Assembly (NCBI GenBank): GCA_977016875.1
Contig: CDRNST010000104.1
Location: 3,286,001-3,350,000, forward strand
Direction of reading: 5' to 3'
From: Pavona decussata
Lineage: Eukaryota
DNA: 64,000 nt
In this document: piece by piece, positions 1-64,000 of the stretch
Position numbering within the stretch: the first letter of the stretch is position 1
Layout: the number at the start of each line of letters is the position of its first letter
Notes under the pieces: model-generated
The model's database searches: none
Seen by the model: only the letters and a program-made list of their open reading frames with translations
What the model was told of the DNA's origin: nothing
Translations under genes and position numbers: made by a program

Positions 1-627
1 AAACTATATCGAACTGGTAAGGGGAAGCTAGATCCAAATTAAGACAATTGAGAAATTTGAATAAAAAACCTTGCTCCTGGTTTTGCTTGTCTACAATAAT
101 ATGCTAATGTACTTTAATTTTTTATTTGTGAGTTCAGCGGTTCAAACATTGCTCAAAATGAAAAAGAAACAATGTCTATACGTTTCAATTTTCATTGATT
201 AACGCGTCTTTTATTTCACAGCATTGGTTGTCTAATTTGATGACTTAGATTTTTATCCTGAAAGACATAACTCGAACGTAGAATGGGTTGTTGGTCATGT
301 TAATTATAGCTTGGGAGGAAACGTCACACCAGTCTAATTCTAGAACAGAACCAGACATACGGCTCAAGTTGTGGCAAAATGAACCTAATAAACAAGGAGA
401 GAAACATAGAAAGAAGCATTTGAAAAAAACGCCCCAGATATTGAAGTTAACTAAGATGTGTTGGACGGTTGTTCACCTGCAATGGCTCTATCCATCCCAA
501 AACATTTTCAGTTGTGCCCGTCGGTAACATGTTTATAATTTGACAAATTTACGACGTACTGCGTGATTTTAGTAAGCTGAGCTCTCCGTTACAATTTATC
601 TTTATTACTCTCTCTCTTAAGGTAAAA
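1..627 (+). repeat. Near-identical direct duplicate of 9473-10099 (probably extends past the left edge)
   Basis: Colinear at constant offset 9472 (ORF 288-527 = ORF 9760-9999 with 2 aa changes). Identity ends after ...CTTAAGGTAAAA. Confidence 0.92.
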
Positions 628-1010
628 TATATTGACTCAATTCCGAGTGCTTCGGTACGGCGTTAGCAGTGAACTGCCAGTTTTTTAGGGCAAAGTTTTT
701 TAGAAGCGCAATGATTTCCTTTTGATCTGGCACTCTCACGTCTGCTTTGCTACTCGTTCACAACATCACGAATTTCACACGAGATGAGTGTTCCAATGAA
801 ACCACATTGTCGATATTGAGAATTGCGTTCTCGTTCTCGGAGACCCGGCTGCAAAATTGAGATCCTTCCGATTTGCTTGCACTGCTTCTTTTTTTCCTGG
901 CCGGACTGTGTCCAGTTTTCGACATTTTTTATGTCCAGTAGTTTTGTGGCGTTGACACTGCAGTCGGCAAGATTCGCTTGACCCTTGGGACAACATTTGT
1001 GACCGCGACC
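620..1010 (-). pseudogene. Decayed fragment of a DNA-transposon-associated ORF
   Basis: Broken frames read SSESCRL..RPGKKE and SRVKFVML*TSSKADVRVPDQKEIIALLKNFALKNWQFTANAVPKHSELSQYIL. From memory these resemble N-terminal regions of large cnidarian transposon proteins. Stops and frameshifts are present. Confidence 0.4.
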
Positions 1011-1633
1011 CTTTGATCAATCGGCTTTTAGTGTGCTCACAATCAAGTTAAATCCTTCACTAAATTTTCTGATTTTTGTGGCACTCGGTAGGCATACTCG
1101 ATCAGAGAAACTATAGTTTTTGTCAGTCAGGATTCCCGTCTTTCGAAGTGTATCTGATAACATTGTACCTTTCACATGTTTGTTTACATTTGCTATCGTT
1201 TCCGGTTTGCGCTGATTGGCCAAATTCTGACAGCTAGGACAGCAGGGAGCCGCGGGGAGTATTGGGGGTGGCATTCAAATTCTTGAGACATCGTTGCAAG
1301 CTCTCTCCTCTTTCCCCCTCCCGCCCCCACCCCCAAGAGAGCTTGCTCGCAGGCTATAAATCAGTCAATGATGGCGCACTTAGGGACTTACTGCAAAAAT
1401 GCGGTAATTATTTATTCTATATATTCTTATTAGCCAAGCACGAGGGGTGTACTGGAATAAGATCGACCCTAGCTCTTGACAAAATGCTTAGGGCGTAACG
1501 TGATCTATACACTCAGAAAAGAACTGTGGTCGATATCCTCCCAGTACGGTCTTGAGTAACCTTAGTTACCAAGAGATTTAATACACGACTTTATTATCGA
1601 ATTAGAGCTTTGGGCATTTTTTAGATACTTTAC

Positions 1634-4600
1634 CTGGTCCGATACTTAAAATCTATATTTGCGTGACAATAAAGTGTGCTTAGTGGCTGATTTCAGTTAT
1701 TGCCCCTATCGGCTGTCTTGGTCCGTAGTAATTAAACTTACCGTCTTTACGTGTTTCCTTATGTTCTTTACTCGACTTCTTTTTCCTCCACTTCACCTTC
1801 TTCACCTTCTCACGTTCGCTGTCACCGGAACTAGCCTCCTCAGCACTATCTGTGTCTAATTTATTTTTGTTCAAACATCGGAGAGTAAGAATAATAATAG
1901 TAATAATTAGTTCTGATCCCGAAAACAATCTTCATCTTTCTCTTACAGTGTAATGCGCCTTACAGTGACCACCCAACAAACATTTTTTTACAAGTTAGCC
2001 AATCAGGATATCGTCCTCCTTGTTCATAAAATACAAAACGACATGTTTTCAATAAATCATCGTTGTTGTGTCACTTGCCTGTTGGACTTTGCAATTGCAA
2101 GGAGGCGTGACCGTTAATCAAATTCGAGTATCCTGATAGGCTAACTTGTAAATAAAGTTTTTTTCGTGGCCCCTGTATATGCATGTAAGGCGCTACGCCT
2201 TGACAGATCAAAACTAAATCACTCCAGTTGTGAAATTAATGGGTTTAATTTTTTGCAATGGTGCTAAGCCACAGCATGACACGACAGCAGACTAACTGAC
2301 ACTGAAAGAGTTACAAGGAGAGCCTTTCATCCACCGAGCTCCCTCGTGAAACAAATGCTAGTTAACCCTTTAAATCCTAGGTGTGTGGTATTTTTTTCAA
2401 TGACTTTTTGGCAATAAATAGTCTGAGCCACTTAATTTCTCCATAAATGGAGATGAAATAAAAATATCTGCGGTCTTAAGAAACTGTGGGCTCAGGCTAA
2501 ATTGTCACGTGATGCAAGTGACGGTTGTTGTTTGTTTCGAGCGAGTGCACGAGCACGAATCTGGTAAAATCATCGCTTTATAAGTGTTTTTCGAGCCATT
2601 TTCCTCTGCAGAAACCCCCATTCTGGCATCATCAAGCTGGAATGTGGGTAGAGGCAATCCTCTGAAAGAAAACAGAGGTGAGAGGTGATTTCATGCTGAC
2701 TGAGTCGCCAAACATGCTGTGTAGCAGACATGGAGGCCCACGAGTGAAGTTGCCTCTCTGGCCGTTTTGTGGATGGATTCCAGGACCTGCCAAGGCTATT
2801 TGGGCGAGTTTGGAGTAGTAAAATATTCAATGGATTCGAAATTTTGCTGGTGGTACTGGGTGGCTCGACACTTATAAAAAAACTATGAAATGGAAAGAGC
2901 AGGAGTTCTACGCTCGCGCTATGGCTGAATTACCCAGAATTCTCTTCGGGCGTAAACGAGGCAACGTGAGATACGCAAGACTGGGTCTGATAAAATGGCT
3001 GAAGTATAGCCCTCGGAAAGCGTTGAGAGGAAAACTTCCAGTCAGATACCAAGGTCTGACCTTGAGGTTTGCTGTAAATATAGACTTTTCAATTTTGAAC
3101 AAATTATTTGGATTAAAATTGACGATAAATAAGTGTAATTTTTGATGTTATTATTTGGCCGAACAATTGGCATTTAGGACTTTGTTGCCAAACGAACGGT
3201 GATATGCAGCGAAAATCGGGAGGCGTAGTCGATTTGCTGGGTTTGATGATGGAAATATACATCAGCTGGTGTCATTCACACATTATCATGACGTTGTAGC
3301 TTAAGTTAAACAAGAAGCAATTCATAGAAGCCAGAACGGTGTTTTCGACGCATATATGCGTTGTTAGTATGCGAAGGGTTAATGAAATTTTCTTTTTCCA
3401 TTGTATTTCACATTTCGATATCGTAGACTCCGAAAACTGGTGGTAGCTTTTAGTATTAGTAACACTAGAAAGTTTTGTGTTAGTCTAAGCAAAGAATAAG
3501 GACTTAGTTTGAGAAAGCAGTTGGTACAAGCCTTCAAGAGCTCCATTTCAAAACAAAGCCCAAAGTGCAAGTCAGGGGGGTGGTCAGTTTTGAAATTAAC
3601 CTTTCAGGGCAAACTCTTTTTCGCTTAACAAACACACCACCGTATGCCTAGTTACTCTAGGGTGTTGCAGTGTGATGAGAAGGTTTCTCACGTGACTAGT
3701 CGACACCCAAACCCCGACTCTGACCCAAAACTAACCCTAACTCAAAGAACTGACCCAAAGGCCAAAGCAATGACACTAATTCTGCAATACCAAAAATAAC
3801 CCTGAGTTGGAGTGAAGGTTAGCAATTGCTGTTTCTTGAAGGTGTCAAATGTCCAGGTCACGTGATTTGAATTGTTCCCTTAATGCTACACCGTGCTTGG
3901 TTGTCGGTTTTAACATAATTAGGTTGCAATTGGCCAATTTCTGAGAAAATTTAATTACTTTGCGGAAAATAGCTTTAAAAAAAATACTTGTCCTAGTAGC
4001 TTCTAGTGTAACCAATATCTTTCCGGTTTGCACGATTTGTAGCTATCTGTGAAAATCGGCAAAAACGTCACATACGCTTGGGTGAGGCAGGCCGATTTTC
4101 CAAAAATCGGGCTCAACAATATTAACTAATATAAAGATCACGGCGATAACAGTCAATCCTTCAGAGACGGAACAGAATGATCAAACAGGATCAAATTAGG
4201 CTATGAAATTAGAAAAAGCACGGGATTGCTTCAAGCCGCGCTCTTTCTTTGTCGTCCATGGACGTAGACAATCCTAGCAATTCCCCGCTTTACTCGGCAA
4301 CAGCGTCATAATTTGCAATATTTTTTTTTTATCCTCGGGTGCTAAGTCGCGACCAAATTCACAGTAATAGAGAGTTACTAAATGAAACCGAAACGAACAC
4401 TTCGCAGAGATTGCAATCACTATTTCTTATTTTCTCTCAAGCTTGAGGAGTCAAAGCCGTCTTACGAGAAGTAGACGTCAGGTCAAGAGAAAGATGTTGA
4501 TCAGCTTGCGGGTCATAATTTGCAATAATTGAATAATTCGAATTGCGAAGCTTTCACCGTAAAATTCTCTTGTAGGTCAACATTCCAGGAACTGTGGCTT

Positions 4601-4938
4601 GTTGCCACACTTTCTGGTTACAACGTCTCTCGCTTCCTTTAGACTCTTTAACTTTCTTTCTGGTCCTAGGAATACTTCAATATTCAAACCAAACAACTAC
4701 GTGTTCGACATTTCAACAGCTGACAGCAGATTACAATAAGAAAAGGACATTTCTTATGAAGATATCTGAGAAGACCTTGAGATAGCGGCGACTGGTACTT
4801 TGATCGCTATGGAATTGTTTCTGTTTCAAAAATAAAGTACTAAGCTATATAAGCTTATATAAAGGCCATTACACGAAGATTTTACATTAACTTACCGTAT
4901 TTTCTCTTTCGTCCCTTTGATTTCGAGTCTTCTTCCAT
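1634..4938 (-). CDS. 5' part of a spliced gene for a Lys/Glu/Ser-rich, probably nuclear protein; exons 4938-4896, 1855-1742, possibly 1652-1634; may continue off the left edge
   Basis: Exon 1 reads MEEDSKSKGRKRKY and ends G|gtaagt. A 114-bp phase-1 exon (D)TDSAEEASSGDSEREKVKKVKWRKKKSSKEHKETRKD also ends G|gtaagt. Phases are compatible and NLS-like basic tracts are present. Confidence 0.5.
1955..2193. mobile_element. MITE-like foldback element
   Basis: GCGCCTTACA..TTTACAAGTTAGCCAATCAGGATA pairs with TATCCTGATAGGCTAACTTGTAAA..TGTAAGGCGC. Confidence 0.65.
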
Positions 4939-5844
4939 CGGGAAAACGTAAAAATAAAATAAGCTAAAAAGCGCCGGTAAGAGAAGCCTAACAGGACCAA
5001 CAGACTGAAAGTAGTCACAAATCTCCTGGGAGCCTGAAGTGTTGTGCAGAACACAATAGATAGCTATAAATGGTGACCTTTGAAACTACAACAAAAGGCC
5101 GCGTGAGGTTTTTTCATAAGTACAAATGTAACTGAGCTGGCTAATAAAGCTTAATAAGTTGCATGTTATCTGTAACTGTTTCTTAATTAAGTTAATAACT
5201 TTCTAACTTTAATACGAAATCAACCGGTTCCGATTCATCAAGAAATAATTTCTAGTACACCAAATGCTGTAAAAGATTCGCGCTCGGATTTCTATTTCTA
5301 GATCACAAGCTATCACAGCCTCTCGCGCTCTGATAGTCTCGAGTTTTAGTCTCGGGCTCGGATTTGAAAAAAAATTGTTAAGTCTCAGTCTCGGATTTTA
5401 AATGAAGGTCTCGGCGTCTCGGCGAGTCTCGGATTTTACCATTCTATACCCCTTCTTCTCTTCCTTTTTCTATTATTCTCATTGGCTGTCGAAAGACTTC
5501 TTGCAATATCATTCTTGGTGTTCCATAGGCAGGAACACATAATGGAACATGAGCATGAAGTTTCAACAAACCTGGAATCAAGTGAATTGTGTGTGTCTCA
5601 CTCCATGTTCCTTGCCCAGTGGCGCGCTGTGATTTGATTGCATTAGTTTCTTCGGATGTGTTTTGGAGTTATAAATGCTAGATGAAATACAGATGACTGA
5701 ATGGCTGGATGGCCTAAAGACACGCACGATGAAGGGATACACGGGTGCTGTTTTGTTAATAGTGGCTTGTGCCTGATACACAATGCACTTTGTATCACCA
5801 TGGTCCTACCCTGGTCAGAAAACACGTTGTAACGCCATATACCT

Positions 5845-6376
5845 GCTGTAATTATTCGAATAACAGCCGGGGCGATTTTTTTTCGCACTTAAAGTGGGCG
5901 ATAATTCAAGAGGGGTTTGGGGTGGGGGGGGGGGGGGGGGAAGGGGGATGGCGGGAGGGGGCGATTAATCGAGGGCGGCAATTATTTTAAACGTTGTTTG
6001 TGGAAAGTCGGGCCCACATATTTTGTTTTATTGTTCCATTTGATCATGCATTAAATAATCACACCAAGTAAACAATGCCCTAAAAAGTGTTCTCAATTTG
6101 GTTTTATGAACTAACAACATCAATGTCATCAGAGCCAGAGCCGGAGTCCTCGATCAGCCTTGCTTGCTATCCAAGACGTAATTTTGAACTTGACACAGAG
6201 CGGGTGAAAAAAGAAAGGTAGAGGGGTTTGAGCATTTTAAGAAAGGGAGGAGGAGCGAATGTTAGGGATTATTTGAGGGGGGCGATTGTTTCAAATATTT
6301 CCACCGAAAGGGGGACGGTCCCGTTCGAGAGGCGCGGTGAATCGAAGGACGGATATTATTCGAATAAATGCGGTAC
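5845..6376. mobile_element. Degenerate Tc1/pogo-type MITE
   Basis: Left end CTGTAATTATTCGAATAA and right end TTATTCGAATAAATGCGGTA. Internal GGGGGCGATT repeats. Confidence 0.5.
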
Positions 6377-6824
6377 TCTTAAGAGGTAAGTTTTCATAAA
6401 AATTCAAATTAAAAATTGGATGACGCTTTTGACATTGAAGTTACTCCCCAGATAACATTACTATTCTAGCAAATTTTTCGATCGTATGTTTTGTCTACTT
6501 ATCGGTAATATGTAGTGCCATTCTATTAATTGAGATTAAAACTGCGCATCATTTAAGGGACTGAAAATCATTGCCGCAGAGTATGAAAATAAATATATAT
6601 TGCTTAAAAATACGACTACTATTCGTAATTGACTTAGTAGGTTGTGAAAAGTAAAAATAAACCTGTGTGTCATGTCTCATGTGTATTGAACTGTCAACTC
6701 CCTGCTGTTAAACAGTCAATGCCACCAGGTTCTATTATGAGGTAATGTAACATTTCTTCCACTTTTTAAATTGGCTTTAAGTGATTTGTACCGCCCCATT
6801 TTGACACGAAAATTTTGGCACAAA

Positions 6825-7952
6825 ATGACAGTGTTCTCTTTATGGATATTCCTTTTGCTGAATGCAGTTTTGGTAACTGACAAAGCGTTTGCCCCCAACC
6901 CTAATCACGGAAATAACAATCCATTGGCTCCATCTGGTAGAAACAGGAATGTTGGAGTGTTTAGTGTACAAGTGGGTACTCCATTGTCACAAAACGTAGC
7001 TTCTGAAAATTTTAAGTCACCTCCAGCTCCAACTAATGGACAGAACGAAGGCATACAGCAAAAGCAATATTCGCTTCAAAAGAAACCCTCGAAATTAAAT
7101 AAGGAACTTGAAATTGCCGCACAGGGTGGCATTTCAACGCAGCAGAGGTTACAGGGTGGTAAAACAACTCAGAAGGTAATACAGGGAACACTGCAAGTTG
7201 AGCAACCTATACTGGACAGCCAACAGCTTCAGAATTCACCGCAGGAAAACGCGTCATCTCAGCAGTCAGTACGGGATCAACAGCTACCTGGACAGCTAAC
7301 GCAGAACAACCAACGACCTACACAAGCATTTCAGGTTAGTCAGTCATCTCAGATCGATCAACAGGCCACTAAGAGCGAGGACCAAAACAACAAGAGCAAC
7401 GATTGCGGAGGCAGTTGCGGATGTTGTTGTGGAAAAACTAACAATAACAACAATAGTGGCAATGGCAACAAGAATAACAACTGCCGTGGTTGCTGCTGCT
7501 GCTGCTGCTGCCAACCATGCTGTTGTTGCCAGCCTTGCTGCGGTTGTCAGCTATGTTGTTGTCAACCATGTTGCTGCCAACAGTGTTCTCATAACCATCA
7601 GCACGTGCACGACCTCTGCGTGCATCACGTTCATCACATCATGCATCATCACAAATGTCCCAATGCGTGTGCACAACCGTCCTGCTGCGAATGTGCTCAA
7701 CCATCCTTCTGTGGCTGCGGATGTGAATTCGTGGATCCTTTCAGCTGCGGATGCGTTGGACCTTGTGGCTGTGGAATTGGCAGTGGATGTGGGTGTGGGT
7801 CTGAGTTCGGATGCCAGTGTGGTTTCCCCTACCCGTGTGGGTACACCAATGAGTTTAGCAATTTCGACTGTGACATCTTTGCAACTGAAAATGAAGGTAG
7901 TTATACATACTTTAAGAATAAAGTCAAACCAATACTAAAAAGGACGCCTTAG
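6825..7952 (+). CDS. Gene A: secreted Gln/Asn-rich, Cys/His-rich protein (375 aa, single coding exon)
   Basis: The first ATG is at 6825 (the track starts at a TTG). Hydrophobic signal peptide MTVFSLWIFLLLNAVLVTDKAFA, then a Q-rich region, poly-Asn, CCCQP repeats, a His tract HNHQHVHDLCVHHVHHIMHHH and a GCGC-rich tail. AATAAA at 7988. Confidence 0.88.
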   Translation: MTVFSLWIFLLLNAVLVTDKAFAPNPNHGNNNPLAPSGRNRNVGVFSVQVGTPLSQNVASENFKSPPAPTNGQNEGIQQKQYSLQKKPSKLNKELEIAAQGGISTQQRLQGGKTTQKVIQGTLQVEQPILDSQQLQNSPQENASSQQSVRDQQLPGQLTQNNQRPTQAFQVSQSSQIDQQATKSEDQNNKSNDCGGSCGCCCGKTNNNNNSGNGNKNNNCRGCCCCCCCQPCCCCQPCCGCQLCCCQPCCCQQCSHNHQHVHDLCVHHVHHIMHHHKCPNACAQPSCCECAQPSFCGCGCEFVDPFSCGCVGPCGCGIGSGCGCGSEFGCQCGFPYPCGYTNEFSNFDCDIFATENEGSYTYFKNKVKPILKRTP

Positions 7953-9472
7953 CTAATTCCTAACGGATACTTATTACGGGTGAAAGCAATAAAGAAACTG
8001 AGATTGTCAGAAGATAGACGTGTTTCCTTGCTTAGAAAAATAGAGGTGACTAGCTTATGCCTAAAAAAAAAAAATCAAGTTTACATTGGATAAAGTGACC
8101 ATTTTCTGTAATTTGACATACGTCGCTTGGAGACCGCAAAGGGTACGTAATCAAGTGAATTTTCAAAGGAAGCACGAGCCACAATCACACAACCCGTTTC
8201 GCCAATTATATCTGATCCAGATACATTACAGTGCATTGATCTTAACTATTTCAAAATTATTGAATCTTATTGGATACCGCCAGCTATAATCTGATCACTA
8301 ATAGGACAGTCTACACAGCATGTCGAGGTAACCAGACAGTACGCGCCATCTCTTACGCTGTAATAGGACAGTTGCACCTATACACATCTTTTGACTGTAG
8401 TTGATACTCGAATTTTATGTACAGGATGCATGGTATGGTAACCATGGAAATTTAATACTGTTTAGCAATAGATTGTTTTTAGGCCACTTATCATTCAGCA
8501 TTTCAAAGGCAAACAACACCAGACTGCATTCTCTACTCGCTCGCAGGTTGGTTCTTTGTAATAGTCAAACAATATCAAACGGAAACTTCCAAAAGCTCCC
8601 TTAATAGACCAATTATCCGTTCACTTTCATAGAATCGAGTAAGGAAAAAAGTAAAGGCAAAACGGAAAAGAGAGAAGAACGTCGTCAGCTTATCCCTCAA
8701 CCGGGTTATCTGTTTCCAGCCTTTCGACACGTCGGAATTTTCCAGTTCTTAAAAAGGTGAGTTTGTTTGAAACTTTGTTTCTACGATTTAACATTTGCTT
8801 GATAATGCATTCTAGGTGTGAACTGACCTCAAACTATCTATGTTTCAATTAATTAAAGGCCCGGCCATCGGTAAAAATTCCTCCCAAATAGATGTGTCAC
8901 TACTTTCTATCTATTAGCAAACAGAGCTTACCAAAATCCAACACTATCTGAATTTAGGATAACAAACAAGGAACATAAACACAGTTTTAACTTTGGACGC
9001 TCTGCAGGTGAAGCAGTTGTTCTGATAAAAGAATACCTGATGCATTAATACCAAAATGAGACACGAGGAGCAATATCCGTTATTGACTCTTAATTTATTT
9101 TGAATCCACAGGACTAAGGTTCCGTATTCAAAGCGTATCAAGGAGCACATGGCACGGTTACATCGTTCTCATTTTGATACTAGTAGTGGCGAGATGAGGC
9201 TCAAGAAGTTGTCGAAAATCCGTTAGGAAGAATTAAATCCTATCTTGCCTGGGCTGTTTTTAGGTGGTGAACCTACCTCTTCTTACTCCCAGCCCGGCCT
9301 CCAACGCAACTTCAAGACAATAAAAGGTGTACCAGTAAACCTTGGAGAGTAGATTAAGTACGTCCAGAACTGTTTCCTTTGAGATTCGCAAAATTTCATG
9401 GCAATTTCATTTGTTTTGATCATCCCGATCCGCCATTTTTCTCCATTAAAAAGGATAAAACTATATCGGTTA

Positions 9473-10099
9473 AAACTATATCGAACTGGTAAGGGGAAGC
9501 TAGATCCAAATTAAGACAATTGAGAAATTTGAATAAAAAACCTTGCTCCTGTTTTTGCTTGTCTACAATAATATGCTAATGTACTTTAATTTTTTATTTG
9601 TGAGTTCAGCGGTTCAAACATTGCTCAAAATGAAAAAGAAACAATGTCTATACGTTTCAATTTTCATTGATTAACGCGTCTTTTATTTCACAGCATTGGT
9701 TGTCTAATTTGATGACTTAGATTTTTATCCTGAAAGACATAACTCGAACGTAGAATGGGTTGTTGGTCATGTTAATTATAGCTTGGGAGGAAACGTCACA
9801 CCCGTCTAATTCTAGAACAGAACCAGACATACGGCTCAAGTTGTGGCAAAATGAACCTAATAAACAAGGAGAGAAACATAGAATGAAGCATTTGAAAAAA
9901 ACGCCCCAGATATTGAAGTTAACTAAGATGTGTTGGACGGTTGTTCACCTGCAATGGCTCTATCCATCCCAAAACATTTTCAGTTGTGCCCGTCGGTAAC
10001 ATGTTTATAATTTGACAAATTTACGACGTACTGCGTGATTTTAGTAAGCTGAGCTCTCCGTTACAATTTATCTTTATTACTCTCTCTCTTAAGGTAAAA
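9473..10099 (+). repeat. Second copy of the 1-627 segment
   Basis: Direct repeat at offset 9472. Confidence 0.92.
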
Positions 10100-10877
10100 C
10101 TGGAATTCACCTAGAGATGTTATTATCAGAGCAAAAATTTCTTCGTTTACCAGTGCCATAACTTTATTACTTCCCACTCGGTTAATCTGCTTTTAGTTGC
10201 AGACTGGGAATCACGCGAAGGAAGAAAGAAATCGTACTTAAGACACTTCCCTCCCGGCCCCGTCGAAAAAAAAAACATTATTTTTTAGGTGACATAAAAA
10301 TTTTTGCTAATACTCCATTTAAAAGAAACTAATCAAAATATCGACCATTTTGCATCAATTAATTTGAAGAGGATTGTCGCATACAAACATCTAAGTCAAT
10401 TAAAGACAATTTAACGCTTGTTAAAACTTTGATTGTATTGACTCTACACTAAAATCCTTTGTATCGAACTGTATTGCCATAGCTTAATTAAGATTAATTC
10501 GATTGGACGGAAACAATTTCGAGCGTTTTGTATATAAACAATGTTCTCTTTTAATTTCCAATTTTTCCAACCAAAGAAAGAAACAAAAGAGAAAAACGAG
10601 AAGTGATTAAGCACGACAAACCGCCCACTGGTACCAGAAAGCATGTACCATGAAATTTGAAATAATCCAATGGCATTCTTTCTTATGACTTGTTTTGTGA
10701 AGCGTTGAAATGAAAGGGGAAGAGGCTGACATTGAATGAGGCTGTGATGTAAGATTTGTAATGTAATGTTTAGGGTGCTAAACGTCAGCGATAGATTGGG
10801 TGTAGAAAAATATTTCACATAGGATATTTCATCCAATCTCTAAGCTGAAAGAGAGCATGGAACTCATCTAGAAGGAA

Positions 10878-13800
10878 ATGAAATCCTACCTTCTCGTAAA
10901 TGCATTATTTTGTGTAGTTATAACATGTACTACCTTACGATCTGAAGGAATTCTTCACGAAAACAAGAAGCAAACCTTAAGTGACGTATTTAGGATAAAC
11001 ACGACAAAACCAAACCCTGGGAGTACAAATGGAAACGGAGATGAATTTTTGAGCAGGACATCAAGTAAGCCCAGTTCTGAAGTAAGCGTGTCAAGGTAGG
11101 ATTGACATTTCATTACACAACATGTTGATTACACAATATCCTGTAAAATTTTCCACATTCAAAGTGGTAATTCTCCTTCAAGTTTGCTTGTTTATCCTAT
11201 CATTTTCTATGCAAATACGTAGTTTAAACACGATACGCGTTACACCATGCACAAAAGTGTATGCGATAAACTAAGCATTTAACAAGACATGTGAAATTTC
11301 AAGAAATCAACGATCAATATAAGCCAAGTACACAAAGTCGCGGACCTGTGGGTAACGAAATGATTCTTAATATATACCCATTGGACGCCAAACCTGAAAG
11401 TTATGGTCTTAAACAGATACTTATATTATCCTGAAACGTAATCAAATATTGTCTTCTTTTTGCTTTTTTTTTGTCGACATCCATCATATCTGTAACTGAC
11501 AGTTGGCCATGTACGTTCTCAGAGATATCTCAGCTCATATTGCTGAGTGATTTACTGAGATTCCAAATTAAACATGGTGTAATGATGAACCAGTTTCCAA
11601 GAATAGTAGTAAGCCAAAAACTCAAAACAAAAACTCAAAAAAAACACTCTCATGTATGATTCAAGTGTAAGATTTGTTGACCTCTAAATGGGCTTTGCGC
11701 CTTTATTACCCCCGATTAAATGTTTGTTGTGAGATTGAAAGACGAAGAACCGTTCCCACTTTATGTATGGCAGTTCTTTTCTAATTTTGTTTGCAGACCA
11801 GAAGGCATCGTGTACACAGCAGCAAGCAAGAAGTTTGGTAAAGAAAAGAGCAGAAGATGTGGTATGTACGTTAATGAACATTTGGTTGGGTGAGTTTCAC
11901 TCACCAAACTAGAACTACAGTCGAACCTCCCGTTGAGGCGGCGACACGCCTGGCGATTTTATACGCCGATCGCAGCGATCGGCAAAAATCCCCAGGTGTG
12001 CCCGGTGCAGCGATTGCGATTTTCGCCGATCGCCGCGATCGGCGTATAAAATCGCCGATATCTGGCATGTCAGATATCGGCGATTAAATTCGCCCCTTCC
12101 CGCGATTTTCTACGCTCATCGCTGCGAATTGCCAGTAAAGTCAACTAATCAGGTTGGACGATTTTCTCACATGAATTTTCTAAACGACCCTCGATGGAGC
12201 CCGGGAACAAGGTTGAAGTGCCATCGGCGAAAAAAATCGCTAAATGTGTCTGCATCAATCGGTGGAGAAAATAGCTTGCGATTTTCCCTGGCGATCAAAT
12301 TCGCCGCTATCGGCGTAGAAAATCGCCAGGGGTGTCGCCGGCTTAAGCGACCCCCCAAAATGCCAAGATTTAGTGGTCGCTTAAGGGAGGTGGTCGCTTA
12401 CGAGAGTCGAACGAGAGAGGGACTCTTCCGTAAACGGGTCTGACATATCTACTTATTCGAAGATAATTTATTGCTTACATTTTCCTAGTTCCGATACGAG
12501 CAGTGCTATGTTGTCACTAAAGGTTCCTCGTAAACTCTGAGTAGCATAGTACATACAGAGGACATGGAGATCAGACCACGTGTCAAGTGGTCGCGTGCAG
12601 GAGGTTAAAAAAAATGGAAAGTTATTACGCCGTCGACATCTCAAAAACTAGTCGCGGTCGCTTATTGAGAGTTTCCAAATATAGGGCTTTGACTGGAAAA
12701 AATTGATATTTTGGATAGGTGGTCGCTCATGGGAGGTGGTCGCACAGGGAGGTTCGACTGTATGCTGCTCTTACAAACAATCACAATCTATAAACCTTAA
12801 GGCCATAGCGACTTGGCTTTATTTGACACAGCTTTCATTTGCAAAATGTGTCTATTTAACTTCAGTTCTTTCCAGAAAGCCTCTCTGGAAAGAACAATTA
12901 TTAACTGGATGGAAACAAATGTACATGATCGGCGGTTTCCATGCAACTGTTAAAACGTCTTCTTTTGCAGTTAAAAAATGCAAACGATTGTGGAATTATT
13001 TTCCTTTACAGGATGTCAAATTTGTCATCATACTCAGCCCTGTGTTGGTGGTTGTATGCCGCCTTGCGATTGCCACTGTTGTCACAAGGAATGTGATAAA
13101 GGTTTGTCAATTTCTATCCGCATGAGCATTATCTTAGGAAACGATTGATGACCGACTTTTATTTAGTTTTGCCAAGAGTATTAACGCCATGGCAATGAAA
13201 TTCGGAGGGCTTATAGCATTTCCAGGAATGTTTCTTTTGAGGTCCGCAACAAGTGGTTATGACGTAGCCTGACATGAAAATTGCGTAATGATACAGAAAT
13301 GGTGGCAATCTTGAATCCGCCATCTTGGATTTCTGGGTTTACTCAAGACTTCAGAAAGGCACAAAAATTAATCAAGTGATCAAAATCAATAGAAAAACCT
13401 GACTAAAATGTTACCGTAAGAGAGGTAATTTTTGTTCATTAAAAACAGGATAATTCCAATGTTTGAATTTTCCGTCTGTTAAAATTTGATTGTTATGGTG
13501 ACATCAAATTCAATAAACATTGACCGACCACACCAATTAGTTCTCAGATAAAAATTTCTGAAAAAGTCGCAAAGTTTGGCGTTATCTCATATTTTAAAAA
13601 AGATGGGGTTGACAAACTCTCAGTTGAAATGAAACGTGAAGTCACGCAATGCGTAGAAAATTCACGGTCTCCGGATTGGTGTTAATGACAATTTTGACGG
13701 AAAAGTTAACTTTCCGTGGTTAATTACACTAAGTTGGATACGGAATAGCCCCCCCGGGGGGGGACTCCCATATGGAACAGACGGGGATGCTCGTCGGAAT

Positions 13801-14069
13801 TTTTAAATTTAACCCCTAAAGGAGACCATCTGGGCGTGGCTCAAGCTTTTTTTGACCCCTAAACGAGACCAATCTGGGCGTGGCTTAAGCAAATTTTGAC
13901 CCCTAATGCGCTAAACAAAACAAGTTAAAAAGAAAATTTGACTTCTGTTTCTCTTCGCGGAATTCTGTGTTTCTTCACGGAACCCTAAACGAGACCTTGG
14001 CGGCTTAAAATATTGGCGCTTTGCCCGGAACACCCTAAGCGAGACCAAAATCCAAAATTTACACCCCTA

Positions 14070-14103
<34 letters not shown>

Positions 14104-26390: not shown

Positions 26391-29300
26391 AAAGCAACGT
26401 TTCACAAAATTTTTAATGATTTAACTACTTTGCTCCACGAACTCCGTCGAGTGAATTTTGCATTAAGGAATTAAGACATCGCAAATAAGATATATTCTCT
26501 TTGTGTGTTCTCTCACTGAAGAAAATAACACACTTAAAGAAAAAACGAGAGAATATAAATCTGCAAACTCCGTCGACAAACTGCAATGTTTAAAATACCA
26601 TTTGAGTTTTTCAATAACTACAACAGACACTGAACTGTGTTTGCTTTTTTGAAGTAATATCCGCAAAAAGGTGTTCACCCAAGCTTCGCGTTTTGTATGA
26701 AAGAGCAAATGTACATGATTTCATGCACAAGGCTCATTCTAATAAGCTTCAAAAAGACACGTGTAAGCAAGGAAACTGACTAAAATAAATCCAAGTTAAC
26801 GTTGTTCAGCTGCTTAAGATATTGAGTTAAATAAACTTATGAACCGATTACTTTACTTAGCCGCCTCTAACAAACGACTACCCACCACCCACCTTAATTA
26901 AGTAGAGTTCCCGAGAAAATGTCAGTTCGGCATTGTAAAGAATACTCAAAGATCACCTCTATTAAGCCACCGCTCCCACCTTCGCGTCGTTCCCGGCAAT
27001 GAGTTATTTCTTGTTACGTTGTTTTGTACCCCGCGGACATACAAGCGAAGTCACATTGATGCAGTGAGGGATTTTGTAAAGGCATAACCCATAATTTCAT
27101 CTTGTGATGATGTTTGTTATAATGGCTCGTATTTGAGTGGCACTGGTGAGGGTCTGTAGCGTTATCGAATGGGAAGGGGGACATACTAGTTGGTTAACAC
27201 TTTCTACTGTAGCCAGTAACTCATGCATCCGCCCAGAAAGCGGGGTAATGCCGATAAATTATGGTAATTACGTAAAGAATACCGAAAATAGTACACATTT
27301 AGCTGAAGTATTTTTTGTTCCAACATCATCTAGACATGTCTCACATCAAAAGTAAAACGTCCGCAATGAAATAAATGCGATGGTATATTTTAAGCCTGGT
27401 GAATAGATGAGAATGATGTATTGTTAAGTGAGTGACATAGGCGGGTTTCCTTTCTCCGAGTATGCCTGTGTCACTCACTGAATAATACATAATTCTCAAA
27501 AGTAAAACACGTTGTCCCATGCCAATTATGAATCGAACCAACGTCTCCCCCGTATCTTGTCGGGTGCGATAAGCTGTACACTATCGAGGCATTACTATGC
27601 GGGCATGCGCGTAGTTATGGTTGTAAAAATGGCTTGTTTATGTATCATACCTGATACAACTGTCATCCGATTCTCGCAAAAGTTTGAGATGTGTCTCAGG
27701 GGTAAACAAATGCTAAAACCACAGATGTTGACGCCCCCTCCGCAGGGGCGACATACTAACACCTAGTGCGACCGACGTACTCTCAACGATCACCAGAAGC
27801 AATTATTGCTGGCTGTCATATTCGTGGGGAGAATACGAGTGAGTGTTTGTTTTAAAATGGCATAAATCCAAGTTTCTTTTTCCAAGCGACAATATTTCCA
27901 GTCCTCGAAGGTGGCCGTTCAACTGGTTCAATAGCACGTTAAACTGTATATAAGACGCCCTTCCCTCCCCGCCGAGCCTCCAGACTTAGTCACTAATTAG
28001 TCATTAGCGCTCGCGCAGACTTTGCAAAAAAGCCAAAAACAAAGCTGGAGAAGCATTGATTTGAAAGTTTTACGGACCCTAATATTCTTGTTGAAGCACA
28101 CAATCTTTTCTCTTCAATTTTATGATGCAATAGTTTTTGTTTTTCATCTTTCACTTAATCTCACAATTTTTAGACAATTTTAAGAGACAGTAGTAGATCT
28201 TGATAATCGTACTGTCATTATAATTTATTCGTCGAGAGACGCCAAAATTGGCAGGCGTCAGACTTTAAAAATTGTTATGAATGCTCCATGCGAAATCTTA
28301 GTTCATTTTTTAGATACTCTAGAGGCTAAAAGTATAACGTGAAGACTATTTAGTACCCGGCAGCCTATCCCTTCCCCTCATCCTGGTACCAAGAGGTCAC
28401 AAAACGCGCTCCCACAAAAAGATTTAGATGACGTCTCGTACTCCCGTAACTCCTAAAACCTTTTACGTGGGATTTCTTGTCATCGTTGTATGTATTACTA
28501 TTCCGGAATAGGGTCAATCGAGCGCATCCTTAAATGCAGTGCGTACCTGCGCGGTACGTAGTGCTGTTTTCGTAGAAATGCCATGGTATGTGAATGCAAG
28601 ATGTCACCAAGCAATTGTTCCAGAATCAGCTAAACTCCATGCAGGGAAGAAAAATAGAAGACTCGTAACCATACACATATGATCAGCGAGTAGCTTTATT
28701 GATCTAAAATGCTAAAACGAGACTAAATACAAACACTTAAGAGCGGCGGTCAGAAAATATCAAGCATTTGGTGGCAGAACTCGTGAAATCAATTTCGCTC
28801 ATTTTTCTGGCTACAAAAAGCCCTTAAGTAGAGAACAAATTAGACGCCTTTAGTTTTCTTTAGGAGCGCTTAACGTTCTAGAAAACTGAGATAAACAAAT
28901 TTAACCCGCGAGAATCCCGAAAGTACCCGCACGGCAGTGTGAAATTAATATTCTGAACTGACTCTTCCGTCTGGAAAGAAAGGAGATCCATGGTATTGTT
29001 ATACTCGGTATTGACAGAGGAAGCACCGCACGTTTATAGCAGAGTTTGAACAGGACTTAACCATTATTAATTAAAGCAAACAGAGCTTAGGAAAATGTCC
29101 CTTTTCTAAACAGGAAAAATCCCGCAAAAACGGATAAATTTTAAAGATGGTCTTCGATATGTGGTATAAGGCCGATTTTTCTTAAACTTTGCCTTTTAAG
29201 TAATGTAACGTTGTTCTTGATAATGTATTAAAATCACCCTGGGTTTTGAATTAAACACTTCACACGACCGTTTTGAAGTCACCATAATTCGTTTAGAATT

Positions 29301-30343
29301 CCGACAACGGCTAAATAAACAACCGTTGTTGCGTTACCGTGGCAATGAACAGACTAATTTTACATATATCAAAAAAGCGTAATGAAAACGCATTTCTTTT
29401 AATCTTTACATCTTTTTTAATTACAATAAGGAAAAGTCCGGTTTTGGAACCGATTTTTCTCTTTTGCGGTGTGAGATTTTTGCTTATAAAACCATATCTA
29501 GTAAGGACCAGTAAGCGTCTCGATGTCCATTTCTAGAGTTCGCTCAGGTGTCAGATTGCCAATGAAACTGCATCAAAAGGAAATCTGTGGGGTTGAAGTT
29601 CTCCCCTATGGCTATGGTAAAATGCTCGCCGAAATAAAAATTGGAGACCGGTCAAACTTTCCTATTCTGTTTTTAATTCGCTAAATAGTTAGGGTTGCGT
29701 TTTACAAATTCCGAAATCAACAATAATCAGTGAATGTTAAATATCACGCATTGGTGTTTACTAAAGTAAATTGAATTAGTAAAGTTAAAGTAAGATAAAT
29801 CCAATTACGGAAACTTGAAAATTTGTCACTTTAAATTTGGTTTGATATTCTTGTGTTGTCATGGAAGCATGGAGGTGTTCTTTTAGCTCCTTGGTCGTAG
29901 GTCCTTGCTCTTACGACCCCAAACGCTTTCCAAACTATTTTCAGTTTTTCCAAAATCTGTAATTCCGCTAGAAAATAAGATTAATAACCTTTTTTGCGTA
30001 ATCATTCCGCAAAAACTGTATATCTTGATAGAAAAATTCGTGAAGCCATTAATATGTCGCAAAAAGTAACGTTATCTGACGTTTTTGGTGAAAACTAAAC
30101 ACTAAAAGTGACTTTCAAATTTTCTTATTTCTGAGGACGGCAGTTTTTTTACAAATTTGTCTCTATTGAATTTGTTAAAACTTGCGGATAGCGAAAAAAT
30201 GTAATTTTAAGGTATGAAAAGTTCTTCTCTTTTAGCGGATGAGGAAATTCGTTCCTCAGAAACTGATATAATAGGTGATTAATCAGACGTTACCTTTCAA
30301 CCATAAAAAAGGCATTGCCACATGCATAATTTTTCATGCATCA

Positions 30344-30930
30344 AAACCAAGGGTCCGAAATTCGGACCCTTGGTTTCGACTCCGCTAAAATCATCAAAAA
30401 ACAAAATGCTGAATTTATTCAGAAACCAAGGGTCCAAAATTCGGACCCTTGGTTTCGACTCCGCTATTAAAAATCATCAAAAAACACCATGCTAAATTTA
30501 TGTAGAAACCAAGGGTCCGAAATTCGGACCCTTGGTTTCGACTCCGCTAAAATCAGCAAAAAAACACCATGCTAAATTTATGTAGAAACCAAGGGACCGA
30601 AATTCGGACCCTTGGTTTCGACTCCGCTAAAATCATCAAAAAACACCATGCTGATTTCATTCAGAAACCAAGGGTCCGAAATTCGGACCCTTGGATTTGA
30701 CTCCGCTAAAATCATCAAAAAAAAAAAAAAAAAACCATGCTGAATTCATTCAGAAACCAAGGGTCCGAAATTCGGACCCTCGGATTTGACTCCGCCGGCT
30801 AAAATCATCAAAAACACCATGCTGAATTTATTCAGAAACCAAGGGTCTGAAATTCGGACCCTTGGTTTTGACTCCGCTAAAAATCAAAAAACACCATGCT
30901 TAATTTATTTTGGAAAGCAAGGGTCCACAA
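30344..30930. repeat. Left subterminal array: 7 full + 1 degenerate units of about 80 bp, each with hairpin AAACCAAGGGTCCGAAATTCGGACCCTTGGTTT
   Basis: Units start near 30344, 30423, 30506, 30586, 30665, 30754, 30836 and 30917. Confidence 0.92.
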
Positions 30931-31152
30931 ATGTGGAAATACATTAATTTAGAAAGCCGTATTGCTAAATTTGGACCCTCGCATGTGACTTGCCTATCAA
31001 TTCACTAAATACAGGGTGCCTTTTGATTAACGTTATTTGCCATATGATGCAGAATGCCCACTGATTGTTAGATAATTTACTTTCATGAGAATACTAATTC
31101 AAATGTCATCAATAATGCAAAATGTGCTAAGTTCCAATAGAATTAGATTTAA

Positions 31153-32070
31153 TCACTGTGTCCCTGTTAGGTTCTCCTCTCTAGTCTTGTACGCTTTCCT
31201 TAAAAAGGCTTTAGTTCCTGGTAACAATTTGGAATTTTCGTCCAGTGAAAATCCAAAGCACTTGATACAGGTTTTTGGCAGTTGCTGCGTCCAGAGCTGG
31301 TTCTCATTAGACCCTCTGCGTGCAGGAAGTGTGTGTGGCCGCCATTCCTTATTATAAGAGCCCCTCCAGTAACAGATAACGAACCCATCCTCGTTAACTT
31401 CAAAAACCTTTCCAATAACTGGATGCTTGTGATAATTTTCGAGTTCCACTGCAACAAAATCTCCTTCTTGCAGTAGGTCTACATCGACGTTTTCTTGGAC
31501 ATCTTGTGCTCGCCTGGCAGGGTTCAGTTCTGTAAGGGCCTGTGTAAATCTGCCAGCGGTAAAGTAAGAGGAAGTGAAGTTTACATCTTATTTTATCATT
31601 TTTTTTAGTAATAAAAATGTACAGCAACATGATTATTAGACAAAAATCGTTACTTGCAGTCAACGCCATAAATAAATTTGTCTCAATATTTTGCCTCTAT
31701 AACATTGACACGTTATTTAAATTTACCGAGGTAGGTGGTTTTTTTTTATTCTTTTATTTTTGCTTTCTTTTCTATTGCTGTTCCCCTTTCCCATTGAGCG
31801 AGTTAGAACGTAATTCTTCTCCCTGCTTATATCGTATTCTGTGGGTTTTATAAGAGCCGCTACAGAGAGAACACACAGTACGGTTGTTTCGCTTTTCACG
31901 TCACGGAAAACGGAATTTAAGAGAAAAGTGATATCGTGCTTAGAATGTTTAGACTCAATTATTATTGATTATGAATGATATCTACCTCTTCAAGAGGTGC
32001 AGTCTCCTTCTCTCGCAGCTGGGAAATATCATGGCATAATGGGGTTGACAGGCCTACGCGACTCTCATGC
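31153..32070 (-). pseudogene. 3' remnant of a probable transposase gene (exon ending 31986; last exon 31549-31153 with a 1-nt frameshift)
   Basis: ..SQLREKETAPLEE|gtagat ... ggcag|IYTGPYR, frameshift, then DVDLLQEGDFVAVELENYHKHPVIGKVFEV..YWRGSYNKEWRP..WTQQLPKTCIKCFGFSL..TKAFLRKAY*. No catalytic domain is seen. Confidence 0.55.
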
Positions 32071-32542
32071 ATGTGCGTGTTTAGCCTAAATAAGAGTTTT
32101 TCCCTCACGGGTTATGTCTTCCAAAGAATACCCTTTTCTCTATGAAAAGAGCGGTGCTTCCGCTAAAATTTTCTTTCAGCGCTGGATTTTCTTCTTATTA
32201 AATGCCATCTATGATTTGGAGGATTTGCGCGATGAACACTGAGCAAAGCCATGTGTTTAACTGTCGCATGTGTTATAATTGATCTCAAAGGTCATTTTGA
32301 CCTCTTGTTGTTACGTTTCCGTTTAGCGACTGTCGTTCTTATGCCTTTGTGGCATTTAGTTTAGGCTTGGTATGGCTCATTTCAGTGCGTCTGGTGACAG
32401 TATAGCCTCTCTTTTTGTCGTTGTAAGGATAGGATTTGAACCGTGTAATAACTATACATTATCTTGCAGCTTTTGTCAGATTACCGGGCCCGGCTATTTG
32501 CTTTTGTTGCAAGATGCTGTGCTTCTTATCACGGTTATTTGT

Positions 32543-33037
32543 GCTTATAGAGCTGGCTATCCAACTAAACCAAGAATTTTGAAATAAAATGAATTGCCGA
32601 ATTTTTAGCGCTGTTTTCTCGAATAATTTTTTTTCACTTGGAGGAGCCACTTCAAATTTGTTCGTTTGCCTTAAAAAAAATTTGGACAGTGGCTAGTGTA
32701 AACAACAAAAACGTGTCTGCGAATTTTTTCATTCGAAATATTTTTTCTCCGAGAGAGATTTTTGTACGATTACTCCACATTTTTTTCATCCTATTTCGAA
32801 AATGCTCTATAACTTTTCACTGCGATTGAATATGGCAAAACGCAGACACGTTTTTTTTAGCGCTTTGGGTCCGGAAACTGAGGAGCAAATTTTAAAAATT
32901 AGCAAAAAACAAAATTCACTTTGACTTGTAGATTTAAAAAAGGTGATTCGGACGCTCGCAATTAGAGGTCGTGAAAAATTCGACAATTCATTTTATTTCA
33001 AAGTTCTTGGTATAGTTTGATAGCCAGGTCTATAAGC
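32543..33037. mobile_element. Foldback/MITE insertion inside the transposon (also 43267-43761)
   Basis: About 65-bp imperfect inverted repeat GCTTATAGAGCTGGCTATCCAACTAAACCAAGAATTTTGAAATAAAATGAATTGCCGAATTTTT. Confidence 0.7.
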
Positions 33038-34344
33038 TTTAATTTGATATGGGGGTTTAGGTATCTACAGTTTAAACTGGACGCGCTAGATTGCTTAAAC
33101 GCGAAACACCTCTGAAGGTACCGGGTAACCTTAGTAGTAACAATTATAGACTTATCATTCTTGCTAACACACACAGATAATGTTTTTGTTTGTTGTTTGA
33201 AATGTTGGTGGCCAAGTCATTAAATAAGGTAGGGAGGATTCCGAGCGGTAATTGTAAAAGATGTTGTTGTTTCCTGCCGCAATAAACTTTGGCGGCGCGG
33301 AAAACAACTAACGGAAAACCACCGGCGTTTGCGGCGGGCTATTTGAATAGCTGCCCTAATTAATTTTATCTGTTAGAATTCTTGCCAAATATTCTTAAGC
33401 TCTCCCTTTGTCGTCAAATCAGTTATTATCATAGACTGTTTTTTTTTTGTCATACAATCGAGTGCCTCGATTCATTTATTGATAAAAGAGGCTAATCATG
33501 AAATAAACGACATATTTTGCCAGACAGAGGCAGCAAGCGCTGACTGATCAGCAGTTATCAAATTTAAACGGTGCGAGTGTACATTATACTCAAACACGGA
33601 AAGGCCTGCAGTAAACTCAAAATGAGCACAGTTTTGCTATTCTCGTAGATGACGGCCACGCCGGCTACTCAATTTTGTTAAATTAAAGTACTGATACGCG
33701 CTTGTAACACCATCTTGAAGAAATCAGGAGCGATTTCCTACCAGAAGTTTAATTACGTTCAGGATGAGAGATAGTTAGCCAGGGCAGAGTTACTCTTGTT
33801 TCCTTTATTTGTTTTTGTTTTTGTTTTTTTGTTTGTTTTTTTTTCCCCTCTTTGCGTCTTTCACTATACTTCTAGAGCGATTCGTACATAGCTTCTGTTT
33901 ATTGTTTTCTCTTAAGCAGTTATTGTTTGCGTCAACATGAATCCTGAATCGCTATACTGAGCAAAACTAGAGAAATATGATTTTACCAACTCACACGTAC
34001 GAGAAGAACTCAGTTTTCCTTGATCCCCGCTATTACTATCATCAAACCCAATTGCGTGCTCGCTCCCTAACAAAAAAAAAATGAATAAAAAAAGGAAAAA
34101 AAAATCAAATTAATGAAATGAAACAGTTACAAGAATAAAGCTCAACGTATTTAAAATTTTCTACAGAGTGTATACAAATACTTCATCCTGGATTTGAAGC
34201 ACTCGACATGAAACATGCTAAGAGTGAACATGATTAAATAAAAGAAAGATCCTATTAATTCAATTTATTCTTTCATCTGCAGTTTAAATATATGTTTTAT
34301 ATATTCATTTTCCTTTATTCATACTTCAAGTTTTTATTAAGAAA

Positions 34345-34392
34345 TCTGCAGCTCCCAGATGGCTTGACAGCTCAGTTGGTAGAGCATTGGGA
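34345..34392 (+). repeat. tRNA-derived repeat fragment (also about 45069-45116)
   Basis: GGCTTGACAGCTCAGTTGGTAGAGCA is a D-arm/A-box only; there is no T-arm. Confidence 0.5.
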
Positions 34393-34674
34393 GGGTCTTC
34401 TATTTAATCTGTCATCCGCAGTTCAAATTTATGTTCCATATATTCATAATGAGTAAAAACGATGTACGATGGAGGTGCAGAACTGGTTTTATCTTATAAT
34501 ATATTTTTATAGGATAATTTCTTTTATTCCATACAAACTAGCGTTTTGAGGTATAAAAAGAGTACTCTATAAAGATAGCCGGGACAGAGAATAGAAAACT
34601 CACTTATTCCGTAATGTGGAAACAAATTTAATGAACTTCATGACAGACTATAGAGACAAATGCAAAACACATAC

Positions 34675-35914
34675 CGGGATATGATGATGACCTGGAGGAG
34701 TCACTGGCGTCATCAAATCCTATTGCATGCATTTCTGCTACAGAACAAATATTTCAGTAACAAATTCATTGAAAAAAACTCAAGAATTTATTTGTACTGA
34801 CGTTAGTCCTGTTTTAAATTAAAGCTTTACTATGAACACAAACCACGCGAATGCGTAATTGTATAATTTGAAATTTCAAAAATGCGGTGCCAATCTCCTG
34901 CTCCGCACGCATGTTACACTCAAAGAACTGTTTATCGTTTGTGTCAAATAGAAATAAATTTTGCGAGACAACTCAAGGCATAAATCCTAATCCAATCATG
35001 GTCTACAGTGCTTTTAACTCCCTCAAAAAATAAATAAAATAAAATAAAGTAAAAAATGGAAGGGTATATATACCGGACTGTGTATTTGGTATTGATGAGT
35101 CCCGGCTGGAGTCATCGAACCCAATGGCATACTCATTTTCTGAAATAAACAACTGCACTTTAGTTTAAGGGTAACTCAAGACGATTCAAGACTATCCTCT
35201 TTTAAAACTGAAATGAATACACTGTTTTGTTTAGTAAGTAAACAACATTTTAATTTTGACCAAATGTTTTGAAAATGAACGCATTGAATACGAATAAAAT
35301 AATATACTCGGAAAATTTTAAGGCTAACAATAAGCCAAATGAAGGTTATCGTGGTCAAGCCCGCATAGATTTATTGAAATACCGTACTATAGCAGGTAAG
35401 AGAACTTTACAGGCTCAAATTGCCCCAAAAATATTTAAATAAGAATTAGAAGCGCTCAGCCTTAGGCCCAAAATTAGGCGTTCTTACAAACAAAAAAAGA
35501 GTGTATTATAGTTACAGCATTAAATGAAAGGACAAAGATCACGATGCTACATAGTTACCAGATTTAACAGGAGAGCACGTTTTACTGGTTCCTTCTAATC
35601 CAACGGCACATATATCCTCTAAAATTGAAGTCAGTGTCAAGAACAAATTTTGATGTGAGAACATAGTTGTACGTTAATTAAGAGAATTCAAAGCGTTCTT
35701 GTCCCAATATAAGAAAACTTAAGCCAACAAGAAGTCATCAGATTAATAATGATTGAACCTTACCGTCGTCTTGAAAGAAAGTGCTACTTTCCACATTCAA
35801 GCATCTTCTGAAAGAGCAAGTAGCTGTTTCTGGAGCTTCTCTAATTCCCTTATTCACTGGCTCTTCCTTGAAAGGAGACGGGAAAGAACTTCTCGTATCC
35901 GAGTCTTCATCCAT
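34675..35914 (-). CDS. Transposon-borne micro-exon gene of unknown function; exons 35914-35764, 35618-35559, 35139-35074, 34737-34675; 3' end unresolved
   Basis: Three consecutive phase-1 exons of 60, 66 and 63 bp with canonical AG/GT. They encode related motifs EDICAVGLEGTS, ENEYAIGFDDSS and AEMHAIGFDDAS. Confidence 0.6.
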
Positions 35915-36405
35915 GATGAAAAGAAGCTGCCGCGTGGACCTCTAATAAGTCATTTTGTTGAGCAGCCGTTTTGGCAGCAAACTGTAACTGCTTTTTTGGT
36001 ATTCAACAAACGTAAATTTGGTTACTCTTTTTCCGGCCACATCCGGTAGCACTGCGCCCGCGGGCCTTACAGAAAGGCTCGGTTGTCAATAATCCTGCCG
36101 CGAATAGCGACCGCATTCGCTTCCGTTCAGTGCTCTAGAAAAAGATAAAGACTGCTGCGGTCAACTGAAACCACGACAAAAAAGAAAAAAATGTTTGTGG
36201 CAAACGTGTTATGTCAAGATATAAAAGCATGAGGTTCCTGAACTTTTGTCCATTGGCCACCGCCCAATTTAGTGTAGAGCATTTTTGATCGACGGCCAAG
36301 TTAATTTGCAGATCCTACCCCCGGTTGACGAAACTGAGATCAGTATAGCTCGACAACACTTCATTCGCGATCGGTTAGCAGAAGATCACAAAAACGAGAA
36401 TAACA

Positions 36406-39400
36406 ATGCCCGAAACTTCAGTATGGTCCGATCGAAGGAGAAGATGTTTTTATTTACCTCGGTAAAGATAGACTGAAGTTGCAACAAGTTTATGGGAAAG
36501 TCTTGAGTGTTGAGAAATCCACATATAAGGGAGCGACTACCTTACAGGTAAGGACCTACCTCTTTCAGTTATATGGCAGTAATTATTCAACTGCATGCTC
36601 CTTGTCTCATGTTTGCAATTTTTTGACAAAAGTAAGAGCCTATGTGATTTGTGTTTTGTAGTTCCGTTTTGAGCCATGCCCAAAAGGATCTCATACAAAG
36701 TGCCATTTGAAACTTAAATATTTCAACCGCCATAACAGCGATGGAAATTTCAAGAAAATAGTAAAGGAGACCAGTCATGACGAATGGGTATTGCGATTCA
36801 ATCAGGAAATCGAAAGGTTGAACTCCGTGAGCCGTACCGCTACCACTGCTGTAAATCAAGTTATCCAAAAACGAGAGAGGTCTCCATGAGCGCACGCGGC
36901 TGCGAAGATAATGAAGGTGACACTTCGTTGAACACATCTTCGGACAGAAGTTTAAGTTTACGTGAAAGCACCGATCTGGAAATCACCCACATAACAGGAG
37001 AGGCCAGCTTATCAGGTATGAAAACAAAAATATTATTAAGAACATCAAGAAGGCGAAACCCTTCCCATTTCTATCGGAATTACAAAGTGACATCATTATT
37101 TTAATCTTCGAGACAGTATAGTGCCATATAAAATAAAAATAACGGGACTTTTTGATCACATTTAAGATGCTATTAACAATTATTTAGAAAGACTTAGCAA
37201 AGGCTCTGAAAGAAGTCAAATTTCTGGATGTTTTGCGTTGCTGCCATGGAACTACACCGAGTGAAATTTTTCTGTGTTCACACGAAAGAATCGGAGGCAT
37301 CTTAAAAATGTGTTATCTGTTATAACAGATAACTCCTATCCTGTCAGATGACTGATGAACAGTCTAAACGAAATCCAGGCTGAAAATTTGAAAGTTAACG
37401 TCACGGCTATTAGGCTACTGGTTGCGAAAATGGAATGTGGGGGAAAAATGGAAAAGTTGCGAATACATCAAACAAGTCAAAGAAATTTCGCTCGATTGTA
37501 TAGTTCAGTTTGTCCTCGGCTATACAACAGGAAAAAATTGCTTTCCACGGACTTTTTTTTTATTTTGTTTAATGATTTTGGCACATGTCTGTTATGGAGT
37601 TATCCGGCAGGGAACACTAGCCAGCCAATTAACTGCTTTCTTGCTGTTAGAAAAAGAAGGGGGGCACCGCCTTTTCGATACTCGTTCTTTTTGAATGAAG
37701 ACGTAGCGCTTCCTTTTGATCGAAAAAAAAAAATGGTCGTTTTGGTAGGACAACAAATGGTGCAACAGTCCTTCCGGTTTCCTTTCCACTGGATTTTTTT
37801 GTGAAAAAAAAGGAATAATTGCAAACGGATTCCTCTTTCTCGTTCTTGCCGAAATAAACGGAATATCACCGAACCATTTGCCTCATCACACTTACGTACC
37901 ATGCTCCTTGGTGAGTTACGCGCTTTTTTCCCAAAATTTCCAGTGGAAAGAACCGTTCCATTTGATTCCCCAACGGAACTACTGTTTTTTTTCATATAAA
38001 ATGAAAAGCACTTGAGAATTGTACTGTTACATTTGGCGGAAATTAAATTTTCACCGGTTATTCCTTGCAAATAGAGAGCGCTCACGGGAAATGTACGATA
38101 AAACATAGTTGCTGTAAACCTGGTTTAAAGGGCGCAAAACATAGGGGTGAGCGGTCTCTTCTCGACTGATTTGTCACATTTGCAATCAAAATCCTTTACT
38201 TTTAGTGGAGAACAGTAATTACAGTCATTTCCTGTACTTTAATATGTGGTCAACCAAGGTTAATGAGGTAAAAAAAAAAAAAGCCGAAAAGCCAGCAGCC
38301 AGACCCGAAGAACAAATTGGATAAAAGATAATTTAGATGTTAACATGAGTTTGGTTAGTCTCCCACGCGACTGGGAATTTGTCTCGATGAACGTTGGGTG
38401 ACGAGACAAAGAACTGCAACGTGGGAGACAAGGGAATAGTTTTGCAGTAAACATAGATGTCGAATGGGTTGAACTGGCTTTGCCTTATAAGTTTGCAAAC
38501 AAAACGCATCCTGTAAATCAGACATGATCCTAGAGATGACTACTTACACAGGAAATTTCTTATCTCTTTTAGCCGATCACACCAGCTGCGGTGGAAATGA
38601 AGATCCTCTCGCCTGTTCTTCTCCAGTGGCAACTGCGCAGACAAGTCGTAAAAGAAAAACTCTCGAAATCTCGCCAATACACCGTATTCCGAGTAAACGA
38701 AGAGATAAAGCGAGCGACAGCGAAGAAGAAGCCACTAGCGATGGACAGTTCGCTGAAATGCAGAAAAGATGTGAAGAATGTCGAGTCGAGGGTAAATAAA
38801 TTTCACTGTTACTGTCAACCTTTGCGTGCCTGAAGTAAAAAAAATCAAGAAAATAAAAATGCTTATAGCCGAACACAACACAGCAAGCCTTTTAAACGGC
38901 AACGTATACTCCGGAAAAGCTAGGCTTGACTCTACATTATGCGAGCAGTTTTAGTGTCGAGGCAGAAGCATAAAGCATTTAACGAGGCATTTCTCCGACA
39001 AAAATATTTGTTAGTGACTTTTGTAATAGACCGATCTTTTTAATGAGAATGAAAAGCACAATGTGTAAAAGCCTCAGTAGAAACAGGCTTGTTTTAATAG
39101 TTCTAACAGTTTTAATATTTCATTTCAGGAATTCATTTCTTACTAATAGAAAAGCTGCAAACCCCGAGAGATGAAATCCTCATTAGGAAAATTGATTCAA
39201 TTTTCCTAGAAAAGCTCCAGAAGGACATGGAAATGGAACCTGAAGTACGAGTGGATCGTCAACCATTTTAGTCGCTCTGGTGATTATGTGGTAGATCTTT
39301 TTTCGCATAATGCGGCTGCAATAGTTGCAACTATGCAGAGTGGCAGAAATGGCTTATATTTCGGTAAAGAGGAGGTGCAGGAAAACGTAAAATTCCACCT

Positions 39401-39473
39401 GGCTTCCAAAGTCCAGCCTCGTAAAGCCCAGGAAGGAAAAAATAAACCCGGTTCCTCTACGAGAAACTCATAA
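36406..39473 (+). pseudogene. Transposon-borne spliced gene with a ParB-like segment and a beta-class N4/N6 DNA methyltransferase-like C-terminus; exons 36406-36547, 36662-37015, 38573-38791, 39129-39473
   Basis: Canonical splice sites; 1-nt frameshifts in exons 1 and 2. Exon 4 reads GIHFLLIEKLQTPRDEILIRKIDSIFLEKLQKDMEMEPE and then, in another frame, YEWIVNHFSRSGDYVVDLFSHNAAAIVATMQSGRNGLYFG. Confidence 0.6.
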
Positions 39474-39856
39474 ACAGCATTAGAATTTTTTATAGACGCC
39501 GGTGGTACAAAGGGTGAATATATAAGGGTGGTCTGTTTGATAAATTATTATCGATTGAAGTACGCAAATCATTTTGATAGAAATTTTTTTGTAATTAAAT
39601 GACTTATCCTTATTCATCCTTTGAACAACTGGAAACAGTTTTTTTCCCTTAAAGAGTAGAGTTATTAAATGTTGCAGAATCACCTCTTATAAATAGTGTG
39701 TCAAGTAACCCTGCAATTTTGTTGACGGATAGCACTGAACTCACTTTTCATCGTAAGCACAAGTCATTTAAAAGAGATTTGAGGTTTGGCTTAAGGCAAT
39801 TGTTCTATCTTCGGAGTTGAAGCGTTTTGTTTTTACAATAGATTTTTTAATCGAAG

Positions 39857-40420
39857 CAAGGGTCCGAATTTCGGACCCCTAGACTTAAAGTAAATTGTTT
39901 TGAAAAACGCATTTTCTGCGGATTTAGTTGAACCAAGGGTCCGAATTTCGGACCCCTAGACTTAAAGTAAATTGTTTTGAAAAACGCATTTTCTGCGGAT
40001 TTAGTTGAATCAAGGGTCCGAATTTCGGACCCCTAGACTGAAAGTGAAGAATTTTTAACAACGCATTTTCTGCGGATTTAGTTGAGCCAAGGGTCCGAAT
40101 TTCGAACCCCTGGAATTAAAATGAATTATTTTTAAAAACGCATTTTCTGCGGATTTAGTTGAACCAAGGGTCCGAATTTCGGACCCCTGGAATTAAAGTG
40201 AATTATTTTTAAAAACGCATTTTCTGCGGATTTAGTTGAACCAAGGGTCCGAGTTTCGGACCCCTGGAATTAAAGTGAATTATTTTTAAAAACGCACTTT
40301 CTGCGGATTTAGTTGAGCCAAGGGTCCGAATTTCGGACCCCTGGAATTAAAGTGAATTATTTTTAAAAACGCACTTTCTGCGGATTTAGTTGAACCAAGG
40401 GTCCGAATTTCGGACCCCTT
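39857..40420. repeat. Right subterminal array: 8 units, 77-bp period, hairpin CAAGGGTCCGAATTTCGGACCCC (inverted relative to the left array)
   Basis: Units at 39857, 39934, 40011, 40088, 40165, 40242, 40319 and 40396. Confidence 0.92.
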
Positions 40421-41067
40421 GATTTAGACAAATAAGACTTAAGATTACTTAAATGGCTAATTTGTGAGGACAATAAAAATCACTCCGCTGAAAAGAAGTT
40501 TTCTTGATGTGTTAACTTTTTACTCCGTAGGAATCGACAAAAACTTAACTTTAAAAATTCATCTCCGCACAAATAGCATAAAAATGACACTTTCTTTGGA
40601 AAATTGAAACTTTGGAAAAACTGAAAATAGTTTGGAAAGCGTTCAAACGCTTTCCAAACTATTTTCAGTTTTTCCAAAATCTGTAATTCCGCTAGAAAAT
40701 AAGATTAATAACCTTTTTTGCGTAATCATTCCGCAAAAACTGTATATCTTGATAGAAAAATTCGTGAAGCCATTAATATGTCGCAAAAAGTAACGTTATC
40801 TGACGTTTTTGGTGAAAACTAAACACTAAAAGTGACTTTCAAATTTTCTTATTTCTGAGGACGGCAGTTTTTTTACAAATTTGTCTCTATTGAATTTGTT
40901 AAAACTTGCGGATAGCGAAAAAATGTAATTTTAAGGTATGAAAAGTTCTTCTCTTTTAGCGGATGAGGAAATTCGTTCCTCAGAAACTGATATAATAGGT
41001 GATTAATCAGACGTTACCTTTCAACCATAAAAAAGGCATTGCCACATGCATAATTTTTCATGCATCA

Positions 41068-41654
41068 AAACCAAGGGTCCGAAATTCGGACCCTTGGTTT
41101 CGACTCCGCTAAAATCATCAAAAAACAAAATGCTGAATTTATTCAGAAACCAAGGGTCCAAAATTCGGACCCTTGGTTTCGACTCCGCTATTAAAAATCA
41201 TCAAAAAACACCATGCTAAATTTATGTAGAAACCAAGGGTCCGAAATTCGGACCCTTGGTTTCGACTCCGCTAAAATCAGCAAAAAAACACCATGCTAAA
41301 TTTATGTAGAAACCAAGGGACCGAAATTCGGACCCTTGGTTTCGACTCCGCTAAAATCATCAAAAAACACCATGCTGATTTCATTCAGAAACCAAGGGTC
41401 CGAAATTCGGACCCTTGGATTTGACTCCGCTAAAATCATCAAAAAAAAAAAAAAAAAACCATGCTGAATTCATTCAGAAACCAAGGGTCCGAAATTCGGA
41501 CCCTCGGATTTGACTCCGCCGGCTAAAATCATCAAAAACACCATGCTGAATTTATTCAGAAACCAAGGGTCTGAAATTCGGACCCTTGGTTTTGACTCCG
41601 CTAAAAATCAAAAAACACCATGCTTAATTTATTTTGGAAAGCAAGGGTCCACAA
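41068..41654. repeat. Left subterminal hairpin array, copy 2
   Basis: Same as 30344-30930. Confidence 0.9.
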
Positions 41655-41876
41655 ATGTGGAAATACATTAATTTAGAAAGCCGTATTGCTAAATTTGGAC
41701 CCTCGCATGTGACTTGCCTATCAATTCACTAAATACAGGGTGCCTTTTGATTAACGTTATTTGCCATATGATGCAGAATGCCCACTGATTGTTAGATAAT
41801 TTACTTTCATGAGAATACTAATTCAAATGTCATCAATAATGCAAAATGTGCTAAGTTCCAATAGAATTAGATTTAA

Positions 41877-42794
41877 TCACTGTGTCCCTGTTAGGTTCTC
41901 CTCTCTAGTCTTGTACGCTTTCCTTAAAAAGGCTTTAGTTCCTGGTAACAATTTGGAATTTTCGTCCAGTGAAAATCCAAAGCACTTGATACAGGTTTTT
42001 GGCAGTTGCTGCGTCCAGAGCTGGTTCTCATTAGACCCTCTGCGTGCAGGAAGTGTGTGTGGCCGCCATTCCTTATTATAAGAGCCCCTCCAGTAACAGA
42101 TAACGAACCCATCCTCGTTAACTTCAAAAACCTTTCCAATAACTGGATGCTTGTGATAATTTTCGAGTTCCACTGCAACAAAATCTCCTTCTTGCAGTAG
42201 GTCTACATCGACGTTTTCTTGGACATCTTGTGCTCGCCTGGCAGGGTTCAGTTCTGTAAGGGCCTGTGTAAATCTGCCAGCGGTAAAGTAAGAGGAAGTG
42301 AAGTTTACATCTTATTTTATCATTTTTTTTAGTAATAAAAATGTACAGCAACATGATTATTAGACAAAAATCGTTACTTGCAGTCAACGCCATAAATAAA
42401 TTTGTCTCAATATTTTGCCTCTATAACATTGACACGTTATTTAAATTTACCGAGGTAGGTGGTTTTTTTTTATTCTTTTATTTTTGCTTTCTTTTCTATT
42501 GCTGTTCCCCTTTCCCATTGAGCGAGTTAGAACGTAATTCTTCTCCCTGCTTATATCGTATTCTGTGGGTTTTATAAGAGCCGCTACAGAGAGAACACAC
42601 AGTACGGTTGTTTCGCTTTTCACGTCACGGAAAACGGAATTTAAGAGAAAAGTGATATCGTGCTTAGAATGTTTAGACTCAATTATTATTGATTATGAAT
42701 GATATCTACCTCTTCAAGAGGTGCAGTCTCCTTCTCTCGCAGCTGGGAAATATCATGGCATAATGGGGTTGACAGGCCTACGCGACTCTCATGC
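41877..42794 (-). pseudogene. Probable transposase 3' remnant, copy 2
   Basis: Same as 31153-32070. Confidence 0.55.
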
Positions 42795-45398
42795 ATGTGC
42801 GTGTTTAGCCTAAATAAGAGTTTTTCCCTCACGGGTTATGTCTTCCAAAGAATACCCTTTTCTCTATGAAAAGAGCGGTGCTTCCGCTAAAATTTTCTTT
42901 CAGCGCTGGATTTTCTTCTTATTAAATGCCATCTATGATTTGGAGGATTTGCGCGATGAACACTGAGCAAAGCCATGTGTTTAACTGTCGCATGTGTTAT
43001 AATTGATCTCAAAGGTCATTTTGACCTCTTGTTGTTACGTTTCCGTTTAGCGACTGTCGTTCTTATGCCTTTGTGGCATTTAGTTTAGGCTTGGTATGGC
43101 TCATTTCAGTGCGTCTGGTGACAGTATAGCCTCTCTTTTTGTCGTTGTAAGGATAGGATTTGAACCGTGTAATAACTATACATTATCTTGCAGCTTTTGT
43201 CAGATTACCGGGCCCGGCTATTTGCTTTTGTTGCAAGATGCTGTGCTTCTTATCACGGTTATTTGTGCTTATAGAGCTGGCTATCCAACTAAACCAAGAA
43301 TTTTGAAATAAAATGAATTGCCGAATTTTTAGCGCTGTTTTCTCGAATAATTTTTTTTCACTTGGAGGAGCCACTTCAAATTTGTTCGTTTGCCTTAAAA
43401 AAAATTTGGACAGTGGCTAGTGTAAACAACAAAAACGTGTCTGCGAATTTTTTCATTCGAAATATTTTTTCTCCGAGAGAGATTTTTGTACGATTACTCC
43501 ACATTTTTTTCATCCTATTTCGAAAATGCTCTATAACTTTTCACTGCGATTGAATATGGCAAAACGCAGACACGTTTTTTTTAGCGCTTTGGGTCCGGAA
43601 ACTGAGGAGCAAATTTTAAAAATTAGCAAAAAACAAAATTCACTTTGACTTGTAGATTTAAAAAAGGTGATTCGGACGCTCGCAATTAGAGGTCGTGAAA
43701 AATTCGACAATTCATTTTATTTCAAAGTTCTTGGTATAGTTTGATAGCCAGGTCTATAAGCTTTAATTTGATATGGGGGTTTAGGTATCTACAGTTTAAA
43801 CTGGACGCGCTAGATTGCTTAAACGCGAAACACCTCTGAAGGTACCGGGTAACCTTAGTAGTAACAATTATAGACTTATCATTCTTGCTAACACACACAG
43901 ATAATGTTTTTGTTTGTTGTTTGAAATGTTGGTGGCCAAGTCATTAAATAAGGTAGGGAGGATTCCGAGCGGTAATTGTAAAAGATGTTGTTGTTTCCTG
44001 CCGCAATAAACTTTGGCGGCGCGGAAAACAACTAACGGAAAACCACCGGCGTTTGCGGCGGGCTATTTGAATAGCTGCCCTAATTAATTTTATCTGTTAG
44101 AATTCTTGCCAAATATTCTTAAGCTCTCCCTTTGTCGTCAAATCAGTTATTATCATAGACTGTTTTTTTTTTGTCATACAATCGAGTGCCTCGATTCATT
44201 TATTGATAAAAGAGGCTAATCATGAAATAAACGACATATTTTGCCAGACAGAGGCAGCAAGCGCTGACTGATCAGCAGTTATCAAATTTAAACGGTGCGA
44301 GTGTACATTATACTCAAACACGGAAAGGCCTGCAGTAAACTCAAAATGAGCACAGTTTTGCTATTCTCGTAGATGACGGCCACGCCGGCTACTCAATTTT
44401 GTTAAATTAAAGTACTGATACGCGCTTGTAACACCATCTTGAAGAAATCAGGAGCGATTTCCTACCAGAAGTTTAATTACGTTCAGGATGAGAGATAGTT
44501 AGCCAGGGCAGAGTTACTCTTGTTTCCTTTATTTGTTTTTGTTTTTGTTTTTTTGTTTGTTTTTTTTTCCCCTCTTTGCGTCTTTCACTATACTTCTAGA
44601 GCGATTCGTACATAGCTTCTGTTTATTGTTTTCTCTTAAGCAGTTATTGTTTGCGTCAACATGAATCCTGAATCGCTATACTGAGCAAAACTAGAGAAAT
44701 ATGATTTTACCAACTCACACGTACGAGAAGAACTCAGTTTTCCTTGATCCCCGCTATTACTATCATCAAACCCAATTGCGTGCTCGCTCCCTAACAAAAA
44801 AAAAATGAATAAAAAAAGGAAAAAAAAATCAAATTAATGAAATGAAACAGTTACAAGAATAAAGCTCAACGTATTTAAAATTTTCTACAGAGTGTATACA
44901 AATACTTCATCCTGGATTTGAAGCACTCGACATGAAACATGCTAAGAGTGAACATGATTAAATAAAAGAAAGATCCTATTAATTCAATTTATTCTTTCAT
45001 CTGCAGTTTAAATATATGTTTTATATATTCATTTTCCTTTATTCATACTTCAAGTTTTTATTAAGAAATCTGCAGCTCCCAGATGGCTTGACAGCTCAGT
45101 TGGTAGAGCATTGGGAGGGTCTTCTATTTAATCTGTCATCCGCAGTTCAAATTTATGTTCCATATATTCATAATGAGTAAAAACGATGTACGATGGAGGT
45201 GCAGAACTGGTTTTATCTTATAATATATTTTTATAGGATAATTTCTTTTATTCCATACAAACTAGCGTTTTGAGGTATAAAAAGAGTACTCTATAAAGAT
45301 AGCCGGGACAGAGAATAGAAAACTCACTTATTCCGTAATGTGGAAACAAATTTAATGAACTTCATGACAGACTATAGAGACAAATGCAAAACACATAC

Positions 45399-46638
45399 CG
45401 GGATATGATGATGACCTGGAGGAGTCACTGGCGTCATCAAATCCTATTGCATGCATTTCTGCTACAGAACAAATATTTCAGTAACAAATTCATTGAAAAA
45501 AACTCAAGAATTTATTTGTACTGACGTTAGTCCTGTTTTAAATTAAAGCTTTACTATGAACACAAACCACGCGAATGCGTAATTGTATAATTTGAAATTT
45601 CAAAAATGCGGTGCCAATCTCCTGCTCCGCACGCATGTTACACTCAAAGAACTGTTTATCGTTTGTGTCAAATAGAAATAAATTTTGCGAGACAACTCAA
45701 GGCATAAATCCTAATCCAATCATGGTCTACAGTGCTTTTAACTCCCTCAAAAAATAAATAAAATAAAATAAAGTAAAAAATGGAAGGGTATATATACCGG
45801 ACTGTGTATTTGGTATTGATGAGTCCCGGCTGGAGTCATCGAACCCAATGGCATACTCATTTTCTGAAATAAACAACTGCACTTTAGTTTAAGGGTAACT
45901 CAAGACGATTCAAGACTATCCTCTTTTAAAACTGAAATGAATACACTGTTTTGTTTAGTAAGTAAACAACATTTTAATTTTGACCAAATGTTTTGAAAAT
46001 GAACGCATTGAATACGAATAAAATAATATACTCGGAAAATTTTAAGGCTAACAATAAGCCAAATGAAGGTTATCGTGGTCAAGCCCGCATAGATTTATTG
46101 AAATACCGTACTATAGCAGGTAAGAGAACTTTACAGGCTCAAATTGCCCCAAAAATATTTAAATAAGAATTAGAAGCGCTCAGCCTTAGGCCCAAAATTA
46201 GGCGTTCTTACAAACAAAAAAAGAGTGTATTATAGTTACAGCATTAAATGAAAGGACAAAGATCACGATGCTACATAGTTACCAGATTTAACAGGAGAGC
46301 ACGTTTTACTGGTTCCTTCTAATCCAACGGCACATATATCCTCTAAAATTGAAGTCAGTGTCAAGAACAAATTTTGATGTGAGAACATAGTTGTACGTTA
46401 ATTAAGAGAATTCAAAGCGTTCTTGTCCCAATATAAGAAAACTTAAGCCAACAAGAAGTCATCAGATTAATAATGATTGAACCTTACCGTCGTCTTGAAA
46501 GAAAGTGCTACTTTCCACATTCAAGCATCTTCTGAAAGAGCAAGTAGCTGTTTCTGGAGCTTCTCTAATTCCCTTATTCACTGGCTCTTCCTTGAAAGGA
46601 GACGGGAAAGAACTTCTCGTATCCGAGTCTTCATCCAT
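45399..46638 (-). CDS. Micro-exon gene, copy 2
   Basis: Same as 34675-35914. Confidence 0.6.
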
Positions 46639-47129
46639 GATGAAAAGAAGCTGCCGCGTGGACCTCTAATAAGTCATTTTGTTGAGCAGCCGTTTTGGCA
46701 GCAAACTGTAACTGCTTTTTTGGTATTCAACAAACGTAAATTTGGTTACTCTTTTTCCGGCCACATCCGGTAGCACTGCGCCCGCGGGCCTTACAGAAAG
46801 GCTCGGTTGTCAATAATCCTGCCGCGAATAGCGACCGCATTCGCTTCCGTTCAGTGCTCTAGAAAAAGATAAAGACTGCTGCGGTCAACTGAAACCACGA
46901 CAAAAAAGAAAAAAATGTTTGTGGCAAACGTGTTATGTCAAGATATAAAAGCATGAGGTTCCTGAACTTTTGTCCATTGGCCACCGCCCAATTTAGTGTA
47001 GAGCATTTTTGATCGACGGCCAAGTTAATTTGCAGATCCTACCCCCGGTTGACGAAACTGAGATCAGTATAGCTCGACAACACTTCATTCGCGATCGGTT
47101 AGCAGAAGATCACAAAAACGAGAATAACA

Positions 47130-50100
47130 ATGCCCGAAACTTCAGTATGGTCCGATCGAAGGAGAAGATGTTTTTATTTACCTCGGTAAAGATAGACTGA
47201 AGTTGCAACAAGTTTATGGGAAAGTCTTGAGTGTTGAGAAATCCACATATAAGGGAGCGACTACCTTACAGGTAAGGACCTACCTCTTTCAGTTATATGG
47301 CAGTAATTATTCAACTGCATGCTCCTTGTCTCATGTTTGCAATTTTTTGACAAAAGTAAGAGCCTATGTGATTTGTGTTTTGTAGTTCCGTTTTGAGCCA
47401 TGCCCAAAAGGATCTCATACAAAGTGCCATTTGAAACTTAAATATTTCAACCGCCATAACAGCGATGGAAATTTCAAGAAAATAGTAAAGGAGACCAGTC
47501 ATGACGAATGGGTATTGCGATTCAATCAGGAAATCGAAAGGTTGAACTCCGTGAGCCGTACCGCTACCACTGCTGTAAATCAAGTTATCCAAAAACGAGA
47601 GAGGTCTCCATGAGCGCACGCGGCTGCGAAGATAATGAAGGTGACACTTCGTTGAACACATCTTCGGACAGAAGTTTAAGTTTACGTGAAAGCACCGATC
47701 TGGAAATCACCCACATAACAGGAGAGGCCAGCTTATCAGGTATGAAAACAAAAATATTATTAAGAACATCAAGAAGGCGAAACCCTTCCCATTTCTATCG
47801 GAATTACAAAGTGACATCATTATTTTAATCTTCGAGACAGTATAGTGCCATATAAAATAAAAATAACGGGACTTTTTGATCACATTTAAGATGCTATTAA
47901 CAATTATTTAGAAAGACTTAGCAAAGGCTCTGAAAGAAGTCAAATTTCTGGATGTTTTGCGTTGCTGCCATGGAACTACACCGAGTGAAATTTTTCTGTG
48001 TTCACACGAAAGAATCGGAGGCATCTTAAAAATGTGTTATCTGTTATAACAGATAACTCCTATCCTGTCAGATGACTGATGAACAGTCTAAACGAAATCC
48101 AGGCTGAAAATTTGAAAGTTAACGTCACGGCTATTAGGCTACTGGTTGCGAAAATGGAATGTGGGGGAAAAATGGAAAAGTTGCGAATACATCAAACAAG
48201 TCAAAGAAATTTCGCTCGATTGTATAGTTCAGTTTGTCCTCGGCTATACAACAGGAAAAAATTGCTTTCCACGGACTTTTTTTTTATTTTGTTTAATGAT
48301 TTTGGCACATGTCTGTTATGGAGTTATCCGGCAGGGAACACTAGCCAGCCAATTAACTGCTTTCTTGCTGTTAGAAAAAGAAGGGGGGCACCGCCTTTTC
48401 GATACTCGTTCTTTTTGAATGAAGACGTAGCGCTTCCTTTTGATCGAAAAAAAAAAATGGTCGTTTTGGTAGGACAACAAATGGTGCAACAGTCCTTCCG
48501 GTTTCCTTTCCACTGGATTTTTTTGTGAAAAAAAAGGAATAATTGCAAACGGATTCCTCTTTCTCGTTCTTGCCGAAATAAACGGAATATCACCGAACCA
48601 TTTGCCTCATCACACTTACGTACCATGCTCCTTGGTGAGTTACGCGCTTTTTTCCCAAAATTTCCAGTGGAAAGAACCGTTCCATTTGATTCCCCAACGG
48701 AACTACTGTTTTTTTTCATATAAAATGAAAAGCACTTGAGAATTGTACTGTTACATTTGGCGGAAATTAAATTTTCACCGGTTATTCCTTGCAAATAGAG
48801 AGCGCTCACGGGAAATGTACGATAAAACATAGTTGCTGTAAACCTGGTTTAAAGGGCGCAAAACATAGGGGTGAGCGGTCTCTTCTCGACTGATTTGTCA
48901 CATTTGCAATCAAAATCCTTTACTTTTAGTGGAGAACAGTAATTACAGTCATTTCCTGTACTTTAATATGTGGTCAACCAAGGTTAATGAGGTAAAAAAA
49001 AAAAAAGCCGAAAAGCCAGCAGCCAGACCCGAAGAACAAATTGGATAAAAGATAATTTAGATGTTAACATGAGTTTGGTTAGTCTCCCACGCGACTGGGA
49101 ATTTGTCTCGATGAACGTTGGGTGACGAGACAAAGAACTGCAACGTGGGAGACAAGGGAATAGTTTTGCAGTAAACATAGATGTCGAATGGGTTGAACTG
49201 GCTTTGCCTTATAAGTTTGCAAACAAAACGCATCCTGTAAATCAGACATGATCCTAGAGATGACTACTTACACAGGAAATTTCTTATCTCTTTTAGCCGA
49301 TCACACCAGCTGCGGTGGAAATGAAGATCCTCTCGCCTGTTCTTCTCCAGTGGCAACTGCGCAGACAAGTCGTAAAAGAAAAACTCTCGAAATCTCGCCA
49401 ATACACCGTATTCCGAGTAAACGAAGAGATAAAGCGAGCGACAGCGAAGAAGAAGCCACTAGCGATGGACAGTTCGCTGAAATGCAGAAAAGATGTGAAG
49501 AATGTCGAGTCGAGGGTAAATAAATTTCACTGTTACTGTCAACCTTTGCGTGCCTGAAGTAAAAAAAATCAAGAAAATAAAAATGCTTATAGCCGAACAC
49601 AACACAGCAAGCCTTTTAAACGGCAACGTATACTCCGGAAAAGCTAGGCTTGACTCTACATTATGCGAGCAGTTTTAGTGTCGAGGCAGAAGCATAAAGC
49701 ATTTAACGAGGCATTTCTCCGACAAAAATATTTGTTAGTGACTTTTGTAATAGACCGATCTTTTTAATGAGAATGAAAAGCACAATGTGTAAAAGCCTCA
49801 GTAGAAACAGGCTTGTTTTAATAGTTCTAACAGTTTTAATATTTCATTTCAGGAATTCATTTCTTACTAATAGAAAAGCTGCAAACCCCGAGAGATGAAA
49901 TCCTCATTAGGAAAATTGATTCAATTTTCCTAGAAAAGCTCCAGAAGGACATGGAAATGGAACCTGAAGTACGAGTGGATCGTCAACCATTTTAGTCGCT
50001 CTGGTGATTATGTGGTAGATCTTTTTTCGCATAATGCGGCTGCAATAGTTGCAACTATGCAGAGTGGCAGAAATGGCTTATATTTCGGTAAAGAGGAGGT

Positions 50101-50197
50101 GCAGGAAAACGTAAAATTCCACCTGGCTTCCAAAGTCCAGCCTCGTAAAGCCCAGGAAGGAAAAAATAAACCCGGTTCCTCTACGAGAAACTCATAA
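47130..50197 (+). pseudogene. ParB-like/methyltransferase-like decayed gene, copy 2
   Basis: Same as 36406-39473. Confidence 0.6.
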
Positions 50198-50580
50198 ACA
50201 GCATTAGAATTTTTTATAGACGCCGGTGGTACAAAGGGTGAATATATAAGGGTGGTCTGTTTGATAAATTATTATCGATTGAAGTACGCAAATCATTTTG
50301 ATAGAAATTTTTTTGTAATTAAATGACTTATCCTTATTCATCCTTTGAACAACTGGAAACAGTTTTTTTCCCTTAAAGAGTAGAGTTATTAAATGTTGCA
50401 GAATCACCTCTTATAAATAGTGTGTCAAGTAACCCTGCAATTTTGTTGACGGATAGCACTGAACTCACTTTTCATCGTAAGCACAAGTCATTTAAAAGAG
50501 ATTTGAGGTTTGGCTTAAGGCAATTGTTCTATCTTCGGAGTTGAAGCGTTTTGTTTTTACAATAGATTTTTTAATCGAAG

Positions 50581-51144
50581 CAAGGGTCCGAATTTCGGAC
50601 CCCTAGACTTAAAGTAAATTGTTTTGAAAAACGCATTTTCTGCGGATTTAGTTGAACCAAGGGTCCGAATTTCGGACCCCTAGACTTAAAGTAAATTGTT
50701 TTGAAAAACGCATTTTCTGCGGATTTAGTTGAATCAAGGGTCCGAATTTCGGACCCCTAGACTGAAAGTGAAGAATTTTTAACAACGCATTTTCTGCGGA
50801 TTTAGTTGAGCCAAGGGTCCGAATTTCGAACCCCTGGAATTAAAATGAATTATTTTTAAAAACGCATTTTCTGCGGATTTAGTTGAACCAAGGGTCCGAA
50901 TTTCGGACCCCTGGAATTAAAGTGAATTATTTTTAAAAACGCATTTTCTGCGGATTTAGTTGAACCAAGGGTCCGAGTTTCGGACCCCTGGAATTAAAGT
51001 GAATTATTTTTAAAAACGCACTTTCTGCGGATTTAGTTGAGCCAAGGGTCCGAATTTCGGACCCCTGGAATTAAAGTGAATTATTTTTAAAAACGCACTT
51101 TCTGCGGATTTAGTTGAACCAAGGGTCCGAATTTCGGACCCCTT
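50581..51144. repeat. Right subterminal hairpin array, copy 2
   Basis: Same as 39857-40420. Confidence 0.9.
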
Positions 51145-54100
51145 GATTTAGACAAATAAGACTTAAGATTACTTAAATGGCTAATTTGTGAGGACAATAA
51201 AAATCACTCCGCTGAAAAGAAGTTTTCTTGATGTGTTAACTTTTTACTCCGTAGGAATCGACAAAAACTTAACTTTAAAAATTCATCTCCGCACAAATAG
51301 CATAAAAATGACACTTTCTTTGGAAAATTGAAACTTTGGAAAAACTGAAAATAGTTTGGAAAGCGTTCCCAGAGACAGGAGCAGATCAACTGAAGTAAAC
51401 TAGTGCAAAAGGAACATCGCCGGTCACAAGTCTTCCTTGTCAATAGCCGATGTAGAAACCGAAATTGAACTTATTCTGACAAGAATGTGTATCTCCTTCA
51501 CCACGAATGTTTATCTCCTTCACTTTTCGGAATTGACGATTTGTCTTCGACACCGTTTGTCTCTGGGCATTGGCTGGCGTCGAGGTCAGTTCAAATAAGT
51601 GTCAAATTTCTCCGCCGGTATCGAGCCATGACAGCCAGGCGCAAAAAGTTGCAAAACTAGAACGAGGACTTGGAAAAAATTCGTGGCATTTGCTATGGAA
51701 GAAACTAGGACTATTTATTCCAGTTTGTTCAGGTATGCATTTACATCATTTCCATTATCTTTTATGTATAGTAAACTGAAAAAACATTCGGTCTTTTCCA
51801 GCACAAAATATTAGTATTCAGATGTATTTTCAGTTCATCAGATGCGGAGAAAGCCGTTAATTAGATTACACGTGAAGTTTTCAGTGCTATTTATTTATTA
51901 TTTTTATTTTTCTGTGCTTGGAACCCTAGTTCTAGTGCTACTGACTGTGGTGGACAACTTTTTGTTCACTACCTCGTAAAAAGGTCCTTTTCTTGAGCAA
52001 AGTAAGACATCATAGTTAGAGCTTTTCAAGCTTGTGTAACGTCCACGCTAAAGACTTATTTTCCTTATTAAAGGAAAGTATTGAAAACTTTTCAATTGAC
52101 GGAAAAGAAGCCTGATCCCAGCTCTAAAAACTGAGTGTGAGGTTTGTGTCTTCGCCACGCCCTAAAGAGGCCTAATGCTAGGAGTTTTAGGTCTGCATGC
52201 ACCGTCCTTTAATCTTTAGAACAAGGGAAGCAGCTTAGGATGGTCTAAGTGAAATGAAGAGGCTGAAATTAAAAAGAAATAAGGTTATGTATCTAATTAA
52301 GCCACCCCACCCCCCTTCCCCCTCTATCTTAGGAAGAAGTAAATTTTCGCTCTACACTTCAATCAGTGAGTGTAGGTTTTTAAGTCTGTTCCTCCGGTGT
52401 ATCTTTCGCATTGACGGTTTTTGTTGCTGGTCGCTACGAAAAAGAAACGTCAAAAAAAGAACTACGGGTATTAGTCATTTGCGCAAAAGTTGTCACAAAG
52501 AGTTCGTTATTCTAGATAAGCAGCTGGTAAACGCTTCCGTAACAAGGGGAGGGGCAGGGGGGCTCGAGCCCTGACCCCCCCCCCCCCCGAATTTTAAGAA
52601 GTATAAAAAAAAAACCAATGTGTCAAAAAATAAATAATTAAAAAACAGTAATAATGTACAACAATCAATCTTAAATTCTGACGCTGCAAGTGCCTTCTCA
52701 CAACCTTTAATAAATTGTTTATTACCTGACAGTTTCCTCCGCTAACATTTGGCTTTTATACAACAGCAGCAAAGGCAGTCCTTCCTTATGAATCGGAAAT
52801 AAGAACCAAAATCCTCATGACCGATTTGTGTTAGTTAGTAGGGAGTTAAAGATAAGATGACGGTGATGGTAGCGAATTCGAAAACATCATAAAGAGAATT
52901 CGCGTTCTTTTAAACTTCATCGCGATAATTCCAGCTCCCACCTTTTTTTTTTTTTTTTTTTAATTTTGGGCGAATCTTCCTGCGGACGGATTCTTACTGC
53001 CTGATTCCAAGTTCACTGGAAAAATAGAAAGGGAAAGTTGTCGTCGTCTTTTTACGTCCTCCTTCAAACGTGAACAAGTTAGGCAATTTTACGTAGTAGT
53101 CCGTACAGTGTGGAGGGGGACAGGGGGGCGGGAGCCCGGGAGAATAGGGGGCGGGAGGGGTACGGGAGACGGGAGAGGAAAGGGCGGGAGGCGGGAGTTC
53201 TAAGAGGACAGGAAGCGGGAGAGCAATACAAAACGGTGAATTTCTTTACTTATTAGTGCGTTAGAATACTATCAAAAAAAGAACTCAACAATGTTGTACA
53301 ATGTTATTTGTCTTCCATATAGCGTCCTCCAAGGCTTTACACAATATTTTATATCCGAGGGCACACGAAAATTCGTGCTCAGGCGATAAACAGGGTTACT
53401 TCCGGTGAAATTGTAAACCCTTCCGTGGTGTTACGCCATAGCTCATGAAATGTCAAGCGTGGCATGCGTACACGTGTGAGTGCCGCGCAAGTTTTTAGAA
53501 GTCTCAAAAGAGGTGAGCAAGGCGAGCAAGTACGCGTCTTGTAAATTTAGTATCAGAGATATAAAAAAATTAAATGTCGTCAAAGACCATTTTAGTAGTT
53601 CTTAGTATTTCACAGTGCGGTAGTAAGAAATCTGGGGCATGGACGACCTTCTTGGGAGTTAGCTCCCAATGACCGTCAATCAGACTGTACAAAAGATTTT
53701 GATGCATGGTGTATGGGAATTTGCGAACGGAATGCTGTTTCAGTGAGCACGTGGAGAGTGCGGAGTGGTTCGTTTAACGACACCGTTTTTCGTTTTGGAC
53801 AAGGCAAAATCGATTCCTATTACAATAGGCAGCCAAATAGCATGGGAAGCAGTCAGGAGCGACTCTATAGAAAAGAGGAGTAGGATTAGGAGTAAAAGGA
53901 GATCAGTGCAGCCTCCTCTGCACATTGATGAAGACTTCTTTTTGATGAACAGTTTGTCCGGCCTAATTTCGGATGCTTTTTGCATTTCATGCAGTAATTC
54001 TTTCCTTAGAGCAGTAACCCAGAGATTTAAACCTTGGATTGAAAGTAGGTCCTAAAGTTTCATTTTACCATTTCCCGAACTAAAAGCAATTTTTTCACGC

Positions 54101-54626
54101 CGTTTTAGGGAGTAAGGATATTGAGAAAGATATCAAGATTATAATTAGTGTATCAAGTAAACGCGATGGATCCGCAATAAGGCGCCGAGAATTAGGCAGA
54201 CATACCGAACTCTAACTGGGGCGTTTGGCTGCCAGCTCGCCATGTCTTACTTCCCCATTTGAATTACATGATCCCAACAAATGAATAATTAAGAAAGGCA
54301 ACAACTATTACACTGCACGAAAAGAATGGTTAAACCGTCAAACAAGAAGAACATGTTAGTCAAAAATTAAATACAAACAGCGGTGATAAAAATAATAAAC
54401 TTGTCCATTTTAGCTTGACGTAGCATATGAAACGTCAGGTTACATAAAATGCGCAAGTTTATTATGTTTATCACCGCTGCTTGTATTTTATTTCTGATTA
54501 AGCTACGATGGCTCAAGAACAAAAGTCTCTATGTTGGTCAAAACTTCATTAACTCAGAGTACAAAACCTATCAATAATGTTAACGCTAATCAAAATATAT
54601 ATTGTAAAAAAATGAATAATGAAAGG

Positions 54627-54911
54627 TGTTACTACAGCGGTACTGCAGTAATAGTTTTGTAAGGTCAGCGGATGCATGTCACCAATTTGCTTGGTGACCG
54701 CTCATCCTGGCTCGTAGCCGCCATGTTTTCGTTCTCATCACGAGTGTGATTTTGTTTGGTCTTTATCCGTGTAATCCTTCATCATCCACGTGTGTGGAAG
54801 GCCGTCTGAGTTGTTATCTTAAGTAAAAAGTTTTATCTTACGAATAACAATCAGTCTGTCTTGTCGAAACTCCTTTGGATGTTATAAGTTTGATGTGCGA
54901 AGGCAGCCACA
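54627..54911 (+). repeat. 5' LTR
   Basis: TGTTACTACAGC...GCAGCCACA. AGTAAA poly(A)-signal variant near 54822. Confidence 0.96.
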
Positions 54912-55017
54912 ATAACAACTCACGGAGGATGCGGTTGAAATAACAAGTCAAGTTGTGGTTCTGAGTGAAGTTTAATTCTACCGTAATGACTTTGTTGCTG
55001 GCAGCGACAACTTTGTA

Positions 55018-58000
55018 ATGGATGCTAAAGAAGACGTTTGCGAGAATTCATCGCGTTTAATTGTTGAACTTACGGAGTTAACGAGGGCTGCCGAAGTGGG
55101 GGCATTAAGTGAACAGGAAAATGGTGAGCAAATGGTTGAAGTTCGTAGCAGGAAGCTAACTGAAAAGGGTCGGTACTATCAAACCGAAATCAAAGTTAAA
55201 TCGTTCAAGTCTAAAAGGTCTACGTTTACAGGAACACTAAGGAATACATTGTTGCTTCGAGGACAGTGTAATGAATTATCAACTTGGAAGCAGGAATTTA
55301 GTAGAGCTCAAGTTCTGTGGAGTGAATTCACGGATGCGTATAACGAAATCAGAGAAATTGTTCAAGACGAGGAGTTAGCGAATGTCAGGGACATCTGGGA
55401 GCAAGTCTGTGGTGAGTGGTCTAGTTTTGAAAGGGATGTGAGGGATGAAATTAGATACTTGGAACAAACAGTTCTGGAGTCTGGTTCTGTCAGTTCTAAG
55501 GGTTCCAAGAAGAGTAAATTGACCAAAACCAATAAATCAAATGTGGATACTGTACTTTCAACCAAGGTAGATAAGTACAAGATACAACAGGAAGAAGCGG
55601 CCTTGAAGGTTAAGTTAGCCTTTGTGGAGCAAGAAAAAGCTCTAAAACTAGAGAAGTTAATGCAGGAACAAAAACTAGAAGAGCTCAGACTGAAGATGGA
55701 GCTTGAACTAAGCAGAGCCAAGTTAAGTGTATTCGAAGAGATTGAAAAGGAGCAAACACCCTCGCTTCAGGATGAAGACTTAGCTACTCTTCCTTCTGAT
55801 AGTAAGGGCGAAGGAGTTAAAAGGTTCTTACAATCTCTTCCAGTACCTACCAGTGCTAATGTGGTCTCCACGTCAGTTCAGTCCTATGCCCAAGTTTCTC
55901 TAGCGCCAGTTTTAACAACTACATCCACACCTAAGTCAACCACATGTAATTTGCGGGCATCAGCTCCATCGTTCTCTCCAGCAGCTGTGACAAACTCAGT
56001 ATTTACTGTTCGTCATTTTGAACATAGACATAGCCTTCCCACTCAAGGAGAAGTGCCTAGTTCTCAAACTGTCACACCAACAAGAGGTGATCCTCCTGTA
56101 ACTATCCCTTTTAGTGGTCCATCACCAATTATGTCAGCAGTTGTTGCATCGCCTTCAAGCTACCAGTCTGTTCATCCCCAAGGTCAAGCAAACTCCTTCA
56201 GTGAAGGGTGGGAAAAGGTAGCATCATCACTGGAAAAATGTATGGACAAGTTAACTGAAGCTAACTTAGAACAAAGTACTGTGAGCAAACAATTGTTTGT
56301 CTCTGGACAGCTTCCAAAGATTACCATTCCAATTTTTAGTGGTGACCCCCTGCAATACCCAGTTTGGAAAAGTGCTTTCAATGCTCTAATTGACTCGAGA
56401 CCATTAGAGGCAGACATCAAGTTGAATATGTTGAATCAGTATGTATCAGGAAAGCCAAAACAAGTTGTGGAACACTATCTTCTGATCGGAACAGAAGATG
56501 CTTACCAGAAAGCCAAGTCCGTACTGCAGGAAAGATATGGAAATTGCAATGTTGTTAGCTCAGCCTTCATCAACAAGTTAGATAAATGGCCCAAGATAGG
56601 TCCTAAGGACGCTGTTGCTCTGAGAGAATATTCTGACCTTCTTGATAAAGTCTTAGCTGCCAAGGAAAACATTCCAGCACTTTCTGTACTGGATTATGCG
56701 AAAGAAAATGTGAAGCTATGTGCTAAACTTCCCTACTACTTAGAGACTAAGTGGAGGGATGCAGTTAATCATTGGAGACACACCCATGGAGAAGCTAGTT
56801 ACCCTACCTTTCTCAAGTTTGCGGGTTTCATCAGAGATGCAGCAGATAAGGCGAACATTCCAGAGTTGGAAAGCCTGTCTACATCTAGCAGTCCAAGTTT
56901 TAACAGCAGACAGAAGCCAGATAGGAACAGGGGTAGTTCCCTTGCCACATCAGTCTCGGGCCATAGCAACCGTGAAGCAGATTCTAGTAGTTCTAGTAAA
57001 TCAAGTCGCCCAGGTCCAGCCGATGTGAATAAGTGTCTCTTCTGTGGTGCAGTGCACAAGTTAGATGACTGCAGTGATTTTTGCAGAAGACCTTTCAGTG
57101 AAAGGAGAGATTTCTTCTTCCGTGAACGTTTATGTATGGGCTGTGCAGCCAGTAACAGTCATCAGGTAGCGAACTGCCGAAAGAGATTGAAATGCAGAAC
57201 ATGCTCAGGAATGCATCCCACATGCCTTCACAAGGAACAAACACAAGACAGTGTTGCCGTCTCTAATTGTATGAGTGTATGTTTACTTCCTGATCAAAGC
57301 AGTGGATTTGATCACACCATGATTGTACCAGTGTGGGTCAGGCCAGTGGGAGAGCCAGACAAGGAAGTGTTGCAGTATGCAGTTCTCGATGACCATTCAA
57401 ATGTCAGTTTTGTGTCTCAAACTCTTTGTGAACGGTTAAATCTACAAGGCCCGTCAACTGAACTTCTGTTGACAACAATGCAAGAGCAGAATGCACACGT
57501 TCAAACCAGCAAGATCACTGGGCTAGAAGTTTTGGATTATCACAGGGAGTGTGTTGTAAAAATGCCAGTGGCCTTCACCCGAGAACTTGTTTCAGCCAAT
57601 CGATCGCAGATTCCCAAACCTGAAGTGGCCAGAGAATGGCAACATTTGAAGCCCATTGCCGATAAGTTGACACCGTACCATCCAGACGCAGAGATTTCTA
57701 TCCTGATTGGAAACAACTGTCCGAGAGCTATCCGACCAAGAGAAATAGTTGCCGGTGAAGATGATGAGCCGTATGCCCAAAGAACCGTACTTGGCTGGGG
57801 AGTGATCGGAAGAGTCTGCAAGTCACGTGATGAGGAAGACAGGGACAGGGGTGTGTGCAATAGAATTACAGCTTCAGAAGTCCATAGCCGCTTTGCGTTC
57901 ACTACGAAGGCCAAAGAGATTGTTGACCCGGAGAAGGTTCTACATGTGCTAGAAACTGACTTTGTTGAGACAAGTACTAAGAACAAACCTTATTCCATAG

Positions 58001-61000
58001 AAGATGAGAGATTCCTAAGGATTCTAGAGAACGGAGTGAAGAAACGACCAGATGGACATTATGAAATGCCCCTTCCATTGAAGTCAAACAATGTGTGTCT
58101 ACCCAACAATCGCCAGCTTGCTGTAAAGAGGTGGAACCAGCTGAATGCCAGATTCAAGAAGAATCCGAAGTTCTTTGCAGACTACCAGATCTTTATGAAG
58201 GACTTAATTTCTCAATGTGCAGAAAGAGTTCCTGTAGATCGTCTTGAAGTACAAGATGGTAAAGTCAATTATGTCCCACATACAGGAGTCTACCACCCAA
58301 AGAAACCAGGACAGATCAGAGTGGTGTTTGATTGTTCAGCCCAGTTTAACGGAGTCAGCCTCAACGACAACTTGCTACAAGGCCCTGACTTTATGAACGA
58401 TCTGTTAGGAATCCTGTGTCGTTTCCGCCAGGAAAGCGTTGCATTTATGACGGACATCAAGAGCATGTTCCACCAGTTCGTAGTTGCTGAAGAGCACAGA
58501 GACCTGTTGCGTTTCTTGTGGTGGCGGGATGGGGACCCGTCAAATGAAGTAGTTGAGTACCGTATGAAAGTTCACCTGTTCGGAGCCAGTAGTTCCCCAG
58601 GTTGTGCGAACTTCGGGCTTAGGCGAGCAGCTGACGATGGTGAAGAAGAGTTTGGTGCGGATGCAGCTGCGTTTATACGCAGGGACTTCTACGTAGATGA
58701 TGGGTTGAAGTCCGTTTCAACAGTTCCTGAAGCCATCCAATTGATCAAAGCCAGCCAAGCCATCTGTGACAAAGCAGGGCTCAGATTACACAAGATAGTG
58801 TCAAACAAGAAAGAAGTTCTTGAGGCTATTCCGGTTGATGACCATGCAAAGGGAATCAAGGAACTGAACTTAGCCGTAGATCCTTTGCCTATTGAGAGAG
58901 CCCTGGGTGTGACGTGGTGTGTTGAGAACGATAGTTTTCGGTTCCGTATTGACTTTCGTGATCGCCCTTTAACTCGGCGAGGTGTCTTGTCGACTATTGG
59001 TTCTATCTATGATCCTAACGGTTACATAGCCCCTGTCACACTCAAAGGAAAGCAGATACTCCAGCAGATGTGCAAAGATAAGTTAGACTGGGATAGCCCT
59101 GTCCCTGAGTATCTACACCCACAGTGGGAAAAGTGGCGACAAGAAGTCGTAGAGTTGGAGAAGCTGGAGATACAGCGATGTTTCAAACCGAATAACTTTG
59201 GCTCCGTGAAAGCTGTGGAGATGCACTACTTTTCAGATGCTTCAATGGAGGGCTACGGTCAGTGCTCTTATCTTAGACTGATTAACGAACATGACCAAGT
59301 TCATTGCTCTTTCGTTGTCGGAAAGGCACGGGTAACGCCTCTAAAGCACAAGACCATCCCAAGGCTGGAGTTAGCAGCTGCTACCACCTCAGCAAGAATA
59401 AGTGAGTTTGTGAGAAGAGAGTTGGAGTACCCAGAGATCAAAGAGTTCTTCTGGACAGACAGCCGAGTAGTTCTCGGATACATTAACAATGAAGCTAAGA
59501 GATTTCACGTTTATGTCGCTAACAGGGTGCAGCAGATCCGTGACCTAACTGATCCTAACTCGTGGTTCTATGTTGACACAAGCAACAACCCAGCAGATTA
59601 CGCGTCACGAGGACTCACAGCAAAGCAGCTGGTAGAAGGTTCGCGTTGGTTAACCGGTCCTGAATTTCTATGGAAGAGCGGACCCTGTAAACCTGAAAAT
59701 GTGGAGGTGTCTCCCCTTCAAGAGTCCGACCCGGAGGTGAAGAAAGTGTCCGTATTGATTACGGAAGTCAAGAGTGTTGTTCCCTTTCCTGATCACTTCG
59801 AGACGAGCAGACTGGATGGTGTATCCAGCTGGTACCAAGCTATGAAGGTCATAGCGCTATGTTTACGACTGAAGTCCAAGTTTCAAAGAAGAGAAGTGAA
59901 GAAGCCCAGGAAACCAGTGACAAGGTCAGGGGCAGATGCTGAGAAATCTGTGCAAAAGGTTGCACTGTCAGAGCTTCAAGGAGCAGAGAAGACCATCATC
60001 CGGTGTTTGCAGTACGAACATTTCTATGAAGAACTTCAAATTCTCTGCAACCTGAATGTGACTGACGGAGAAACAAACAGAAGTCAAGCTAGAAGAAGAA
60101 ATCAAGCATTGCGAAAGTCCAGTTCGCTGTACAAACTGGATCCCTTTGTGGACCAAGATGGTCTGATTCGTGTTGGAGGACGTATCAGAAGAGCAAATTT
60201 ACCAGTTGATATGAAGCATCCAGTCATTATTCCGCGAAAAGGTCATTTGACTGAACTGTTGATTCAACATCACCACTTGAAAGTGAACCACATGGGTCGC
60301 GGGATAACGCATAACGAGCTGCGCCAGAATGGCTATTGGTTGATCAGTGGATCTTCGGGAGTGTCAAGATTCATATCAAGCTGTGTAACGTGTAGACGGC
60401 TACGTAGACCCACAGAGCAGCAGAAGATGGCTTGTCTTCCTGTGGACAGACTCGAACCAGCACCTCCATTTTCCTATTGTGCAGTTGATTTCTTCGGACC
60501 GTTCATTGTCAAAGAAAGAAGGAGTGACGTTAAACGTTATGGAGTATTGTTCACGTGCATGGGGTCAAGAAGTGTTCATCTTGAGACTGCCAATTCACTG
60601 GACAGTTCTTCCTTTATCAATGCGCTGAGTCGTTTCATGAATCGGAGAGGCGCTGTCAGGCAGCTGAGGTCTGACCAAGGGACAAATTTCGTTGGTGCAC
60701 GGAATGAATTGAAGTCAGCTTTATCTGAGATGGACCAAGATCACGTTCAAGAGTATTTGCTAAGGAATGGATGCGAGTGGATCCCATTCAAAATGAACCT
60801 GCCCCACTCTAGCCACATGGGAGGAACCTGGGAAAGGTTGATTCGCAGTGTACGCAATGCATTGGAACCACTGTTGTTGAAGGCTGGGAACCAACTCGAT
60901 GATGAAACTTTGCGCACATTTATGACGGAAGTCGAGTGCATTATCAACTCAAGACCTCTCAGTGTTGACTACCTATGTAATGCAGATGCACCAGAGCCGT

Positions 61001-61494
61001 TAACACCAAACCACCTCCTCACTATGAAGCCAAAACGAGTGCTACCACCACCAGGAGAATTTCAACGAGCGGATGTGTACTGTCGCAGGCGTTGGAGAAG
61101 GGTGCAGTATTTCGCGAACGAATTTTGGCTAAGATGGCGCAAAGAGTATCTTCAATCGTTACAAGTCAGACGGAAGTGGGTTCAGCCAAAGAGAAATCTT
61201 ACTGTTGGTGACGTGGTGATTTCCAAAGAGAATGAGGGAACCCGTAACAAGTGGCCGCTCGGCAGAGTAGTGCAGACTTACCCTAGTGAAGATGGTTTCG
61301 TCAGAAAGGTCAGGTTGCTGATGGCAGACGGAGATTTGGATGATCGTGGCAAACGCCAAAGCCCGCCGTCATATCTAGACAGACCTATACATAAGCTTGT
61401 TCTACTGTTGACGGCAGGTGAAGTGGTCGAGGAGGATGTCCTTCACCGGGAGACCAGGGAAGTCCCCATCGAGGAGCCAACGAAGAACACTTGA
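55018..61494 (+). CDS. BEL/Pao Gag-Pol polyprotein (2158 aa)
   Basis: Gag FSGDPLQYPVWK; three Cys/His knuckles (CLFCGAVHKLDDC, CMGCAASNSHQVANC, CRTCSGMHPTCLH); protease LDDHS; RT FYVDD; RNase H HYFSDAS and TIPRLEL; integrase HH..CVTC, VDFFGP, SDQGTNF, GGTWE; C-terminal WPLGRV. Confidence 0.97.
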   Translation: MDAKEDVCENSSRLIVELTELTRAAEVGALSEQENGEQMVEVRSRKLTEKGRYYQTEIKVKSFKSKRSTFTGTLRNTLLLRGQCNELSTWKQEFSRAQVLWSEFTDAYNEIREIVQDEELANVRDIWEQVCGEWSSFERDVRDEIRYLEQTVLESGSVSSKGSKKSKLTKTNKSNVDTVLSTKVDKYKIQQEEAALKVKLAFVEQEKALKLEKLMQEQKLEELRLKMELELSRAKLSVFEEIEKEQTPSLQDEDLATLPSDSKGEGVKRFLQSLPVPTSANVVSTSVQSYAQVSLAPVLTTTSTPKSTTCNLRASAPSFSPAAVTNSVFTVRHFEHRHSLPTQGEVPSSQTVTPTRGDPPVTIPFSGPSPIMSAVVASPSSYQSVHPQGQANSFSEGWEKVASSLEKCMDKLTEANLEQSTVSKQLFVSGQLPKITIPIFSGDPLQYPVWKSAFNALIDSRPLEADIKLNMLNQYVSGKPKQVVEHYLLIGTEDAYQKAKSVLQERYGNCNVVSSAFINKLDKWPKIGPKDAVALREYSDLLDKVLAAKENIPALSVLDYAKENVKLCAKLPYYLETKWRDAVNHWRHTHGEASYPTFLKFAGFIRDAADKANIPELESLSTSSSPSFNSRQKPDRNRGSSLATSVSGHSNREADSSSSSKSSRPGPADVNKCLFCGAVHKLDDCSDFCRRPFSERRDFFFRERLCMGCAASNSHQVANCRKRLKCRTCSGMHPTCLHKEQTQDSVAVSNCMSVCLLPDQSSGFDHTMIVPVWVRPVGEPDKEVLQYAVLDDHSNVSFVSQTLCERLNLQGPSTELLLTTMQEQNAHVQTSKITGLEVLDYHRECVVKMPVAFTRELVSANRSQIPKPEVAREWQHLKPIADKLTPYHPDAEISILIGNNCPRAIRPREIVAGEDDEPYAQRTVLGWGVIGRVCKSRDEEDRDRGVCNRITASEVHSRFAFTTKAKEIVDPEKVLHVLETDFVETSTKNKPYSIEDERFLRILENGVKKRPDGHYEMPLPLKSNNVCLPNNRQLAVKRWNQLNARFKKNPKFFADYQIFMKDLISQCAERVPVDRLEVQDGKVNYVPHTGVYHPKKPGQIRVVFDCSAQFNGVSLNDNLLQGPDFMNDLLGILCRFRQESVAFMTDIKSMFHQFVVAEEHRDLLRFLWWRDGDPSNEVVEYRMKVHLFGASSSPGCANFGLRRAADDGEEEFGADAAAFIRRDFYVDDGLKSVSTVPEAIQLIKASQAICDKAGLRLHKIVSNKKEVLEAIPVDDHAKGIKELNLAVDPLPIERALGVTWCVENDSFRFRIDFRDRPLTRRGVLSTIGSIYDPNGYIAPVTLKGKQILQQMCKDKLDWDSPVPEYLHPQWEKWRQEVVELEKLEIQRCFKPNNFGSVKAVEMHYFSDASMEGYGQCSYLRLINEHDQVHCSFVVGKARVTPLKHKTIPRLELAAATTSARISEFVRRELEYPEIKEFFWTDSRVVLGYINNEAKRFHVYVANRVQQIRDLTDPNSWFYVDTSNNPADYASRGLTAKQLVEGSRWLTGPEFLWKSGPCKPENVEVSPLQESDPEVKKVSVLITEVKSVVPFPDHFETSRLDGVSSWYQAMKVIALCLRLKSKFQRREVKKPRKPVTRSGADAEKSVQKVALSELQGAEKTIIRCLQYEHFYEELQILCNLNVTDGETNRSQARRRNQALRKSSSLYKLDPFVDQDGLIRVGGRIRRANLPVDMKHPVIIPRKGHLTELLIQHHHLKVNHMGRGITHNELRQNGYWLISGSSGVSRFISSCVTCRRLRRPTEQQKMACLPVDRLEPAPPFSYCAVDFFGPFIVKERRSDVKRYGVLFTCMGSRSVHLETANSLDSSSFINALSRFMNRRGAVRQLRSDQGTNFVGARNELKSALSEMDQDHVQEYLLRNGCEWIPFKMNLPHSSHMGGTWERLIRSVRNALEPLLLKAGNQLDDETLRTFMTEVECIINSRPLSVDYLCNADAPEPLTPNHLLTMKPKRVLPPPGEFQRADVYCRRRWRRVQYFANEFWLRWRKEYLQSLQVRRKWVQPKRNLTVGDVVISKENEGTRNKWPLGRVVQTYPSEDGFVRKVRLLMADGDLDDRGKRQSPPSYLDRPIHKLVLLLTAGEVVEEDVLHRETREVPIEEPTKNT

Positions 61495-61696
61495 AGAGCG
61501 ACATGATTATGACAGTGAACATTGCAGTTGAACGTTAAATTTATTAACTTGTTGATCATTTCAGTAACTGCTGCGGAGCAGTTATGTGAATTTTCGAGAC
61601 ACTACTGTTTGCGGAGCATTTAACTACTAGTTTATTGAAGTTTAAACCTTTAAGTTTATTGTTGTTTGTAACTGCACGGATGCAGTTGAGGAGCCA

Positions 61697-61981
61697 TGTT
61701 ACTACAGCGGTACTGCAGTAATAGTTTTGTAAGGTCAGCGGATGCATGTCACCAATTTGCTTGGTGACCGCTCATCCTGGCTCGTAGCCGCCATGTTTTC
61801 GTTCTCATCACGAGTGTGATTTTGTTTGGTCTTTATCCGTGTAATCCTTCATCATCCACGTGTGTGGAAGGCCGTCTGAGTTGTTATCTTAAGTAAAAAG
61901 TTTTATCTTACGAATAACAATCAGTCTGTCTTGTCGAAACTCCTTCGGATGTTATAAGTTTGATGTGCGAAGGCAGCCACA
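61697..61981 (+). repeat. 3' LTR
   Basis: Matches the 5' LTR except TCCTTCGG vs TCCTTTGG. Confidence 0.96.
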
Positions 61982-64000
61982 AAAGGCCTGAGAATGGTAC
62001 GTCCTGGTACAGCTTTATGACTAATACGGCTTTTAAAGCCTTCTAATTTACTTGGGGACGGGAGAAACGCGAAAAAGGGCGGGAGGCGGGAGGCAAAGGT
62101 ACGGGAGGCGGGAGGTTCCGACCCCCCTGTCCCCCCCCCCCTACAGTGACGGCAAAGGGTCGAAAAGAAATGTACCACAAAGTGTGATGCAAGTGCAAAG
62201 TTATTGTTTTGCTTACTACATCTGCTCTTTTTTTGATGTTCTCAACTTGCTTCCCCCCCCCCCTCCCAATCCCAGTTGTTTTAGCCTGACTACGGGCCTG
62301 TTAAAACAATTCTTCCCGTCCCCCACCCCTTCCCTAGTGCCTGCTGCCATATCTCAGTGACAATCTAACTAATTTGCATATTTGCTGTCACGCAACATTG
62401 TTAGACATGTCTGAATCTTTCCGATTTCTTCTCTTCCCGTCGATAATGGATAAAAGGAAGCGAGGGGAAAACAGAAATCTTTCTGATAAAGCAAGATAGG
62501 AGCATTATTGAAGGCCTTGAAGCTGCAATTGGCAGTTTGCCCGTCGCATCGGGTTGTTTGCACGGGCAGTTTGATTCCGCCAAACGATGTCGTGGTCGAA
62601 ATTAGCCAACTTTAACGACCTTTTGTGAAACTCTCAATGGAGAACCCAGCCTGATATTAAGGTATGAAGTACATCAAGGCAATTGTTACTGAAAGCCAAA
62701 GTGTGAGAATATTTCGAGTTATACCACATACTAAAATGTGTGCTTGACCTTTGGCACCACATTACAGAGTTCGCCAGCTGTAAAAATATGTCGCAGGTTT
62801 TAAATTGTTTAAATTTGCCAGATAACATTAGAACCACAAATTCATCGGTTATCATATCAGAAAGAGATTGTCTTTCGATATAAGGAATCCCGATTGTCGT
62901 ACGCTTCTTCTAAAACAAACGCCGAGACAATTAAAAGTGGTGATTTTCCGGTTTTAAATTCAATCAATTTTCAGGTCACAAGGCTTCGATCGATTTTCCT
63001 GATTTTCTCAAAACGCAAATGTTTCTGGCCAATTTAAGCCACACCATGATTCTTACTTTAGTAAAACCTTATTATGGACAAAAGATGAAAGAAATCGACT
63101 CTGCTAAGTTTCGCCAGAAAATTCAGATTTTGCTTGATTTTTCCTGACCGCCGCTCTTAAATAACTTATGAGATAAGGCAATTAAATAACCCTCAACGTA
63201 AAGATGGATCAATAAACATCAAGCTTTCGTTCTACTGTCTTTTGCCCATCCCACTTGAGCTTACTCAGTGATGCGATATCGGAATTCACACAGCATGGTT
63301 AAATGTGTAAGAAGAAAGGAAATGTTTAGTTTTTAATGATTAAACCACTTCAACTATTCACGAAAAAAGAGAATCATACTAGGTAGTTCATCTAGTTAAG
63401 AAGCTAGCTGGTCCATCGAGGATTACTATCGTTGTATTTTGTTACTTTTGCAGGTACCCTTTTATTAAAGGCATATAATTTGAGAGAAGCACCTCGACAC
63501 TTACTGCTTTCTTAAAGCAGACAAAAAGGAAGCAAAGTATATCAATCGAATGACGATTAGTCTTAAGAACACTGCATCTTCACACAGTATGGTAGTTTTC
63601 CTTCTCAATCCAATCAATTTTAACGAAAACAAACAACCAGAACAATTAATTTACAACCAATAACTTTTGAAATAGATATTAGCACAGGCTCCATAACCAA
63701 GAAAAAAATAACAATTGTAGTAAAACTATAGAATTTGAAATAATCATCTAATATTTCTTCTTATCTGACTGTTTTAGGACATATTTCAAGTTTAAATTAA
63801 TGACGAAGTGATAGTACACTTGACGTGTATGATGTCAGGCAGTTCTTTAAAGAAAGTACCTGATCTGAGGCAACAGCTGCAGTTCTCTACTTTTCTTAAT
63901 TAATATAGTATCCTCTTCCTTTGAGCAGAGAAACAGGATTGGAGGAATTCACCGACGTATCGAGAGGTCACCAGCTTTGGGTGCATTGACTCGAGAGCAA

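Follow-up and report, generated by a model that had tools for sequence, protein, structure and literature searches.

The window, that is, the whole stretch of 64,000 nucleotides of Pavona decussata DNA analysed here, contains two head-to-tail copies of an element bounded by terminal inverted repeats (TIRs), each carrying the same gene on the forward strand. The features, in window positions, are as follows.

29922 to 40643, forward strand: TIR element copy 1, 10.7 kb (ends read directly)
29922 to 29954, forward strand: left terminal inverted repeat (read directly)
30341 to 30925, no strand assigned: left subterminal palindrome array, core GGGTCCGAAATTCGGACCC (repeat detection and direct reading)
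32030 to 32542 and 32543 to 33133: nested repeats in the element interior
36404 to 36547, forward strand: exon 1, coding part within the open frame, ..YGPIEGEDVFIYLGKDRLKL..TTLQ (translation, donor joint 36547)
36662 to 37015, forward strand: exon 2, FRFEPCPKGSHTKCHLKLKYFNRHNSDG.. (splice joints)
38573 to 38791, forward strand: exon 3, an acidic/basic linker, ..RKRKTLEISPIHRIPSKRRDK.. (splice joints)
39129 to 39271, forward strand: exon 4 up to its stop codon, (G)IHFLLIEKLQTPRDEILIRKIDSIFLEKLQKDMEMEPE (acceptor joint 39129, phase from exon 3)
39131 to 39244, forward strand: remnant of the "ParB-like" module, first 38 of about 125 residues (tblastn, intact L084 exon)
39245 to 39246, no strand assigned: deletion junction, exactly where homology among copies breaks
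39246 to 39473, forward strand: methylase-like last-exon remnant, out of frame, in the 3' untranslated region
39769 to 40530, no strand assigned: right subterminal array of 77-nt units, same palindrome kind (repeat family D1 and direct reading)
40611 to 40643, reverse strand: right terminal inverted repeat (read directly)
40646 to 51367: TIR element copy 2, joined to copy 1 by the two letters CA
47130 to 50197, forward strand: second, identical gene copy (coordinates +10724; junction 49969/49970)

Self-comparison of the window showed that positions 29920-40644 and 40644-51368 are 100% identical, and CCCA was found on both outer flanks of this dimer, around the copy pair. The TIRs are 33 nt long (AACGCTTTCCAAACTATTTTCAGTTTTTCCAAA). 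Matches to the left TIR were also seen at the ends of copy C214 and of L076, a locus from another coral, and the right end of L074 is similar to the right TIR of the element. Palindromes accompany these ends in other corals too: in L074 a similar array marks the right end, and in L076 palindromes stand at the left one. The gene is part of the element: in L074 the gene is followed by the palindrome array and then by the right TIR, and in L076 it has the left TIR on one side and the 3' region on the other. The association of gene and TIRs advanced in an earlier, sequence-only reading of this DNA was found again in L074 and L076, which hold homologous genes. No host parent gene was found for the interior at 31300-39250, all matches lying inside element copies except those of the two nested repeats. 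No transposase-like ORF was detected in 30900-36100 or in the readable flanks of the relatives, where small spliced exons could escape such a search, and the window copy of the element is probably non-autonomous.

The gene model rests on spliced contigs from runs X1 and X2, which place GT..AG introns at 36547/36662, 37015/38573 and 38791/39129. The run label itself is a guess; the spliced contigs argue that the X1-X3 reads are probably RNA. The comparison with the runs passed over one 40-letter repeat, at 35022-35061. With these joints and the TIRs at 29922-29954 and 40611-40643, the four-exon gene inside a TIR element described by the sequence-only reading is upheld. The two peptides quoted for its last exon are also present, in different frames: the "ParB-like" KLQTPRDEILIRKIDSIFLEKLQKDMEMEP in the frame of 39128 and the methylase-like YEWIVNHFSRSGDYVVDLFSHNAAAIVATMQSGRNGLYFG read from 39246. 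Since the splice phase sets exon 4 in the ParB-like frame, the methylase-like frame is untranslated here, so that the methylase-like sequence attributed to the last exon does exist but is not part of what exon 4 encodes in this copy.

Exon 1, a homologue of which is present in L077-L079, contains no in-frame ATG downstream of the stop at 36401-36403, as judged by translation; a divergent gene on the minus strand may overlap the forward-strand gene. Exon 2 carries a 1-nt indel near 36856, leading to a frameshift and a stop at 36887-36889; the spliced contigs have one extra G behind 36856, and the exon 2 of the C19, C248 and C239 copies keeps an intact 147-aa open frame. Exon 3 has homologues in P0036-P0038 and is also found in L084 and L090. 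The translated part of exon 4 ends in a 9-residue out-of-frame tail, VRVDRQPF, followed by a stop at 39269-39271. Carrying the deletion and the frameshift in exon 2, and lacking an in-frame ATG in exon 1, the window copy is dead.

Intact relatives were found in other corals. In L084 and L090, exon 4 runs on beyond ..MEMEPE and is followed by about 3.8 kb closing in a full last exon with YEWIV-type sequence; exon 4 is intact in L084-L088. The genome copies of the deletion form, about 96% identical, all stop at ..MEMEPE at the same junction (7/7, tblastn with the intact L084 exon), and a contig from a copy with a full last exon diverges at 39245. The 38 residues of the remnant are IHF plus 35 common to L084 and all seven deletion-form copies, and the G at 39245 can be assigned to either side of the junction. 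The missing ancestral stretch corresponds roughly to positions 1396 to 5170 of L090, about 3.8 kb. The internal deletion suspected from the sequence is therefore real, homology breaking at 39245/39246 and L084 and L090 keeping the missing middle. We propose that a deletion of about 3.8 kb fused ParB-like codon 35 (from L084:1507) to a point midway along the last exon with the frame off by one base, which would make the message stop nine codons on, and that this form would then have transposed to at least six places. The piece from 36406 to 39473 is very probably a spliced, probably transcribed, broken copy of a conserved coral TIR-transposon gene. The window copy is a pointer only, indicating that splicing and mobilisation continue in forms of the gene that have suffered deletions.

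The architecture of the intact gene can be seen in its relatives. In L090, exon 3 is followed by the ParB-like exon, two middle exons, another two exons and finally the last exon, and the partly spliced contig L095 is consistent with this order. In the diverged paralogues C98, C282, C24 and C78 of the P. decussata genome, and in L075, the ParB-like exon stands 4-6 kb upstream of the methylase-like one on the same strand. On this evidence the intact gene has at least nine exons. Exons 1-2 encode an N-terminal region, exon 3 a charged, nuclear-localisation-signal-like linker, and exon 4 a conserved module of ~125 residues, recognisable by the signature YEYEV(L/I)GGxH...GL(T/R)(D/N)E(E/Q)AL..HN, followed by a helical middle region and then two exons of no assigned kind. 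The last exon contributes the final ~50 conserved residues, whose source is a beta-class N6A/N4C DNA methylase, namely its AdoMet-binding end with motif X, motif I and the next strand. Between lineages, purifying selection acts on both modules: dN/dS is 0.12-0.32 for the last exon, and for the ParB-like exon dN is 0.16-0.56, dS being estimable in only one of 21 pairs, for which dN/dS is 0.07. We came across no Pfam model of the gene family and no paper describing it, nor any described ParB-methylase transposon of animals in the literature. Language-model look-alike clusters of the family occur in Mollusca and Porifera.

The five exon translations of the window, the spliced model being queried exon by exon, had no Pfam match at E up to 10; a genome search with PF01555 returned one weak match and nothing above threshold, and the search with PF02195 was empty. 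These results would fit the view that the motif resemblance is due to chance and that the region is merely an untranslated stretch internal to the transposon. Against this, the last exon has protein-coding relatives conserved down to about 25-30% identity, it is under protein-level selection, and its profile matches methylases specifically. Compared with PF01555 proteins, it gave an hhalign probability of 97.2% (E 3.1e-11, 49 columns). The best PDB matches of the last-exon family profile were M.RsrI (0.016) and TTHA0409 (0.16), the best PHROG and NCBIfam matches of the family were DNA methyltransferases, and the bridging protein P0021 scores PF01555 at 3.9e-17. The profile-profile match and the purifying selection refute chance for the methylase-like exon, and we regard that explanation as extremely improbable overall. 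Family members score 14.7-21.8 bits with PF01555, whose cut-off is 26.7, and their matches invariably fall at positions 163-214 of the profile. Three matches of the exhaustive search (P0013, P0020 and P0025) were discarded as low-complexity artefacts, being long repeat proteins, and a single-sequence PDB search with the C11 exon returned chance matches only. The data support a relationship of the last exon to beta-class methylases over about 50 C-terminal residues, in agreement with the sequence-only reading; of the two segments proposed there for profile comparison, the methylase-like one had no PF01555 match of its own and its family matched by profile-profile comparison, and the ParB-like one had no ParB profile match.

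The remnant in the window holds the motif X helix, a degenerate motif I and the next strand. Motif I reads FSHNAAA in the window and in C214, FSQNAAA in L076, FSENASA in L074 and FSEKASA in L090, the F.G.G loop being lost. The degeneracy already noticed in the window copy extends throughout its subfamily. Distant subfamilies keep glycine/serine-rich motif I loops, namely DSSSGSA (P0017-P0019, P0022, L095) and RSGNGR (L012). Upstream of the methylase-like tail, neither a motif IV of the (D/N/S)PP(Y/F/W) type nor a catalytic half was detectable: upstream exons (A3, A4) and a naturally joined 170-aa stretch of L095 gave probabilities below 1% against the methylase alignment (hhalign, its sensitivity being lowered by the shallow alignments). 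The strings "LENS..LFF.EPF" and "FDPIY" of the upstream exons had been considered as degenerate versions of motif IV and were dropped for want of hhalign support. The missing middle, in which a (D/S)PPY motif was to be sought, was recovered in relatives, but not the motif or the catalytic half. AlphaFold assigned to the last exon a helix-strand-helix-strand-helix secondary structure, and Foldseek with this low-confidence model found nothing significant, TTHA0409 and N4CMT appearing at E above 3. As no methylase likeness was seen upstream of the tail, the protein may keep just a fragment of the methylase fold.

Judged from these motifs, the intact protein would most likely not be a methylase, because the glycine-rich motif I is lost in the subfamily and no catalytic half is detectable. 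That it is instead an active amino-methylase, using ParB-type DNA targeting and marking the DNA of its own element with 6mA or 4mC, seems to us quite improbable: its C-terminal module is truly methylase-derived and under purifying selection, motif I stays glycine/serine-rich in the distant subfamilies (DSSSGSA, RSGNGR), and bdelloid N4CMT offers a precedent (PMC8885841), but the subfamily itself has FSHNAAA, FSENASA or FSQNAAA at motif I, no DPPY-type motif or catalytic half can be detected even in the spliced 170-aa stretch of L095, and all family members score below the Pfam threshold. The intact protein would more likely be a DNA-binding accessory protein recognising the palindrome arrays at both ends of the element.

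The upstream module had been likened to ParB/Srx, and sequence searches lent this identity no support: Pfam, NCBIfam, PHROG and PDB sequence searches with up to 10 diverse members (35-75% identity) gave no match. The module profile found nothing in the PDB, all tblastn matches among phages and plasmids had E values above 0.8, and an AlphaFold model from two sequences was unusable (pLDDT 37.9). In the ParB N-domain consensus the central strand is followed by box II, which is rich in arginine (GxRRxRA-type); these arginines are absent from the module, its conserved motif being YEYEV(L/I)GG(L/T)H.(M/T/L). Softer signals point towards ParB. Language-model neighbours of two diverged members include the ParB_N cluster (0.94, 147-149 shared features), and hhalign gave 79.7% between the module and gp1 of Mycobacterium phage Rinkes, a protein whose annotation names a ParB-like nuclease domain but which itself has no Pfam ParB match. 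These resemblances hint that the module may be ParB/Srx-like. Another explanation could be that the module comes from eukaryotic mobile elements and is akin to DUF3723 of fungi, its ParB resemblance being superficial. In two diverged members DUF3723 is the nearest named Atlas cluster (0.94-0.95, 175-186 shared features), ahead of ParB_N, and the absence of any ParB HMM match in 10 members and the conserved GGxH without box II arginines go in the same direction. However, Pfam DUF3723 gave no match either, language-model neighbours are leads and not alignments, and a DUF3723-related module could also be ParB-like, the two readings not being mutually exclusive; we found no DUF3723-ParB link in the literature, and we consider this explanation somewhat unlikely.

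Whatever its name, a conserved upstream module has been kept by selection together with a methylase-derived one in a diversified coral transposon family that has lost the cofactor motif. Selection despite this loss suggests that the protein was recruited for a task other than catalysis, probably one concerned with the ends of its own element, and makes the family a tractable case of a prokaryotic/phage-type DNA-modification gene domesticated by a eukaryotic mobile element. Our broadest proposal, which we put forward tentatively and hold to be unlikely in its full extent, is that of an undescribed coral transposon protein family in which an ancient ParB-like or DUF3723-like module and a phage-type methylase AdoMet-binding remnant would form a non-catalytic DNA-end-binding factor, reading the palindrome arrays as ParB reads parS.

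Several known systems resemble parts of this assembly. Sola DNA transposons make 4-bp target duplications, and the coral element likewise has TIRs and a 4-bp duplication (CCCA), a combination that is not unique to Sola; no transposase was found in the coral element or its readable relatives. With PF01555 methylases such as M.RsrI and TTHA0409, the motif X helix, the motif I strand-loop, the next helix and the next strand align gaplessly, coral P..AY.W(L/I)V.H(F/L)SR.GD.V.D(L/V)...... standing against methylase PVELL..LI.....GD.VLD.F.GSG(S/T)TA.AA. The coral family differs in being recognisable over about 50 residues, with a degenerate motif I and no motif IV found, in scoring below the Pfam cut-off in all its members, and in its introns and animal transposon setting. 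To our knowledge, beta-class amino-methylase domains are essentially absent from animals, bdelloid N4CMT excepted. The latter is likewise an intron-containing animal gene with a PF01555-type domain (PMC8885841), and its methylase was reported to have no eukaryotic homologues (PMC8885841). N4CMT is present as one host gene and combines a chromodomain with a methylase domain that is intact and active, whereas members of the coral family occur in many copies, are carried by transposons and have degenerate motifs.

DUF3723 (PF12520), which for two members came out as the closest named cluster to the upstream module in the language-model comparison, is a conserved accessory gene of fungal Starship elements whose function is unexplained (PMC9156397). 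The coral gene too is conserved, is carried by a mobile element of eukaryotes and does not encode the transposase, but it has no HMM match to DUF3723 and belongs to another kingdom and another element type, so that the link is a lead only. The parts of the review by Iyer et al. considered here include no animal or transposon-borne case of ParB-methylase systems (PMC4738411). As far as these parts describe them, the ParB-methylase fusions and ParB-terminase loci of phages and bacteria share with the coral gene the union in one protein of a ParB-like module, putative in the coral, upstream of a C-terminus derived from a beta-class methylase, and the location on a mobile element with palindrome arrays (PMC4738411). 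In contrast to these fusions, the coral modules are separated by ~3 kb of other exons and far diverged, their catalytic motifs are gone and the ParB identity is putative. If our proposal is true, the coral family would be a eukaryotic transposon counterpart to the phage/plasmid ParB-methylase modules, and possibly kin of the Starship DUF3723 gene.

Contigs from four sequencing runs were aligned to 34800-39900, and the gene model was searched one exon at a time. The element and gene concerned are as follows:

29922-40643: first copy of the TIR element, 10.7 kb, with perfect 33-nt terminal inverted repeats
36406-39473, plus strand: gene under study, four exons, inside this element copy

Contigs of runs X1 and X2 carry the splice joints 36547|36662, 37015|38573 and 38791|39129, all canonical GT..AG, and match the four-exon structure proposed from the sequence-only reading. 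That these contigs are spliced favours an RNA origin of X1 and X2, the RNA label of the runs being a guess. Of the two peptides assigned earlier to the last exon, the ParB-like one is indeed read, as the phase of exon 3 (..CEECRVE|G) sets the frame of exon 4 to IHFLLIEKLQTPRDEILIRKIDSIFLEKLQKDMEMEPE, which continues as VRVDRQPF and then meets a stop at 39269-39271; the methylase-like one, YEWIVNHFSRSGDYVVDLFSHNAAAIVATMQSGRNGLYFG.. (39246-39473), is shifted from this frame by one base and goes untranslated in the window form. Exon 2 of the window copy has a 1-nt indel (the contigs show an additional G behind 36856), and the copies on contigs C19, C248 and C239 of the same genome retain a 147-aa open frame there. 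Exon 1 has no in-frame ATG after the stop at 36401-36403. The gene copy in the window is a deletion derivative and dead.

The last exon is present at 11 places in the 602-Mb genome, seven of which have the window's arrangement with about 96% identity across the whole interior. On C214, C11 and C90, similarity to the window ends exactly at 39245-39250. The open frame of the last exon continues upstream on C214 and C11 as ..FILDPFLLSKSFTCYLVGHWHISRKLVQEHFVFRKDEPRDGFVQVAADKSGKLPTAAYEWIV.., and the X1 contig covering 39245-39647, with a loose end at 39245, has this same other upstream sequence. On the opposite side of the junction, P0037, a protein homologue of the exon-3 open frame (89%), led to contigs L084-L088 of another coral, where exon 4 extends beyond ..MEMEPE as GNYGLSYVLVKNC..YEYEVIGGLHNMTAAKAL..RVYCGLRNEEALWLASRHN..; the match to this intact exon 4 ends at ..MEMEPE in each of the seven copies that have the window's arrangement. 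Finally, the JGI contig L090 holds on one strand exon 3, the full exon 4, two middle exons, two further exons and the full last exon, with the two junction sides about 3.8 kb apart. L095, a partly spliced contig from a related lineage, has the same exon order from the ParB-like exon on. The homology break, the longer exon 4 and the full order on L090 therefore confirm that the gene has undergone the internal deletion suspected at first, L084-L088 and L090 holding the missing part. A different deletion derivative of the same TIR family occurs on L076 (a third coral), with exon 2 and the methylase-like exons kept and exons 3 and 4 absent.

An exhaustive search with the last exon returned 26 proteins, most of them short open frames with the common pattern HW.ISRK...P..AY.W(L/I)V.H(F/L)SR.GD.V.D(L/V)..... 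P0021, among these 26, retains QKP..GDYIMDLFSGSGST and scores 3.9e-17 with PF01555 (N6_N4_Mtase, beta-class amino-methylase), which is the only or best Pfam match of several family members, each of these matches being under the cut-off and confined to profile positions 163-214. Comparison of the family alignment with six PF01555 proteins gave an hhalign probability of 97.2% (E 3.1e-11, 49 columns). Used as a profile, this alignment has M.RsrI (E 0.016) and TTHA0409 (E 0.16) as its two best solved matches, at their motif X/motif I region, and the best PHROG and NCBIfam matches are DNA methyltransferases. AlphaFold gave a poor model (pLDDT 54), but one with the tail in the expected order helix-strand-helix-strand-helix, and a Foldseek search with it gave no significant match. 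The last exon is thus methylase-derived in its tail, as had been proposed. The degenerate motif I noted in the window copy (FSHNA) recurs throughout the subfamily as FSHNAAA, FSQNAAA and FSENASA. The (D/S)PPY motif sought in the missing middle did not turn up: in the upstream exons, including a naturally joined 170-aa stretch on L095, neither a supported DPPY-type motif nor methylase similarity was found. A methylase-like paralogue, L012 (G000:C195:2843335-2843427), has a near-canonical loop, GDVILDIRSGNGR, but its GHW and motif X/I parts are separated by a frameshift.

For the exon-4 module, a JGI metagenome scan yielded 13 loci, which supplied an alignment of 10 members at 35-75% identity; its invariant features include P12, R19, YE.EV.GG.H and ..Y..L...........H. 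The ParB/Srx identity given to this module could not be shown: neither single members nor their profile matched a ParB model or solved ParB, and the conserved GGxH is without arginine. The predicted fold reached a pLDDT of only 38. In the Atlas, two diverged members have ParB_N clusters close by (0.94), ranked behind fungal DUF3723 clusters (0.94-0.95) and level with the phage family DUF6551. Among phages, tblastn matched the core best to Mycobacterium phage Rinkes gp1 (E 6), which bears the annotation ParB-like nuclease domain protein and reaches 79.7% in hhalign against the module; Rinkes gp1 itself has no Pfam ParB match. We consider a ParB-like module slightly short of an even chance. For L084:1498-1884 and L097:2252-2632, the nearest named Atlas clusters are fungal DUF3723 (PF12520), an unexplained accessory gene of Starship elements. 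Accessory genes of mobile elements in animals and in fungi may thereby share a deep connection.

Self-comparison of the window showed that 29920-40644 equals 40644-51368 at 100% identity over 10,725 bases. The second element copy lies head-to-tail with the first, with two letters, CA, between them, and CCCA stands on both outer flanks of the pair, one outer duplication common to both copies. Sola is among the superfamilies that such a 4-bp duplication suits. Neither the window element nor the readable sequence of its relatives yielded a transposase. The dimer is either a very recent head-to-tail event or an assembly artefact. Because the copies are identical, the findings for 36406-39473 apply equally to 47130-50197. 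Palindrome arrays with the core GGGTCCGAAATTCGGACCC lie inside both ends of the 10.7-kb element. Relatives have similar palindromes, L074 at its right end and L076 at its left. Parts of the window stretch are present in coral metatranscriptome runs, which makes a stony coral the very probable source. The element also contains:

31156-31587, minus strand, left-end region: conserved 144-aa open frame (..LQEGDFVAVELENYHKHPVIGKVFEVNEDGFVICYWRGSYNKEWRP..; L076 77-86%), no Pfam match, SH3/chromo-like in look by eye
32030-32542: nested repeat of about 510 nt, dozens of genome copies at about 95%, some tandem on C46 and C129
32543-33133: nested repeat of about 590 nt, its inverted ends 64 nt each, at 32543-32606 and 32974-33037
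35914 to about 34900, on the minus strand: divergent spliced gene opposite the plus-strand gene
37859-38000: short segment at high depth in coral metatranscriptome run X12, loose ends on both sides; probably another dispersed repeat, located where L076 homology ends

Exon 1 of the divergent gene contains MDEDSDTRSSFPSPFKEEPVNKG, its canonical introns are 35138-35765 and, alternatively, 35140-35558, and its next exon reads ENEYAIGFDDSSRD.., a motif that recurs at about 34060 (..EHAIGFDDSNSGD..). Its contigs extend to 36448, into exon 1 of the plus-strand gene. On L076, a 903-aa open frame (16999-19707), about 4 kb beyond the last methylase-like exon of that element, matches PF02945, a motif of recombination endonuclease VII, at 24.4 bits, marginally above the cut-off.

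At C98, C282, C24 and C78 in this genome and on L075 of another coral, a diverged exon-4 paralogue (36-40% identity) is followed 4-6 kb downstream by a diverged last-exon paralogue in the same orientation; the pairing is old. Between element lineages, dN/dS of the last exon is 0.12-0.32; for the exon-4 module, dN is 0.16-0.56 and dS was computable for only one of 21 pairs, with a dN/dS of 0.07. These values indicate that both modules have been maintained at the protein level, even though the cofactor motif is lost. Such constraint, together with the methylase ancestry of the tail, would also suit an active methylase, which we regard as less likely with that motif lost across the subfamily; the intact protein is best read as an accessory factor of the element that would bind DNA without a catalytic role. 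Its putative binding sites would be the palindromes arrayed towards the ends of the element.

A limited literature search found no description of such a gene family. In part of a review of eukaryotic adenine methylases, ParB-linked methylases are listed only for haptophytes, chlorophytes and chytrids (PMC4738411), and the PF01555 enzyme N4CMT is said to be without eukaryotic homologues (PMC8885841). The present analysis adds a tested homology, a deletion history and a conserved architecture, and the family is a new variation on the ParB-methylase theme, with introns, degenerate motifs and a transposon as its carrier.

Follow-up and report, generated by a model that had tools for sequence, protein, structure and literature searches.

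Tf1, an LTR retrotransposon of S. pombe, begins reverse transcription from its own transcript: the first 11 nt of the RNA pair with its primer-binding site (PBS), and RNase H cuts between nucleotides 11 and 12 (PMC7175516, PMC4600332). The Tj1 element of S. japonicus is predicted to prime as Tf1 does (PMC4600332). Self-priming has also been predicted for the vertebrate sushi group, for the Tcn1 clade and for the plant Ty1/copia TAR elements (Houba, Osr-1), and there, as in the present work, the prediction is drawn from complementarity between the PBS and the element's own LTR together with a missing tRNA match (PMC6317226). The BEL/Pao elements (Belpaoviridae), on the other hand, are described by the ICTV as tRNA-primed, with an 18-nt PBS for tRNA-Arg or tRNA-Gly, and their replication is called 'poorly understood' in the same account (PMC8742986). 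Achilles, a BEL/Pao element of the olive fly, carries a PBS for tRNA-Tyr (PMC4580426), and PBSs are not discussed by De la Chaux and Wagner (2011). A full-text search, with subscription literature outside its coverage, returned nothing that links BEL/Pao elements to self-priming.

The element reported here lies in a 64,000-nt stretch of DNA from Pavona decussata (the window), in which self-comparison and a target-site duplication (TSD) define an intact LTR retrotransposon at positions 54627-61981. Its two LTRs are 285 nt each, have TG...CA ends and differ by a single mismatch at 54876. Pfam models match the single gag-pol ORF at the gag domain DUF1759 (PF03564, aa 440-549) and at the Pao-type peptidase Peptidase_A17 (PF05380, E = 1e-48, aa 1319-1482), and an integrase match is located C-terminal to that of the peptidase. 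The Integrase_H2C2 zinc-binding domain (PF17921, aa 1744-1795) scores 23.4 bits, just below its 25.5-bit cut-off, and DUF5641 (PF18701) is found C-terminally at aa 2024-2130. On the strength of these domains, the LTRs, the TSD and the polypurine tract (PPT), the element is a BEL/Pao (Belpaoviridae) LTR retrotransposon, and the Pfam domains bear out the same assignment in the preliminary description of this DNA. Membership of the Tf1/sushi lineage, which has the polyprotein of a Ty3/gypsy chromovirus, is ruled out by the BEL/Pao Pfam profile. PF05380 is present in all of the best 120 protein homologues. About ten full-length copies of the element's family are found in the genome (602 Mb, 1180 contigs), and candidates for Pao peptidases number well over a thousand. 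Coordinates of the features are given in Table 1, together with the PBS and LTR-site sequences of relatives.

Table 1. Features of the element, by window position, and paired PBS and LTR-site sequences of related elements
Feature	Position	Strand	Basis or remark
Target-site duplication AAAGG, 5 bp, left	54622-54626	+	Both element flanks
Target-site duplication AAAGG, 5 bp, right	61982-61986		Both element flanks
5' LTR, 285 nt, TGT...ACA	54627-54911	+	LTR pair and TSD
Putative U3, upstream of candidate RNA start	54627-54806	+	Deduced from site position
Candidate self-primer, putative first 11 nt of R	54807-54817	+	Exact PBS complement
CT directly 3' of primer segment	54818-54819	+	Invariant in 10/10 clade-A relatives
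Poly(A) signal variant AGTAAA	54822-54827	+	AATAAA or ATTAAA at the same place in relatives
Predicted U5 hairpin, then 5-nt spacer CCACA before PBS	54870-54906	+	MFE and centroid fold
Candidate PBS, 11 nt directly after LTR	54912-54922	+	Complement to 54807-54817
Near copy of PBS, one mismatch	54940-54950	+	String comparison
gag-pol ORF, single, uninterrupted, 2158 aa	55018-61494	+	ORF list and Pfam
Polypurine-tract region ending ...GAGGAGCCA, adjoins 3' LTR	61685-61696	+	Relatives: AGGGGAGCCA
3' LTR	61697-61981	+	Own copy of primer segment at 61877-61887
Same-genome family			PBS GTCAAAGACTG, LTR site CAGTCTTTGAC
Same-genome family			PBS GTCGAATTTCTG, LTR site CAGAAATTCGAC
Same-genome family			PBS GTAAAAACTCG, LTR site CGAGTTTTTAC
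Same-genome family			PBS GTAAAAACT, LTR site AGTTTTTAC
Same-genome family			PBS GTTTCGAAAA, LTR site TTTTCGAAAC
Oculina, Patiria, S. purpuratus, Diadema			PBS ATAACAATC, LTR site GATTGTTAT
Actinostola			PBS ATAAAAAGACA, LTR site TGTCTTTTTAT
Second Actinostola element			PBS GTAAAACT, LTR site AGTTTTAC
Lytechinus			PBS ATAGAATACAA, LTR site TTGTATTCTAT
Holothuria			PBS GTAATAACTCT, LTR site AGAGTTATTAC

Comparison of the LTR termini and the PPT junction of the window copy (54627-54635, 54903-54911 and 61685-61699) with those of relatives (L051-L056) shows that the LTR ends GGCAGCCACA are conserved across phyla, and that the PPT junction, AGGGGAGCCA followed by TGT, hardly varies from cnidarians to echinoderms. 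The conserved termini and the junction are probably integrase and PPT recognition sites. The two ends of the LTR are inverted repeats of each other (TGTGGCTGC...GCAGCCACA in Oculina). Upstream of the element, the window contains a tandem array of about ten units of 77 nt (50493-51227) and, just upstream of the insertion, a hairpin of ~115 nt with inverted arms of ~35 nt (aaatacaaacagcggtgataa... and ...ttatcaccgctgcttgtattt; 54369-54483). The summed contig depth of the bin at 54441-54481 is 7033, against 160-300 on the element, in what is probably a DNA run, and because of this very high depth the hairpin is probably a high-copy MITE-like repeat. Public runs for the element number 21, all in the form of Logan contigs; in the four compared with the element, the contigs are of full-LTR or circular type with the LTRs collapsed, so RNA starts are invisible in them. 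Contigs of one LTR plus the internal region (7100 nt in run X1; L061 and L062, 7273 nt each) are circularly permuted between runs, and could represent de Bruijn collapse of two LTRs or one-LTR circles.

The sequence immediately 3' of the 5' LTR begins ATAACAAC, and its first 11 bases, ATAACAACTCA at 54912-54922, are the exact reverse complement of TGAGTTGTTAT at LTR positions 181-191 (54807-54817), just as the preliminary description had read them. With the PBS position fixed and an offset of 0-3 allowed, an 11-nt match is obtained in only ~3 per 10,000 shuffles of the 16-nt post-LTR window (P about 3e-4). The LTR end is fixed by the TSD, and therefore the minus-strand primer ends opposite 54912-54914. 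As the bases following 54911 read ATA, the CCA end of a tRNA cannot pair at the PBS. This agrees with the earlier observation that a tRNA PBS starting with TGG is lacking; TGG is absent within 3 nt of the LTR end in the window copy and in all 22 BEL/Pao lineages compared, and an 18-nt PBS of the ICTV type for tRNA-Arg or tRNA-Gly is not present directly after the LTR. The element thus has the protein domains, LTR structure and 5-bp TSD of canonical BEL/Pao elements (those of the ICTV description, Achilles; PMC8742986), and is unlike them in belonging to a clade whose PBS begins ATA, GTA or GTC and is complementary to the element's own LTR.

Three further pairings had been proposed around this duplex, and all three strings are real. 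The extension of the helix by CCG/CGG across a bulge can be drawn between 54802-54804 and 54923-54925, but relatives do not conserve it. A single mismatch separates the downstream near copy from the PBS, and in L137, a relative from a metagenome, this copy is not kept as a complement. Similarly, TTGTGGTT, suggested to pair with the end of U5, is present at 54953-54960, and relatives do not preserve its complementarity. Because the complements are not kept, we treat the bulged pairing, the near copy and TTGTGGTT as unsupported as functional add-ons.

In order to compare the site across the group, we examined 20 genomic loci around Pol matches (48-68% identity), defining LTRs by self-comparison; 5-bp TSDs confirm the LTRs at all but one of these loci. 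Protein searches turned up homologues from corals, sea anemones, sea stars, sea urchins, one sea cucumber and Ciona, the nearest (90%) coming from coral metagenome assemblies. DNA was compared for ten named proteins and the 90% relative, and the Acanthaster locus (L059) was rejected as it has no detectable LTR pair. Among 80 loci examined from a metagenome scan with the 16-nt U5/PBS junction, 79 are chance matches and L137 is the sole BEL element. The resulting 22 BEL/Pao lineages consist of 11 same-genome families, 9 named cnidarian, echinoderm or Ciona elements and 2 metagenome contigs.

Most of the same-genome families have the PBS and LTR site laid out as in the window copy with other sequences, and the sister family at 68% identity has ATAACAATC after the LTR and GATTGTTAT within it. 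An exact complement to the own LTR, anchored at the PBS, reaches at least 8 nt in 18/22 lineages, at least 9 nt in 16/22 and at least 10 nt in 10/22, and it lies at offset 0 in most. When each PBS was searched identically against foreign LTRs (430 comparisons), 8-nt matches were seen in ~9%, matches of at least 9 nt in 1.4% and matches of at least 10 nt in none, the maximum being 9 nt; the difference in complement length between own-LTR and cross-element comparisons is highly significant (Mann-Whitney P = 9e-11). Fourteen distinct site words occur, each with a matching PBS in its own element, and at least 8 of them are found inside this one genome. The lineages are related, and lineage counts consequently overstate independence, so the 14 distinct words are the conservative measure.

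Covariation is evident position by position. Across positions 1-9, Watson-Crick pairs fill 89 of 90 cells in the ATA-type clade and 53 of 54 in the GTA/GTC-type clade, with five to six positions in each clade varying among 2-4 types of pair, and sliding the partner by 1-2 nt reduces the count to 21-33 of 90. Compensatory changes are found even among relatives of 82-90% identity: in two close relatives, a JGI contig (82% in gag) and coral-metagenome contigs (90% in pol), ATAACAACTTAGT pairs with ACTAAGTTGTTAT (13 nt) or ACTAAGTTGTTA (12 nt), which amounts to a double change from G:C to A:U relative to the window copy and a longer helix of 12-13 nt. The preliminary description had named covariation across BEL families as a check on its proposal, and loss of the complementarity in relatives as the finding that would speak against it; what we see is the opposite, with pairing maintained by differing sequences in 18 of the 22 lineages, in Cnidaria as well as Echinodermata. 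The remaining four (L037, L042, L050 and the Ciona element, L058) have a short complement only, of 5-7 nt, and no TGG PBS. In L037 and L042, initiator-like motifs (TCAGTTGAC, TCAGTTTAC) either follow a TATAAAA box or precede AATAAA, and the last 5-6 nt of these motifs match the first bases after the respective LTR. The four lineages may thus have very short self-primers or use another primer.

Within the LTRs of the ATA-type clade, the site stands out as a conserved island of 63% pairwise identity, with flanking LTR sequence at 26-30%, the random level. A poly(A) signal is found downstream of the site in 17/18 elements. The window copy conforms to the earlier reading in having AGTAAA just downstream, starting 4 nt past the site, and its two closest relatives have AATAAA and ATTAAA there. 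A pyrimidine-A step at -2..0 of the first paired base is seen in 16/18 elements, compared with a background of 0.38 (P = 1e-5), and in several families the site starts at the A of a TCAGTT initiator-like motif. A TATA box at -40..-18 is a weak feature (4/18 elements, background 0.07). In the window copy, neither a clear TATA box at -30 nor a CA initiator placed exactly at 54806/54807 is seen. Given the position of the site, the pyrimidine-A step and the position of the poly(A) signal, a layout with a U3 of 180 nt, an R of ~40 nt beginning at 54807 and a U5 of ~60 nt would fit. The CT that directly follows the primer segment hints at a defined RNase H cut. In many relatives, short tandem repeats make up the part of R that immediately follows the primer site, with units such as ctcgggtaatcca, ctcaatct, ctacctac, ggagttactgag and ctgaaggt... 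(for example at L051:4812-4860, L053:4737-4770, L054:4729-4760 and, in L057, just after LTR position 373); the corresponding window segment, 54818-54850, lacks such repeats. Repeats of this kind might allow the first strand transfer to occur with a shift in register.

When the RNA from 54807 to 54930 is folded, the MFE and centroid structures are both closed by the 11-bp helix, and the same closing stem is predicted in all ten other elements folded. Overall, the fold energy is unexceptional (z = -1.4). A duplex of this kind could be a conserved long-range RNA structure with a different role, with something else acting as the real primer; cyclisation of the Ty1 CYC5/CYC3 kind, packaging or dimerisation, and masking of the poly(A) signal that the 5' R carries close to the promoter were considered. 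Ty1 requires pairing between sequence adjacent to its PBS and sequence close to the RNA's 3' end (PMC3592414), and the present element is similar to the extent that PBS-region sequence pairs with LTR-derived sequence elsewhere in the RNA. In addition, the poly(A) signal of the window copy falls inside the loop closed by the duplex, and the site could conceivably belong to U3 only. However, Ty1 has a separate PBS for tRNA-iMet with CYC5 downstream of it, whereas here the complementary stretch itself occupies the PBS position, and the element cannot be placed in the CYC5/CYC3 class given that it has no separate tRNA PBS with a complementary box beside it. The duplex is situated exactly where a primer must end, and the pyrimidine-A step that marks the start of the complement is not required by a structural helix. 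Such a role would also leave the element with no primer supplied, and we consider it unlikely.

A second alternative is that a small RNA of the host, be it an internal tRNA fragment of the type used by copia or some other abundant RNA, primes at 54912 and that the copy in the LTR is incidental. Internal tRNA fragments are indeed used by copia-type elements (PMC3592414, PMC6317226), and the GATTGTTAT/ATAACAATC word is common to elements of five species. A host primer for the PBS of the window copy would need the 3' end ...GUUGUUAU-3', and analogous ends would be needed for the other 13 site words. The exact 14-mer CCGTGAGTTGTTAT has 8 genomic matches, 7 of which are in listed copies of the element and 1 elsewhere, and with one mismatch allowed there are 117 matches compared with 203 for the reversed control; therefore, the 14-mer is not part of any multicopy host gene. 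For the 11-mer, the genome has 577 occurrences against 430 for its control. The 14-mer outside the listed full-length copies (G000:C65:414098-414111) may be part of a truncated copy of the element. Neither the window nor any of ten foreign loci contains a tRNA detected by ARAGORN, and no Rfam family was matched, the sole sub-threshold match being to a snoRNA (E = 0.41). If a host RNA were the primer, each host should have few PBS words, or a single one, and the LTR should contain no partner, which is the opposite of what is observed, namely 14 words, at least 8 of them in one genome, each complemented within its own LTR. We regard this possibility as very improbable. Chance complementarity in an AT-rich leader, which could draw on the 8-nt matches among the controls, has next to no likelihood and is refuted for practical purposes by the shuffle test, by the absence of control matches of 10 nt or more and by covariation across phyla.

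Based on the position of the complement, its covariation and the missing tRNA PBS, all of which support the Tf1-like self-priming originally suggested for this BEL lineage, the window element is most likely primed by the 5' end of its own RNA and not by a tRNA. Transcription would start in the 5' LTR at about 54805-54809, giving an R that begins with UGAGUUGUUAU. The first 11 nt of the RNA would then fold back over R-U5 to form a duplex with the PBS, which directly adjoins the final base of U5, so as to close a loop of ~94 nt that contains the U5 hairpin. The element's RNase H would cut after U54817 and before the invariant CU, freeing a 3'-OH; this cut, between 54817 and 54818, is placed by analogy with Tf1 (PMC7175516). 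Reverse transcriptase would extend the primer across U5 and what remains of R (54818 to ~54848), and the resulting minus-strand strong-stop DNA would be transferred to the 3' R. Should the primer remain attached and be copied into the plus strand, as happens in Tf1, the PBS would be rewritten from the start of R in each cycle, and this could explain why the sites are perfectly complementary and yet drift between families.

The element therefore invites direct comparison with Tf1/Tf2 and Tj1. Like those elements, it lacks a tRNA PBS and has a PBS that adjoins U5 and complements ~11 nt at which the element RNA would start (PMC7175516, PMC4600332). The predicted U5 hairpin may correspond to the stem-loop that those elements have beside the duplex (PMC7175516, PMC4600332). 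Unlike Tf1, it is a BEL/Pao element with a Pao peptidase and not a chromovirus of the Ty3/gypsy type, its hosts and those of its relatives are marine animals, and its primer is unrelated in sequence. For Tf1, both the start of the RNA and the RNase H cleavage have been demonstrated; for the window element we infer them, along with retention of the primer, by analogy. The sushi, Tcn1 and TAR elements predicted to self-prime differ from the window element in belonging to the Metaviridae and Pseudoviridae. What appears to be new is the probable use of a known mechanism in a family where it has not been described, with strong support from comparison of sequences. More broadly, self-priming is probably the normal mode of minus-strand initiation in a large clade of marine-invertebrate BEL/Pao elements, in Cnidaria and Echinodermata, with the primer copied back in each cycle and the R start and PBS co-evolving.

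The mode of priming is a defining trait of each retroelement family. If the proposal is correct, Belpaoviridae would be the third family of LTR retroelements with tRNA-independent priming, the ICTV picture of the family as tRNA-primed would be incomplete, and the Tf1 mechanism would extend to animals well outside the vertebrates. It would also explain why PBS finders based on tRNAs miss such elements, and would provide a rule for their annotation, which is to look for a PBS that pairs with the beginning of R of the element itself, with the R-start segment ending in ...TAT followed by CT, or in ...AC. The many natural covariation variants would be available for studying how reverse transcriptase and RNase H recognize the RNA duplex. 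Finally, it has been proposed that the first LTR elements were self-primed (PMC3601003). A self-primed BEL/Pao clade would bear on this idea (PMC3601003), and would speak either for self-priming having arisen repeatedly or for an ancestry of LTR elements in self-primed forms.
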